Assembly (NCBI GenBank): GCA_965240325.2
Contig: OZ251225.1
Location: 3,906,001 to 3,970,000, forward strand
Length of the DNA: 64,000 nucleotides
Direction: 5' to 3'
From: Rebecca billardiae RCC1528
Lineage: Eukaryota > Protista > Haptophyta
Part shown: positions 1 to 64,000 of the stretch, in pieces
Numbering within the stretch: the stretch's first letter is position 1
How the letters are laid out: every line of letters starts with the position of its first letter
Made by a program: the position numbers and the translations under genes
The notes under the pieces: model-generated
Seen by the model: the letters and a program-made list of their open reading frames with translations, nothing else
Databases searched by the model: none
Told to the model about the DNA's origin: nothing

Positions 1-628
1 CGGTGACGCGCGCGCCAGCCGGTGCGCTACGCACAAGCTGGCCGGCATGGTTGACGTGAAGACCCACAAGTGTGATCACGCCGGCTGCACCAAGTGCCCC
101 TCATTCGGCATGCCCGGTGACGCGCGCGCCAGCCGGTGCGCTGCGCACAAGCTGGCCGGCATGGTTGACGTGGTGAGCCGCAAGTGTGATCACGCCGGCT
201 GCACCAAGTGCCCCTCATTCGGCATGCCGGGCGACGCGCGCGCCAGCCGGTGCGCTACGCACAAGCTGGCCGGCATGGTTGACGTGAAGAGCCGCCAGTG
301 TGATCACGCTGGCTGCACCAAGCAGCCTGCGTTCGGCATGCCAGGTGACGCGCGCGCCAGCCGGTGCGCTACGCACAAGCTGGCCGGCATGAAGCGCCTT
401 CGGAGTGGTGCGCACAAGCGAGGGCTGGAGCAAGTCGTGAGCACCAAAGAAGTGAGCGCCGCCAAGCGACAGCGGAAGCGCACCAGCAGCACAGCCACTG
501 CCTCGGACGTTGTAGCAGCGCGGCGGCCGCGATCGCAGCTGCCGCCACTGGTCACAGCCAGCGTCGTAACGACGCCGTCGCATGTACGACCCGTGGTGAT
601 GGCCAGGCGGGTACGGCCTACGGCCTGA
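1..628 (+). CDS. 3' part of an EsV-1-7-type cysteine-rich repeat protein (5' end lies outside the window)
   Basis: Tandem 117-bp/39-aa units KCDHAGCTKCPSFGMPGDARASRCAxHKLAGMVDV match the C-x4-C...C-x2-H-K-x3-M-x-D-V pattern of the EsV-1-7 repeat. A basic NLS-like tail (KRQRKR) follows; stop at 628. Confidence 0.75.
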   Translation, partial: GDARASRCATHKLAGMVDVKTHKCDHAGCTKCPSFGMPGDARASRCAAHKLAGMVDVVSRKCDHAGCTKCPSFGMPGDARASRCATHKLAGMVDVKSRQCDHAGCTKQPAFGMPGDARASRCATHKLAGMKRLRSGAHKRGLEQVVSTKEVSAAKRQRKRTSSTATASDVVAARRPRSQLPPLVTASVVTTPSHVRPVVMARRVRPTA

Positions 629-1037
629 CGAGTGACGGGCTGCGCTCGAGCACTAGTCGAGCAGCACCGTTCAACTTCATGGCGATGAGCAAGGACGGTG
701 AGCGGCCGTCAACTCTCAGTGAGCCGATGAGTGACACGGACGAGGTTGCTGGGCCCCGCTCGCTCGCTGTGCGGCCTTGCTCCGCGGCAGCAACCAACTG
801 GCAACCGTGCGGCTGAGTGGCGGAGTCGCGCACTCGACGAGTGACTCGACCGCAGGCGGGCCAACTCGGTCGGGGCCAAGGGCCTTGGGCGGGCGGCGCC
901 GCATGCCCAGCTGCGTAACAACTAATTATAAAGCCGGCCTGGGCGCGGATTGGCGGAAAAGAAAGCCGGCCTGGGCAGGGCGGGCCTCTCTGGACGAGTG
1001 GACGGCTACGCGAGCCCGAGCCCGCCCGTCTCGCGCC

Positions 1038-1916
1038 ATGACGACGGCGCTGGTGATGCTCCTGAGCTCGGTGGCGCAGGTGCAGGTCGGCCGTGTCTTC
1101 CATGGCGTGATGGAGATGAACTGCCCCACGCTCGCCGGCGCGGTGTGGACCAAGACTTCCCTTCTCACCGGCGACTGCACGCTGACCGGCCGCTGGTCGT
1201 GCTCGCCGTTGTCCGGCTGGTGCCAGGGAGCGGGCTCGTACCGCGTCGGGCCGATGTCAGAGCCGCCATTTCAAGCGTTCTGCTGCTCGCCCGACCCCTT
1301 CTCGCCGCCGCCGCCCAGCCCGCCGCCGCCGCCCGCCTCGGACGCGTGCGTGTCGGACGAGTACGTGCAGAGCCCCGAGGGGCTGGTCGCGCGGCTGACG
1401 GGCAGCTGGTGCAACCCGCGGTGGGCGGGGGGACCGTACATGCCGTGCGTCGCGCATGCGACGTACTGCGCCTACCTCGGCCAGCCGGACGGCCTGGGCG
1501 GCTCGGCGTACGCGTGCGCGTGCCACCCAGGCTACGAGGCGGTGCCGAGCGCCTCCCTGGACGCGCTCCAGTGCGTGCTCTGCACCAACGGCTGGCGCCC
1601 GTCGTGGTGGGCGGCGCCAACGCGCGCGAGCCACGGCTGCGAGGCGCTGCAGGCGGAGGCACGCGCGCCGGCCGCGGCCGCGCTCGCACCGGGCAGCGCA
1701 GGCCAGCCCTCGGCGTCCGCACAGCCGCAGGGGCAGCTGCAGCCACCACCGCTGCTGCTCGTGCTGCTGCTGCTGCCGGCTTTTGCGGCGGGTGCACTCG
1801 TGGCCAGCCGCGTCGCACGCGCAGCGGGTGGCACCCGTGGCGCGCCGCCGAGCGGACCTGTGATGGGTAGCGGGTGCGAGCGAGGCACTGCTGACGCCGT
1901 GCTGGGCATGCTGTGA
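1038..1916 (+). CDS. Putative secreted/type-I membrane cysteine-rich protein
   Basis: From MTTALVMLLSSVAQ (signal-like): Cys-rich segments, an SPPPP linker, an EGF-like CACHPGY motif and a hydrophobic helix LLLVLLLLPAFAAGALVA near the C-terminus. Confidence 0.6.
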   Translation: MTTALVMLLSSVAQVQVGRVFHGVMEMNCPTLAGAVWTKTSLLTGDCTLTGRWSCSPLSGWCQGAGSYRVGPMSEPPFQAFCCSPDPFSPPPPSPPPPPASDACVSDEYVQSPEGLVARLTGSWCNPRWAGGPYMPCVAHATYCAYLGQPDGLGGSAYACACHPGYEAVPSASLDALQCVLCTNGWRPSWWAAPTRASHGCEALQAEARAPAAAALAPGSAGQPSASAQPQGQLQPPPLLLVLLLLPAFAAGALVASRVARAAGGTRGAPPSGPVMGSGCERGTADAVLGML

Positions 1917-2731
1917 CTCGATCTGCCATCGGCATTGCTGACGCGATGACGTGGATGCGCCCGAGTCTGACACGGCGCCACGCGGCACGCCCACCGGAGT
2001 CGGCATCGTGAATGTGATCGAGTCATCGACGTCGTGCCGTCGTGCCGTGACCTCCGCGCCCTCCGGCCGATGTTCGTCACGACGCCGTACGAGTACCGGT
2101 ACGGCACGACACGTGACACGGCCGGGTCCGGTCACGTGACGGCACGGCAGTTCTGAGTGGCAGTGACGACAGTGACCGGGTCACTCTTGATGCGCTGACG
2201 CTCGGAGCCGTAGAGTGAGCTGAGTGAGTCCGGCCAGTCCCGGCCAGCCGGGCCGCCGGCCAGTCGCCGTCGGACGACCGACCGATGGCTGCGGACGGCG
2301 TCGTGCCCGACGCGGTACGCGGCGGGAAGTACTCATCGAGACTTTACAAATACAATGGTACTCTGACTCTGTCTCTAGAGTCCGAGTAGCGTAGTCGCCT
2401 CAGACTACACGCGTCGCGTTATATATATATATATATTGATGCGCGCTGCCGAGCAGCGCTGATGCTGCTGATGCTGCTGATGACGACGACGACTCTGACG
2501 AACTTCACTCTTCAGTCAACTGACCGCGGGCCAGGCTGCGGGCCCGCCCGGGACCGGGGGCCTAGGCCGTCGCAAGGAACCATCGATCACGACGAAGCCT
2601 GTCTGCTGATCCAAGATTCATCAGCGCTGGTGATGACGATGTCGAGGGGCCCCGGCGGCTGGCGGCAGCACTGCTCAGGGCAGCACGCGGCAGCTGCCAG
2701 CACCACGGCGGCATCGCGCGCACCAGCGTCG

Positions 2732-4007
2732 TCACACGTACATCTCCCCGGCGTCGAGCGCCTCCGAGTCGTTGATCTGGCCGTACCGCTCTCGGCCGGC
2801 GATGGCGGGCACCGTGGCGCGCCCTCTCTGCGTGCGCAGCGCGTCCACCTTGGCGGCGACGTTGGAGCCCACGCGTCGCAGCAGGCTCGGGCGGCCTCCC
2901 GGCGCGCCCGATGCTGCACCCGCGGCAACGCCACCCGCGCCCGCAGCCGCACCGCCCGCCGCCCCAGCCACGCCGCCCGCGCGCGCCCCCGACGGGGCCG
3001 TGCTCCCGCCGCCCGGGGCGCCGACGCTCGCGGCGGGCAGTCTGAACTCGCACTCCTGGCCGGGCTGCGCCGCATCGGGCAGCCGAACGAGCACGCTGCG
3101 CCCGTTGGCGCCCACGTTGATGGTCTGGCCGCCGCGCACGCCCGGTGGCACGGTGATGCGCAGCACCACCTCGTCGCTCTGCTGCTGCTCGCACGGGGCG
3201 CGAGTGCGCGGGGGCGGGCGCAGGCGCGAGGAGGGCGCGAGGGCGCGTCACCGCGGGCGCCAGGCGCGCGTTCGAGCGCCGGTGGAGCGCGCCGCGTGCG
3301 AGCGCTACCTGTTGCGGCTGCGGCCCGGCGGGGATCTCCACCCTCAGCATGGAGCCCACATCCGCCAGGATGGGCACGCGCACGATGAAGCGCGAGCCGT
3401 CCGCCAAGCTGACGGCCAGCGAGCGCCCCGGGCGCCACGCGTCAGGCACGCGCACGTAGATGGTGCCGCCGCCCTCGGGCGCGCGCTGTATGCGGCGCAT
3501 CGAGGAGGTGTCAGGCGCCCCGTCGCTCGACGCGAGGTCGGCCATTGGCAGGGCCGGGGCCGCAGGGCCGCCGACCTCGGTGGGCGGCGGCGCGGCGTCC
3601 GACGGGCCGTCGGGTGGCGCCGCTGCGCCCGTCGGCTCCGATGCACCGCCCGGGAGCTGCGGTTGCGCGTGGGCGGCCTCTGGCGGCGCTGGCAGCCCGA
3701 GCCCGAGCGGATCGGCGGTGCCATCCGCCTCAGGGGCTGCCCCCGTCGGCGGTGCGTGCGCAGGCACGGGATGGGTCGCGTCGACCTGGCCAAACAGCGA
3801 GGACATCTGGGAGGGCGCCTCGGCTCCCGCGTGCTGCTCAAAAGGGTTGTCTGCACCGCCGCCGTGGGCAGCGGGCGAAAGGCCGTCCAGAGACATGCCC
3901 GCCAAGTCGCCCACGCCCTGCGGCGTCGGCTGCGGCGCTGCCTGCGTCGTCGCGGAGTTGCTGGCGTCCCATGGCGCATACGCGGGAGGCGGCGCGTCAG
4001 TCGACAT
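2732..4007 (-). CDS. Hypothetical protein, two exons, with a duplicated VxVP-G module
   Basis: Start MSTDAPPP at 4007; donor cag|gtagcg at 3308. Two similar modules (IYVRVPDAWRPGRSLAVSLADGSRFIVRVP and LRITVPPGVRGGQTINVGANGRSVLVRLP) lie in different frames joined by an intron of about 120 bp. Confidence 0.6.
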
Positions 4008-4552
4008 GCTGATGATTGTGAGCAGGGCTTTCAACCCTCGGGAATTCGGGCTGGCCAGGATTTTTTTTGTTTTCGCTCATGATGGGCAGGCGACAGACAG
4101 AATGATGGCGCGCCTCTGACGCGGCCACGCGGGGACAAGTGGCGTAGTAGTAGTTCTTGGCGGTGGCCGGCGCGCGCCTCGTATCCGAGTCATCAGGAGT
4201 GCCAAAGCGGCCCACTGTACGCCAGGTCGAAGCACCGATCTTTGATCTGCCGCGCAGATGCTTCACGGCATGCTATCGCACTATGATTTCATCGCCCCGC
4301 GGCAATGTCCGCGTGACCGCGTCGCGTCGCCGACAACTGCACGTCACGCTCCGCTCACCGGTCCGCGCCGAGGGCCGCAAGTGTGCAATGTGGCCGCGGG
4401 GCAAGAAATGCGAAGCCGGGTAAGACGAGCGGGGCACTCCAGGCCGTGAGGCCATCCAGAAGCCGCGGGACCGCGCCAGCTGTCGCTGGATGTGCGCGCC
4501 AGTGGCCGCACGAGTCCACGCGTGCGCACCCCTGCAAGTCAGTGCGTGGGAG

Positions 4553-5665
4553 CAAGGGTAGTAAGGGTGAGCAACTCCGCTGGCGACAGCCGCGAAGGTC
4601 GGCAGCCCTCTGTTTGCCGCGAGCGGAGCGGAGCGAGTACTATCAGCGGCGGAGGGCGCTGAGGCCGCGCACGGCGTGAGGCGCGGCGTCGGCCGAGTCG
4701 GTCCGCGGAGGATGCGCGGCTCTCGGCCCGCTGCGCAGCGGCAGTGCGCCTCACTTTGCCCCGAGCGCCGTCCTCCGCGTCGCCTCCTTCCCGCCTTGGA
4801 GCAGCACGCATGTGCGCGCCGCCACCTTGAAGGCGGCACGGGCTTGCTCAGACAACCGCGCGCGCGTGGCGCGCGACTTGGTCGGCTGCGCGCGCGCGCC
4901 GCTGCGGTGCAAGGTAGCGCCGCCGCATGCGCGCGCCGTGCCAGCGCGAGAGCGTGTGCGCGGACCTGAGTGCGACCTCACACACATGTCGAATGCTGCT
5001 TGGCATCCGACTTGCGGACTGACGGGAAGCTGGAAAAGACAGCGGCGTGAGTGTTGGTACCATCGATGCGGAGCCTTAGCGTCCACTTGCATTCGTGCTA
5101 GGAAGGAATAGACAAGACTAGGCCTTCGTCCTGGGTATCCAATGTCACTCAACACCTCGCTGATCGACCCGACGAGTGCCAGCGTGAGGCACAGCAAACC
5201 ATGGCGTGTGAGCAAGCAGACAAGTGAGCACTACGCTTACGAGATGGCCGTGAGTGAAGGCTCGCGCGGGCACGGCGCGCGCATGCGGCGGCGCTACCTT
5301 GCACCGCGGCGGCGCGCGCGCGCAGCCGACCAAGTCGCGCGCCACGCGCGTGCGGTCGTCTGAGCAAGCCTGTGCCGCCTTCAAGGTGGCGGCGCGCACA
5401 TGCGTGCTGCTCCAAGGCGGGAAGGAGGCGACGCGGAGGACGGCGCTCGGGGCAAAGTGAGGCGCACTGCCGCTGCGCAGCGGGCCGAGCGCCGCGCATC
5501 CTCCGCGGGCCGACTCGGCCGACGCCGCGCCTCACGCCGTGCGCGGCCTCAGCGCCCTCCGCCGCTGATAGTACTCGCTCCGCTCCGCTCGCCGCTCGCG
5601 GCAAACAGAGGGCTCCCGACCTTCGCGGCTGTCGCCAGCGGAGTTGCTCACCCTTACTACCCTTG
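4553..5665. mobile_element. Non-autonomous foldback DNA transposon, P-superfamily-like (family A)
   Basis: ~400-bp TIRs with termini CAAGGGTAGTAAGGG...CCCTTACTACCCTTG; 7-bp TSD GTGGGAG at 4546-4552 and 5666-5672; second copy at 24128-25342. Confidence 0.9.
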
Positions 5666-5736
5666 GTGGGAGGAGCCACTCCGACTGGACCAGGCGGAGG
5701 AGGTGGTTACAGACGGAAAAGTCCGTTGTGACAAGA

Positions 5737-5802
5737 GAGGTCGTTACGAACAATGTAGTATGCGGGAGGTCGTTACGAACAATGTAGTATGCGGTTACGA
5801 AC
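5737..5802. repeat. Short tandem repeat (~29-bp unit, just over 2 copies)
   Basis: gaggtcgttacgaacaatgtagtatgcgg occurs twice, followed by a partial ttacgaac. Confidence 0.7.
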
Positions 5803-6339
5803 GGTCGACGTAACGACTCGACCGATCCCGAGTCCACTAGTCCAGACGTCGAATGCATGTTGGCATGAGACCCAATTAATATTCATCTTGCATCGCGTCA
5901 ATAGACGCTATTACGAACTTTGGATCATTACCGCACCCCCATCAATACTTGCACGGATCATTCCGTCAAGTATTACGTTAACTCACAGTATCTTTCCTCC
6001 CGCGGAAGATGACCGTTCAGGTTCTCCAGGCTTCTGATTGGCTCAAACAAGGCGCACGGGGCTCACTGAAGGCATGCAAACGTTGATGTCTCGAGATCAT
6101 ATTGAGATACGGCGCTTGCGGCCAATCAACGCGAGGTCGGACACGTCCGCCTGCTAAAGTTCGGGTAGCTGTTGCTAGATTCCTAGGCTCCTTCTCATCA
6201 CGTGCTTTGAGCTTGATGTGCAATTACACGCCCTGACCCGAGCCCGTTGCACTTCGGGCCGGCTGAGTGGTTCACGTCTCTCGGGAAAGGTCACCCGGGA
6301 ACACGGGCGGCTTGACGGCCATCTGGAAGCCGTGACGTG

Positions 6340-6612
6340 ATGTCCTTCGATTTCGGAGACTCCAATGAAAAGAGCATGCACATGAACCCTTGCGAGGCAA
6401 TCGATCGTCAGACGAGCGTATCCCTCGCAACCGACGCATACCACATCAACCGCGACGACACCTGCTCGCAGGTGTGCATTCCGCACCAGTTTGCGTTCGC
6501 CGCGAGGATGAGGGGCGTGCACTTCGGGGACTCGTGCCAGCACCTAGGCTACTCGCACGAGTTCGAGGACGGTGTCAACAGGGGAGTGCACTTCTTCAAG
6601 TTCTACCGCTAG
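6340..6612 (+). CDS. Small hypothetical ORF or terminal exon
   Basis: About 90 aa of non-low-complexity sequence with GC3-biased codons (...CSQVCIPHQF...CQHLGYSHEF); no family recognised. Confidence 0.35.
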   Translation: MSFDFGDSNEKSMHMNPCEAIDRQTSVSLATDAYHINRDDTCSQVCIPHQFAFAARMRGVHFGDSCQHLGYSHEFEDGVNRGVHFFKFYR

Positions 6613-7741
6613 TGCGACGGCGCCCTGCGCCATTCTGGCACTTGTGGCGTGGCCGCTGCACTTTGGCCACGCATCATTGCATAGCGTCGTGCGGATAGCC
6701 GCGTGAACGCACGCGGCTGGGGCGCGGGCGAGCTCAGCTCGCGCTCAGCGTTTGGCGCGTTGACGAGGGCGACTGCGAGTGGCCGTCCACATTTAAGAGA
6801 CGCTCTTCGTGCCGCCCTGAACTTGGGGAGACCCATCTGATTGGCGGGGCCGCGTGCCGCCGGACTGGAGGCGGAGGCGGGCAGCCCAGATCGCGGTACG
6901 CCGGGGTCCCTGTCTGTCAGAGCAATCCATCAAGGCTCGTTGCCACATGCGGTGACGATCCAGTCACACTGTGACGTCTATTAGCAATGGTCAATACCGT
7001 ACTGATGAGTCATATGCACATGGATCCGATTCTCACGATACCGTGCAAGTCCGCCGCGTCGGGCGCCGCGTCAGCCCCGTCCGGCGTCGCGGTCTCGGAA
7101 GCAGTGCCAGTAGTTACAGTTTACTAAGAATGACGCACACAGCTCAGGCAGGCGAGATAGCTTAGGACAGTACTTAGTGACTTAGTCCGAAGGCGCCGCG
7201 GCCGCCAGTCGCCCGGCCGAGCCGCAGCCGTGAGTCGGTCGCCCTCAGTCCCGCGCGGCCACGGCCCGCGGCCGTGATGCCTGCCTCAGTGAGTCCTACT
7301 GCCTGATGGCGGCTCGGACGGAGCCTGCCACCGCGGGCCCGGCGACGCGCGGCGCGCTGCCGGCTGGCGACTCGCGGCCGGTCCCGAGACGACTGACTGT
7401 GACTGTGAGCTCGTACTACTATACGCAGGCTCCGCAGCGGGCCAGCGGGGCATGCCGCATGGTCGCACTGACGCATGGACCGCATGCGTCCATGGCGGTG
7501 CCGCCGGCACCGTGCCTGCCGATGGCGAGTAGTACCATGGACACCGAGTATACTGACGCATGAGGCCGTCAGCGGCGGCCGACCGGCGGTGCGCCAGCGG
7601 CCACGGCCCGCGCCGCGGCCCCCACCTGCCACCACGGGGCCCGCGGGCGCGGCGGGTGGCTCGAGAGTCGAGCAGCGGCCGCGAACGCCATCACGTGGAA
7701 TCAAGTGCGCAACGCTGCCGCACGGCGCCGCAGCGGCACGA

Positions 7742-9109
7742 TCAGAAGAGTGATGGTGTAGTCGGCCTCGCATGGACGGTGTCTGGCTCAGCGCGGCTGA
7801 GCGTTCCGCCGCTCGGCTCCCGCCCGCTGGAGCCGCCGCTGTCCACGATGGTGCCCCGTGGCTCTCGGTCGTCCGTCTCTGCAGCCGGGCGCCAGGCAGG
7901 CGGTGGGCACACACTCCTCCGCAAGCTGAGCTGAAGTCGACGTCGCTCGAGGCACGGCTCCGCGCCGAGCGCGCGCATGTACGCCTCCGCGCTCAGCGCG
8001 CCGTCCCACGCGGGGTACTCGAACATGCGCAGGTCAGCCGCCGCCCACTCGGACACGGCGCGCGCCAGCTCGGGCGTGTAGTGCGCTCGCAGCTGGCGGT
8101 CGGCGCCGGTGGTGTGTGCGCGCGCGCGCGTGGCGTTGCACGGCTCGGCGCTCGGCACGGGCATGGCCACGTCGCCCCGCGGCACGAGGCGTAGCGCTGC
8201 GGAGCACGGCACGCGCGGAGGGTGGTAGAAGCAGTCGCCCGCGCCAGGCAGCGGCGCCAGCCGCGCGCCGTACTCGCGCCATGCGCTCCGCGCGCCCCAG
8301 CCGCTCTCCGCCGCGCGCGACACGCCGAGCGCGTGCGCGACCGGTGCGTACCACTGGTCGAGCTGCTCGATCTTGAGCGCAAAGTCGTAGCGCATGCCGG
8401 CGGGCAGCAGGCAGTGCTCGCTCAGCGGCGAGTAGTGCACGTTGAGCTGGCCCGCGCCGTGCGCGGCGATGACCGCGTTCACAAACGGGCCGAAGCCCGA
8501 GCCGCGCACGTACCCGCGCGGCCGGAAGTGGCTGCGGGCGCGGCGGCGCCAGGGCGCGGGGAGGCGCGCGCGCACGCGGCCGCGGTGATCGAGGCGCGCC
8601 GCGTGGCGGAGCGGACGCGCGGGTCGCCGCGCGCACATGCCCCCCTTCGCGACGATCTTGTCCAGGTACCCCGAGAGCAGCCGCGAGTACGGGTTGCGCA
8701 CAAAGAGCAGACGCGGCACCGAGCGGTCGGCCAGCGCCAAGCGGAAGGCCGGGTCGGGCTCGGCCGGCGCGCGGTGCGGCACGCTGATCGGCGTGCCGTT
8801 GACGATGCCAAGCGCAGGATGCGCGCGCAGCAGCAGCAGCTTCCACGCGACGGAGCTCACCTTCTGGTTGAGGCAGAGCACCGCGCGCCGGCCTGTGCTC
8901 GGCGAGCGGAAGAGGAACGGCCGCGCGTCCTGCATCGTCTCGAAGCGCTCGGCCGGTGGCGCCGCGAATGGCGCGCTGGGCGGGTTGGGCGACGCCCATG
9001 GCTGAAGCGCCTCGTCCACCCCGGCCAAGTCCGGCCAGAACGCACGCTCTCCGGCTGCCACGCCCCACAGGGTCAGCAGCCGCACGACCGTCCGCCATCG
9101 CCGTCTCAT
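7742..9109 (-). CDS. Carbohydrate sulfotransferase (Sulfotransfer_2 family)
   Basis: N-terminal signal/anchor; 5'-PSB-like LNQKVSSVAWK; 3'-PB motif LFVRNPYSRLLSGYLDKI; HYSPLSEHC and YDFALKIEQL; in-frame 105-bp intron at 8532-8636. Confidence 0.85.
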   Translation of the reverse strand: MRRRWRTVVRLLTLWGVAAGERAFWPDLAGVDEALQPWASPNPPSAPFAAPPAERFETMQDARPFLFRSPSTGRRAVLCLNQKVSSVAWKLLLLRAHPALGIVNGTPISVPHRAPAEPDPAFRLALADRSVPRLLFVRNPYSRLLSGYLDKIVAKGGMCARRPARPLRHAARLDHRGRVRARLPAPWRRRARSHFRPRGYVRGSGFGPFVNAVIAAHGAGQLNVHYSPLSEHCLLPAGMRYDFALKIEQLDQWYAPVAHALGVSRAAESGWGARSAWREYGARLAPLPGAGDCFYHPPRVPCSAALRLVPRGDVAMPVPSAEPCNATRARAHTTGADRQLRAHYTPELARAVSEWAAADLRMFEYPAWDGALSAEAYMRALGAEPCLERRRLQLSLRRSVCPPPAWRPAAETDDREPRGTIVDSGGSSGREPSGGTLSRAEPDTVHARPTTPSLF

Positions 9110-9714
9110 CGTCTCCGGATATGACTTTAGCGGCGCTCAGTTTTTTGTGAGGACTGAGGACCTTTCCGCCGGACGGGTGCTCATCGATCGTACGTTTTCG
9201 GCGGGACGGGAGAGAAAACAGCAGTACTGGTAGTCACAAGTAAGTCACTTCGTCGCGATGCGGCCCGGATGCGCGCCGAGCTCTCCGCATGCACAAGTCC
9301 GACAGGCGACATCTACGGTGTAGCAGTGTCAACAACGTACCGGCTCAGTCGCATCACGATCAATGTGGACGGCTTGTGCAGCCCCGCCCCGCTCCGCGAG
9401 GAGCAGGGGCGGGCGCGCACGTCCCCGTCCGCAGGCAACTGGCGGTCATCCGGACAGTCCGAGGCGGTCTTCGGCGTCGTAGCAGAGGCATCATGGGTCA
9501 GTCGGACGAGGTTGTGGCCGATGGTGGAGCCGCGGCCACGCACCAGGCGCGCGCGTGCCGCAGGCGGCGCGGCGCGCTTGCACCCAGCGCGCGACGCCTC
9601 CGATCCCCTCCCTACCCCGCTGCCCCGCGGCAGTGGCTGCGCCACCGTGCCAGGCGGGGAGCGGTCCCTCCTGGGCCGCACGCCGCGCGCGTGCAGCCAG
9701 GCCGCGTCGGGCGC

Positions 9715-11657
9715 TTAGCTCGAGCGGGCGTAGTACTCCTTGAGCACCTGCTCGGCGGACGGGGGCGCGCGCGGGGGGGCGAGGCGCGTGAGCGCGGCTC
9801 CGCTCGGCGGGCGCGCTCTCTGCGCGTGCGCGCCGGCCGGGCAGGCCGCGCACCTTCTCGGGGATGCGCTTGAGGAGCTCCTTGGGGAAGGTTCGGAGCA
9901 GCGACCACGCGAGGTCGAGCGTGTCGAAGATGGTGCGGTTCTCGTACGGGCCCTGGTTGACGAACTTGGACTCGAACTTGTCGAGGAACTCGAGGTAGAG
10001 GTGGTCCTCCGCCGAGAGCGCCTCCTCGCCGACGACCGCCTTCATCGCCATCACGTCCTTGCCGATGGCGTAGTTGGCGTAGAGCTGGTTTGAGACGTCG
10101 CCGTGGTCGCGGCGCGTCATGTCGGCGCCGATGGCGGACTTCATGAGGCGCGAGAGCGAGGGCAGCACGTTGATGGGCGGGTAGATCTGGCGGTTGTGCA
10201 GCTGCCGGTCGACGTAGATCTGGCCCTCCGTGATGTACCCCGTCAGATCGGGGATCGGGTGCGTGATGTCGTCGTTGGGCATGGTGAGGATAGGGATCTG
10301 CGTGATGGAGCCGTTGCGGCCCTCGACACGGCCCGCGCGCTCGTAGATGGTCGCGAGATCGGTGTACATGTAGCCGGGGTAGCCGCGGCGGCCGGGCACC
10401 TCCTCACGCGCGGCGGACACCTCACGCAGCGCGTCGGCATACGACGACATGTCCGTCGCGATCACGAGCACGTGCTTGTCGCAGTCGTACGCAAGGTACT
10501 CGGCAGTGGTGAGCGCAATGCGCGGCGTGATGATGCGCTCGATGGTCGGGTCGTTGGCGAGGTTGAGGAAGAGGGTGACGCGCTCCATCGCGCCGTTCTC
10601 CTCGAAGTCGTGCTTGAAGAAGCGGGCGGTCTCCATGTTCACGCCCATCGCCGCGAACACGATGGCGAACGACTCCTCCGAGTCGTCGCCCGTCGTCGCC
10701 TTGACGTTCTGCTTGACGAGGCCGGCCTGGCGGCAGATCTGCGCGGCAATCTCGTTGTGGGGGAGGCCGGCGGCGGAGAAGAGCGGGATCTTCTGGCCAC
10801 GCGCGATCGAGTTCATCGCGTCGATCGTCGAGATACCCGTCTGGATCATCTCCTCCGGGTACGTGCGGTTGAACGGGTTGATCGGCTGCCCGTTGATGTC
10901 GAGGTACTCCTCCGCGAGCACGCGCGGGCCCTTGTCAATCGGCTTGCCCGAGCCGTTGAAGGCGCGGCCGAGCATGTCCTCGGACACCGGGGTCTTGAGC
11001 ACCTCGCCGGAGAAGGCGACCGACGTGCCCTTGTTGTCGATGCCCGAAGTGCCCTCGAACACCTGCGCACCGTCCGTGCCGCGCGCGCGCGCGCGCGCCG
11101 AGCCGCTCAGCACGCGGCGCCGCGCCGGGCGCGGCCGAGTGCCGGGCAGCGGCACGGCGTGCGCGCTCGCAGTGCACGCACCTGCACGACGGCCTTGGAG
11201 CCCGAGACCTCAAGGCACTGGCCCGAGCGCTTGCTGCCATCCGCGAGCGTCAGCTCGACGATCTCGGCGAACGTCGGGTTCTGCGCGCGTCATTAGCGGG
11301 CGGGCGGCGCCAACGATGCATTAGCCAGATGCGCGAGCGGGCGTACGTGCCGAGCGACGGGCGGGTGCGCGCGCCACGCGAGCGCCGCCGCGAGCAGTGA
11401 CGTACCCGGACATTCTCCAGGATCACGAGCGGGCCGTTCACGCCCTGCACCGTGCGGTACGCTGCGCGCGCATCGCGTCGCGCGGGATGCGCCCGAGCTC
11501 GTCAGCGCGTGCGCGCCGCACCCTCGGAGCTCCGGCGGCCGCCGAGCCGCGCGCGGGGGTGGGACGCGCGGAGTGGGGACGCGTGCGCGTGGCGCGCACA
11601 AAGCCGGGGCTGGACGATGTAGTCGCGCGTCGCCGCATCCACAGCCGCCTTGCTCAT
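9715..11657 (-). CDS. ATP6V1B: V-type H+-ATPase subunit B, five exons
   Basis: Canonical sequences [47 protein letters not shown] and [26 protein letters not shown]. Start MSKAAV at 11657; last exon [10 protein letters not shown]; four short introns. Confidence 0.97.
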
Positions 11658-11994
11658 CACTGCAGGTCGCGATGTGCTCTCGGCCGAGGTCTCCTTCAGC
11701 TTCGGGCGAGGACTCGGGGGCAGCAGGGCAGCCTGCTGCCGATGAGGCCGGGGCCCGCACGCGTGATTCGGTCCGGGGCGCATTCAGACTCGCGCTGGGC
11801 GTGAGGTGCGCCGAGCAGCCGGACGGCGCAAGTCCGGGAGCCGCACCGGCGCAGGTGGGAAGCCGCGAAGGGCGCGGTCCGGACAGTGCGCCTCAAAGTC
11901 CGGACGGCGATGCGAACGTGCGCCTTCAGCAAAGAGCTGCCGCGGACGAGCGCGCTCGCCCACGCCGTCGGCGGCACCGCTCGACGCACGGCGC

Positions 11995-12902
11995 ATGGCG
12001 CCATCGCCGCCGCCACCGCCGAAGCCCGGGCCCGACGCGGAGCGCGAACCGTCCCGCTCGCCGAGCCCGCCTCCGCGCGCCCCAGCCTCCAGCGGCGACC
12101 GCACACCCGCCAAGGACGGCGCGAGCCCTGTCAAGCGCAACCGGAGCGCCAGCCGAAGCGGGAGCCGCGGCCGCAGCCGCAGCCGCAGCCACTCGCCGCC
12201 CCGGCGCGGACGTAGCTTCAGCCGCAGCCGCAGCCGCAGCCGCGGTCGCAGCCGCAGCCGCAGCCGCAGCCGCAGCAGCTCGCGCCCGCGGCGCGGCAGC
12301 CGCAGCCGCAGCTGGAGCCGCAGCCGCAGCGGAAGCTCGAGCCGTCCGCGCGGCGGCCGCTCGTACTCGCGCTCGCGCTCGCGCTCGCCTCGCGGCCGCC
12401 CACCGCCACCGCCACCGCCGCCTCGGCGCGATTCGCGCTGGGGCGGCGGCCCGGGCGGCGGCCCGTCGCCGCCGCGCGGCGGCCGGCGCGACCACTACCG
12501 GCGGCCGGGCAGCGGCGTGGGCGGCGGCCCGGCCGGCGGCGCGGACCTGCCGCCGGACGAGCTGCCCGTCGAGGGGATGTGCTACCAGGCCGACGTCGTC
12601 TCGGCGCGTGAGTTTGGCTGCTTCGTCAAGATCCCCGGCTACGCCAAGCACGGCCTCGTGCACATCTCGCAGATGGCGCAGCACCGGCTCGAGCGCGAGG
12701 AGGTGGGCACCTACGCGCCGATGGGCGCGCGCGTGTGGGTCAAGGTGCTCGGCATCGAGACCTCGGCGACGGGGCCGAAGATCGCGTGCTCGATGAAGGT
12801 GGTCGACCAGGAGACGGGCCGCGACCTCGACCCCGACAACGAGGAGGGCATGCGCCGCGCGTCGGAGCGCGGCGGCGGCGGCGGCTTCGGCGGCGGCGGC
12901 GG

Positions 12903-12933
<31 letters not shown>

Positions 12934-13872
12934 AGCCTCGAGCCGCCCGCCGTGGGCACGGTGCACCGCGGCACGGTGCGCACGGTGACCTCGTTCGGCG
13001 CGTTCGTCGCCGTGCCCGGCCACGCCAAGCAGGGCCTGCTCCACATCTCCGTCATCGCCGACAGGCGCGTGGAGGAGGACGAGCTGCCCTCGCTGCTGCC
13101 CCTCGGCGGCTCCGTGTGGGTCAAGGTGGACCGCACGGACCCGATGACGGGCAAGTTTGGGCTTGCGATGAAGTACGTCGACCAGAGCACGGGCGACGAC
13201 CTCGACCCGGACGGCGTCGCCATGGCCGAGGACGCGGCGCGGCGCGGCGGCGGCGGCGGCGGCGGCGGCGGGCGGTACGGCGGCGGCGCGGAGCCGGGCG
13301 CGATCATGCGTGACGGGCCGGGCGGCGCCTCGCAGCCGACATGGGGCCACCTCGCCGCGGACAACTACAAGCCGCCGCCCGCCGAGGGCGGCGGGCGCGC
13401 GTACGACCTCGTGAGCGACGGCGAGGACGACGCCGGCGCGCCGGGCGGCCGGGCCAAGACGCTCGCAGACGTGTGGCGCGACGGGCCCGCCGCGGAGCAC
13501 CCGCCGCCGCCTGGCGGCGCGGCGGCGGCGGGGCCCGACGCGGCGGAGTCGCTCGCGCGCGCCGAGGCGCTGCTGCGCGAGGCGGCGGGCGGCAAGCGCA
13601 CGCGCGCCGACGACGCCGACGCCGAGGGCGGCGCGAAGAAGCGGCGGCACCGGGACAAGGCGGAGAAGGGCTCGCGCAAGGAGAAGAGGTCGCACCGCGA
13701 GCGTGGCGAGAAGAAGGCCAAGCGCTCGCACGGGGAGAAGGACGGCAGGCCGGACAAGCACAAGCACAGCAAGCACAAGTCGGACAAGCACGACAAGGAC
13801 AAGCGCCGGCACAAGAGCGGCAGCGCCGACAAGAAGGAGTCGAAGAAGGCGCACCGGAAGAGCAGCCGCTGA
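11995..13872 (+). CDS. RS-domain protein with two S1 RNA-binding domains and a Lys-rich tail
   Basis: RSRSRS tract; S1 signatures FGCFVKIPGYAKHGLVHISQM and FGAFVAVPGHAKQGLLHISVI, each followed by MKxVDQxTGxDLDP as in Prp22/ZCCHC17-type S1 domains. Confidence 0.88.
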
Positions 13873-14314
13873 AGCTGGAAGCCGCTGTACGAGGTGCAGG
13901 CCCGGCCCAACAGGCGTTGTCTTGGGCTCGAGCTCGCGCGCAGTTGTCGCGCAGTCGACAGTCACCCCGCGAATCTGCGTGCAGTTGTTCAGTCACTTCA
14001 GTGAGACTGAGTCACCGAGTGGCGTGATCACACTCTCAACTCCGGCAGTTCTGACTGTCAGGAAGACGAGTTAAGATGTTCACTGCTTCCACGGAAGGGA
14101 GACTTCCACGTGCGTACTCTCAGAATGAGCAACATTGAACATGCTGATTCTCAGGCCAAGCAGCGGTCCTGGTCAAGACCCGCCTCGCAGCTTCTGATGG
14201 CCTTCTCCGCCAGCTCGCACTCGCGAAGCGGCGCGCATCTCGAACCCCCCCCCTTGCGTCGGCGGGCCGACGTGCAGCATCCTCCCTCGCACGGGGGGCG
14301 GCGGAGGCGGACCG

Positions 14315-17221
14315 ATGTGGAAGCGCGCCGCGGCGGAGGACGACTGGGAGACGGACCCGAGCTTCGAGAACCAGCTCTCAGACGCCGACCGCCTCAAGTT
14401 TGGCAACGCCGAGACCGCCGAGCGCTACCGCGCCGAGCGGACGTCTGGGCTGATCGCGAATCAGCGCATGGACACGATCCGAGCTGACGCGCTCGCGCGC
14501 GACGCGGCGGCGGGCGCGCGCGGCGGCAGGGCGCAGGCGCACGCGCCGACGGGCGCCGGCGGCATGCGCGGCTCGGATGGCGCCGGCGGCTTGACCGCGC
14601 CGCTCGCCGTCTGCGCGCCGCCGATGGCAGCGGCCGAGCCGGCGGCGCCGACGCACGCGCGGCAGGAGGCCTCGTCCGTCACGCCGTTCGCCTCGAGCGG
14701 CGGCGTGCGCGCGCGGCTGCGTGAGCTCGAGTACACGTCGCCCCCGCCGCCGCCGCCGCCCAAGGAGCCCGTGCCCATCGCCACGGCTCCTGCCGAGGTG
14801 CGTGGCGGCGCTGCTGCCGGCGCCGCCGCCGGCGCCGCCGCCGGCGCGCGGCCGAGCGCGGCGGGCGCATCGCCGCAGCCGTCGCAGCCGCTGCTGGCGC
14901 TGCCGCAGTCGGCGTCGCCGCAGCAGGCGTCGCCGCGGCAGCAGTCGCCCGCGAGCGGCGGCAGCGTGCGAGCGCGCCGCTCCACGCTCGAGGAGCGCGC
15001 GCGCCCGGCCGCCGAGCGCAGCCGCAGCAGCACGCTGGCGGTGCCGCCGGCCGCGGGCCTGCGCGCCGCGCGGCGCAGCGCCGAGCCGACGACGGCCGAC
15101 GCGTGCGCGGCGGCGTCGCCCTCGTGGGCGCGCGTGCGCGCGATGCAGTTCGAGCCGAGCCGTCCCGCGCCGCTCGCCTCGCCGCCGCCCGTGCACACCG
15201 GCGCCATTCCTCAGGCCAAGAGCGTGCGCGCGCGCGCGTCTCGCATCGAGGCGGGCGGCGCGCCTCCAGCCGCATCCGTGCTCGCGCGCGCGGCGTGCTT
15301 CGGCGGCGCGTCGACGTCGCGCGGCGGCGCGAGCGGCGTGGCGCCGGGCGCGGGCGCGAGCGCCGCCGCGGCGATCGCCATCTCCTCCCCGCGCACGGTC
15401 AAGTCGCGCGCCAGCAGCTACGAGCAGCAGCAGCAGCCGCCGGCCGAGGGGAGCGCCTCCCCCTGCGCGGACCTGCGCTCGCCCATCTCGGAGCGGCTGG
15501 CGGCCTTCCAGGGGCAGGGGGGCGGCGCGGCGGAGGGGGCGGCGGGGCTCGAGCGCTCGCCCGCGCGCTCGCCCAGCGAGAGCTTCCGGCTGGCGCGCGC
15601 GTCGGCGGACGCGCGCTCGCCGAGCGAGAGCTTTCGGCTGGCGCGCGCGTCGGCGGACGCGGGGTGTGGCTCGCAGGGGCCCCTGCAGTCACCCGCGAGC
15701 GCGCGGCTCCTCACGCCGCCGGCCTCCGCCTCCGCCTCCGCCTCCGCCTCCGCCTCGGCGGGAGCGGCGGGGCTCAAGCACGCGTCGCCGGCCGCGTCGC
15801 CCGCGCGCGCGCTCGCGGGCGCTGGGCCGTTTGTCGGCGCGCGGCCGCGCAGCGGCAGCGCGGGCAGCAGCGCGGGCAGCAGCAGCCGCAGCGCCGGCGG
15901 CGTGGGCGTGGGCGTGGGCGTGGGCGTGGGCGTGTCTCCGGGCGGCGGCAGCGTTGGCGGCGGCCTGGGCGGCGGCGGCGGCCTCGGTGGCGGCAGCCTC
16001 GCGGCGGCCGCCGGCGCGGAGCCGGCCGCGCCCGAGCCCGCGCCCGGCCCGCCCGCGCCCGCGCTGCCGCGCGGGCAGCGCGTGCTGGTGCGCCCATCAC
16101 ACGACCGGCTGCGTGAAGTCGAGTGGAGGCATGCGCGCGTGCTCGCCACCGCACTGCCGCCCGGCGCGGGCGCGGGCGCGGGCGCGGCGGGGGGCGGCGC
16201 CTCGCAGCCCGCCGGCTCCGTGAAGGTGAGCTACGACGGCTGCGAGTCCGACGAGGACGAGTGGCTCAGCCCGGCGCAGCAGCAGAGCCGCGTGCGGCTG
16301 CCAGAGGGCGGGCGGTGCGAGGAGCGGGCGCCCAAGCCCACCGTGGCCGCGGCGCCGCGCCACTTCAGCGCGCCCCCTGAGATGCGCGCGGGTGAGAACG
16401 GCGCGCACTCGGCGCACGGCTCGTGCGCGCCCTCGTCCGCGCGCGCCTCCCGGCCCGCCTCGGCCGTGGGCTCGCACGGCGCCTCGCCCTCGCGCAGCCC
16501 GCTGCCGCCGAGGCCGCCGCCAGCGGCCGCGGCCGCGCCGAGCGGCGGCATGGCGCACGCGCAGGCGGCACCCCCGCTGAGCGCCGCGCCGCCGCCGCAG
16601 CCCGCCGCGGCGCACGCCCCGCCGCAGCCCGCCGCGGCCGTCCGATCGCCCGCGCGCGTCGCTGACCCGCTGGGCGCCGCGGGCGGCGGGCGGCGCGCCG
16701 CGAGCAGCAGCGGCAGCAGCGCGCACGACTCGCCGCAACGCGCCGACCCCTTGGGCGCGAGTGCCGCGCTCAGCCTCTCGCCCGCGCTGACGCCCGCGCC
16801 GCCGCCCGCGCCGCCGCCCGCGCTGCCGAGCGCGCCGCCGCCGCCGCCGCCGCCCGCGGCTGCCGCTGCCACGCCCGCGCCCCTGCCAGCCCCGTCGCTC
16901 GGATCCGCCGGCGGGTGCGCGCACGCTGAGGCGCACGCTGAGCACGCGCTGGCTGGGCAGCTCGCCCCACCGCTGCCCGCTGCCGCCGAGCCCGCCGGCG
17001 CCGCCGTGTCCGCGAGCGCGCGCGGCAGCTCGGCGCGCGCGCCCCCCAAGCCGTCGGGCGGGCTGTTTGACTCCGACGGCGATGACGACGACTTCCTGAG
17101 CGGCAACGCACCTCCGCTCGGCTCGGCGCGCCGTCTGAGCAGCAGCGTGCTCGGCGGTGGCGGCGGCGGCGGCGCGGGCGGCGGCAACCGACGCCCCTCC
17201 GCCGGCCTCTTTGACGACTAG
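14315..17221 (+). CDS. 968-aa low-complexity protein with a cortactin-like DDW N-terminus, a Tudor/Agenet-like domain and C-terminal LF-acidic motifs
   Basis: Single long ORF containing EDDWETDPSFENQLS, GQRVLVR...WRHARVL...VKVSYDGCESDEDEWL, GLFDSDGDDDDF and terminal GLFDD. Confidence 0.75.
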   Translation: MWKRAAAEDDWETDPSFENQLSDADRLKFGNAETAERYRAERTSGLIANQRMDTIRADALARDAAAGARGGRAQAHAPTGAGGMRGSDGAGGLTAPLAVCAPPMAAAEPAAPTHARQEASSVTPFASSGGVRARLRELEYTSPPPPPPPKEPVPIATAPAEVRGGAAAGAAAGAAAGARPSAAGASPQPSQPLLALPQSASPQQASPRQQSPASGGSVRARRSTLEERARPAAERSRSSTLAVPPAAGLRAARRSAEPTTADACAAASPSWARVRAMQFEPSRPAPLASPPPVHTGAIPQAKSVRARASRIEAGGAPPAASVLARAACFGGASTSRGGASGVAPGAGASAAAAIAISSPRTVKSRASSYEQQQQPPAEGSASPCADLRSPISERLAAFQGQGGGAAEGAAGLERSPARSPSESFRLARASADARSPSESFRLARASADAGCGSQGPLQSPASARLLTPPASASASASASASAGAAGLKHASPAASPARALAGAGPFVGARPRSGSAGSSAGSSSRSAGGVGVGVGVGVGVSPGGGSVGGGLGGGGGLGGGSLAAAAGAEPAAPEPAPGPPAPALPRGQRVLVRPSHDRLREVEWRHARVLATALPPGAGAGAGAAGGGASQPAGSVKVSYDGCESDEDEWLSPAQQQSRVRLPEGGRCEERAPKPTVAAAPRHFSAPPEMRAGENGAHSAHGSCAPSSARASRPASAVGSHGASPSRSPLPPRPPPAAAAAPSGGMAHAQAAPPLSAAPPPQPAAAHAPPQPAAAVRSPARVADPLGAAGGGRRAASSSGSSAHDSPQRADPLGASAALSLSPALTPAPPPAPPPALPSAPPPPPPPAAAAATPAPLPAPSLGSAGGCAHAEAHAEHALAGQLAPPLPAAAEPAGAAVSASARGSSARAPPKPSGGLFDSDGDDDDFLSGNAPPLGSARRLSSSVLGGGGGGGAGGGNRRPSAGLFDD

Positions 17222-17981
17222 TCGGAGTAGTGCGCACAGCCGCGCGCTGCGGCCGCGCTCCCAATGCGCACGTGCCGCGTGCTGCGCGCGCGTCTCAGCC
17301 GGTGGGCACCCCGACCCGGCCCGGCCGCGCGCCGGACCTGATGGCACGGCCTTCTCACTTCTGGCCCTCCGCCGGGCCGGAGGCGCAGCGGCACGCCGTC
17401 GGCCATCGTCACTGTGACCAACCCGCGACACGGCGCCGTGCACCACCCCGCCAGCCCAGACGGCCAGACGCCGCCCAGACGGTCCGAAGCGACTAGCGAG
17501 GAGCCCGTGCCCGGGGCTGCCGAGTAGTGCCGACCCGCGCGCGGGCGCGTGGCGGCCGGCGGCGCCTGGCAGCATATTATTGCTGATGATGGCCCGCGGT
17601 GCAGGGCGGAGCGCGCAGCGTGGAGCCCGCACCAGCGGGCCCGAACCACGTTTCAAAAAGATCTTTGATCAAAGAAAAAAGGGACGGGGGACGATTTTCA
17701 GGGCTGGAGGAGACCGAGTTTCGAATTTCGAGACTCCCTTACACTTTACAGGTGCATCCTCGTCGAAAAAGGGCGCGTCCGCCGTCTTGAATAGTGAACA
17801 GAGGAATCAACGAAACCCGCGCCCAAGTGTCAAAGTGTGCGAGGCAGGGTAATTGTGGGTAGACTCTCCTTAATGTAGTGTGACCATAGTAAAATAATAT
17901 GGCCTCGCCGCTGCAAGATTAGCCAAGAACAGACCGTTGACATAATCGTCCAACCAACTCCAATAGTGCGAGAGATTGAAA

Positions 17982-18227
17982 ATTCTGGAAACCCACGAGA
18001 ACAAAGGCACGACTTCACGCTGGGGACCCTTCGACAGACGAATCAGGAGAGCTGCGCCCTCGTGCCTGTGTCTTTAAATCATAGAATTAGCCCGTCGCAG
18101 GCCTTTATTCTGGAAACCCACGAGAACAAAGGCACGACTTCACGCTGGGGACCAGCCCGTCGCGGGCCTTTATTCTGGAAACCCACGAGAACAAAGGCAC
18201 GACTTCACGCTGGGGACCAGCCCGTCG
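17982..18227. repeat. Three copies of a ~65-bp subterminal tandem repeat
   Basis: ttctggaaacccacgagaacaaaggcacgacttcacgctggggacc at about 17982, 18107 and 18173; the first unit is interrupted by a ~60-bp insert. Confidence 0.85.
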
Positions 18228-18238
18228 CACCCCTTTTT

Positions 18239-21200
18239 TTGACGCCCCTTCTCCCCGCCGGGTCACATATGCGCAATCGACGTACCCGCTTACGCGCCCG
18301 ATAGGACAAAAGCCGCTCGTCGTTCGGTCAAAAACCGCTCGTCGTTCGGCGCTTTGCGTACTCACATTCGCGCGAATCGCATCGGCCCATTCGTCGTGTC
18401 GCGAGTTCACACTTCACATTCACACGAACCGTCACTTTCTCGATAGACATTTCACGAGCGAAAGGGCGCGCTGATAGTGACACGCGGGTATCATCTTGCA
18501 TTTGACATACGAGCGTCGGAGCAACCTCGCGCGGCCTCGGCGTCCCGAGCAAGGGTGGTCAGGGTCGCCGACTCCAGCGGAGTCCGGCGCCGGAGGTTCA
18601 CTCCCAGATTTTTGCAGCGGAGCGGCGCGCGGGGCCGCCGCCGCTGTGGCGGGCCGCTTGGGGCGTGCACGGCGTGGGCTCGTGCGGCCGCTGCCGCGCA
18701 CGCCGAGCGATCTGGCGCGGGCTCGCGGCTTGTTGATGGCCTCGCGCGCCGCAGCGTGCCGCGCGCCTTGCCTGGCTTCGCCGTTCTCGCGCCTCGGCCG
18801 CTGTGCACGTTCGCGGCCCCAAAGCACGGCCTCGGCGTGCCGCTCAGCAAAGCTACAGAGCGTGCGCGTGCCTTGTGCGACGCGACGCGGACATTGCCGC
18901 CGGACGATGTAGTCGTAGTGTGAGCGCGCGCCGTGAAACCTCGGCGCAGCTCGAGAGCGCCTTTGACGCCTCGGTCAGCTGTCGACCGAACTCAAACTGC
19001 TGACGCACCAACCTCCGATGGGCATGTCCGTTCAACGAAGGGCGATCCCGACGCTGAGACTCGTGAAGACTAGTCGAGCGCTATAGCCAAGAAGACCTAC
19101 GTCATCACGACGTGCGTGTGGGCCTTGCGTGACGATGCGACGGGACGATTGCCCCGGCAAGAGAGTCAGTCGTCAAGCTTTCATCGGTGGTCAGCGAACA
19201 GACGCCTCCACGCGCGTAAGCAGCATCATTTCATTGCTCTCGATCCGCGCTGAGGCTTCACGGCGCGTGCTCACACTACGACTACATCGCCCGGCGGCAA
19301 TGCCCGCGTCGCGTCGCGCAAGGCGCCTGCACGCTCGGCTCAGAGGTATGCCGAGCTTGCGGTTTGGCGTCGCATGCGTGCACGGTGGCCGAGGCGCGAG
19401 AACGGCGAAGCCAGGCAAGGCGCGCGGCACGCTGCGGCGCGTGAGGCCATCAACAAGCCGCGAGCCCGCGCCAGATCGCTCGGCGTGCGCGGCAGCGGCC
19501 GCACGAGCCCACGCCGTGCACGCCCCGGGCGGCCCGCCACAGCGGCGGCGGCCCCGCGCGCCGCTCCGCTGCAAAATCTGGGAGTGAACCTCCGGCGCCG
19601 GACTCCGCTGGAGTCGGCGACCCTGACGCCGAGGGTCGCCCTCTTGCGGTCGGTCGCGCGACGAACGGCTCGCGTGCGGCGCCAGCGAGCAACGCGGGGC
19701 GCGCGGCGGGCTCACGCGCGAGGCCGCCCACCACGCGCACGCGTGCGAACCCGCCGGCTCGGGCGACACGCGCCGCCTCAGCTCGAGCACGAGCGCGAGG
19801 CGTGGCGCCGGCCCGATCGGGCGGCGGAGGGCTCGAGCTGCCGACTGCGCGCGACGAGCGCCCTCGCGTGCGGTGCCAGCGGATGAAGCGGCACGCGCGG
19901 CGGGCGCATACGCGCAGGGCCGCCATCCACGCGCGAGCGCGCGACTGCGTGCCTTCCACGAGCTGCAGCAGGCGGCCGCGGGTTGGTCGGCGGACGGCAA
20001 GGTCGGCGGAGTGCCGCCCGTCCGGCGTTTCGCTTGGGCGCGGGCCACACTCTCACTCACAGCGCGGGGCGTGGTGCTGCAGACGGGACAGTCATTGCAG
20101 CGCGCACTCCGTGCCCAGACGTGCACACGCGCGCGCGTCGTCAGCCCCGCCGCGGCGCCCCTGTGGCGCCCATGGCCGAGCGTCGGAATTCCGAGCTCGG
20201 GCTACCGGCCCGGCGTGCCATCGTGCGTTTCAGAAACAGGTTTCCAGCCCAAGTTGACGCGCAGCGGCGGCAGCGCCAACCCATATTTGACGCCCGGCTC
20301 ACCACCCACCGGGTCACATAAGCGCAATTCGCGTACCCACTTACGCGCTCGATAGGACAAAAGCCGCTCGTCGTTCGGTCAAAAGCCGCTCGTCGTTAGG
20401 CGCTTTGCGTACTCACATTCGCGCGAATCGCATCGGCCCATTAATTCGTCGTGTCGCGAGTTCACACTTCACATTCACACGATCCGTCACTTTCTCGCTA
20501 GACATTTCACGAACAGAGGGGCGCGCTGATAGCGGCACGCGGGTATCATCTTGCATTGGACTACGAGCATCGGAGCAACCTCGCGCGGCCTCGCATCGAC
20601 GACGTCCCGTGAAGGACGACAAGGGTCGCCCTTGCGTTGACGTCTCGTTCGGTCGCGCGACGAGCGGCTCGCGTGCGGCGCCAAGCGAGAGACGCGGGGC
20701 GCGCGGCGGGCGCACGCGCGAGGCTGCCCACCACGCGCACGCGCGCGACCCCGCCGGCTCGGGCGACACGCCGCCGCCTCAGCTCGAGCACGAGCGCGAG
20801 GCGTGGCGCCGGCTCGGTGGGCGGCGGACGGCTCGACCTGCACTGCGGTGCCAGCGGATGAAGCGGCAAGCCCGGCGGGCGCATACGCGCAGGTCCGCCC
20901 TCCACGCGCGAGCGCGCGACTGCGTGTTCCACGAGCTGCAGCAGGCGGCCGCGGGCTGGTCGGCGGCCGGCGAGGTCGGCGGAGTGCCGCCCGGCCCGCG
21001 TTCTCGCTTGGGCGCGGGCCACACTCTCACTCACAGCGCGGGGCGTGGTGCTGCGGACGGGTCAGTCATTGCAGCGCGCACTCCGTGGTCAGACGTGCAC
21101 ACGCGCGCGCGTCGTCAGCCCCGCCGCTGCGCCCCTGTGGCGCCGTTGGCAGCGTCGGAATTCCGAGCTCGGGCTACCGGCCCGGCGTGCCATCATGCGT

Positions 21201-21258
21201 TTCAGAAACAGGTTTCCACTTTCCAGCCCAAGTTGACGCGCAGCGCCAACCCATATCC
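18239..21258. repeat. Diverged tandem duplication of a ~1-kb unit; the first copy carries a 1.08-kb insertion
   Basis: Shared start ccgggtcacata...gataggacaaaagccgctcgtcgttcgg at ~18258 and ~20308; shared end cccaagttgacgcgcagcg...ccaacccatat at ~20250-20286 and ~21227-21256. Confidence 0.8.
18550..19627. mobile_element. P-like foldback element (family C), right end damaged
   Basis: Begins CAAGGGTGGTCAGGGTCGCCGACTCC; ~400-bp inverted arms; right end stops at ...GGCGACCCTGAC without the final CACCCTTG; absent from the second copy of the tandem duplication. Confidence 0.7.
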
Positions 21259-21992
21259 GTACAGCGCCGGGAGACTCACGGGAGACTCACTCAACTTTAA
21301 TGGTCGGTCCCGGGCGCAAGGTTGGTGCGCAGGCGACAAGAATTGGCTCACATTTAGCGTCTCGGAGATCTCCTTCGGACACTCCGCGGGTTGGTTGCGC
21401 TCCGCTGCCGCCCGCGCGCGCTAAAATTCATTCTTTAAAATAGGGTATTCAGTGCACGAAGAACCAAGCGAAGAACATGACTCCAACGGGCAAAAAAGAG
21501 CAAAATCAACAGATTTGCGGAGCTTCCCGTAGGCTATGAAGGGCACGGTGCAGGCGAGTGATGCGGGCGCTCCATGGCCATGTCGGCCGTCGCGGATGGC
21601 GTCAACGCACGCCACATGCTCAAGACACATGCTCACTCGCACACACTTGGGTTGGGCGGGGCGAGACCGCGCTCGCGCAGCCGATCGACACTCAACGACG
21701 CTTGTGCGTTGCGACTGCTTTGACACAGCGAACGGCAGGGTGCAGACTCGAGATGTGAGGGTCATGCGGGCTTGGACTCGTAGCCAGTACCCACTGGCGG
21801 CAGCCTGCATGCCGCGCGTACTCGTCCGGACGCGAACTCGTACATCGAGCGGCCAAACTGCTGCGCGAGTCGCCGCCCCAAGTCACAAGCTCGCCATGGA
21901 TCGCAGAGCCCGCGTAATCTCGGCGCTGTACGGATATACCCGCCGCAGCTATCCGTATAGTCTCCTGTCCACGTGTACATGGCGACGCTCGC

Positions 21993-22778
21993 ATGGACGA
22001 CCTCGACGTGACTGCGCTGCTGCCCGAGGGGCTGTCGGATCGTTGGGTGCGCCTCTACGTCCGCCTTTGGCGTGACGCAGCAAGGCTCACCGCCGCCGAC
22101 GGCCTCCCGCGCGCGGTGCACATCTCCCTCCTGCCAGATGGGAGTGTCCGTCTGACGGTGTCTGTGCGTCCGCCTGATGCACAAGGGCCTGATGCTTCTC
22201 CACAGGGAACCCCCGCTGGTGGCAGCCAGCGGCGCGAGGGAGGTGGTGGCGCGCCTTCTAAAGCTCCCCTGCATCCCGCCCCGCGCCGAGCGCGCAAGTC
22301 GGCTCCGCCGGCGCGCGCGCTCGCCGCGCAGGGCTCGGGTACTGGAGTGCAGGCTGCAAACGGCGAGCAGCAGCACTCTCAGAAGCGGAAGAAGAAGCCT
22401 CGGCGCGGGAAGCGCGGGCCTCGGCGTGACGCGCAAGGCAGGCGGATTCGATCTCCATCGAGCCGCCGCACCTCGTCGCGGCGCGCCGTCGAGAAACGCC
22501 AGGAGCGCAAGGCGGCGCGGCTGGCGGCCTCTCTGCCCGCAGCACCTGCGCCTGCTCCAGCTGCTGTCCCCCACGCGGACCGAGACTCGTCCATGGACGA
22601 CGACTCGGACGACGAGGATGCGCAGCAGTCGGGGGCAAAGCGTACCCTGCACGCCGCAGCAGCGCCAGCCGCCGCCAGCAAGCCAGCTGAGCAGAGCGGC
22701 AAGCGCGCACGCGGCCGCGCAGGGCACACGGGGACGACTACATCACCGCCGGATCACCCGCCAGGGCCCAGCGGCTGA
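21993..22778 (+). CDS. Transposon-associated basic ORF (ORF1/gag-like, unassigned)
   Basis: 261-aa ORF inside the nest with an ordered N-terminus, a KRKKKPRRGKR basic patch and an acidic DDDSDDED patch; no catalytic motif seen. Confidence 0.45.
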   Translation: MDDLDVTALLPEGLSDRWVRLYVRLWRDAARLTAADGLPRAVHISLLPDGSVRLTVSVRPPDAQGPDASPQGTPAGGSQRREGGGGAPSKAPLHPAPRRARKSAPPARALAAQGSGTGVQAANGEQQHSQKRKKKPRRGKRGPRRDAQGRRIRSPSSRRTSSRRAVEKRQERKAARLAASLPAAPAPAPAAVPHADRDSSMDDDSDDEDAQQSGAKRTLHAAAAPAAASKPAEQSGKRARGRAGHTGTTTSPPDHPPGPSG

Positions 22779-23025
22779 GACGGCCGTCTGACATCCGGAC
22801 CTGCACCCTCGCCCTCGCTCGGGGCACAGCAGGTCCATGCGAGCCGCGCAGCGCAGGTGGATCGCGCTCCAGCAGCTCAAGGCCGCGCTCAAGCCATTCG
22901 ATCGCGGTTCAGGCTATGCTCTGCCACCAGCGCCGACTTCGTGTCGACGATCGGGCACTGCCGACGACGAATCAGGAGACCTGCGCCGTCCTACCTGTGT
23001 CGTTAAATCATAGAATGAGTCGGAG

Positions 23026-25396
23026 CAAGGGCGGTAAGGGCTGTCAACTCCTGACCAGTGGCGCCGAGTGGCGGAGGTTCCGTGCCCCTCAACTCGTGCG
23101 GCCTCGCGGCGCAGCGGCGAAGTCTCCTGGGGCGCCGCCCTGGAGGGCGCGTGGGGTGCGCACGCCGCGGGCTCCTGCGCCCGCGGCAGCGGCCGCGGAC
23201 ACGGCGCGCGTGGTTGGTCGCCTGCTAGACAGCACGTAGTACCCTCCCACGCCGCGCGCCGCGCTTGCCGGTGCCCTCGCCGTGCCTCAGGCCAGCCGCG
23301 CACGCGCGCCGCGCCAATGGCCAGCCGTGGCCACGAGCCAGCCGCCGGCGCGCGCGCGGTGCGCGGTGCGGTCGGCGCGGGTCGGGCGCGCGCCCGGGGC
23401 GAGGCTCGCGTATGATGGGCGCGCGTCATGCCGCCTCGCGCCGCCACCCACGAGCTTGATCACGTTGCACGCGGCTGCTGAAGAGTGCTCGTCGAGCATT
23501 CCTCGGCCATCAGAAATGAGCTTGGATAAGTGGTTGTGAGCGCATCAGTGCGACGAACGCGGGCACTCGGGGACTTGCTTGCCATGACATGAGGCTGGCC
23601 GTGCACATATTAGTGGTCTGCGCTTGTCTATCACGCGTCGCTGCCGTCCCATGATCGTCTCAACGTGAGCATTTTCAAACATGGCAATGCACACTCGACA
23701 GCATGTAAACGCGTGCGCGCCGACCCATGCGGGCGTCAGCGCGGCGGCGCGAGGCGGCATGCCGCGCGCCCATCATACGCGAGCCTCGCCCCGGGCGCGC
23801 GCCCGACCCGCGCCGACCGCACCGCGCACCGCGCGCGCGCCGGCGGCTGGCTCGTGGCCACGGCTGGCCATTGGCGCGGCGCGCGTGCGCGGCTGGCCTG
23901 AGGCGCGGCGAGGGCACCGGCGAGCGCGGCGCGCGGCGTGGGAGGGTACTACGTGCTGTCTAGCAGGCGACCAACCACGCGCGCCGTGTCCGCGGCCGCT
24001 GCCGCGGGCGCAGGAGCCCGCGGCGTGCGCACCCCACGCGCCCTCCAGGGCGGCGCCCCAGGAGACTTAGCCGCTGCGCCGCGCGGCCGCACGAGTTGAG
24101 GGGCCCCCAACACTCCCTTGCCCCAACCAAGGGTAGTAAGGGTGAGCAACTCCGCTGGCGACAGCCGCGGAGGTCGGGAGGGCTCTGTTTGCCTCGGCGC
24201 CCGGTGCGAGCGGAGCGGAGCGAGTACTATCAGCGGCGGAGGGCGCTGAGGCCGCGCACGGCGTGAGGCGCGGCGTCGGCCGAGTCGGTCCGCGGAGGAT
24301 GCGCGGCTCTTGGCCCGCTGCGCAGCGGCAGTGCACCTCACTTTGCTCCAAGCGCCGTCCTCCGCGTCGCCTTCTTCCCGCCTTGGAGCAGCACGCATGT
24401 GCGCGCCGCCGCATCGAATGCGGCACGGGCTTGCTCAGACGACCGCGCGCGCGTGGCGCGCGACTTGGTCGACCGCACGCGCGCGCTGCCGCGGGGCAAG
24501 GTAGCGCCACCGTATACGCGCGCCGTGCCCGCGCGAGCCTTTGCTCACGGCCATCTCATGAGCGTAGTGCTCGCTTGTCTGTTGCTCTCACGAATGTTTC
24601 GCTGTGCCTCACGCCGACGCTCGTCGGGTCGATCAGCGACTCATGAGCGTAGTGCTCGCTTGTCTGTTGCTCTCACGAATGTTTCGCTGTGCCTCACGCC
24701 GACGCTCGTCGGGTCGATCAGCGAGGTGTTGAGTGACATTGGATACCCAGGACGAAGGCCTAGTCTTGTGTATCCCTTCTCAGCACGAACGCAAGCGGAC
24801 GCTAAGGCTCCGCATCGATGGTACTAACACTCACGCTGCTGTCTTCTCTAGCTTACTTCAGTTGCCAGCACTGTGCTGCGCAGACAGCACTCTTGACATG
24901 TGTGTGAGCTCGCACTCACGTCCATGCACACGCTCTCGCGCGGGCACGGCGCGTATGCGGTGGCGCTACATTGCACCGCGGCAGCACGCGCGCGCAGCCG
25001 ACCAAGTCGCGCGCCACGCGCGCGCGGTCGTCTGAGCAAGCCTGTGCCGCATTCGATGCGGCGGCGCGCACATGCGTGCTGCTCCAAGGCGGGAAGGAGG
25101 CGACGAGGAGGACGGCGCTCGGGGCAAAGTGAGGTGCACTGCCGCTGCGCAGCGGGCCGAGCGCCGCGCATCCTCCGCGGACCGACTCGGCCGACGCCGC
25201 GCCTCACGCCGTGCGCGGCCTCAGCGCCCTCCGCCGCTGATAGTACTCGCTCCGCTCCGCTCGCACCGGGCGCCGAGGCAAACAGAGCCCTCCCGACCTC
25301 CGCGGCTGTCGCCAGCGGAGTTGCTCACCCTTACTACCCTTGCCCCAACCTCCGCCACTCGACGCCACTGGGAGTTGACAGCCCTTACCGCCCTTG
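23026..25396. mobile_element. P-like foldback element (family B) with family A nested in its right TIR
   Basis: Termini CAAGGGCGGTAAGGGCTGTCAACTCC...GGAGTTGACAGCCCTTACCGCCCTTG; 7-bp TSD GTCGGAG at 23019-23025 and 25397-25403; ~420-bp arms. Confidence 0.9.
24128..25342. mobile_element. Family A P-like foldback, second copy, core inverted relative to 4553-5665
   Basis: Same CAAGGGTAGTAAGGG termini; 7-bp TSD CCCCAAC at 24121-24127 and 25343-25349; internal ~85-bp tandem duplication near 24556-24724. Confidence 0.9.
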
Positions 25397-27576
25397 GTCG
25401 GAGCCGGAGGGGGCGCGGCGCCCGCGCGGCGTGTGCGGCCCGCGTTTGCACGCCGCGGCTGCGGCGACAGGAGCTCAGGAGGCGCCAGCCAAGAGCGACC
25501 GACGGGTGAGGACGGCGATGGGCAGGTGCGCGCGGCGAGTGGCGCCTGGAGCGCGCGGCTGCGGCGGGTCCCGACTGCCGTCGACATCGCGTTCGTGCCC
25601 CCGCTCACTCCGCGCGCCCCCGCCGCCCCGTGTCGATGCCTGCGCGCGGCCGCGCGCCCGGTCGCCGGGGCGCCCGGCGGCCGCGCCGCGGCAGCCGCCC
25701 TGTATTCGGGCTCTCGCAAGCTCGGGGGCAGCGGCGCCTGATGCCGGACTGATCGATCTCTGAGTCTTCGACTTCACCACGCGCCGCCCTTGCCATGCCT
25801 TTCCGGGGAGCGCCGACGATCCGCGAGTCCATCCATCGTCGACGGTCGACTCTGAGCGAGGGCTACGCCTCGGAACTGAACGGTACTCTACGAGGAGGAC
25901 GAGCTGCGCGGGCGACGGTGGTGCGTGACGTCCCCAGAGCTGGCTGTGCCTCTGCAACGCGTGCCGAGCCTGATCGAGGTGTGTCAGCCCGTGCACGCGC
26001 GGCGTGCGCGAACGATCCGTGACTGGACACTGGTGCCCGCTCGCACCTCCGACCTCGGCACCGTGCTCCCTCGGGCTGTCAGCTCCGCGTGGCCTGGCGT
26101 GCACGTAGAGTTGCGCTCATGCGTCGATCACGCCTCGCGCCCGCCTGTCGGCCGTCGCGCAGGCGCTGGTCGAACCCTACTCGGACCAGTGCAAATCATC
26201 TACTACTATCCTGGCGCTGCCGGTGCGCGGTGACCCGCGGCGGACAGCGCCAGGCAGCGGTCAGTCAGCAGCAGCGGCCCGAACGAATCCGCGGCCCCGC
26301 ACCGTGCTCCCTGGCTGTCAGCTTCGCGTGGCCTGGCGTGCACGTGGAGTCGCGCTCATGCGTCGATCACGCCTCGTCGCATCCGCCTGTACACAATCGG
26401 CGCCGCGCCGGCGGCTGCGAAGTGCGATGGGCCCGCGCCCGGCGCGGCGGGCGGCGGCGCGCCGCTGGAGTCTAGTTGTACGGGCATGCAACTCCGGGTC
26501 TGTCAATAGACGACTGCGATGGAGGGTGCACCGCCACCGCGGGCCCTGAACTACGTTCGTTCTACGGAAAAGGACCGCGGAACGCGGTCATATAGTCGTC
26601 GATCCGCGATCGATGATCGTCGTCGTCACATATATATATGACCGCGTTCCGCGGTCCTTTTCCGTAGAACGAACGTAGTTCAGGGCCCGCGGTGGCGGTG
26701 CACCCTCCATCGCAGTCGTCTATTGACAGACCCGGAGTTGCATGCCCGTACAACTAGACTCCAGCGGCGCGCCGCCGCCCGCCGCGCCCGGGGCGCGGGC
26801 CCATCGGCGCACTTCGCACTCGCAGCCGCCGGCGCGGCGCCGATTGTGCAGGCGGATGCGACGAGGCGTGATCGACGCATGAGCGCGACTCCACGTGCAC
26901 GCCAGGCCACGCGAAGCTGACAGCCAGGGAGCACGGTGCGGGGCCGCGGATTCGTTCGGGCCGCTGCTGCTGACTGACCGCTGTCCCGCCGCGGGTCACC
27001 GCGCACCGCGGCAGCGCCAGGATAGTTAGATGATTTGCACTGGTCCGAGTAGGGTTCGACCAGCGCCTGCGCGACGGCCGACAGGCGGGCGCGAGGCGTG
27101 ATCGACGCATGAGCGCAACTCGACGTGCACGCCAGGCCACGCGGAGCTGACAGCCCGCGAGGGAGCACGGTGCCGAGGTCGGAGGTGCGACTGGGCATCA
27201 GTCACGGATCGTTCGCGCACGCCGCGCGTGCACGGGCTGACACACCTCGATCAGGCTCGGCACGCGTTGCAGAGGCACAGCCAGCTCTGGGGACGTCACG
27301 CACCACCGTCGCCCGCGCAGCTCGTCCTCCTCGTAGAGTACCGTTCAGTTCCGAGGCGTAGCCCTCGCTCAGAGTCGACCGTCGACGATGGACTCGGATC
27401 GTCGGCGCTCCCCGGAAAGGCATGGCAAGGGCGGCGCGTGGTGAAGTCGAAGACTCAGAGATCGATCAGTCCGGCATCAGGCGCCGCTGCCCCCGAGCTT
27501 GCGAGAGGACCCGTTGCACGGGTGAGTGACCGTAGGGCGGTGAAAATGCGACGTACTCACGTACCGGTGAAAATAC

Positions 27577-28773
27577 CAGGGGCTGGTGCTCGCAGCGAGG
27601 CACTCGCGGTGCGAGTGCGAGCAGGGCGCGAGCGCGAGTGCGAGCAGGGCACTCGCACTCGCGCTCGCAAGGCGCCGATCCGGCCCAGCGGGCTTGCGAG
27701 TCAACTCGCAAAGGTACTCGCAAGGTGCGGTCTAGCGCGAGTATGCGAGTTGGCGCGAGCAGAAGTGCGAGTCCCTGGGCGGCCTCGTGACCGCCTGCAC
27801 GGCAGGCGAGTCACAAAGCGTCAAAGCCTCGCTGCCCCCGCCCAGGGCGGCAAATGGCGAGCTCATCGGCGGCGCCGGTCGCTTCGGCGCCTGCGTCGGC
27901 GCCGGCTGCCGAGATCACCGTCTGGTCGCTGTCGAACCAGCGCGGGGTGATCGACCCGGCCTGGCTCGATCTGCCCCCCAACGGCAAAGGTGTCTCGCTC
28001 TTGTGGACGCACGTCCACCCCATCTCGCAAGCGGCGCCGACCGACTTCTCGTACGTTCAGGTGGGCAGTCAGTCGAGCAACCCGAAGCTGTACACGCACG
28101 TGTGCGTCATGCCGGGATGCGGCCAGCGCTTCACGCTCCCCCTCGACAAGGTGCGCTCGAAGGGGGGCAAGTCGGTCTTCACGATCACAAACGCGGGCAA
28201 CCACCTGAAGACGATGCACCCGCTGACCGAGTACAGCAAGAAGGCCTCCATCAAGGCGGACGAGGCAGCGCTGGGGGCGAAGCGGACCATGCAGCAGGTG
28301 GGCATGTCGGTGAGTATGCCCGTCGAGAAGCAGCTCAAGCAATCGGGCCTCCTCGCTGCGGGCTTCAAGAAGGTGTCGCGCGCCGACAAACAGCTGGCGA
28401 CGCAGGCGCGGTGGCAGGGTGGTCAGGGCGGCGGGTCGGGTGTAAGGCATGCTCTAATAGGGCCAAATAGGGCCAAACATTTTCTTCGCCTCAGGCCGGC
28501 GGGGCCCCGGGGGAGGCCCCCCGGACCCCCCGCTGGGCGTGTCCGGGGGCTGCGCCCCCGGACACGTTGCCAGTTGGGACTCGCACTTTGCGAGTTGGGA
28601 CTCGCACTTTGCGAGTTGGGACTCGCACTTTACTCGCACTCGCACTCGCAGCCGCCCATTCCGCCCAGTGGGCCTGCGAGTTCAACTCGCAGTGCACTCG
28701 CAAAGTCCCCTCAAAAGTGCGAGTGCGAGTTCACTCTACTCGCAGCCGCGGAAAGTGCGAGCGACGGTCCCTG
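27577..28773 (+). mobile_element. Internally deleted hAT element
   Basis: CAGGG...CCCTG imperfect TIRs; 8-bp TSD GAAAATAC at 27569-27576 and 28774-28781; dense subterminal ACTCGCA/TGCGAGT motifs at both ends. Confidence 0.88.
27854..28415 (+). pseudogene. Truncated hAT transposase N-terminus (BED zinc finger)
   Basis: W...HVCVMPGCGQRF...TITNAGNHLKTMHP fits a BED-type C2H2 finger; the frame runs into terminal repeat DNA after QARWQ with no DDE domain. Confidence 0.75.
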
Positions 28774-29952
28774 GAAAATACGGTTTTGCAACTAGCGCTG
28801 GGCGATGGCGGCCGGGCGCGACGAACCGAGCGGATTGGTGCACGGGGAATCCAATTCCCCGTGCACCAATCCAATCCGTTCGTCGCCAGGTGGTGCCGTT
28901 GCCGAGATCGAGCTGCAAAACCCTCAGCAGGTGGTCAAGAGAAGCCAAACGGGGAGGGCTGTCACAACGCGCGCGCCGCGGTGGGAAGAGAGAAGGACTT
29001 GCCTCCCAACTGCAGCTTTGGCAGCGTTCCCTCTTGCGGCAGTGGAAGCCGACGACGAGGAGGATGACGACGCAACTGCTGACGACTGCTGCGAAGCAGC
29101 AGCGGTGACACTCTGCGGTGCACAGCTGCCACCGCGCGCGCCGCGCGACCGCGGACTCGGGTCGGATGGCGACAGCAGCACCGAGCAGTCCTCATGAAGA
29201 CGATGAAGCTGCGTGCACGGGTGCGCGAGGTGACAGGCGAAGCGCGCCGACGACACAGCACTTGACACGCCTGAGCGCACGCCCATGCTCGCTGAGCGCG
29301 AGCGCTGCAAGTGCAACTACAGTGCGCGCCGCGCTGCAAGTGGATGCAGGCTGTACTGCGGCGCTGCGTCCGCGGTCATCGTCTCTTCACTACTTGTCGA
29401 CTGCTGCTGCGGCGGGCCGGGGGCACTACCCGGCACGCGCGGCGTAGCGCGCTAAACGGAATGTGATGGTAGACGCACTGTCACGCTCCCGCCGCCGCCG
29501 CCGCCGCCGGCAAGACTATCGTCACTCTAGGCCGCAGAAGTGTCGTTTTTTCGGCGCTCACGCTTGCAACGGGTCAGAGCCCGAATACAGGGCGGCTGCC
29601 GCGGCGCGGCCGCGGGGCGCCGCGGCGCCGACCGGCGCGCGGCCGCGCGCAGGCATCGACACGGGGCGGCGGGGGCGCGCGGAGTGAGCGGGGGCACGAA
29701 CGCGATGTCGACGGCAGTCGGGACCCGCCGCAGCCGCGCGCTCCAGGCGCAACTCGCCGCGCGCACCTGCCCATCGCCGTCCTCACCCGTCGGTCGCTCG
29801 TCAGCTCGCCTCATCCTCTCGCGGTCTCGCCGCAGCCGTGGCGTAGAAAACGCGGGCCCGCGCGCCCCGGCTCCCGCTCCGGTGTCAGATAGTATTGAGA
29901 TTCGCCGAGGTTGGCCCATCGGCTACTGACCCTTGCCTCGTCGGCTCCTGAT

Positions 29953-30798
29953 GACCAGTTGCACGCGTGAGCGCCGAAAAAACGACACTTTGGCAGTGAT
30001 AGTCACCGTCGCCGCCTCGGGCATACCGCTGCCGCCGGCAGCAGCGGCAGCGGGAGCGTGGCAGCGGATCTACCACCTTCTGCGTTACACGCTGCGTCGT
30101 GCGCGCCAGGTGGCAGGTGTCCCCTGTCTGCCGCGCGGAAGGCAGCGGTCGGCGAGCGCAGAGGTGAGAAGGAAGGCGCGCACGCATCGTGAGAGCTTCA
30201 GCAGCTTGCCCACGCGCTTCACGTAGGCGGTGTGGTTGCGTGCGCACGCCTTCTGTACCCGTACACGCGATCGCAGCGTGAGCCACTCCAGCCTGCCTGC
30301 GCATCGCGGGCCGAGCCGCCGGCGCCTCGTCTCCTGAATCCTCGTTCACGAGGACAGCACGTGTATGTATCCGTGGCGCGCTCGCTGCCGATGGCGGCTC
30401 CCCGTGTCGAGGGCGTTTGGCTGGAGCCGCATCCAGGGCATATATCGTCACGGTCCCACCCGATGCTGACGCTGAGGTGGCGCGCTTGCCGAAGGCAGGA
30501 GCATTGGCTGATGCCTTCTGCATTGGCCACCTCTGCGCGACCGCGCGTTCACGCTGCCGGCGCGCGGGCGGCGTCGCTTGGTGGGCACCTGCCTTGGGTT
30601 TTGTCGTTCGTTCTCAGCGACGGTTGGGTCGATTGACATGCCGATTGGATTGGGGCATTGCGAATCGGCTTCGCAATGCCCCATTCCGCTCGGATCGGCG
30701 CGGGCGTCAGCCATGCGGCAGCGCGAGTGACAAAACCGACATTTCATACGCATGTCGTTTTTTCATACGCTCACGGTTACTCACCCGTGCAACGGGTC
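29953..30798. mobile_element. GAC-ended TIR element (copy 2, opposite orientation)
   Basis: GACCAGTTGCACGCGTGAGCGCCGAAAAAACGACAC...CTCACCCGTGCAACGGGTC; 4-bp TSD TGAT at 29949-29952 and 30799-30802. Confidence 0.85.
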
Positions 30799-31644
30799 TG
30801 ATACAGACACGGCGCGATTGAATAGTTGATTCAACTGATTCAAGGGACGTACATGGTCACATCGGTTCGCGGCAATCTCTATCTAGATACGTCATCGCTC
30901 CTTGGACCTTGCTGCAATCTCATTGGCCGGAAAAACCACTTGTAACGGTTCGTTACGTTAGGGATCCTACTAAGGGCGTGAAGTTTTTTGGACGGGCGTC
31001 ACTCCACGCTTTACCGTATGAACTTGTCGTGGGCGCGACCTTTTTCGGCCGTGATGCGTGTTAGAGAGGGTCTCAAAATTCGAAACTCGGTCTCCTCCAG
31101 CAGCCATGAAAATCGTCCCCCGTCCCTTTTTTCTTGATCAAAGATCTTTTTGAAACGTTGTTCGGGCCCGCTGGTGCGGGCTCCACGCTGCGCGCTCCGC
31201 CCTGCACCGCGGGCCATAACTCTTATTTGCTGCGCGCATTGACGAACTAATATATAAATTATATATTATTATTAGTAGTAACTATAGCAGCGCAGCTGCT
31301 ATACTCATCGCCGCGCGTTTACCGACTCCCGACACGGGCGACAATCGGACTGGCCTCACGCCACCTCCGACCTCGGGCGAGCCGGCTACGTGCCGTACCG
31401 TGTCTAGTCACCGGGCGCGCGGCCCTTCTTACTTCTCTGTTCGGCTCACACAGACACAGAGCCCTACTAGGCCCCGGCGTGCGGGCCACGCGACAGTCTC
31501 ACAGTAGACGGATGCTCCCTCCCCGAGACGGAGACATCGGCATGCACCTTGCAGCTGTTGTCAGCACTGACGACTCCGGTGCTGCCATGTCCGCCGAGTC
31601 CTTGGCCCTCATCGTCGTCGCCATTTGCGCAAGGCGTCCGCGCA

Positions 31645-31944
31645 TCAGCGCCGTGGTACCCTGCCCGCAGCTGTCACCGCAGACCTGAGCTCGTGCAGCT
31701 TTGCATCGGCCTCGTCAACGAGCTGCTTGGACGCCTCGTACAGCTTGTCCGTGTTGGACAGCAGCACAGCGCGCCGGGCGTCGAGCTTGCGCACGAGGGC
31801 CTCCGACTTGTCGACGCGCGGGCGCAGCTGCGCGATCTCGGCCTTGAGCGCCGCCTCGCGGGCCTCGAGCTCGCGCGCCTGCGCGCCGGCGTCGTCCGTC
31901 TCCGCGAGCGCGTCCAGGGCGGCGTACGCGGCATCGTCTTCCAT
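31645..31944 (-). CDS. Small coiled-coil protein
   Basis: 99 aa with a clear heptad pattern and GC3-rich codons; divergent from the SAC3-like gene. Confidence 0.6.
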   Translation of the reverse strand: MEDDAAYAALDALAETDDAGAQARELEAREAALKAEIAQLRPRVDKSEALVRKLDARRAVLLSNTDKLYEASKQLVDEADAKLHELRSAVTAAGRVPRR

Positions 31945-32070
31945 CGTCGCGTCCGTTCACTCGTGCCGCCGCACCGGAATCCGGATTGCTGGGCCGACGG
32001 AAGCGCAGCTTTGGTGCCGGTCCGTGGGCTTCGCGACGGGCGCCCACAGCGCTCTCGATCGGCCCACGGG

Positions 32071-34892
32071 ATGAGCGCGCCGGGCGGCGAGACCGTCGCG
32101 CAGAAGCGCGCCAACGCGGAGCAGTGGGCGCGGTACTATGCGGCGCAGGGGAACGTGCAGGAGCAGCGCAACTCGGAGCAGTGGGCGCGGTACTACGCGG
32201 CGCAGGAGGCGCAGCAGCAGCCGCCGCCGCAGCCGCAGCCGCAGCCGCAGCCGCAGCCGCACTGGGGCAGTCTGCCTGTCGCGCCCGCGCAGCCGCACGC
32301 GGGCGCGCAGCAGCAGGCGTTCGCCCCGGCGCAGCCCGCGCCGCGCGCGCAGTTCCCCGTGAGCACCGGCCGCGCGCACGAGAACCACACCACGCCGCAG
32401 GGCGCGTGGCCCCACCTCGGCGCGCAGCCGCACGCGGCCGCGCCGCAGCCGCCGTCGGCGGCCGCGGCCGGCGGCCTGCCGTCGGCGATCGCCGCGGCGG
32501 CGCAGCGCTCGTGGGAGCAGGTGCTGCGCACGGCGGGCGCAGGCGGCGCGCCCACACCCGCGCCGCACGCCGCGCGCGCGCCGCCGCCGCTCGGCCCGAA
32601 CGCGTGCGCGCGCGCGGGCGGCGTCGGCCCGGCGGCGCCGTATGGCGGCGCGCCCGCGCCGCCCGCCGTGCCCGCCGCGCCGCACTACGCGGCCGCGCCG
32701 CCCGCGCCGCCCGCGCCGCCGGGCGCGGGCGCGTCCGCCCCGCCCGCCCGCGCGTGGCCGCCCTCGCTCAAGGCGTACGTCGAGCGCGCCTTCGGGGCCT
32801 GCAGCAGCGAGGCTGAGCGCGCGCTCACAGAGACGCACCTCAAGCGGCTGATCGCGGCCACGGGCGCGGACGGCACGCTGTGGGCGAGGGTGCGCGCGGG
32901 GCGCGGGCGGCGGGCGTGCGCGCGCGGGGGGCGGCGCGGGCGTGGGCTCGCGTGCGCGCCGCGAGCGCGCGCACGCCGCCCACGCCGCGCGCTCGCGCCG
33001 CCCGCCCCGCGTGTGCGTGCGCCGTGTGCGTGCGTGTGCATGTGTGTGCGTGTGCAATGTGCGTGTGCAATGTGCGTGTGCGGGCAATGTGCGTGTGCGT
33101 GTGCGTGTGCGTGCGTGTGCGTGTGTGCAGGACTGGAACTCGGAGCCGCTGCCTCGGCTCACGCCGGCGGCGAAGGCGGAGGGCGGCGGGCCGTACGCGG
33201 GGCACCACGAGGACGAGGGCTCGCGCAAGCGCACGCGCGAGGACGGGGGCATCGGCTGGGGCGGGTACGCGCAGCAGCCGCAGCAGCAGGGGCTGGCGGC
33301 TGACGCGATGCGCGCCGCGCGCGAGCTGGCGTGCGCGTCCGCCGCGGCCCTGTCCTCGCGCACGGGCGCGCACGCGTACGCCGGCGCGTACGCCGCGTGC
33401 GCGCACGGCTGCGCGTACGGCGGCGGGCCGGGCGCCGAGCCGGCGGGCGGAGGCGGCGGCGCGCGCGCTGGCCTGAGGCTGGACCCGGAGGTGGAGCGCC
33501 GCTCGCGGAGGGCGGCGCGCTTCGAGGCGGGCTCGGGCGCGCAGCACAGCCGGCGGCGCGTGGTGGGCGCCTCGTCGCTCGCCGCCGCCGCCGCCGCCGC
33601 GCTCCGCGCGCGCGCGCCCACCGAGGCCGCCGCCGCCAACGCCGAGCTCGAGCTCGACTTCACCGTGCGTGGCACCTCGGCCGCGCTTGAGAAGCCGTAC
33701 CTGCGGCTCACGTCTGCGCCAGACCCGGAGTCTGTGCGGCCCGAGCCCGCGCTGCGCCGCTCGTTTGCGCACGTGCAGGCGCGCGTGCGCGGCGGCGAGG
33801 AGGGGGGCGAGCCGCCTCCGTACATCTGGGTGTGGGAGCAGCTCAAGAGCATCAGGCAGGACCTGACGGTGCAGCACATCCGCAACGACTTCACTGTGCA
33901 GGGTGCGCGCTGCGTGCGCGCGCGCGCCCGGCGGGCTGCGCGCGGCAGGGCAGCGCGAGAGCGAGGGCGCGCACGCGCCGCCGTGCCGCCCACCCTCGCC
34001 CGCTGCCCCCGCGTGCCCGCGTGCGCCAGTGTACGAGTACCACGCGCGGCACTGCCTGGCGCACGCGGACCTGGGCGAGTTCAACGCGTGCCAGAGCGTG
34101 CTGCACGCGCTGCACGCGGAGGGGCTGGGCGACGCGCACGGCGCACCCGAGTTCATCGCCTACTCGGTGCTGTACGCGGTGGCGACCAGCCAGGACACGG
34201 CGGAGGTGACGCACCGGCTGCAGGCGCTGAGCGCGGACGCGCGCGCGCACCCGTTCGTGGCGCACGCGATGGCGGTGCGCGAGGCTGCGACCAGCGGCAA
34301 CTACGTCGCCCTCTTCCGGCTGCGGGGGCGCGCGCCCAACTGCGGAGGGCTGCTGATGGATGCGTTCGCGGAGCGCGCGCGCGTGCACGCGCTGCGCGTC
34401 GCGTGCCGCGCGTACGCGCCAGACGTGCCCGTCGCGCACCTCGCGCGCGCCCTCGGCTTTGGCCCGGCCGAGGGCGCGCGCGCGGACGGCGCGGGCGGCG
34501 CGGACGGCGCGGACGGCGCAGAGTGGGACGCGGACGCGGTGGCGGACGCGGTGGCGGACGCGGTGGCGGACGCGGCCTTCTTCTGCGAGGACCACGGCGC
34601 GGTGCTGCGCGAGCGCGGCGCGCCCTCGACGCCTCGCACGCCCGCCGCCGCCGGGGCCTCCGCCTTCCCCTTCCCCGACGACGCGCCGCCCGCCGCGCGC
34701 GAGCGCGAGCGCGAGCGCGCCGCGGCCGAGCACGCGGCCGCGGCGGCGCCGGCCGCGGCCGCGTGCTCGCTCGTCGTCGACTGCAAGGCGTCGCGCGGCT
34801 GCCTGGTCGAGCACTCGCTCGCGGACGCGGCGGAGGCGGAGGCGCGCGAGGCGGCGCGGCTCGCTGCGATCCAGCGCATCACGTTTGACTGA
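32071..34892 (+). CDS. SAC3/GANP/THP3-family protein (LENG8-like), three exons
   Basis: [48 protein letters not shown] and DLGEFNACQSVL; phase-compatible introns at 32890-33130 and 33903-34029. Confidence 0.9.
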
Positions 34893-36012
34893 GCTGGGCG
34901 CGGCCGCGCACCCGCCGCCGCCGGCCGGCCGGCCGGCCGCGCACGCCGCCGGCCGAGCCGGCCGGAGGGCCGCGCGCGCCCGGCGCGTGCGCGGAGGCGC
35001 GTGCGCGCTCGGCTCCGCGCCGCAGCGCCGCGCCCGCCAGTTGTTTGCGCGTGTGCGGGCGAGCGCGCCGCCGCCGCGCGCGCGCGCCCCCCATCCGCGC
35101 CCCTCCCGCGCGCGCGCCGCCGCGTCCGCCGCCGGCGCACTGCGCGGCACCGCCGCTCCCACCTCCGCCCAGCGCGCCGCCGGCGCCGGCCGCCGCCGAG
35201 ATACCGCCCGAGATACCGCCCGCGCACACCCAGCCACCGGCGCGGGCGCACCGCCGGCGCGGCTCTGCAGGGCGAGCCCCCTCGCCGCCGCTGCCGAGCG
35301 GCTGCCGCGCGGCTCCGCCGCTCGCGCCCATCCCGCCATCCGCGCCGCCCCCCCGCTCTCGCCCCGCACGCCGCACGCGGCACTCCACAGCGGCGGCGCC
35401 GCTCCTCCGCTGCCCCGCCGCTGCTGCTGCTGCTGCCCCGCGCTCCGCCGCTCACGTCGCGCAGCGGCCGCACCGCGGGCACGTCGGCGGCTCGGTCGGG
35501 CGCGCGGAGCGTGATCGGCGCGGGGCCGGGCGCGGCTGCGTGGCTCCGCGAGTGTTGGGGGTGGGTCGCGCGAGTGGCGGTCTCGACAGCGGCGCCAGGT
35601 GCGGGCACGCGCGGCGCCGAGCTGGGGGGGCGCACGCGTGCTCCGTGCACACGACGTGGCCACACTGTACACACTTGCTGAGTGTACACTGTACACGGGC
35701 AGGCACACGTCCCCTTTCCAAGCCGACGATGGGCGAACGACACTGCTCCGTGGCGTTCACATGACGAGGTACGTGCCGACGCTACTGGTAGAGGGCAGCA
35801 GACGAGGCCGGAGTCCGGACTCGCTGCGTGCGACGACGGCGCGCGCATGGAACGCATGCAGTTAAGTACGCGGGCGCTGGGAGTGGCCAGTGTGAGTGGC
35901 TAGTGGCCCAGTGTGAGTGGGCCGCCTCGACAGGGCAGGCCGCGCTCGTCAGTCAGTCTCTCCGACTCCCGGTCCGAGAAGTGCCCGGTACGGGCACTGC
36001 GGCGCGATATCA

Positions 36013-38456
36013 TTAAGTAGCTGAGCCAGCACTATACCAGGTGGAGAAGTCATGTGCGTGAGTCGGCGGTCTGACGCCGGCCGCGCCTTAGACCGCTCTA
36101 CCCGGTCTCCAATTGATTTCAGGGTCAAGTTGTCGAACACACGCAACCGTACGCCCCGCGATTGGGGCTTATGGTCATTTTTGAGCCTAGACTTCTCAGC
36201 GGCTTCTTATGTTGTACCGGTTGGACGCTTGCATGCTTCCCTAATCGTGCCGAATCATCGGCGGAATCTTGGGGGCCTCCATCATCCGCAAAACGAGTTC
36301 GTCCATAGGGCTATTCAGGGTCGGTGTACTAGTTCCTCTCAACGCATTCAGGCTGCGCGGTGTGTTTGCGCTAACCTGATTGGCCCGAGGAAACCCATGT
36401 TTTCAGTTTCACCGCTGTTCTCGCCCTCGCCGCAAGCCGCTCGAGAGAGGGCGGGGCCGCAGCTGAGTCCGCTGACGAAAAGGCGGCCCGCTGCCGCGGC
36501 GCCTCACCGCCAGGCCGCCTGGCACTAGCGTGAGGGTCAAGCCAGTCTGAGCAGCTCAGCTGGGCTGAGCAGGGCATCTTGCGGCTATGCACCGACGCAC
36601 GCTTGCTGATGGCTCACGTCTGCACGGCAGCCGCTGACGCGCCGGCGGCGGGAGCCGCCGCAAAGAGGTCGGCATCGACCGTCACGACTTTGAAGCGGCG
36701 GTTGAGCGCACGCTGCTGCTCGAGGTTGCGACCGGGCGGGAAGATGTGCTCGTAGGGGTACTGCATGGCCAGATTTGTCGTGAACACGCGTGGCATGTCT
36801 GCGGGGATCTTGGCATTCGTGTAGCGCGTGTGCACCGATCGCTCGTAGTTGGGGTCGAGCATCTTGATCACGGCCTTGGCCGTCATGTGCGTGAAATCCA
36901 TGTCGTCGAAGACGATACCGTCGTTGCGAGCCGTCAAATCCTTCAGGTCGTCCATCTCGGACACGAGAAGAGGGTTCTCGAAGTGCGACAGCCCGAACTC
37001 CGTCTTGCCGTGGCCGGATCCACCTGCGAGCACGACAGCCATCCCATCAGAGAGGTCGAGCGGCAGTCGCGCAAACGAGCTCATGGCGAAGCGCGGCGTG
37101 ACGCCGCTGCCGTGTCGGTGGCGGATCATGGCGAGCACGGCATGGCCGTAGCGGTAGTAGATCGACGGGTGCTCGCACTGCAAGATGTCCGCTGCCTCGT
37201 CTGCAGACTGTGCTGCGTGCAGCGCGCGCGCCCAGTCGACGCCGCACACGTCGAGCGGCTCTGGGATGGTTGCCCAGTTGGCGCTGATGATGAAGTTGGA
37301 CGGCCCCTCCTTCTGGCAGTAGTGGATGCACTTCGCCAGGTCACGCTTCGTCGGGCCCATCGGCTCGTGGTACGCTCGCAGCGTGCCCCAGCCCTGGAGG
37401 GGGAGGTCAAAGGCTGTGACCAGGCAGTCCGTCTTCATCTCCGATCCGATGACGGCGTGGAAGTGCCAAGCGCGGCTAGGGTCGTTGGGGTGCTCGTGCG
37501 GCTCCTTGCAGACGACGAACTCCTTCTGTTTGCCCCTCAATGGCGCCAGCAAGTGTGTCGCCACTGCAGGAAGGTTGGAAAGGAGAGGATGGTTGTTGGG
37601 CACTGCAGAGATGGTCAGGTAGATGTTGCGCCGGCAAATGCGACCGCCCCGGTTGCGCAACGATGCTGCCGATGGTTGCGAGGCGAATGGCGCTGGTCGC
37701 GGCGCATTCGTGCGGGCCGACTGGCCCGAAGGGAGACCGTTGGGCATGGTGAACCCAACCGGCACTCCGACCACCACCGGGTACGCGATCGTGTGAGCCA
37801 TCGACGCTGCGTTTTGCCAGCTGCTGCCCTAGTCCACTTGTCGTCTGAAACGCTCACGATCATACACGGATGTGCGGCGGGCTTGCGGCGGGCGGGGTAC
37901 GGAAGGCCAATAGTGGCGTCGAGGGTGCCGTCTCTAGTGAATGATATGTGCCCGCCGGCCGCCGGCGTAACTAAGTAGGGACTAGCACTTCTTGACTTGG
38001 CGGAGTGGCGGACACATACAGCTTGATGCTATTGCTACTTGCATGATTATGGCCGGTCTGCCGTCGAGCGAGCGTGCGCAACTAAACTGCATAGGTAGCT
38101 CACCCACCGCCGGCCCGCCACAGACTGTACCGTACCCCACCGACAAAACCGCTTCGCCGCCCGCCCCAACCGCGCGCGCGCCGTGGAACGGCATCCATGA
38201 CCTTTTGGTTCGGAACGAGCGGACCAGAATGGAATCCGTCTCGTCTGGAGAAAGCGCTCGCTTTCAATCAAAAACTTTCGGCGGATTCGCTTTTGGACGC
38301 TCGCTGACGAGGCAGATTATCATGGACCCAAGAGGGCTTGTGGGCGCTCAGGATTCAGATAGTATGACTGCGTACCCAAGATCTTGCGTGTGCGTATGTC
38401 CGAAAAGGACATGGTTCACGTGTTCCGAGTAATCACCCACCCGCGTGTCCTTAAGT
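36013..38456. mobile_element. Putative integrated rolling-circle element or endogenous viral element (boundaries tentative)
   Basis: Visibly lower-GC island around rep, bracketed by TTAAGT at 36013-36018 and 38451-38456; no TIRs seen. Confidence 0.5.
36614..37801 (-). CDS. rep: CRESS-DNA-virus-type replication initiator (HUH endonuclease + SF3 helicase)
   Basis: RCR motif I IYLTI, motif II WHFHAVI, motif III YCQKE; Walker A GGSGHGKT, Walker B IVFDDM, motif C VFTTN, Arg finger ALNRRF; correct order, intronless, no internal stop. Confidence 0.93.
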   Translation of the reverse strand: MAHTIAYPVVVGVPVGFTMPNGLPSGQSARTNAPRPAPFASQPSAASLRNRGGRICRRNIYLTISAVPNNHPLLSNLPAVATHLLAPLRGKQKEFVVCKEPHEHPNDPSRAWHFHAVIGSEMKTDCLVTAFDLPLQGWGTLRAYHEPMGPTKRDLAKCIHYCQKEGPSNFIISANWATIPEPLDVCGVDWARALHAAQSADEAADILQCEHPSIYYRYGHAVLAMIRHRHGSGVTPRFAMSSFARLPLDLSDGMAVVLAGGSGHGKTEFGLSHFENPLLVSEMDDLKDLTARNDGIVFDDMDFTHMTAKAVIKMLDPNYERSVHTRYTNAKIPADMPRVFTTNLAMQYPYEHIFPPGRNLEQQRALNRRFKVVTVDADLFAAAPAAGASAAAVQT

Positions 38457-38623
38457 GAAAGGCGGCCCCCCGGATGGTGTTTCCCTAAAGCGCGGCTGCC
38501 GGTTCAGGCAGGGCGTGCGGCCACCTGGTAGTCGTCCGGGACGCAAGCCTTGCACGGGCTTGCAAGTTGCATGTGCCGCGCCCGCCGCCTGGCCGATCGG
38601 ACTGCTCGGAGGCGGCGCATAAT

Positions 38624-38626
<3 letters not shown>

Positions 38627-38704
<78 letters not shown>
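38627..38704. repeat. (AT)n microsatellite
   Basis: Pure AT dinucleotide run of about 78 bp. Confidence 0.97.
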
Positions 38705-38714
<10 letters not shown>

Positions 38715-39543
38715 GATAAAGTCGTCCGATAGGTAGTCTATAGCGGCGGCCGGTGGCTCGGGGCACGGTGGCACCCTCCGCGCCACGCCGGCGCCGCCGG
38801 CGCCGCCGGCCGCCCCGGGGGCCGCACCCCGGGCCCGGGGGCCGTACCGCCGCGCGGGCCGGGTGGCCGGCGCCACTGAGTAGTTCACTTAGCCCCCGGC
38901 GGGCCCCGTCACCGCACCGAGTCCACTCTGTCTCAGGCCTAGTGCCCACCCCCTGTCACTCCGCGTTACTCATCAATACGTACTCGTGGCACTCTCGGCG
39001 CCCTCCACAGGCAGGCGGCACGGCCGTGTGCCGGCAGTCCGCGCGCCCCGCGCCGTGCCGGGAGTGCTCGGCCGCGTCCGGGCGAGCCCGGAGCCGAGCA
39101 GTAGTCGGTATCGGCGACTACTCGGTCTTGGTCTCAGACCGCGAAGGGGCGGGCGATATACGAGGACCGCGGCGGCCCGCAGCAACAGCATCATGATTCA
39201 TTTGGCCGGCGCCCGAACATGAGGGCGTTGCCATCGTGTGGCGGCCGCCGGCGGGATTCATCGGTCGTCATTTACTACTACAAGAGATACATACTCTTTG
39301 ATCATTGGCCGTAAAGTACTTTACAGTACTGCTCTTATTATTCTGAGTAAACTGTACTCATTCGCCGTGAATCATTGGTCAATCTGACGACCATCTGGCG
39401 CTCAAGATCAGAGCGCGGCGGATATTAATCAACCTCGAGCTATGTAGCGCATCAACGCTCCCGAAGGAATCCTTCTCGCAAAGCCACCTTCCACGTGCGA
39501 GGTGGCGGTCGGCGTTCCGGACACGCGGCTGCCCGTCGGCGCG

Positions 39544-41467
39544 ATGCCGCAGGTCGCGCCAACCCCGGGCTCGCCCTCGCGCGCACAAGTGGTCGCGATG
39601 CGCGGCGTCGATCGCGCCGCGCCCAGCCAGGGCAACTCGCACACGACGTGCTGCGACGAGACGCGCGGCTGCCTCGGCGGCGAGATGGACGCGGCGGTGA
39701 TCTACTCCGAGTCCGGGCACGTCGCGCAGTACGACGTCGGCCGGCTGTACCGGCTGGGCTTCCTGCGATTCCTCCGCGGCACCGTCTTCGACGACCCGTT
39801 CATCTGGCTGCAGCTCCTCTTCGTGCTCGCCACTTCGGCGGCGATCGGCGTCGCCCTCGCGCTCGCGGCGGTCGAGGAGGAGACGGCGCGCGCGCACGTC
39901 GAGCGGCTGCGCATCATCTCGCTCTCGATGCAGGGTCTCTCGGCGTTCTTCCTCGGCCTCTTCGTCTCGATCGTCATCGTCACGTGGAAGGACGTGCGGT
40001 ACGGCGCCATCGGCAAGCTGTTTGGTGCAACCATCAACATTGCGACCGTCGCGGGTTACGCGTTCGCGGGCAGCTCGATGCGGCTCAAGGCGCTGCGCAT
40101 GCGCGTGATGCGCTACCTGCTGCTCGCGTTCACGCTGATGTGCATGGAGGCGCGAAATGAGGTGCGCGTCGCCGAGCTCGTCGAGGCCAAGCTCATCACC
40201 CTGGCCGAGGTGTCCATCTTGAAGGGCGTGCCGACCAAGGCGCAGGCGGTGTACGCGTGGACGGTCGCGCTCGTGCTCGGCGCGCAGGACGCGGGGCTGG
40301 GCAAGTGCCTGGGCACGGACCGCCGGCTGTTCATCGAGCAGATCTTCCGCGCGCGCGGCATGGTGGGCGACGCCCACATGTACGTCAGCAACCAGCTGCC
40401 ACTGCCGTGAGTGCCGCCACCGCCGCCGCCGTCGCCTCGCCTCGCCGCGCTGGCTGCGCCGCCGCGCGCTTGCTGACGCGCGACCCGCCCCGCCCCGCCC
40501 GCGGCGGCGCAGGTACACTGCGCTGATCGCGATCGTGGTGAAGCTCACGCTGGTCGTCGAGACGCTGCGCGGCGGCGCCGAGCTGTACGTCGCCTCCTTC
40601 GACGACCGCTGGGAGATGCTGAGCTCCGCGCTCACGCTCGTGCTTCTGTGCGTCGTGTACCAGGGCTGCCTCAACCTGCACCTGGTGCTCGACAACCCGT
40701 TCGGGCACGACACGGCGGACTTCCCGCAGTCCAAGCTGTTCCGCTCGCTCGCCTCCGCCGTGCACACGCAGCTCGCCTCGCCCACGATGGCCGCGCACAT
40801 CGCCGCGGAGATCACCGACCTGAGCTCGGCCGTCGAGCCGACGGCCACGCCGGCAGCCACCCCCGGCCGGCTGAAGAAGATGATGCCCGCCCTCTTCGAG
40901 CGGAGGCGCGCGTCGAGCGACGCGCTGTGGGAGGGGATCGCCGCGCTGGAGACCGCCGTCGAGATGAGCGCCGCCGGCGCGCAGCAGCTCTCCGACGACG
41001 ACGCCACCGCCTCCGAGCAGATTCTCGCCGTGCCGGGGCCGCAGCTCGGCTGGCCGGAGTCGATGCCGACGCCAAACCCGGCGTCGCCGCCGCGGCGGCA
41101 GCAGCGCGCGAGCCGTCCGCTCGCGCGGACGCCGAGCCGCGCGGCGCGCTTCAGCGGGGCGCGCGGTGACGGGCTGCTCCAGCCGCCCGCGGGCAGCGTC
41201 GGCGAGAGGGCTACCGACCGCGCGGACGCCGCGCCCGCCGACGCACGCGTGAGCCTCGGCAGCGACGGCAGCGACGCGGCAATCGCTAGCCTGCGGCCCC
41301 GCGCCAGCCCCGCCCAAGGCGGGAGCGGCCGCAGCCTGCGGGGGCCCGCCGCACTGCAGGCGCCGTGCGCGGAAGGCATCAGACCCGAGCGCGCGTCGGC
41401 GTCGTCGTCGTGCTGCGGCGAGTCGTCGGCGGTCGCGCCGCCCGAACCCCTACCCTCGGCCCAGTAG
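39544..41467 (+). CDS. Bestrophin-family anion channel, two exons
   Basis: Four hydrophobic segments; SAFFLGLFVSIVIVTW; QLPLP|YTALI across the intron at 40407-40512; LDNPFGHDTADFP matches the bestrophin NPFGxDxxDF loop. Confidence 0.85.
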
Positions 41468-42780
41468 GAGTAGCAGCAGCGCGGGAGGCGGCTGGTCGCG
41501 GACGAGCCGTGCTGCTGACGATCGATATACTGCTTATTCTCTCTCTCTCGAGATCTCTCTCTCTCTCTCTCTCTCTACGCGTACCGTACTACGCGGATTT
41601 ACTGCTTTGATGAGCATCAGCAGATACTATTATATATATATGTGGTGTTATTGGCACAATAATCGATTCGGTGTCCGCTGGCGAGAAGTACGTGGCCATA
41701 CTACCCGCCGATCGACTTTGCCCTGCCCGCTGCGTCGTACTAAGCTTCAGGGCCACGATCCAATTGGCTATATTATCGACCTCGACGCACCGTCGCCCGC
41801 TTGCTGCAGCCCCTTGCCTCGGCACCCCGCGCCTCCAGCTGAGCCGGCCTCGACCGCTGCGGTGAAGCGCGCTACACCTGCTCGACTACAGCACGGCATT
41901 GATACAAACGATTCATCGTTCTGGCGGAGCAACCACCACAAGCGCGCTCACCATTCCCGCCATAATAAGCATCATACACGCCTCTATGATGCATCATTCC
42001 ATCAATGACGACGAACTCGGTCGCCCAGCAATATTCCAGCTCATCGATTGGCTTTCTCATCTGCTACAGCCGGTCGATCATCGACATTCACATTGATGGG
42101 GGTACCTGGAGTACAAATGGCCGGCAGCGGTCGTATTCATCTTCTATGCTTATTGGACGGTGACAAAGCTGCAGTATGCCAGCCGTGTCCGCTCATCAAG
42201 GAGGCTCATCCAAGTTACCGCAGATTCGATCTCGGTGACACGCGCACGCTGCTCGGGCAAGCCAGCTGCCAGATTCCCTCTCCCAAGCCCTCTGGCCAGC
42301 TGTCAGCTGCGTGCTCGGTTTCGCAGCAGCTGCCCTCGTGCCAAGTGCTCGCATATATATATATATATCGCCATTTATCGGCGGCGGACCGACGATATGA
42401 CTCCGCCGATGCCATCCGATATATATATTTAACGACGTGGCAGCATCGGACAAGCGTCAGGCTCAGAGTGCAACAGACACATAGAATGCGGAGTCCGCGC
42501 CTATATATATATGCTGTATGTACGATATATGCGCGCTGATGTGCTGCCGATGTCGTCATCGTGATGCGCTGATATCGGGCATGCACGCACCACGGCCCCG
42601 GGCCGCACGCCTCCCTCTCAGAGTCAGATCATCCGCGTCCACGAGTTCCGTGACGTTGTTTGTACGCGAGTGTCACTACGCGTATAGCAGCGGTATAGCC
42701 CGCCGTACTGCCGCCCGACTGGCGACTGGCTGCTGACCCGAGCGCCCGTGCGCGCGGACGAGCCCCGCAGCAGTTGCTCA

Positions 42781-44409
42781 TCAGCGCGCATGGTTCGAGA
42801 AGAAAGGGCGGAAGATGCGCTCTGGACAGGGCGCGTTCTCCTCCTCGTGCGCTCCCGCGTGGGGCTGCTTGATGCGCTTGCACTTGCCGGGCGCGATCAT
42901 CTGCACGACCACTGCGTCTCGCGCTGCGGAAGCATCCTCCCACGCGATCCGATGCAAGGCGTTCGTGTCGAGGATGAAGCCCCCACCGCGCCAGCCGGAC
43001 ATGCGCTCAACGCGCTGGCCATGCTTTCGAGAGATCCATTCGTCGCTGAAGCGCGTGTCGAGCGTGCACGCGCTCGAGAAATAATCGGTGTTGTGACTAC
43101 CGCGCACGACGCGCGTCGCCCGTCCTTTCACAGCCGGCACGTCGTGCAGGAAGAGGTAGAGCTTGAGCTGTCGCCCATTGCCGTCGTGGTGGTAGAAGTT
43201 GTCCACGAGCTGCTGTTCGCCGTTCAGCGTGGCTCCGATCCGGCTCGCCGCCCAGTAGAAGTCGCTGTCCACGCTCGGCGCAGTATCGAGGTGCGGCGAC
43301 AGATAGGCGTGCGCGGCGCGCAACAGGCTCGCGTCGCTGAAGAGACGGCGCAGCGGGGCTTCGAGCTCCCGCGGCGAGGCGAGCCACGTGTGCTGGTCCG
43401 GATGAGCGCTCGCCTGCTCATCGAGGGCCGCCGCTGCGACCTCAGCGATGTCGTCCACGAGGTTGATGCCGCCGGAGAAGGTGTCCACCTGGACGAAGCC
43501 GTCACGGCTGAGCGACGCGTAGAGCTCCTTCGCGCGCCGATCGTCGCCGAGCGCGGAAGCAAGCTGGCTTTTGGTGGGGAAGCGCGCTGGCGTATCCTCG
43601 TCGAAGAAGCGCCGGTTGAACTCGCCCGTGAAGGCCATGCCAGCGGAGCACTCGCCGGCCCCCTCCATTGCGCCGGCTGCCTCCCAGTCGGTGCGGCCCA
43701 GGTAGAGCATACGTAGGGCTTCGATGCGAACGTCCGCGTTGAGCTCGCGGATGGGCAGCTCGGGCGCGCTCTCCCGCAGCCCGCTGTGCAGCGCGCTCAT
43801 GTCGACGCCGTAAGGGTACAGCTTCGTGCCCACCGCGAGCGCCTGCAGCGCGCGCTGCCCAAGCTCACGCTTTTCTGTCCCACTGTACAGGTCGGTGCAC
43901 AGCTGGCGCCGGCGCTCGGTGCTGACCTGACGCATGATGGCGCGGTTCCGACGCTGCGGAGGCAACGGAACCGCCTGCTGCTGGTGCATCGTCGCATTCG
44001 CACGCGCTACGAGCCCGCGGATGAAGCCGGCGGCTGGCTTCACGGCGGCGCCCGACGTCGAGGAGCTCGCCTGCTGCTTGGCGGCGCGGTCGACTGCGGG
44101 CACCGTGTCGGGGAACGCCATGGGGGCATTCTCGGCGTAGGGATTGAGCACCAGCGGCATGATTTCCGTGCGGGAGGCCAGCAGGTTCGCGCAGGTACCG
44201 TCGGCAGCCGTGGAGCCCCGAGCTTGCGCTCGCGCGGATCGCTGCTGGTTCTGCGCCTGTCCGCGCTCCCGGCTCGGCCGGCCTCTGCCCCACTGCCGGA
44301 GCTGCGCGTGGGCTCCTCCCACGACGAGCGCGAGATGGACTAGCACGCGAGTCCTCGCCGAGCGCGCACTCGTGGGCCCGTGAGCAGCCGTCGCGCGGCG
44401 AGTCGCCAT
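42781..44409 (-). CDS. PhyH-like Fe(II)/2-oxoglutarate dioxygenase with an N-terminal signal/anchor
   Basis: RDGFV, FYHHD (HxD), LKLYLFLHDV, TRVVRGSH, distal DTNALHR and a downstream Arg. Confidence 0.8.
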   Translation of the reverse strand: MATRRATAAHGPTSARSARTRVLVHLALVVGGAHAQLRQWGRGRPSRERGQAQNQQRSARAQARGSTAADGTCANLLASRTEIMPLVLNPYAENAPMAFPDTVPAVDRAAKQQASSSTSGAAVKPAAGFIRGLVARANATMHQQQAVPLPPQRRNRAIMRQVSTERRRQLCTDLYSGTEKRELGQRALQALAVGTKLYPYGVDMSALHSGLRESAPELPIRELNADVRIEALRMLYLGRTDWEAAGAMEGAGECSAGMAFTGEFNRRFFDEDTPARFPTKSQLASALGDDRRAKELYASLSRDGFVQVDTFSGGINLVDDIAEVAAAALDEQASAHPDQHTWLASPRELEAPLRRLFSDASLLRAAHAYLSPHLDTAPSVDSDFYWAASRIGATLNGEQQLVDNFYHHDGNGRQLKLYLFLHDVPAVKGRATRVVRGSHNTDYFSSACTLDTRFSDEWISRKHGQRVERMSGWRGGGFILDTNALHRIAWEDASAARDAVVVQMIAPGKCKRIKQPHAGAHEEENAPCPERIFRPFFSNHAR

Positions 44410-44548
44410 CGCCGCGGCCCGCGCGGTTCGCCGCGTTTGCACCTGGGTCCACCCGCAGGATGCTCCGATGCAAATGATGCTGAGGCTTGCTGACGACGAA
44501 ACCGTGAAAAAGTCCGGCACCGGAACCCCGGAACGGAAAGGAAGAACG

Positions 44549-46915
44549 ATGGCGGATTCAAACCTCACGTGGCACGCGTTGGCACGCCCCGATGCTCGCG
44601 CCGTGATCGATCGGCACCTCGACGCGGCCAGCGGCTCGCCATACACGCTCGTGGAGCTCCCTGTGACTCGCGATGGCTCCGGAGGCTCCGCCGCCGTCGG
44701 CACGCTCGTGCATGCGGCAGCGGCGTGCGGTCAGGCTGAGGCGCTGCGCGCGCTGCTGGCGCGCGCACACCCGTGGGCCGTCCTCGTGGAGAGCAGCGAG
44801 GGCGACGACGCGTCGAGCACGCCTCGGATCGATGGCGAGCACGTGTCCCTGCAGCTGCTGCCCGACGGGCCGGTGATCCACGGCGTGCCGCGCGAGCGCG
44901 TGCGGCGGCCGCCCACGGCTGTTCCGGCCGGCGCCTTTGCGCCAGCGCCAGACTCAAGTGGGGGGCGGTACCTCGCGGCGCACGGCGCGTTCGAGCGCTG
45001 GCGCGCGTCGAGCGACCCGCCCCTCCGCACCGATGAGCTCGTCGACGTCGCGCTCCAGCCCGGCGGCAGGCTGGCGCGTGCGCGCGTGCGCGGCGTGCAC
45101 AGCCCAGACCACGCGGCCGTGTCCGCACTCGTGGCGGCCGCGGGCAGGGAGGCGCGGCGCCGAGCAGCGGAGGTGCCGCCGGCGCCGCCGAGCGGCGTGG
45201 AGGCGGTGCATGCGGCCATGTGGCACGCCACGCCGCACCAGCGCCGCCTCGCCGCCGCGCCGCCGCCCCGGCTCAGCGCCACGGCCCAGCTGGCCGCCTC
45301 TGAGCTCGCGCTGCGCTGGGCGGCGGGACAGCTGGGCGCGGCGCGGCGCGCGCACGGGCACGCGGTGCGCGCGGTGCGCAGCGGCGAGCTGCGCGAGCGC
45401 GCGCCCGTCGTGCTGCCCGAGCTGCGCGCGCTCTCGCTGCCCACGCTCGCGAACGCCGTCGCCACGACCGGCCGCTTGCCGCGTGCCGCCGACCGGCGCT
45501 GGCCGAGCGTGCCGGTGCGCTCGCTGCCGCCGGGCGCGCGCCTCTGCTACATCGGCCACGCGGCCGCGGAGGGGGAGGAGGAGGGGTGGGGTGGCGCGCC
45601 CGGCGACGCGGGCGCAGGGCGCGGCGAGGGCGCGGCCGCTGCGGCCGAGGCGCGCGAGCTCGTCGGCCTGCTCCACGCGGCGGCCCACGCCCTCGGCCAC
45701 GAGCCCTCGGCCGCGCGCGTCTTCTTCATCGAGCCCGGCTGCTGCCTGCCCGGCTGCGCGCGCGCTGCGCGAGGCGGTGGTGGGGCGGGGTGGGCGGAGC
45801 TGCCGGCGCGCGTCCTCGCGCTCGCCGCCTGCGACGCGCTGCTCGTGAGCTGGCACGGCGCCGGGAGAGCGGGGCGCGCCGCGCCCAGCGCGCCTCCGCC
45901 GTGGGGCGCGCTCGAGCTGCGGCTCTTTGTGCGCGCGGCACAGCTGGCGGCTGGCGGGCGCGGTGCGCGCGCGCCCGCGCAGCAGCTGCTGCTGCCGACA
46001 GCGCGCGCGCCGCACGCGGCACGCGTGAGCGCGCACCCGGCGGCGCTCTCCGCACTGTCAGACGACGCGCGCACGCGCGCGCTCGGCACCGCCCTCGCGC
46101 TGAGCGCGCTGGCCGCGCCCACGGAGGCCGCCCCCCAGCCCGGCGCGGAGGGCGGCGCGGCCGAGGAGGCCGCGATGCGCGGCGCGGTGCAGCGCGCGCT
46201 GCTGCAGCCCGGCAGCGGAGCGGCCGCGCTGCCCCGCGCCGCGCTGCGCGCCGCGCAGGACGCGGCGGCGGCGGAGGCGGGCGCGCGGGCGGCCACGGCC
46301 GCGCACGCGCGCGCCGGCGCGCGCGGCGGCACCGTGCAGCGCGGCGATGGCGGCTGGGCGGAGCCCGCCGCGTGCGCGCTGGACGCGTGCGCGCGCGCGC
46401 CGCGCAGCTGGGCGGGCGCCAGCGAGGCCTCGCAGCCCGCCGGCAGCGACGGGCCTGAGCCGGATCGGTCCGGCTCTGAGTCGGACGAGCACGGAGCCGC
46501 GGGCGGTGCCGAGCGCGGGGGCCCGCGGCGCGGTGCCGCGCCGATCGTGCCGACGCCGCGGGGCGTGAGGGCCGAGCCCTGGGCGGCGCCGGGGTGGCGC
46601 ACGGCGCCGGGAGCAGCAGGGCCGACTGGCACGCGCGCGGACTGGCCGCCGCCGCCCGCCAAGCTCGATGCCACCGCCGCCGTCGGCCTGCCCGCGCAGC
46701 TCGGCGCCGCGTGGGCGACCGCGGCCGCGGCGTGCACGCATCCGGTCGCGGCGGGCATCCGCACCGCCGGCCCGGGCGGGCCACCGCCGACGCTGGCGAC
46801 GTGGGCGGCGGAGCGGCGGCCAGAGCGCTACCCGCACTCGCGCCGGTGGGCACGCGAGCACGCCGTGCCACCGCGCTCGCTCATGTGGCGGCCCGCAGGC
46901 CGGCAGGCGCTGTGA
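44549..46915 (+). CDS. Hypothetical protein with one ankyrin-like motif
   Basis: Long ORF containing GTLVHAAAACGQAEALRALL; the rest is Ala-rich and unassigned. Confidence 0.6.
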   Translation: MADSNLTWHALARPDARAVIDRHLDAASGSPYTLVELPVTRDGSGGSAAVGTLVHAAAACGQAEALRALLARAHPWAVLVESSEGDDASSTPRIDGEHVSLQLLPDGPVIHGVPRERVRRPPTAVPAGAFAPAPDSSGGRYLAAHGAFERWRASSDPPLRTDELVDVALQPGGRLARARVRGVHSPDHAAVSALVAAAGREARRRAAEVPPAPPSGVEAVHAAMWHATPHQRRLAAAPPPRLSATAQLAASELALRWAAGQLGAARRAHGHAVRAVRSGELRERAPVVLPELRALSLPTLANAVATTGRLPRAADRRWPSVPVRSLPPGARLCYIGHAAAEGEEEGWGGAPGDAGAGRGEGAAAAAEARELVGLLHAAAHALGHEPSAARVFFIEPGCCLPGCARAARGGGGAGWAELPARVLALAACDALLVSWHGAGRAGRAAPSAPPPWGALELRLFVRAAQLAAGGRGARAPAQQLLLPTARAPHAARVSAHPAALSALSDDARTRALGTALALSALAAPTEAAPQPGAEGGAAEEAAMRGAVQRALLQPGSGAAALPRAALRAAQDAAAAEAGARAATAAHARAGARGGTVQRGDGGWAEPAACALDACARAPRSWAGASEASQPAGSDGPEPDRSGSESDEHGAAGGAERGGPRRGAAPIVPTPRGVRAEPWAAPGWRTAPGAAGPTGTRADWPPPPAKLDATAAVGLPAQLGAAWATAAAACTHPVAAGIRTAGPGGPPPTLATWAAERRPERYPHSRRWAREHAVPPRSLMWRPAGRQAL

Positions 46916-48681
46916 AGTGTGCTGTGACTGTCGTCTGATGAGCTAGGCCCGCCGTCAGACTCAGACTCAGTCATCATCGGACTCAGTGCTGAGTGATGAC
47001 TCAGAGTCATCAGAGTATATATGATCGGCTACGCCGATCTTCGGGTAGTGAACAAAGAAGTTGAGGGCGCACGGCCCTAGTGGCTAGTCATCACCATATC
47101 ACGCAGCTTGTGAATAATGAGCAGCAGCCTGCAGCCGCGGCCGTTGAGTGTGACGACACGGCCTCGCGGGTCGGACGGTCGGACGGTGCTGGTGCGGCGG
47201 GGGCGGCGGCGGCGCGACGGCGTCGGCGGTGGCGCGCTCGTACAGCGTCTGCAGCACGTGCGCGCGCAGCGTGACTGCGTGTGCAGCAGCGCGCCGCTCA
47301 GCTCCCGCCGCTCCACGCCACCGCAGCGGCGCGCGCGGTGCGCGCCCGCCTCCGCCTCGGCCGCGGCCGCGCCCGCCACCAGTCCGTCGCGCCGCCGCCA
47401 GCTGCTGCGCCGTCGGTGACGGCGGCGGGTCGAGTGCAGAGAGGAGGTGGATGAGCCAGTGCAGCCTGGACTGCGTGACGTCCACGTCCACCACCGCGTC
47501 CTCCTTCGCTACCGCCATCTCCTCCGCCCGCCCCGCCCCCCAGCGGCGGTCCCACCACCCAGGCGGCGACCGGCCCGGCGCGCGCCGCGGGCGGCGGCGC
47601 CCGCGCGCCGCCCGCCGTCGCCGTCGCCGTCGTCGCCGCCGCCGCCGTCGGTGGCGGCGATCGCGGCGGCGAGCGGCGATCGCGGCAGCCCGTCGGGCGG
47701 CGGCGGCGGCGCGCCGCCGCCCTCCGCTCCGCCCTCCGAGGCCGCCCTCCGACGCCGCCGCTGACTGAGTCCGATCCGCCCCGCGCCGCGCCGCGTCGGC
47801 GGGCAAGCGCTCGGATGACGAACCGGCTGGGCGGCAGCGTGGGCGGCGAGGCGACGCGCTCTCCGCCGCTGACGGAGGAGTTGACGGACGAGGCCGTGCG
47901 CGCGAGGTCGGCGGCGGTGTGCGCGGCGGCGCTGGGCGAGTGCGCCAGCCTCTCGGGCCAGCACATGCCCCGCCGCGCGCCCGCCACCGCCCAGGCTCCC
48001 GCGCCGTCTGCCGCGCGCCGCGCCGCCGCGCTGTCCGGATGGCGCACCTCCCTCGACTGCGCCGCCACCATCGCCCTCGCTCCCTTCAGTCGCCGCCCCC
48101 CGCCGCCTGCCGTGACGCGCCCGCCGCGCGCCGCTGGCGGCCGCACTCGCGGGCGGCGGCATCGGGCTAAGACCGCTGAGAGCCGGCGGCGGTGACGCGC
48201 GGGTCTGGCCGCCGCTGGCGAGGGTGAGGACGGACTTGCCGTTCGGCGCGCCTCCCTCGTCCGTGCCGCCACCACCGCCCTCGCTCCCTTCAGCCGCCGC
48301 CCCCGACGCCTCCGCCTCCGCTGCACACGCCGCCGCGCGCCCCACGCGATCGCACAGAAAGCCACAGAGTCAGACAGACTCGCGCACGTGCCGGCAGTTC
48401 GGGATCGTATGATGATTCGTGGACATCGACATATCGTGCTGCTAATGAATCTAACGGACTACCATATATATATATATATATATCGACGCCAGACGGTGCG
48501 TCGAGCTTCCGCTCGGCGATGGAGTGATGGGCGACTACGAGGGCGGGGGGGACGACGGCGAGGAGCGCTGATCCTGGTGTTTGTCTCTGCTGGCGCTGCT
48601 CGATCTGCTGCTAGTGAGTCAGTGAGACTGCTAGTGCTACAGCTTGCTGACTTTGACGCCTGCCCGTTGCATACCACGTCG

Positions 48682-48808
<127 letters not shown>

Positions 48809-48911
48809 TCCGCCGGTCGGCGGGACGCGTCGACTACAAGTAGTCATTCGATCATTCGTCTGTGACGACGACGATACAGCAAATAAATACAGGCGCCCGC
48901 TTCGTGGCTGC

Positions 48912-50741
48912 TTAGGCGCTCTGACAGCTGGCATCGAGTGCGGCCAGTCGGGCCACGCTCGCGAGCAGCTGCGAGCTGAGCGGCTCGCACAGCGCGCGCA
49001 GCACCTCGGCGCATTGCACGGCGAGCACGCGCGCGCCCGCGTCCGCCGCGGCTGCGTCCGCCGCGGCGCGCGCCTCGGTGTCTTGGTCGTCGCCGGCATC
49101 GTCCGCGCGCACGAGCAGCAGCGCGCGCGCCGCTCGCCCCGCGCAGCCCTCCGCCAGCGCGGCGCGCGCCACGTCGGGCAGAGAGCCCGCCGCGCCGGTG
49201 TGCGCGCGGGCGCTCGCGCCCGCCGCGCCCAGCAGGCGCGCGAGCGCCTCCGGCGCCGGCTGCGTCCCCGGCAGGACGAGCGCGGCCGTGCCCGCGAGCG
49301 GGCCGGCGCCGCGCGCGCTTCGGTGCGCGCGGTGCCACTCCGGCGCGCCCAGCCAGAGCGCGCCCTTGCCCAGGGGGACGACGCGCTCGACGGCGGCGCC
49401 GCCGGCCGCGAGCGCCGCCTCCGCCGCGGCCGCGGTGCCGAGCGGCGCGAGCGCGTGCGCACCCTCGTCCACCCACGTGCCCGCGCGCGCGCTCTCCGCC
49501 ACAAAGGGCGCGCGCAGCACGTGCGCGCCCGCCGCGAGCGCGAGCAGCAGCTTGTGCGAGCGCTTGAGCGCGCCGACGAGCAGGTGGGTGGGAGGGGCGT
49601 GGGCGTTGTCGGCGTCGTCGCCGCCGCCGTCGCCCACGATCAGCGCGCCGAGCGCGCGCGCAGCCGCCTCGAGCGCCTGCCGCTCGCGCTCCTTGAAGCC
49701 GCTCAGCGCGAGCCGGACCACAGGCGCGGCCGCACGGGCGCGCGCCACCTCGGCCGAACGCGGCTCGGCGCGCGGCGTGGGCGGCCCGCTGCGCGCCTCG
49801 GAGCCCCGCCCCTCTGCGGCCTGCGCCGGCGGGGCCTCTGGCGCCGGCGTCGCCGCCGCCGTACCCGCCGCCGCCGCGCCCGCGTCGTCGGTGGCCTCCG
49901 CGCCCGCTGGCGCGGGCGCCGCCCCGCGCGCACCGGGCGCACATGGCGCACATGGCGCGGCTGCCGGCGCCGCCTCGGCCTCGGCGCGCGGGGCGGCGGC
50001 TGGCGCGGCTGGGCTCGTCGCGCCGGGCCGGCGCGCGCGCGGCCGGCCGGCATCGTCGGTGCCGCCGGCGGCATCCCTCGCGCGCTTGCGCTCGGCCGCG
50101 CGCGCGGCCGCACCGGCAGGCGCGGGCGCAGCCGCCGCGGCACCGCCGTCCATCGCCTCCGCCGGCGCGGCGCCGCGCGCCGCCGGCGGGGCGGCCGCGG
50201 ACGGCAGCGGCAGCGCGGCCCACGCGCGCACGCACCCGTCGAGCCAGCCGATGCTGACGCGCGCGGCCGAGCTGGGCTGGGCGGGCGCGCCGCCCGCGCG
50301 CAGCTCTGCGTCCGCCACGACGACGTGCGTCGCCTCCTCGCCGCGCTCCGGCCGCACGAGCGTGGCGCCGAGGGCGCGGATCACGTCGCGGGCGTACGCG
50401 CGCGCGCCCGCGCCGAGTGCGCGGCTCACGGCGATGCGCGCGGCGCGGAGGGCTGGGACGCCCGTCGCGCCGGCGAGCGGGCGGTAGAGCGCGCGAAGCT
50501 CGGCCGGCGGCGGCGGCAGCCCGGCGTGCGAGCGCAGCGCGTGCGCGGTGAAGAGCCAGAGCGGCGAGCGCGCGCTATCGTCGCGCGCCGCGCCGTCGTC
50601 GACGCGCGCGAGCACGTGGTCGCACGCGGCGTCGGGCTCGGTGCGCACGAGGGCGCCGAGGTCGGCGAGCGCGCGCGCGCACGCCGCGCGCTCCGCCGCG
50701 CGCAGTTCGGCGTGCAGGCGCCACGTCTGCCCCGCGAGCAT
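48912..50741 (-). CDS. Multi-BRCT-domain protein (PTIP/TopBP1/MDC1-like)
   Basis: ALGATLV...ATHVVV...VSIGWLDGC and [23 protein letters not shown]...[33 protein letters not shown]. Confidence 0.82.
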
Positions 50742-51092
50742 GCTCTGGACCTCGCGCGAGTTCACGCCGGCGGTGGCGCCATCTCTGTCGCGACTCGCGC
50801 CGAGAGAGGCGGTTGGAAACTTGGTGGTGGCAGTGGTGGGTCCCGGACCGCGACGGCACGGCCGGAACGGTTCCACTCACGACGGTTCCAGGAAGTCGCA
50901 CGTGTTCGCTCGCGCTCACTGGCTGTTGAACCTTCAAGTTGCCCACGACGCGCGGCCCGCTCGCGAGCGCACGCTCACGAGCGCCCTTCGCCGGCAAGCG
51001 AGGCCTGGCGTGCGTTGGCGACCGACCTCCATTCAGCCCGGTGGCAGTCAACCGCGCGGGGCGGCTCGGGGCTGCTCGCAGTGCAGGCCGCG

Positions 51093-54000
51093 ATGGCGGA
51101 CTCGCCGCCCGCGTCGACGGAGGTGCTGGGCGCGACGGAGGACGCGGCGGCCGACGATGAGCCCTTCGTCCCGCCCGAGCGCGTCTGGTGCTCCACGTGC
51201 CGCCTCTGGTACGCGGACGAGCTCGAGGAGGAGGACGAGCCGCCGACGCCGCCGCCGCCGCCGCCGTCCGACCTGATCCCGGCGAGCGTGGTGCGCCGGC
51301 TCGAGGCGTTCTTCGCGTCGCCGGACACGCACGTCCTCCACCTCGACTACCTCGTGAAGAAGCTCGACCAGCATCAGCTCCGCCTCGTGCTCACCAAGGC
51401 GATGAGCGCGCAGCCGCCCGTGCAGGTCGCGTTCCTGCAGGGCGCGCTGCCGCTGCAGGGCGCGCTCTTCCCGCTGCTGCTGCAGTGGATCGAGCTGGGA
51501 CACCTGTGGGCCCTCAACCTCGGCGAGCTCAACTTCTCCACGCCGCAGCTCGCCGCGCTCGACGCGTCCCTCCGCCGCTCGGCCGTGAGCCACCTCTTCT
51601 ACGAGTGCACGGTCGCGGGCGAGTGGAAGGAGGTGTTCAAGGAGGCGCTGCGCGAGAACAGGCAGAAGCACGCGCGGTGGAAGCTCTCGCGCGACCACGC
51701 GCAGAACCACGTCATCTTCGAGGCGCGCGCGCGCGCCCGCCGCGCGCGCTCGCGCGCCCGCGCCCGTGCGCTCGGCGCGGCTCACGCGGATAGCTCCCTC
51801 CCCTCTCTCTCTCTCTCTCTCCCCCTCCCTCTCTCTCTCCCTCCCTCCCTCTCTCTCGCTCTTTCTCTCTCGCGCGCGCGCGCGCCGCCCGGCCCCGGCG
51901 CAGGTGGTGAAGTGCTGGTTCAACCCGACGTCGCACACGGTGAACAAGCTGTGGGCCGAGCGCAACCGCAACGGCTACCGCCTGCACCGCGCCGCGCGGT
52001 CCGAGCCCCTGCGCGTGCAGTGCGAGCGGTGCCGCAAGTGGCGCGCGCTGCCGCCGGGCGTGGGCTCGTGGCCGCACGAGTTCGAGTGCGCGGACGCGGC
52101 GCCGTGGGACGCGCAGGCGTCGTGCGAGGCGGCGGAGGAGGAGCCGCCGTGCGCCGCCGGCGGCGCGCACGCCGCCGAGCCCGCCGAGCACGCGCGCCCG
52201 CCCGCGCAGGGCGAGCGCATTGTCGCCGAGCTCGCGCCGTGCCGCTGGGCGCTGTGCACCGTGCTGCGCGCGCCGAGCGCGTCGGAGTGGGCGGCGATGG
52301 CGAAGATGCGCGAGCGCGCCGAGCGCGGCGGGCGGCGCGGCGCCGGCGCGGCGCGCTCGCCCGCCCCACCCAAGTGGCTCCCGCCCGAGCTGGCGCCGCT
52401 CCTCCTCGGGCAGACGCGGCCGCGCGCGCGCGCCGCGCCAGCCAAGTTCGAGGCCGGCGCGTGCACGGACGACTCGCGGGAGCGGCGGTGCTCCGCGGCG
52501 GCGGACGCGCACGAGCGCGCGCAGTGGCGGCTGGTGGCGTGCGCGGGCGCGCGGCTCGAGCGCCGCCGAGCGGGCGCGGGCGGTGGCGCCGACGACGCGT
52601 CGAGCTCGTCCGCGTCCGCCTCCGAGTCCGAGTCCGAGTCCGAGTCCGACGGCTCTGAGGAGGACGAGGAGGCGGAGGCGCGCGGCGATCGTGCCGACGA
52701 CGACGGCGGTGCTGCTGGCGGTGCCGAGGGCGGGCGCGCGGCCGCGGAGGATGGCGGGGCGGAGGCGGAGGAGTCGGCGCGCGCGTCGGGCTCGGGCACG
52801 CGCTGCGGCGCGCGGCTGCGCGCGGGCGGCGCCAAGCAGCCCTCGCCCATCGCCATCTACGCCGTGCGGTGCGCGCCCGAGGGGCGCGGCGTCTCGTGGT
52901 GCCATCTCGACGCGTGGGCGGGCCTCAAGCGCAGCCTGCGCGCGGCGCTGCTCGAGCGGAGCGTGGCGCAGGCGCAGCAGCGGGCGCGGGCGCAGGCGGA
53001 GGCGCGCGGGGCATCGCCCGCGGAGCCGACGGCGGCGGCGGAGGCCGACGGCGGCGCGGAGGCCGCGGAGGCCACGGAGGCGGAGCGGCCGCCCGCAGAC
53101 GCGCCGACCGCCGACGCGGACGCGCCCCCGGCGCCGCCGCCGCTGCTGTGCGCCGGCCAGCGCATCGCGTGCCTGCGCACCGCCGCGCCGGGCGGCGTGC
53201 CTCGGTGGAGCGTGGCGGAGGTGGTGGCGGTGGAGCAACTGCCGACGCCGCCGCCCCCGCCGCTCGGCGCGGAGCAGGAGGCGGCCGCCGCGCCGGAGCC
53301 CGCGCCCGTCGGCGCGCCGAGCGCGCGCGCCGCGGCCGAGGCGGAGGCGGAGGACGGCCCGTGCCTGCGCGCCCTCGGTGTCATGGGCAGCATGGCCGCC
53401 AGCATGGCCGCCAGCATGGCCGCCAGCATGGCCGCCGGCGCACGGCCTGCGCCGGCCGAGCTGCCGAGCGTGCCGTGCCAGTGGGCGCAGCACGCGTGCG
53501 CGCCAAGCGCACACGCCGCCGCCCTCGCGCGCGCGCCGCCACCGTGCGCGCGGTGCGAGGGCTCGGCCGCGCCGGCCGAGGCGCCGCCCGCGCTCGCGCC
53601 GGCCGCGCCGGCGCCGCTCTCGGCGCCGCCGCCCGCCGCCGCGCAGCCGCCGGCGTCGCTGGCGGCTGGTGGTGAGGCGCCGGCGCTGCCGCCCGCCGTG
53701 GCCGCCGAGCCGCCCGCGGCCGACGGCGCCCCGCAGCCGGCGCAGCCGCTGGCGCCGTCGGAGGCCGCGCTCGCCGCGCCGCCGTGCGCAGCGCCGCTCG
53801 CTGACGCGGCCGCTGCCGGCGCGAGCGCGGCCGATGAGGGCGGCGCCGCGCCCGCGACGGCCGCGCCCGCCGCGCCGCCGGCGCCGCCGGCCGCCGCCGC
53901 GCCCGCCGCGCCGCCCGAGCCCTCGCCCCTGCTCGCGCAGCTGCAGTTCCTCGACGGCGCCCGCGCTCGGCTGCGGCTGGGCGCTTCCAACCTCGTGCAG

Positions 54001-54652
54001 CTGTGCGCGCGCGCACGCGCGCCGCGCGCGCGCGGCACGCGCGCGGCACGCGCCCGACAGCGCGTGCGCCCGGGCTGACAGGACGCGCTGCGCCCCGCCG
54101 CCCCGCCCGCCCGCGCGCGCGCCGCCCCTTTGGCGCAGGTGGGTGCCTCTGCCCGCGGAGAGCGCGCAGCCGGGTGCCCCGCGCCCGACGGCGGCGGTGC
54201 GCATCACCAGCGGCGCGCGCGCGCTCACGCGGCTGGCCACGCAGCTGCCGCCGCCGCCGCCGCCGCCGCCGCCGGTGCGCCCCAAGCCGCCGCAGCCCGC
54301 CGCCGCGCCCTCGAGCGCGCCCGCCGCCGCCGCCAAGCGCGCGCGCGGCGCGCGCGCGCGCGGCGCGGGCGGCGCGCCGGCCGCCGAGCAGCGCGGCGCG
54401 CCCGCGGCGGCCGGCAGCGGCGGCGGCGCGTGCGGCAGCGGCGGCGCCAAGCGGCAAGGCGCGCGCGGCAGCGGGTGCGCGGTTGGCAGCGCCGGCAGCC
54501 GCTCGGCCAAGCGGCTGCGGCGCGCGCCTCCCACCGCGGCCGAGTGCGCGGAGATGGAGCTCGCCGCGCGCCCGCCGCCCGCCGACCTCTCGCTCATGAG
54601 CGAGCGTCAGCAGCTGGCGCATGTGCTCGCCCTCTCGCACTGGTGCACCTGA
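51093..54652 (+). CDS. CW-type zinc-finger protein, three exons
   Basis: VQCERCRKWRALP...FECADAAPWDAQASCEAAEE is a zf-CW signature; introns at 51723-51903 (GC donor) and ~54003-54138; ends LSLMSERQQLAHVLALSHWCT*. Confidence 0.8.
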
Positions 54653-55379
54653 CGGCTGACGGCTCTGACGGCTCGATGACGGCCGTGACCTGGCCAGCGG
54701 GCCCGGCCGGAGGGCGCGCCCCCGCCCGCGGCGCCCGCGGCGGCGGCGGCGCACCGTGGCATCTCGCCGCGGCAGCGGACCGGCGAGTCTCGCCACTCGG
54801 CGCGGCGCCGAGGCTTGGCCTCGCGGTCGCCGTCCTTCACTCTTCAGAACCGGTGACCCGATCGGTCCAAGCCGCACGCGGCTCCCGCACGGGCGCTTGG
54901 CGAAGACGGCCTCCGAGTCCGCGGCCTGTCACGCACGTTCACGCAGTCGACATCAGCGAGCGCGCTCTTATTTATTGATAATGAGGACCGACCACTCTCA
55001 AACCGGAGTCAGCCAGGTTACTTACGGGCACGGCCACTGACTGACGGTCGCCGTAGGCTGTAGGCCTGCACAGGGCAGCACAGCTCGACGCCGACCCTCC
55101 CTCCGGGTTTGCCGAGCCCGACCGGGACGGGGCCTCGTCGCCGGTTGGCGTCAGTCCGGAGGGCGCTTCGCCCCGATCCGGTTGTCGAGAGCCGAGATGC
55201 GGGTACAGATGCGTCAATCTTGGGCGCCGAGTTGCCTTCTCCCGAATACATACGGACAGCTGCGCTTGATGCGCTCAATCAACACGCGCCTTTCATCGGG
55301 CGTCGCGGCCGAGTGCGGAGCATTCCTGGTCAGCGGTGGGGTCGTCGCGCCCCGGGCTTCCAAGAGGCCCGCGTAGTGA

Positions 55380-58300
55380 ATGGCGCTCGTGCTCGCGGCG
55401 TTGTTGCCCGTCGCGGCATCGCTCGCGGTCGGCGCGCTCATAGCGTTCATCGTCGGCAACCGACGTCCGCCGGGTGGCGGGTGGTGCCCGCAGCGCGGCA
55501 GCCACAACGACGAGGAGTCGGCGCCAGCCATGCGCGCCAGCAGCAGCAGCGGTGACCTCATGTCGCCCGTGGTCGAGCAGCGGCGCGCGACGCTGAATCA
55601 GCAGGCGGCCCGCCGCGCGGGCGTGACCGCGGGCGAGGACAACCTCGCGGGGTACGAGCGCCATACGTACGCCAAGCCGCGCGACGTCGCGCACCTCCTC
55701 GCCGACGCGTTTGCCAACGTCGCCGTGTTTGCCGAGCTCTCTGCGCACACGATCGACGAGCTGGTCGAGCAGATGTACCCGGTGGAGGCGGCGGCGGGCG
55801 AGGTGCTGATCAAGCAGCGCGACGCGGGCGAGGTGCTCTACGTCGTCGAGCGCGGCGAGCTCGTCGCCACGCTCGAGCAGGCGGGCAACGCGCCCGTCGC
55901 GACGATGGGCCCGGGGTCTCTCTTTGGGGAGCTGTCGCTGCTGTACGCGTCCCCGCGCGCGGCGAGCGTGACGTGCACGGAGGGCGCGAAGCTGTGGGCG
56001 ATCGACCGTCGCGCGTTCCGCGCGACGGTGGCGTCGGGCTCCGTCGGCCGCGCCGACGACTTCCTCCGCGCCGTCCCGCTCCTCTCGCAGCTCTCGGAGG
56101 CGCAGCGCGCCGACCTCGCTGCGGCGATGAGCACGGCCGTGTACGCGCCCAGCGACGTGATCGTGCGCAAGGGGGAGCTGGCGGACGCGCTGTTCTTCAT
56201 CCGCGAGGGCGAGGTGTCGGTGCACACGCTCGACCTCGTCGACGAGGAGCCCGCCCCCGAGCACGGCACGCCGCCCACGCCGGGCACGCCGGGCGCGGGC
56301 ACGCCCGGCACGCCCGGCACGCCCGGCACGCCCAGCCGGCAGTCGACAAAGTCGTCGCGCAAGTCGTCGTTTGCAAAGGCGACGTCCGGCTCGCGCGCGC
56401 CCTCGATCGGGGCGGGCGCGCCGGGCGAGCTGTCGAGGCTGCGGCCGGGGGACTACTTCGGCGAGAGCGCGATCGCGGTGCAGGCGGGCGGCGGCGGCTC
56501 GGCCGCGCCCACCGTCCGCTCCGCCACCGCGGTCGCCGTGCAGCGCGTGGTGGCGCTCAAGCTGCTCGCCTCGGACTTCCACGCGCTCGTGCCGGACCTG
56601 GCGGCGGTGGTCGAGGCGAACTTCAAGCAGCGCGTGCTGGACAACATGCCGCTGTTCGCGCCGCTGGGCGAGGCGGGGCGGCGCACGCTCGCCAAGCAGA
56701 TGCGCGCGGTCACCTTCCGCATGGGCGAGGACATCATCTCCCTCGGCTCTGCGGGCGAGGCCTTCTACATCCTGCGCGCGGGCGAGGTGGAGGCGCTGTC
56801 GGAGGAGGGCAAGACGCTCAGCGTGCTCGGGCCCTCGGACTACTTTGGCGAGCGCTCGCTGCTCACGGACGAGCCGACCTCGGCGACGGGTGCGCGCGGC
56901 TCGCCCCCCCCCCTCTGCCCCCGCGCGGGACGCGTCGCTAACCGCGCCGAGCCACGCCTCACGCCCTGCCTCACGCCCCGCCGCACGCCTCGCCGCACGC
57001 CCCGCCGCACGCCCCGCCGCACGCCCCGCCGCACGCCCCGCCGCACGCCCCGCCGCACGCCCCGCCGCACGCCCCGCCGCACGCCCCGCCGCACGCCTCG
57101 CCGCGCGCGTGCGTGCCCCCTCCCTCCCTGGCGCGCGCGCGCGTGCGCCAGTGCGCGCGCTGTCGGACGAGACGGTGTGCTACAAGGTGAGCAAGCACGA
57201 CTTCAACCGGCAGCTCGGCTCGCTGCAGGCGGTCACGGACGCGTTCAAGGCCGAGATCGCGCGGCGCGACGCGGCGACCGCCGCGGCCGCGCAGGTGAAC
57301 ATCGCCTCCCTCGAGCACCGGCGCACGCTGGGCGTGGGCTCGTTCGGGCGCGTGAAGCTCGTGCGAGACCCGCTCACCGGCGCGCCGTACGCGCTCAAGG
57401 TGCTGAGCAAGCGCGGCGCGGTCAAGCAGCAGCAGGTGGCGCACGTGCTGAGCGAGAAGGCGCTGCTCGAGCAGTGCCGACACCCGTTTGTCGTGCAGCT
57501 CGTCGCGACCGCGCAGGACGCGGACAAGCTGTACATGCTGCTCGAGCTGTGCCTGGGCGGGGAGCTCTTCTCGCGGCTGCACGCGCAGGGCTCGCAGAGG
57601 CTCGCCGAGGGCGCGGTGCGCTTCTACGGCGCGTGCGTCACCGCGGTCGTCACGTACCTGCACGAGCGGCGCATCGCGTACCGCGACCTCAAGCCGGAGA
57701 ACCTGCTGCTCGACGACAAGGGCTACCTCAAGCTCGTCGACTTTGGGTTCGCCAAGGTGGTGGTGGACCGCACGCTCACGCTGTGCGGCACGCCCGAGTA
57801 CCTCGCGCCCGAGGTGCTGCTCAACAAGGGGCACGGGCTGCCCGTCGACTGGTGGACGGTGGGCGTGCTGCTCTACGAGATGGCCGCGGGATTCACGCCC
57901 TTCCACGGAGACCACCCGCTCGCGCTCTACCAGGAGATCCTGCGCGCCAAGGTGCGCTACCCATCGCGCATGCCCGCAGACCTGCGCGCGCTGATCGGGC
58001 GGCTGCTCGACCCGAGCCCGGCGCGCCGGCTGGGCGCGGGGCCGGACGGAGGCCTCGCCGTCAAGGCGGACCCGTGGTTCGCCTCGCTCGACTGGGTGGC
58101 GCTCGAGCGGCGCGAGCTCCCCGCGCCGTACGTGCCGCTGATTAAGGACCCGTTCGGTGCGCCCGCGCTCGCGCACGCCCCGCGCTGGCGGCGCCGCCGC
58201 CGCCGCCCCTCGGTTCTGTGTGCGGCGCGCGCGCGCGCGAGCGCGTCTCGGCGCGGCCGCTCACGCGCGCCCCGCGCCGCGCTTGCGGTGTAGACGACAC

Positions 58301-58388
58301 GCACTTTGACAAGTACGACGAGGAGGACGCCAACGAGGCGGAGCTGGCGGACGTCGAGATCCCGCCAGGCGCATTCGAGCACTTCTAG
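55380..58388 (+). CDS. cGMP-dependent protein kinase-like (three cNMP-binding domains + AGC kinase), three exons
   Basis: FGELSLL..PRAASV, YFGESAI and YFGERSLL; GVGSFGRV, YRDLKPEN, DFGFAK and TLCGTPEYLAPE; introns at 56890-57151 and 58157-58293; AGC tail HFDKYDEE...FEHF*. Confidence 0.93.
56970..57105. repeat. Intronic 12-bp minisatellite
   Basis: (cacgccccgccg)n, about 11 copies, inside kinase intron 1. Confidence 0.9.
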
Positions 58389-58939
58389 CAGCGCCCACCC
58401 GCCCGGCCGCGCCGGGCGGCTGTGCGCCTCCGCCGGCGCGCGGAGTGCGCGCGCGACGAGGCAGCAGCCAGTGCCGCGTGCGGCCCAACGGGCGCATCCC
58501 GCACCGAGACGGCCCGTGGGCTGCTGTGCGGGCAGCTGTCCAAGGCTGTCGGGCCGAGTGCCACGGGCACGGCGCCCCGCAGCCTTAGTCTTGCTGTCGC
58601 GGTCATCATCACAGTGCAGTTCATGCACTGGGTCTGGGACGCCGCGTCGACGGACACTCTACACAGCAGCGCCGCCGGGGCAAACGGCCGGGTTGTCGTG
58701 CTGCGCATAGCTGCATACTGCTGACGAAGACCATCCGAGAGGACCGCTGCTGGTGCAGCCTGTCTTCTACAGTCAGCGCGTGTTGAATCAGACTGCTGCA
58801 CTGAATTGGCCTCATGGGCCTGTTGCCCAGCTAGCCGCGCGGCACGCTGACGCAGTCAGTCATCAGTGAGTCAGGCCGAAACCGCGAGTTACTACTTACT
58901 CAGCAGGCTTGACGAGAATATGCACGCGGCAGCGGCGAG

Positions 58940-61900
58940 GCGCGCGCATTATTCGTATGGCGGGCCGTAGGTCCGCCCCTTGTAGTGCCCGGGAAAAAGA
59001 TAAGAAAAAGAAAAGGAAAAAAGAAAATCGCCTCGCAAAGAAAAGAAAATCGCCTCGCTCACTGCCGGGTCGCTTCGCTCACTGGCGGGCGTCAATCTCG
59101 CCTGCCTGAGCTGTGTGCGTCTCTTATTCTTAGTAAACTGTACCGGGCGCCCTCGCAGCTCCCACTGGGGACGCTCGGCCGAAAGAGAGTCCTGGATGGC
59201 GCGGAGCGCATGGGCCGCGCGCGCCGAATCCAACGCCGGCGTGGATATCGCGCGGAGACTCCCGAGGGGGTTTTTCGCCCGATTCGCGATTGCTGCCCTC
59301 GTCGTCTCGCGTGCAGGTCGAACGGGGGCTAAATCGACGCGTTTGGAGCGGTACGCTCGGCGCGTCGACACGATCGTGAGACCTGGGGCGATCCTCGCCC
59401 GACGTGCACGTCGAAAGCTCGCACCGGCCATAGCATCATGCGCTGCGCACGATGACCGCCTCGCGCGATCCACCGTCGCGCGTCGGGCTCGGTGCGAGAA
59501 AGCCCTCATCACGAGGCGTCTCGCGGGCGGGAAGCGCCATCGCACGCGACGCAAGATTTGGCGCGGCCTTCTGAACTCGATCGCCGGAATCCGCGCACCG
59601 GACTCAGTCATTGCTCGCGGTCCGGTCCCTCAGCCGAAGCCCACGTCCGGCCTGCATGGCGTCGACGGTGACCAATGCGACGGAAGCGCAGCGCCAACGG
59701 CGTACGACGCGCAGCGGACGCACCTCCCGGGTCTGTCGCCGTGGCAGCAACCGCGTCATCGCGAGTTGGCGACCCTCGCCGCAGCGCGACACAGACAAGC
59801 CCGTGATGCCATCCGCAGAGAGATGAAACGTCGAGCATGCAACATCGCCGCGCCATGGCCTCGTCCATGGCGCAGGCGCTGCGGGACGAGGCGGAAGTCG
59901 TCACGCCGGTGACGGATGCGCTGCGATTCGTGTGCTCGCATGAGCAGCGCTTGCCCACTCTCGATCGCGAGTGGCACACGCTGTCGCTGTGCGCGCGCGC
60001 GCGCACAACCAACAGCTCCTCGTGCCGCCGAGCACGCGAGCGCCAGACCTGTCGAAGATGCGAAGAGCGACGACCGCGTTAACGTCAACGCGCTCGTGCT
60101 CAGCGTGGTGGCCGTGTACGACGTCAACGCGACCTGCGCCGAGCCCATCATGCCTGGAGCCGACATCGACAAGCATCCTCGCGACGACCGCTCTCGGCTG
60201 GCGGCAGGAGGACATGGCACATGATCTACTCTGGCGGCTTCGTCGGCGGCGAGGCGCTCGATTACGCCATCGCGGTCGACATGCGGCACATACAGCGCGT
60301 ACCCGCGCTCGCGCGGAGCAACGGGCTACCCGCCCCGCCCCGCGTGCTGCACATTCCCTCGTGGGTGTGGGCCTCGCTGATGCGCATATGATACAATACT
60401 CTAAGAGTACAGACCGTGAAACGTGTGTACATCACGTCGGGGAGCCAACTTCACGTGTCGTCACTGGTCCTTGCACTCGACTGTCCGAGGCCACTCCACC
60501 GAAATCAGCCGACGGGTAGGGGAGCCAGAAGCGTCTCGGGTAGGGGTCCCCTACCCGATCGCGCACCTCGGGTAGGGGGGGCGGAGGCTGCAGTCGCCGC
60601 GCGCCGAGGGCGTCGCTCGACGCGCACCACGGGCGTCGCTCGAGTCTGCGCGGCCCGCGCACGCGTCCTGCGGGTGCGCCCCGGCACCGTGCCTTCGCGC
60701 GCCGCTGGCTGCGCGCCTCTCCGCCGCTCACGCCGCTCGCCAATGGCCCGCGACTGCGCGTCGGCACGTTTGTCCGCTGCGGCCGACCGCGAACGCGCAC
60801 AGGCGGGCACAAGGAAGTCGGACGATGATTTGCTGTCGTGTTGTGCGCGGACCATGTGTATGTGCTCCGCCCAGCCGCGCGCGTCGGTCGCGCACGCCGA
60901 CCAAGGCGAGCTCGAGCGCGCGCGCAAGCTGGCGCTCGCGCGTTTTGGACCCATGAAGGTGCCAGCGACTCGAGCGCGCCCAAGCGTCGGTAGAGCGCGC
61001 GCCGCGCTCGCGCGAGGAGCTGTGTGGTCGCAGCTCGCCCGCACGCTTGCGCCCTGGGCGATCCGCGCCCTCGCATGCGCCAGCCGCGCGAGGCATCGGC
61101 GCGTCGCACATGCCGGCCGCGCGAGCGCGGCGCGCGCCAAGCCTGCGTGCAGCGGCCGCAGCTGGTGTGCCTCTGAGCCTCAGCTGTGTGCTAGCCTGCG
61201 CGAGGATGCGGACGGCGCGCAGGGCGTACACTTGAACGGGTAGGTTGTGTACCAGCGCGGTGGCGCACCTAAGCCTCTTCTGATCCTCGCACGTGCTTCG
61301 TCTTTGGATAGCACATCAGCAGAATCGTCACGACAGACTCCCAAGTCCGCGCTGCGTTGCTGTCGCCAGGTGAGGGTTGCGCAACCAGTCGCCACACGAC
61401 ACCACCATCGTCTCCGGCTGTCATGACGAGGACGCGTACAGCCCGGTACTGACTCGGGCGTTCAGCGCCACGCGTACTCACCTCGAATGGAGTCGCTGCG
61501 TGCGCAGTTCGGAATCAACGCCAGCGATAGCCCCGAAGGAGTGCTCTGCACAGCATCGATGCAGAATCGAGCGTGGGCGAGGAGCAACTTGGGCGCTAGG
61601 CGGCAACGACTGCGTGTTGATTGATCGACTCATGCTGCGATGAGGACTCAGTGGCAAGGGCCCTCAGCCGTTGATGTATGGCAGGCGCAGTAACGTCGGC
61701 TCAGCATGGAGCACGGGGCTTGACGTGTGACGCTTCTGAGCAGCTTTCTGTCGTGGTCGTGATTGAACCGCACTCGGTGCGGGCTGCACGGCGCATGCCG
61801 TCGCAGCGGACCGGCCTCGGCCGCGCGGCCGCCTGCCCTGGGATCGGTCGGCGGGCCCGTCGGCGCCCGCCCGCTGACTGCGGCGAGACTCTGGATGAGA

Positions 61901-64000
61901 CCGAGTCCGATGGCCGCGGTGGCTCGCGGCGACGCGCGCGCGCGGCCCACTTCGCCTGTCGCCGCCGCGGCCTGCGGTGGCGCGCAAGGCTCAGGTCACA
62001 CGGGCTGCGCTGGGCCGCGCAGCGCCGCCGCGCTTTTATCAGCAGCATCGGCCCGCGGCCGCCGCGGTGGCTGGCCGCCTGACGGCCGGTGCTCGCAGGC
62101 CGCAGCCCACGCATCCTCGTGGCAGTCTGCACGCAGAGGATGGCAGACCGGCTAACGGCGGCCTCGGCGGCCGCGAGCAGTCCCTTCATCTTCGGTTGAC
62201 GGCGTGTCGGCGGCCAAGAGGTGGCACGGGCGGCCACGGTCGTGTCGACTCTGTGCCTCTGACGCCGCGCCTTTGTCGTCCCAGTCAGTGCCAGGCTGCC
62301 GCCGTGGACGCCTTGGATGCCAATGCGGATGCCTTGACGAGCGCGTGCGGTCGTTGCGCCTGAAGTGTCTCTGACAGAGCTGATGGCTATGCCGGACGAA
62401 TTTGCCGCCGCGGAGCCATCGGCAGTGCCTGACGCACCGCCATCGCCGCGCCGATGCGCATTCGCCGCGCCAGCGCCACGCAGTCCGGACTCCTGCGCCA
62501 ACTCCCAGCTGCTGCTGTCCGTGCTCGGGAACACGGCGCAGCTGGACACACTCTGTGCGCACAGCCTTCTTGCGCGCTTACCAGCCAGAGTGAGTGGCAC
62601 AGCACATGGCCAATTCGGGCGTGGCGTGCGTCTGAGGCGGCGCTGTGTGACATTGTGCTCGCTGTGAACGGCGCTGTCGACCACAGCGCAGGCGGCCACG
62701 ATGCAACGAAGTGTGGCCGCGACGCGTGCGTACATTGTACTGCCGAAACTAGCGTACCTGCGCCAATATTCAAGTGACAATGCCCGCGTCTGACATGCTC
62801 TTGGTCCCGCGAGCATGCTGTCCCCTTGTCTCAGCCTATGACTCAGATTGACTAGCACCGTTGTCTAATGGCATCGAGTAGGCTACAGGTAGCAAGGCGC
62901 GCGCCGCGCTCGCGCGGCCGGCATGTGCGACGCGCCGCTGCCTCGCGCGGCTGGCGCATGCGAGGGCGCGGATCGCCCAGGGCGCAAGCGTGCGGGCGAG
63001 CTGCGACCGCACAGCTCCTCGCGCGAGCGCGGCGCGCGCTCTACCGACGCTTGGGCGCGCTCGAGTCGCTGGCACCTTCATGGGTCCAAAACGCGCGAGC
63101 GCCAGCTTGCGCGCGCGCTCGAGCTCGCCTTGGTCGGCGTGCGCGACCGACGCGCGCGGCTGGGCGGAGCGCATACACATGGTCCGCGCACAACACGACA
63201 GCAAATCATCGTCCGACTTCCTTGTGCCCGCCTGTGCGCGTTCGCGGTCGGCCGCAGCGGACAAACGTGCCGACGCGCAGTCGCGGGCCATTGGCGAGCG
63301 GCGTGAGCGGCGGAGAGGCGCGCAGCCAGCGGCGCGCGAAGGCACGGTGCCGGGGCGCACCCGCAGGACGCGTGCGCGGGCCGCGCAGACTCGAGCGACG
63401 CCCGCGGTGCGCGGCGAGCGACGCCCTCGGCGCGCGGCGACTGCAGCCTCCGCCCCCCCTACCCGAGGTGCGCGATCGGGTAGGGGACCCCTACCCGAGA
63501 CGCTTCTGGCTCCCCTACCCGTGCCTCGTCACCCACGGCCACGAGCGAATGTGGAAAGACGCGAACCCGCAAAGGATACATTGCGACAGCACTGGCACGG
63601 CCCGCCGACCCCCCCCGCCCGCCAGGGCACAGTTTGTATTCTTCGTCGTCATACGATGGCGGCCGGATCCGCTGCATCAATGCCGCCCGCGACGATCATC
63701 TTTGCGATCTCGCTGCTCGCCGCAGCGCTCGACCCAGCCAGCGGCACGAGCGCGCACCACCTCCGGCGTACTGCTGTTCATCGCTCGCCAGCGGCGTGCG
63801 CCCGGCCAGCCCGGCCCGCGGCGCGTGCATTGCCCGCCCGCGCGCTTGGCGCCGTTCTCGGCCCGCGCGCGGCCGCGCCCGCGCGCCTGAGTGCCGGCCG
63901 GCGGCTCGGGCCGAGGATGCTCCTGGATGACGGCAGTGACATTGACATCGACGTTGTCGCCGCAGCAGAGGCCGCGGCCAAGCTCACGAGCTTCTCCTCG
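58940..64000 (+). mobile_element. Probable decayed Mutator-like element hosting the foldback (extends beyond the window)
   Basis: A-rich TIR-like start near 58990-59060; removing the foldback restores ...TEISLVTHGHERMWKDANPQRIHCDSTG, resembling the MULE first catalytic Asp motif. Confidence 0.35.
60511..63523. mobile_element. 3-kb foldback element, probably EnSpm/CACTA-like and non-autonomous
   Basis: ~630-bp near-identical TIRs at 60511-~61138 and ~62896-63523; ends GACGGGTAGGGG / CCCCTACCCGTG; CC on both flanks; internal CCCCTACCCG subrepeats. Confidence 0.8.

Follow-up and report, generated by a model that had tools for sequence, protein, structure and literature searches.

A cortactin-like N-terminal head on a pavlovophyte protein and on several other haptophyte proteins

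Analysis of a stretch of 64,000 nucleotides from the haptophyte Rebecca billardiae RCC1528 (referred to as the window) revealed a gene whose product starts with a segment resembling the N-terminus of animal cortactin. Profile comparisons identified homology between the first approximately 90 residues of the pavlovophyte family to which this protein belongs and the N-terminal portion of animal cortactin/HS1. Judged from its sequences, the family is a divergent, degenerate cortactin homologue, which goes beyond a look-alike motif or a module on an unrelated protein, because its GYGG(K/Q)FGLE segment alone retrieves only cortactin. The observations as a whole are probably best explained by a real pavlovophyte gene with a cortactin-homologous N-terminus that would dock on Arp3. 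By the same comparisons, the animal-type cortactin module reaches far beyond animals and is placed on several different haptophyte proteins.

The ORF at 14315-17221 of the forward strand starts with ATG and encodes 968 amino acids plus a stop codon in a single exon. The encoded protein opens MWKRAAAEDDWETDPSFENQLSDADRLKFG, identical to the start quoted in the original prediction. Upstream of this ATG, a stop is reached before any other in-frame start codon. The GC contents of the three codon positions (GC1/2/3) were 0.79/0.74/0.93 over the whole frame, which represents a coding signature, and 0.67/0.49/0.91 over the first 63 codons. The orthologue in Diacronema lutheri is one exon without interruption. 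This ORF represents a genuine gene with a single exon, belonging to a pavlovophyte haptophyte with GC-rich DNA. Its protein is composed of an NtA-like head, a long disordered linker rich in Ala, Pro, Gly, and Ser, a Tudor/chromo-barrel-like domain and an acidic tail (Table 1).

Table 1. Position of the gene, its upstream neighbour and its protein features in the window
Feature	Position	Strand	Basis
Upstream neighbour, S1-domain Arg/Ser- and Lys-rich protein	11806..13872	+	ORF listing; mechanical ORF start
Whole gene	14315..17221	+	ORF listing; GC3 0.93; four orthologues
Conserved N-terminal module, residues 1-63, homologous to cortactin/HS1 NtA	14315..14503	+	Orthologue identity; PDB profile matches
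DDWETDPSFE, residues 9-18, counterpart of cortactin D20-V29	14339..14368	+	phmmer and profile alignments
Predicted helix, residues 52-69, in the invariant GLIAxQxMxxIRxxA box	14468..14521	+	AlphaFold2; HMM alignment
Eroded position of the first HS1/cortactin repeat, residues 70-92	14522..14590	+	Orthologue alignment
Tudor/chromo-barrel-like beta-barrel (SH3-like fold), residues 580-675	16052..16339	+	AlphaFold2, Foldseek, VIA-align
Acidic patch LFDSDGDDDDFL, residues 917-928	17063..17098	+	Alignment with orthologue C-termini
C-terminal GLFDD, then stop codon	17204..17221	+	Translation

Four orthologues (P0001-P0004) were found, including those of D. lutheri and Pavlovales sp. CCMP2436; the others come from environmental relatives. 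D. lutheri is grown in culture, and its genome has been sequenced (GCA_019448385.1). In a search of 1.84 billion proteins, residues 1-63 of the window protein matched P0001-P0004 with identities of 58-73% and E-values from 4e-17 to 6e-13. The N-terminal alignment of the five sequences contains 27 invariant columns within the first 63 residues, from M1 to D63, and this head is by far the best-conserved region of the protein. The DDW motif, on whose presence in orthologues the original prediction had made its reading depend, is kept in all four. The proposed cortactin-like “MWK” start, in turn, was not borne out: the orthologues begin with MFR or MAFR, and the common pattern is merely M, an aromatic and a basic residue. 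The residues G30, N31, E33, T34, and Y38 are invariant in haptophytes and absent from cortactin, and some of the module may accordingly be engaged in a different contact. The orthology is anchored by the gene order, because an S1-domain upstream neighbour is common to the window, to D. lutheri and to the contig of P0003. In D. lutheri (L001 6293-7936) and on the P0003 contig (L018 821-2458) this gene lies directly upstream on the same strand, and the Lys/Arg-rich C-termini of the S1-domain neighbours are alike. A search of 544 candidates for exact 5-residue words of the window head remained blank and is uninformative, as too few words are shared; an exact-word search with residues 1-100 of P0003 retrieved only P0003 itself and is equally uninformative.

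In the structure 8TAH, D20-V29 is the only part of cortactin seen on Arp3, with contacts made by W22, D20, D21, E23, D25, and D27 (PMC10613254). Residues in contact with Arp3 are also given in PMC11102864. The tryptophan of this inverted acidic motif inserts into a pocket of Arp3 (PMC10613254). The pocket is basic and is situated between subdomains 3 and 4 of Arp3; for mammalian Arp3, its basic residues are given as R230, K240, K244, K251, K254, R275, R329, R333, R334, and R337 (PMC10613254). The corresponding DDWETDPSFE of the window protein is identical to D20-V29 in 8 of 10 residues, the two differences being D27 to S and V29 to E. Searching the whole PDB with residues 1-60 by phmmer revealed cortactin alone, although with marginal E-values (0.027 for 8tah_H and 1.5 for 8p94_I); the alignment spans DDWETDPxFxNxxS. 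A profile of the five pavlovophyte sequences matched cortactin as the sole significant PDB hit (E = 2-3e-4), with positions 8-90 colinear with cortactin 18-94. A profile of 15 haptophyte N-termini matched cortactin with E-values of 4.7e-8 and 1e-6, the next match having an E-value of 0.3, and neither profile retrieved other A-domain proteins in the PDB. Full-length P0002 searched against the PDB yielded only a weak NTA match (E = 0.38), because compositional bias swamps the signal. The language-model neighbours of the heads were HS1/cortactin clusters; chytrid leads also came up. The match thus extends beyond the DDW tripeptide, as had been proposed: it includes the eight identical pocket residues and the profile match, and DDW, ETDP, F, N, S and the aromatic-G are conserved across the relatives.

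Within the colinear HMM alignment, the helix predicted by AlphaFold2 for residues 52-69 (block pLDDT about 70-76, low confidence) matches the position of helix I55-T76 in cortactin; the helix of the cortactin NtA, which comes after a meandering segment, has been described (PMC11102864). A hydrophobic-moment test of helix 52-69 gave a low moment and no clear amphipathicity. Further downstream, the window copy reads ARGGR where orthologues have ARGYGGKFGLE. P0002 and P0003, the only two of the five orthologues with a G[FY]GG[KQ]FG box, carry GYGG(K/Q)FGLE at residue 80, at the start position of the first HS1 repeat of cortactin. Cortactin was the sole significant PDB match of P0003 residues 1-110 (E = 1.3e-14, positions 6-104 colinear with 16-107) and the sole match of P0003 residues 64-120, which exclude the acidic motif (E = 5.9e-16); both E-values sum one short box against seven cortactin repeats and overstate independence. 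The best single colinear stretch between P0003 and cortactin has an E-value of 2.6e-5. Pfam detected no HS1_rep (PF02218, E up to 1) in the window protein or the four orthologues and no SH3 domain in the window protein; these scans of the five proteins recognized no domain at all. The absence of HS1 repeats and SH3, as originally predicted, therefore holds for the window protein, in which none are detectable, but not for the family, as P0002 and P0003 keep the repeat start.

The barrel is the sole folded domain of the window protein and is located in the C-terminal third, short of the C-terminus. Its AlphaFold2 model has a mean pLDDT of 75.7. The best Foldseek matches were the chromo-barrel/Tudor-knot domains of TIP60, MRG15, MSL3, and AGDP1 (probability about 0.95-1.0, E-values of at least 0.04). 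VIA-align gave Z-scores of 6-7 to the PHF20 Tudor domain, MSL3 and MBT domains, which lie in the grey zone, and Pfam analysis of the orthologue barrels gave weak MBT and SAWADEE matches below threshold. The domain contains 18 invariant columns across the five orthologues and, in the window species, a species-specific Gly/Ala-rich loop insertion. With the chromo-barrel/Tudor-knot/MBT domains of MRG15, MSL3, TIP60, and PHF20 it shares the predicted fold and a Y-x-G-[YW]-x(4)-DEW signature. Unlike these, it stays below Pfam thresholds, its aromatic cage is only partly kept and more reduced in the window copy (SYDGCES, incomplete according to our reading of the alignment), and the window protein has no other chromatin domain. 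Towards the C-terminus, the acidic patch aligns with the Trp-containing ends of the orthologues (EEEWA, DDDDGWE, and EDEEWE), with Phe replacing Trp. The orthologue tail (LLxRL, then the acidic Trp end) was considered as a WH2/CA-like element, a reading that is now no more than speculative, as neither a PDB relative of this tail nor a Pfam WH2 match was found.

Like cortactin (CTTN) and HS1 (HCLS1), the family possesses a module at the N-terminus in which an inverted acidic DDWETDPxFxN motif is followed, some 10 residues later, by an aromatic-Gly and, further downstream, by a predicted helix. P0002 and P0003 also have the repeat start GYGG(K/Q)FG(L/V)E at the same N-terminal distance, followed by a Pro-rich region. 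In contrast to cortactin and HS1, no 37-residue repeat could be detected in the window protein, and the best orthologues possess a single partial copy instead of the 3.5-6.5 in HS1 and cortactin. The window protein carries a Tudor/chromo-barrel-like domain and no SH3, and an acidic tail with Trp closes the orthologues. The spacer from Met1 to DDW is much shorter, comprising 8 residues versus 19 in cortactin, and the gene belongs to a haptophyte instead of a holozoan. The A domains of WASP-family NPFs and Arpin likewise bind the same pocket of Arp3, through an acidic peptide in which a single Trp is essential (PMC10613254), and the EEEW-type C-terminal end of the orthologues is similar to them in composition and position. 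However, these A domains lie at the C-terminus, and the polarity of their binding is opposite. Pfam recognized neither a WH2 nor a C helix in the window protein and its orthologues. Yeast Abp1 is a class II Arp2/3 ligand with internal acidic DDW-type motifs, an ADF-H domain and a C-terminal SH3. Compared by description, its parallel to the window protein is that acidic DDW-type motifs occur on a protein whose actin-binding module is a different one.

The same head was found on other haptophyte proteins, over a common length of 35-65 residues. It opens the fimbrins of Scyphosphaera, Phaeocystis and environmental relatives, and it precedes an Era-type GTPase, a 1100-residue Ala/Pro-rich protein and a more distant head-plus-barrel protein. 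The head of the Scyphosphaera fimbrin alone matched cortactin as the sole significant PDB hit (E = 7.5e-5). In the fimbrin P0011, Pfam recognized CH domains in four stretches (E = 3.9e-79) and an EF-hand pair, and the L013 ORF gave the same picture. These haptophyte fimbrins therefore have the canonical two EF-hands and four CH domains of fimbrin/plastin, but differ by an N-terminal extension of ~140 residues that opens with the cortactin-like head. No description of a haptophyte fimbrin with such a head was found in the searchable literature. The distribution of the head suggests a portable Arp2/3-docking tag. That haptophytes use the cortactin-type head in this way on several proteins, among them a degenerate cortactin homologue, is a tentative proposal to which we give somewhat less than an even chance.

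By analogy with cortactin, the head would act as an “inverted acidic domain” that docks the window protein on Arp3. W11 would enter the Arp3 pocket, D9, D10, E12, and D14 would lie on its basic rim, and the following segment and the helix would lie across activated Arp3. The description of the module as Arp2/3-activating is no more than a presumption; the cortactin NtA itself is mainly a binder and stabilizer of activated Arp3 and only weakly activating (PMC11102864). Because the actin-binding repeat is eroded and an SH3 domain is missing in the window species, a role as Arp2/3 adaptor or as competitor is more likely for the protein than that of a classical stabilizer of branches. In the adaptor role, the protein would recruit the ligand of the barrel domain and the acidic tail to sites of branched actin; in the competitor role, the NPF/Arpin site on Arp3 would be filled by it.

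Part of the above evidence would fit other readings. DNA of 75-80% GC gives rise to long ORFs in all frames, many overlapping ORFs of 200-600 aa are present around the locus, and a very large scan could yield a 7-residue identity somewhere, so that a spurious ORF with a chance resemblance to cortactin has to be considered, particularly as the single-sequence E-value against the PDB is just 0.027. This reading is extremely improbable: GC3 of the frame is well above GC2 (0.93 versus 0.74), orthologues are held by annotated genomes with start, domain order and neighbour kept, and the haptophyte profile matches cortactin far more strongly than the single sequence does. The orthologues, the profile match and the synteny have effectively refuted it already. 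A real gene could still have acquired its head by convergence, the head and the cortactin NtA being analogous short linear motifs selected by the Arp3 pocket. Acidic Trp motifs arose repeatedly, in the A domains of the WASP family, in Arpin and in Coro7 (PMC10613254, PMC12592476), and the fimbrin-type heads have merely about 35 residues in common with the cortactin-like family. We consider such an origin quite improbable, since about 90 residues can be aligned colinearly, the profiles do not match the other A-domain proteins in the PDB, and the GYGGKFG(L/V)E box, which retrieves only cortactin, lies at an equal distance from the N-terminus (residue 80 versus about 84).

Common descent could also have been followed by loss of function, leaving a conserved haptophyte peptide module for a partner other than Arp2/3. 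With its barrel domain, the protein would then have a role in the nucleus or in another pathway. The one folded domain it has is similar to the folds of methyl-lysine readers, three of the five orthologues show decay of the actin-binding repeat, five residues invariant in haptophytes are absent from cortactin, and the head also fronts an Era-type GTPase with no obvious link to actin. On the other hand, conservation is strongest at D9, D10, W11, T13, and D14, the positions that touch Arp3 in 8TAH (PMC10613254). Fimbrins, which are true actin bundlers, carry the module as well, and the window copy of the barrel lacks part of the aromatic cage. Taken together, this loss of Arp2/3 function appears rather unlikely, and a cortactin-homologous head that would dock on Arp3 is the reading we prefer.

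The statement of the original prediction that cortactin is usually described from animals and close relatives agrees with the searchable literature, which confines it to Holozoa or Metazoa (PMC3748353, PMC4824007, PMC554100) and treats this class II nucleation-promoting factor as a holozoan addition to the ancient Arp2/3-WASP core (PMC3748353, PMC4824007). A WASP homologue is present in the haptophyte E. huxleyi, and the lineages listed as lacking Arp2/3 do not include haptophytes (PMC3298513); in the literature searched, such indirect statements were found and no direct account of Arp2/3 in haptophytes. The “older” module suggested by the original prediction would be one of two readings, since the occurrence of the module in haptophytes may reflect an ancient origin with losses or a horizontal transfer into haptophytes. 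A haptophyte NtA together with the helix position and a vestigial repeat would shift the origin of the module or show its transfer. For structural biologists, the haptophyte heads provide natural sequence variation for the NtA-Arp3 interface. If the heads bind Arp3, the N-terminal half of cortactin (NtA plus repeat) would not be a holozoan invention and would either predate the split of haptophytes and opisthokonts or have crossed between them. The head-bearing fimbrins would then directly link branch nucleation with filament bundling, a connection not previously described, and a whole lineage would wire bundlers and other effectors directly to branch junctions.

At the GC content of the window (62–83%), long ORFs occur in all frames, so the coding frame of the cortactin-like gene was checked separately. 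The ORF listing gave no upstream in-frame start codon for this gene, and the start of the protein quoted in the original prediction agreed exactly with the listing. GC at the three codon positions was 0.79/0.74/0.93 over the whole ORF and 0.67/0.49/0.91 over its first 63 codons, which is a real coding pattern for this genome. The full-length protein had no Pfam match and is for the most part of low complexity (Ala 24%, Pro 13%, Gly 13%, Ser 12%). A short motif recurs five times within residues 131–399 (VRARLRELE, VRARRSTLE, VRARASRIE, VKSRASSYE and ISERLAAFQ), with 0.0055 copies expected by shuffles for a pattern that was picked after the copies were seen; related boxes of the GSVSARVAAL type are the counterpart in the orthologues.

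Features of the window, orthologues of the window protein, and contig loci carrying the cortactin-like head (residues 1–63 of the window protein)
Feature	Location	Strand	Description
S1-domain neighbour gene	window 11806–13872	+	Arg/Ser-rich and Lys-rich regions; adjoins the cortactin-like gene upstream
Cortactin-like gene	window 14315–17221	+	ATG-initiated ORF, 968 aa
Five-copy short motif	window 14705–15511		residues 131–399
65-nt direct repeat, three copies	window 17964–18218		just 3' of the gene, in a lower-GC stretch; 74–100% identity; start-to-start spacing 125 and 65 nt
Four orthologues			Diacronema lutheri KAG8464186.1; Pavlovales sp. CCMP2436 KAJ1617283.1; two unnamed JGI proteins
L003–L007	L005:3998–5454		more distant gene, 43% identity: head, coiled-coil, barrel
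L008, L009	L008:1266–4568		1100-residue Ala/Pro-rich repetitive protein opening with the head
L010, L011, L012	L010:1421–2464; L012:1638–3152		head preceding an Era-type GTPase (MMR_HSR1 + KH_2)
L013–L015, L017			further fimbrins with the head
L016			single internal copy of the head

Searched alone against the PDB, the window head matched only cortactin, and marginally (8tah_H, E=0.027; 8p94_I, E=1.5), with an alignment spanning DDWETDPxFxNxxS. The decisive evidence that this likeness is beyond chance is the conservation of the head. An exhaustive phmmer search of residues 1–63 against 1.84 billion representative proteins revealed four proteins matching from their own first residues with 58–73% identity (E 4e-17 to 6e-13). 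These four, treated as orthologues (P0001–P0004), keep the start codon, and the five-sequence N-terminal alignment contains 27 invariant columns from M1 to D63, while the long linker is scarcely alignable. A profile built only from 15 haptophyte N-termini and searched against 177,635 PDB sequences found cortactin with E=4.7e-8 and 1e-6 and no other significant match (next best E=0.3). The predicted extension of the match beyond the DDW tripeptide was borne out. The five-sequence pavlovophyte profile was colinear with cortactin 18–94 (E=2–3e-4). The S1-domain gene lies directly upstream on the same strand in the window, in D. lutheri and on the pavlovophyte-like contig of P0003; none was called upstream on the Pavlovales sp. 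CCMP2436 contig. The D. lutheri orthologue is a single uninterrupted exon.

Homology beyond the acidic motif was found in the repeat region. At residue 80, orthologue P0002 has GYGGQFGLE and P0003 has GYGGKFGLE, and the first repeat of cortactin opens with GYGGKFGVE near residue 84. Residues 1–110 of P0003 are colinear with cortactin 16–107 (best single stretch E=2.6e-5, whole-sequence E=1.3e-14). Its residues 64–120, which exclude the acidic motif, matched only cortactin in the PDB (summed E=5.9e-16), aligning with the start of each of the 6.5 cortactin repeats at 9–13 bits apiece; the summed E-values exaggerate independence, as a single short box is entered seven times. Nevertheless, two distinct segments, correctly ordered and spaced, point to one protein, cortactin. 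The box is eroded in D. lutheri, P0004 and the window protein ('ARGGR' in the latter versus 'ARGYGGK' in P0003), so that the predicted absence of HS1 repeats applies to the window copy but not to P0002 and P0003. Language-model neighbours in the ESM Atlas, taken as leads only, were HS1/cortactin-repeat clusters exclusively for P0003 residues 1–116, and for the window head included an HS1 cluster and chytrid clusters. The chytrid-fungus proteins near the window head are short (51 and 84 aa) and lie beside the HS1 cluster; cortactin-like heads may thus also occur in early-branching fungi. Homology of the window head to cortactin is well supported and very probable. The original interpretation holds in part and becomes more specific: the window family represents a degenerate homologue of cortactin in pavlovophytes.

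The structure of cortactin on the Arp2/3 complex (8TAH, 2.9 Å) shows only D20–V29 of cortactin: W22 occupies a hydrophobic pocket that lies between subdomains 3 and 4 of Arp3, and D20, D21, E23, D25 and D27 face a ring of basic residues. The corresponding window residues 9–18 (DDWETDPSFE) are identical at eight of ten positions and keep the tryptophan and all but one of the five acidic contacts. Loss of the motif from orthologues would have spoken against the original prediction; all 15 haptophyte sequences share D9, D10, W11, T13, D14 and N19 without exception. In the branch junction (8P94), cortactin 24–54 meander across Arp3 and I55–T76 form a helix in the subdomain 1/3 cleft (PMC11102864). 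An invariant G45-L-I-x-x-Q-x-M-x-x-I-R box of the pavlovophyte family is colinear with this helix position, and AlphaFold2 predicted a helix at residues 52–69 of the window protein (pLDDT about 70); the parallel is weak because amphipathic character of the predicted helix could not be demonstrated.

Residues 580–675 are predicted to form a small beta-barrel (mean pLDDT 75.7). Its top Foldseek matches were the chromo-barrel and Tudor-knot domains of TIP60, MRG15, MSL3 and AGDP1, with high probability and E of at least 0.04; VIA-align gave Z 6–7 against the PHF20 Tudor, MSL3 and MBT domains, and Pfam matches to MBT and SAWADEE in orthologues stayed below threshold. The barrel is conserved (18 invariant columns); in the window copy a loop carries a Gly/Ala-rich insertion and the aromatic set is reduced. 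The orthologues end in an acidic stretch with tryptophan (EEEWA, DDDDGWE, EDEEWE), whereas the window protein has LFDSDGDDDDFL and a final GLFDD. A WH2/CA-like tail was considered and found no support.

Other haptophyte proteins also make use of the cortactin-like head. Weaker phmmer matches and a follow-up search showed that it opens fimbrins with two EF-hands and four CH domains in Scyphosphaera apsteinii, Phaeocystis cordata and unnamed marine sequences and metagenomes (P0011, P0028–P0033 and the fimbrin loci of the table). It stands at the start of an N-terminal extension of roughly 140 residues, and the Scyphosphaera fimbrin head alone matched cortactin with E=7.5e-5. These fimbrins may provide a direct fimbrin–Arp2/3 link. 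A scan of JGI metagenome contigs for the head gave 15 loci. No Pfam domain was found in the 1100-residue protein of L008 and L009. The head–GTPase arrangement, present on three environmental contigs, may reflect either a genuine fusion or a chimera with the 5' end of a fimbrin that recurs in assembly. In L003–L007 an Ala/Glu-rich coiled-coil-like stretch comes after the head, and then the barrel box seen in the window protein (VSLDGYDSENDEW). L005 has two copies of the segment coding for YDSENDEWMEGDD about 100 nt from each other, suggestive of an intron or of local duplication. P0006, a further match of 785 aa, repeats [ND]DVS[NS]AERLKFG about 14 times in tandem, after which come a membrane span and leucine-rich repeats; this unit is similar both to the head's second half (NQLSDADRLKFG) and to a cortactin segment.

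As originally stated, cortactin is usually described from animals and their close relatives: three comparative studies placed its origin in Metazoa (PMC554100) or Holozoa (PMC3748353; PMC4824007), the sampling of PMC3748353 including chytrid-grade fungi and leaving out haptophytes. In the sole paper found to name cortactin as well as haptophytes, the two appear in unconnected passages. A WASP homologue is present in E. huxleyi, and haptophytes are absent from the listed lineages lacking Arp2/3 (PMC3298513). Binding of the head to Arp2/3 is somewhat more likely than not. On the favoured reading, the window head would dock on Arp3. The filament-binding repeat has been lost in this species; given that loss, we propose that the protein may act as an adaptor or a competitor at the NPF/Arpin site and would bring the ligand of its barrel domain to branched actin.

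Follow-up and report, generated by a model that had tools for sequence, protein, structure and literature searches.

The window analysed here, i.e., the whole stretch of 64,000 nucleotides, is eukaryotic nuclear DNA with 71% GC and many repeats. Its genes include a V/A-type ATPase, SAC3/GANP, bestrophin, BRCT, zf-CW and an EsV-1-7 repeat. A Rep gene is placed between the SAC3/GANP-family gene, to which it is oriented tail to tail, and the bestrophin-family gene, to which it is oriented head to head (Table 1). The preliminary description had reported this gene as an intact, intronless open reading frame with seven motifs in the expected order, flanked by two ordinary intron-bearing host genes, and it was right in these points: translation revealed neither a stop nor an intron, all motifs are at their places, and GT-AG introns are visible in both neighbours. 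A CCAAT-like box is seen upstream of Rep. From the genome composition, a haptophyte-like alga might be guessed as the host.

Table 1. Features of the Rep locus and its surroundings; positions are those of the window.
Feature	Position	Strand	Remarks
SAC3/GANP-family gene, left neighbour, with introns	32071..34892	+	introns GT-AG seen in sequence
Candidate left terminal 10-nt direct repeat, inside small hairpin (weak)	36514..36523	+	
Rep ORF (P0001), intronless, intact	36614..37801	-	395 aa; GC3 0.82
SF3 helicase domain (aa 251-380)	36662..37051	-	Z 10.3, rmsd 2.9 Å, 118 aa vs PCV2 Rep ATPase 8xms
Arginine finger (ALNRRF, aa 365-370)	36692-36709	-	
Motif C (FTTN, aa 340-343)	36773-36784	-	
Walker B (IVFDD, aa 296-300)	36902-36916	-	
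Walker A (GGSGHGKT, aa 260-267)	37001-37024	-	
Three-helix central domain, predicted oligomerisation (aa 186-232)	37106..37246	-	helices H190-196, H200-210, H212-230
Y1 HUH endonuclease domain (aa 52-178)	37268..37648	-	model pLDDT >85; Z 12.3, rmsd 2.5 Å, 106 aa vs TYLCV Rep 7vg8
GRS-like FDL segment	within 37268..37648	-	
HUH motif III (YCQK, aa 161-164)	37310-37321	-	
HUH motif II (WHFHAV, aa 112-117)	37451-37468	-	
Stretch absent from joined variant in one X1 contig	37478..37870	.	would delete start codon and codons 1-108
HUH motif I (IYLTI, aa 60-64)	37610-37624	-	
Non-coding upstream arm (promoter and, putatively, origin)	37802..38593	.	no capsid ORF, no canonical stem-loop nonanucleotide
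Candidate right terminal 10-nt direct repeat, inside hairpin with 8-bp stem (weak)	38584..38593	+	
(TA)n microsatellite adjoining candidate right end	38627..38712	.	
Bestrophin-family gene, right neighbour, one intron	39544..41467	+	intron GT-AG seen in sequence

For the encoded protein, P0001, Pfam gave no match at E ≤ 1, and phmmer none among solved structures. Among 1.84 billion representatives phmmer yielded 1,537 relatives at E ≤ 0.001, the best of them with an E value of 2e-115 and 53% identity. An AlphaFold2 model based on a 26-row alignment reached a mean pLDDT of 86, with disorder only in the first 50 and the last 9 residues. Its nuclease superimposes on the Reps of vientovirus, TYLCV and wheat dwarf virus (Z 12.0-12.5, rmsd 2.2-2.7 Å, about 107 residues; wheat dwarf virus Z 12.0), and Foldseek agrees with these structural alignments. 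The best structural matches in BFVD are unclassified CRESS and crucivirus Reps with 23-28% identity; the best structural matches among named viral Reps are less than 30% identical. Since the model aligns to geminivirus-type nucleases and to the PCV2 Rep ATPase, P0001 is a complete CRESS-type Rep. It displays the RCR motifs I, II (HUH) and III with one tyrosine, and a fused SF3 helicase with Walker A, Walker B, motif C and arginine finger. The architecture of Y1 HUH nuclease, helical domain and SF3 helicase is thus confirmed, and the earlier assignment as an HUH-SF3 Rep of the CRESS type agrees with motifs and fold alike.

The catalytic histidine and tyrosine, the Walker A lysine and the Walker B aspartate are invariant in the alignment with the 26 relatives. 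The start codon is backed by an N-terminal V-x-G-V/M-P-V motif common to three other representatives of the lineage. The central domain, to which relatives of P0001 show weak Gemini_AL1_M matches in Pfam, is predicted from its position to mediate oligomerisation. The HMM search proposed in the preliminary description would have failed, because P0001 matches no Pfam family; the lineage members P0039, P0040, P0120 and P0217 score above the cut-off for Gemini_AL1. Together with the fold of P0001 and its GRS segment, these matches uphold the claim of a geminivirus-like nuclease.

In a nuclease tree of 123 of the retrieved proteins, namely those of 280-520 aa, P0001 groups with 25 others. In the alignment of these 26 Reps (A4), identity to P0001 ranges from 25 to 53%, and the common nuclease is characterised by a long insert before motif II, the FDL segment and an aspartate preceding motif III. 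With a profile of this nuclease the 26 training rows score 92-157 bits, which is high by construction; three held-out members reach 86-94, the best outside protein 57, and 49 IMG/VR loci at most 45. These loci are the yield of viral scans seeded with lineage motifs, i.e., with short exact patterns that can miss members. Such scans returned outside viruses only, or nothing, and not one member of the lineage. Viral scans with P0001 alone, with the sub-alignment A5 or with a 20-nt hairpin pattern from contig L026 (see below) likewise returned nothing.

The IMG/VR loci look like genuine viruses: 43 of the 49 are circular, and four of 12 tested partner ORFs match capsid families. Among 12 tested Reps with the nearest helicases, eight have a circovirus-type and four a geminivirus-type nuclease. 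As the loci share the helicase with the lineage but do not exceed 45 bits on its nuclease profile, the helicase type is common to real viruses and the nuclease is not. The initial impression that the helicase resembles those of geminiviruses, genomoviruses or CRESSV6 is not supported in this form; its nearest relatives are unclassified CRESS circles with either nuclease type.

In a quick tree search with central domain and helicase (81 rows), the lineage falls on one side of a branch with an SH-aLRT of 99, and all 31 virus rows fall outside. A more careful tree of the same region, reduced to 48 rows by dropping 33 for time or long branches, places 20 of 21 lineage rows on one side at 94/89 and P0037 with the viruses; only 28% of its bootstrap trees show a single origin of the lineage. 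In the whole-Rep tree (49 rows, geminivirus-type outsiders) a branch with 91/58 support, recovered in 90% of bootstrap trees, sets off the 26 lineage rows; there P0001, P0002 and P0003 group at 100/100. In none of the three trees does a virus contig nest within the lineage. The separation is likely but not firm, because tree support is moderate and the helicase tree splits off P0037. P0001 is thus a member of an apparently undescribed and probably separate lineage, which counts at least 26 divergent Reps and is marked by its distinctive nuclease.

The residue composition of the lineage points to GC-rich DNA. The median GARP/FYMINK ratio is 1.06 in its Reps (n = 26) versus 0.78 in virus Reps (n = 31), although the rows are not independent. 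The members were found in ENA, JGI and Logan assemblies on short metagenomic contigs. The longest contigs of 63 near-full-length members measure 1,398-4,348 bp, with P0019 at the upper end and a median of 2,057 bp in collections that are short anyway; contigs of about 2 kb fit collapsed repeats and small circles equally.

One member of the lineage has a DNA context, as far as a scan of 12 of the 64 parts of the collection reached. It is P0003, 52% identical to P0001 and encoded on L026, a contig of 2,170 bp. The Rep gene is accompanied by 896 bp upstream and 191 bp downstream, the left end is GC-richer, and the upstream arm contains a long, strong hairpin at about 640-700 (z -6.2). Neither a capsid gene nor a terminal repeat was detected in L026. 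A frame on its opposite strand was discarded as a gene, as it has no match in Pfam or Atlas. Non-coding motifs common to L026 and the window are only 9-11-mers expected by chance.

Some relatives are fused to other domains. P0092 is a DnaJ protein joined to a whole lineage Rep. The P0176/P0229 family (14 members, 950-986 aa) combines an N-terminal domain with HLQ and YxxK motifs with a C-terminal central-plus-helicase module of the P0001 lineage; its N-terminus matches the Pfam family Replitron_HUH with E values of 0.05-0.07, which is below the cut-off. Both kinds of fusion could be gene-calling artefacts. A search for longer fused forms of the lineage Rep scored none, which is weak evidence.

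The region between the host genes was searched for a capsid gene, and here, too, the first impression held. From 35650 to 39543 the longest stop-to-stop frames other than Rep have just 148-167 codons; frames of 35500-36613 and 37802-38625 lack third-position codon bias; and when 123 partner ORFs, taken from virus contigs with related Reps, were run by tblastn against the window, matches fell only on Rep or its antisense. A looser phmmer run with the partner ORFs produced one upstream match of 3.8 bits, which is noise level. An ORF at 38043-38432 that resembled an Ourmia capsid (E 0.21) was rejected for its lack of codon bias and Atlas scores of 0.75. The antisense ORF 37142-37978 and the ORF 36052-36528 belong to no family and are regarded as shadows.

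The composition of the locus resembles that of the host. GC3 of Rep is 0.82 and that of host ORFs 0.84-0.95, versus 0.64 for the relative P0003; GC3 and CpG ratio of the Rep region are host-like, and the composition grades into host intergenic values. One public sequencing run, X1, contains the Rep stretch and may derive from the source sample; no RNA run was listed with it. Six of its contigs match Rep and the upstream arm, five of them at ≥99%; the only change inside the ORF is synonymous, and near-identical contigs cover 37871-37986 and 38141-38515 of the arm. The intact Rep sequence is thereby confirmed piecewise. In one X1 contig, six extra letters connect 37477 with 37871, and the short side measures just 30 letters; this variant may be a library chimera or another artefact. 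Within 35300-39500 the coverage is confined to 36671-38515. No X1 contig bridges a junction between Rep and host.

The coverage pattern of X1 prompted a search for terminal repeats. The two copies of a 10-nt direct repeat bracket a candidate unit of 2,080 bp beside the TA microsatellite. A repeat as good arose 73 times in 1000 shuffles and 63 times among 2000 random pairs of intergenic sequence, a chance rate of 3-7%, and the zones were picked after the fact. A second copy of the element or shared ends were not found in the 64-kb window, and neither a flanking retrotransposon nor a target-site duplication was seen at the locus. Rfam reported nothing above threshold; sub-threshold matches fell on the TA repeat alone. 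The Cressdnaviricota typically initiate replication at a stem-loop with a nonanucleotide. Such an origin was not found here: one site with a single mismatch, 38360-38368, lies outside a hairpin loop, and the window holds five nonanucleotide-like matches versus 3.7 expected, i.e., a chance frequency.

What, then, is this gene? A three-domain Rep with all its catalytic residues is positioned between two host genes, has no capsid gene beside it here or in L026, and stands in a lineage of its own. We tentatively consider it the core of a Rep-only, capsid-less selfish element of roughly 2 kb that would replicate by a rolling circle in GC-rich microbial eukaryotes and represent an undescribed lineage; the probability of this reading may be put at about 45%. 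Going by established Rep biochemistry and the roles of Rep motifs outlined in PMC6668415, the protein would cut a single strand of the DNA that encodes it, at an origin within the non-coding arm, and stay covalently bound via Tyr161. The helicase, as a hexameric SF3 ring, would peel off the single strand, while a host polymerase would replace it. Once the strand had been nicked again and ligated, a single-stranded circle would be set free, which might persist as a plasmid-like replicon or re-insert, by strand transfer through Rep or by host repair, in a copy-and-paste manner.

The main rival is an ordinary endogenous viral element, which we regard as a serious possibility. On this view, host repair in a recent ancestor would have captured the Rep half of a conventional CRESS virus, one with a capsid gene and from an unnamed family. 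The insert would have ceased to copy itself, yet it would still identify this eukaryote as a host of the virus lineage. Endogenous CRESS elements commonly consist of a Rep alone, loss of the capsid gene being the rule (302 Rep versus 3 capsid sequences; PMC3198968). An algal precedent is known from a diatom (PMC8613185). The nearest outside helicases reside on mostly circular virus contigs, some with capsid partners, and the contigs of the P0001 lineage also have the size of small CRESS genomes. The single copy in the window and the unconvincing termini also speak for a viral relic and, like the missing origin hairpin, against a mobile element. On the other hand, L026 lacks a capsid gene over its whole length, and none of the virus loci belongs to the lineage, although the scans behind this count relied on short exact patterns. 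The ORF is fully intact, and its GC3 is closer to that of the host than to that of P0003. The bias towards residues of GC-rich codons and the fusions to DnaJ or Replitron-like domains, cellular in appearance, differ from what those viruses show, with the reservation that the fusions may be spurious and the Replitron match insufficient.

At the level of the lineage, the capsid-less mobile element thus gains some indirect backing: nuclease profile and trees set it apart from virus contigs, though its monophyly is only moderately supported and the DNA context is that of one in about 26 members. The internally deleted form in X1, next to an intact one, is what a non-autonomous derivative would look like, a weak argument. 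Capsid-less replicons of the CRESS type have precedents in pCRESS and the plasmids of Pyropia pulchra (PMC6668415), and self-mobilisation of endogenous Reps has been proposed, though not demonstrated, in PMC3198968. A bolder version of the selfish element, which we consider rather doubtful, would add a fifth group to the HUH transposons, with P0001 as its autonomous member: a widespread, undescribed and capsid-less lineage of elements of about 2 kb in GC-rich microbial eukaryotes, with a complete CRESS-type Rep (Y1 plus SF3), which would have swapped modules with Replitrons and would link, as a living intermediate, the ssDNA viruses to the rolling-circle transposons of eukaryotes.

It is improbable that Rep is a domesticated host gene, i.e., that it was captured long ago and kept by selection as a single-copy nickase-helicase, e.g., for antiviral interference or DNA processing, with P0002 and P0003 as orthologues in related species. 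The intact frame, its GC3, the ordinary intergenic spacing, the CCAAT-like box and the tight group of the three proteins would suit such a gene, and the DnaJ fusion implies that cellular recruitment can happen. Rep is, however, intronless between two intron-bearing neighbours, and it has kept every catalytic residue of nuclease and helicase; the deleted variant in X1 is a weak further objection. That a virus genome, or a free circle carrying Rep alone, was misjoined into a host contig, as the unspanned junctions in X1 would allow, is very improbable in a window without N, with complete genes on both sides and with a composition that grades into that of the host.

Under either of the two leading readings the lineage gains a host, because Rep is here anchored to a eukaryotic chromosome, while it is otherwise met only on short metagenomic contigs. 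If the element is self-mobilising, the proposal that endogenous CRESS Reps excise and re-insert (PMC3198968) becomes testable. It would also bear on the origin of Replitrons from CRESS-like Reps, a topic of PMC10288648.

In comparison with known systems, P0001 shares the layout of Y1 HUH nuclease, central helical domain and SF3 helicase, and the GRS-like FDL segment, with those Cressdnaviricota that have a geminivirus-type nuclease (Geminiviridae, Genomoviridae, CRESSV6, unclassified forms and cruciviruses). The locus differs from them by the absence of a capsid gene, here as in L026, and of the stem-loop nonanucleotide; the capsid may have been lost or be encoded on a separate segment. The nuclease signature of the lineage is absent from the 49 virus loci, while the helicase type is common to unclassified circles of both nuclease types. 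Endogenous CRESS Reps (Liu et al. 2011, PMC3198968; the diatom EVLF, PMC8613185) are likewise chromosomal, capsid-less and located between host genes; those are degraded or fragmentary, whereas P0001 is fully intact, and no free virus of its lineage turned up in the viral scans. A geminivirus-like transposon of Tuber has separate transposase ORFs and 37-bp TIRs, of which the Rep locus has neither.

The bacterial pCRESS plasmids and those of Pyropia pulchra also lack a capsid and carry an HUH-SF3 Rep (Kazlauskas et al. 2019, PMC6668415), like the window and L026. According to the same source, pCRESS plasmids occur mainly in integrated form, flanked by direct repeats; the Rep locus, in contrast, occupies a eukaryotic nuclear site and has no integrase. 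Relatives of Rep were found neither in 72,556 plasmid records nor in phage records nor in the scanned prokaryote genomes. Replitrons (Craig 2023, PMC10288648) are described as HUH elements of eukaryotes, 2-4 kb long, that spread by copy-and-paste; their nuclease is of the Y1 type, short direct repeats mark their ends, and they occur in haptophytes. As characterised in that paper, they have HUQ in motif II, GYxxK in motif III and no helicase, where P0001 has HFH, HYCQK and SF3; in Pfam, P0001 does not match Replitron_HUH. Helitrons combine Y2 with an SF1B (Pif1-type) helicase, P0001 Y1 with SF3. The locus is, hence, not filed as a virus for want of capsid and origin, nor as a Replitron in view of its HUH motif and helicase, nor as a Helitron in view of Y1 and SF3. 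The literature, in the part covered, offered no description of the P0001 lineage or of an HUH-SF3 transposon. Endogenous Reps as such are already known; new is a deep, unnamed Rep lineage that is anchored to a eukaryotic chromosome.

Two hairpins lie 5′ of the Rep gene (at 640-700 and 517-545) in L026, the 2,170-bp contig that encodes P0003, a relative 52% identical to the Rep of the window, P0001. The larger of them far exceeds its shuffled versions (z -6.2), and the pair is a candidate origin. A counterpart was sought in the window; none was found there. Another contig, L011 from IMG/VR (4,180 bp), contains two Rep and two partner ORFs arranged in tandem, possibly a dimer or a mis-join.

Other features of the window are listed in the table. 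Pfam searches with the 542-aa ORF and with the shorter zinc-finger-like ORF gave no match. The motifs of the former we take to resemble those of a 2-oxoglutarate/Fe(II) dioxygenase; the latter, together with its surroundings, is a possible transposon remnant. The duplicated element and the 362-bp repeat pair are non-autonomous DNA transposon-like. Between the 627-bp arms, inspection by eye revealed no convincing gene.

Further coding regions and repeats in the window
Feature	Position	Strand	Remarks
Fragment of EsV-1-7 cysteine-rich repeat protein	1-625		E 9e-47
Element with ~400-bp terminal inverted repeats	4546-5670; 24123-25349		two copies
Inverted repeat pair, 362 bp	23084-24104
Near-perfect palindrome, long	26500-26730		intergenic
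ORF with Cys/His zinc-finger-like segment	27854-28795 (region 27600-28800)		GC3 0.78; flanked by degenerate repeats
Repeat family	30000-31200		many contigs of public run X1 match, 90-96% identity, loose ends
Intronless ORF, 542 aa	42781-44409	(-)	GC3 0.84
Inverted repeat, 627 bp	60512-61138; 62896-63522		99.2% identity; arms enclose 1.76 kb

Rep or its helicase module also occurs in fusions. P0092 (675 aa, on a 2,479-bp contig) combines in a single ORF a DnaJ domain, a long low-complexity linker and a whole Rep of the lineage. The polyomavirus T antigen is laid out as a J-domain plus SF3, and the order in P0092 recalls it. A second type of fusion is a metagenomic family of 950-986 aa (P0176, P0227, P0229, P0233 and P0234), encoded on contigs of at most 5,219 bp. 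Its C-terminal part is the SF3 helicase module of the P0001 lineage, fused to an N-terminal domain with HLQ and YxxK motifs that is Replitron-like, with Pfam scores (E 0.05-0.07) under the cut-off. In contrast to these proteins with their SF3 helicase, described Replitrons lack a helicase (PMC10288648).
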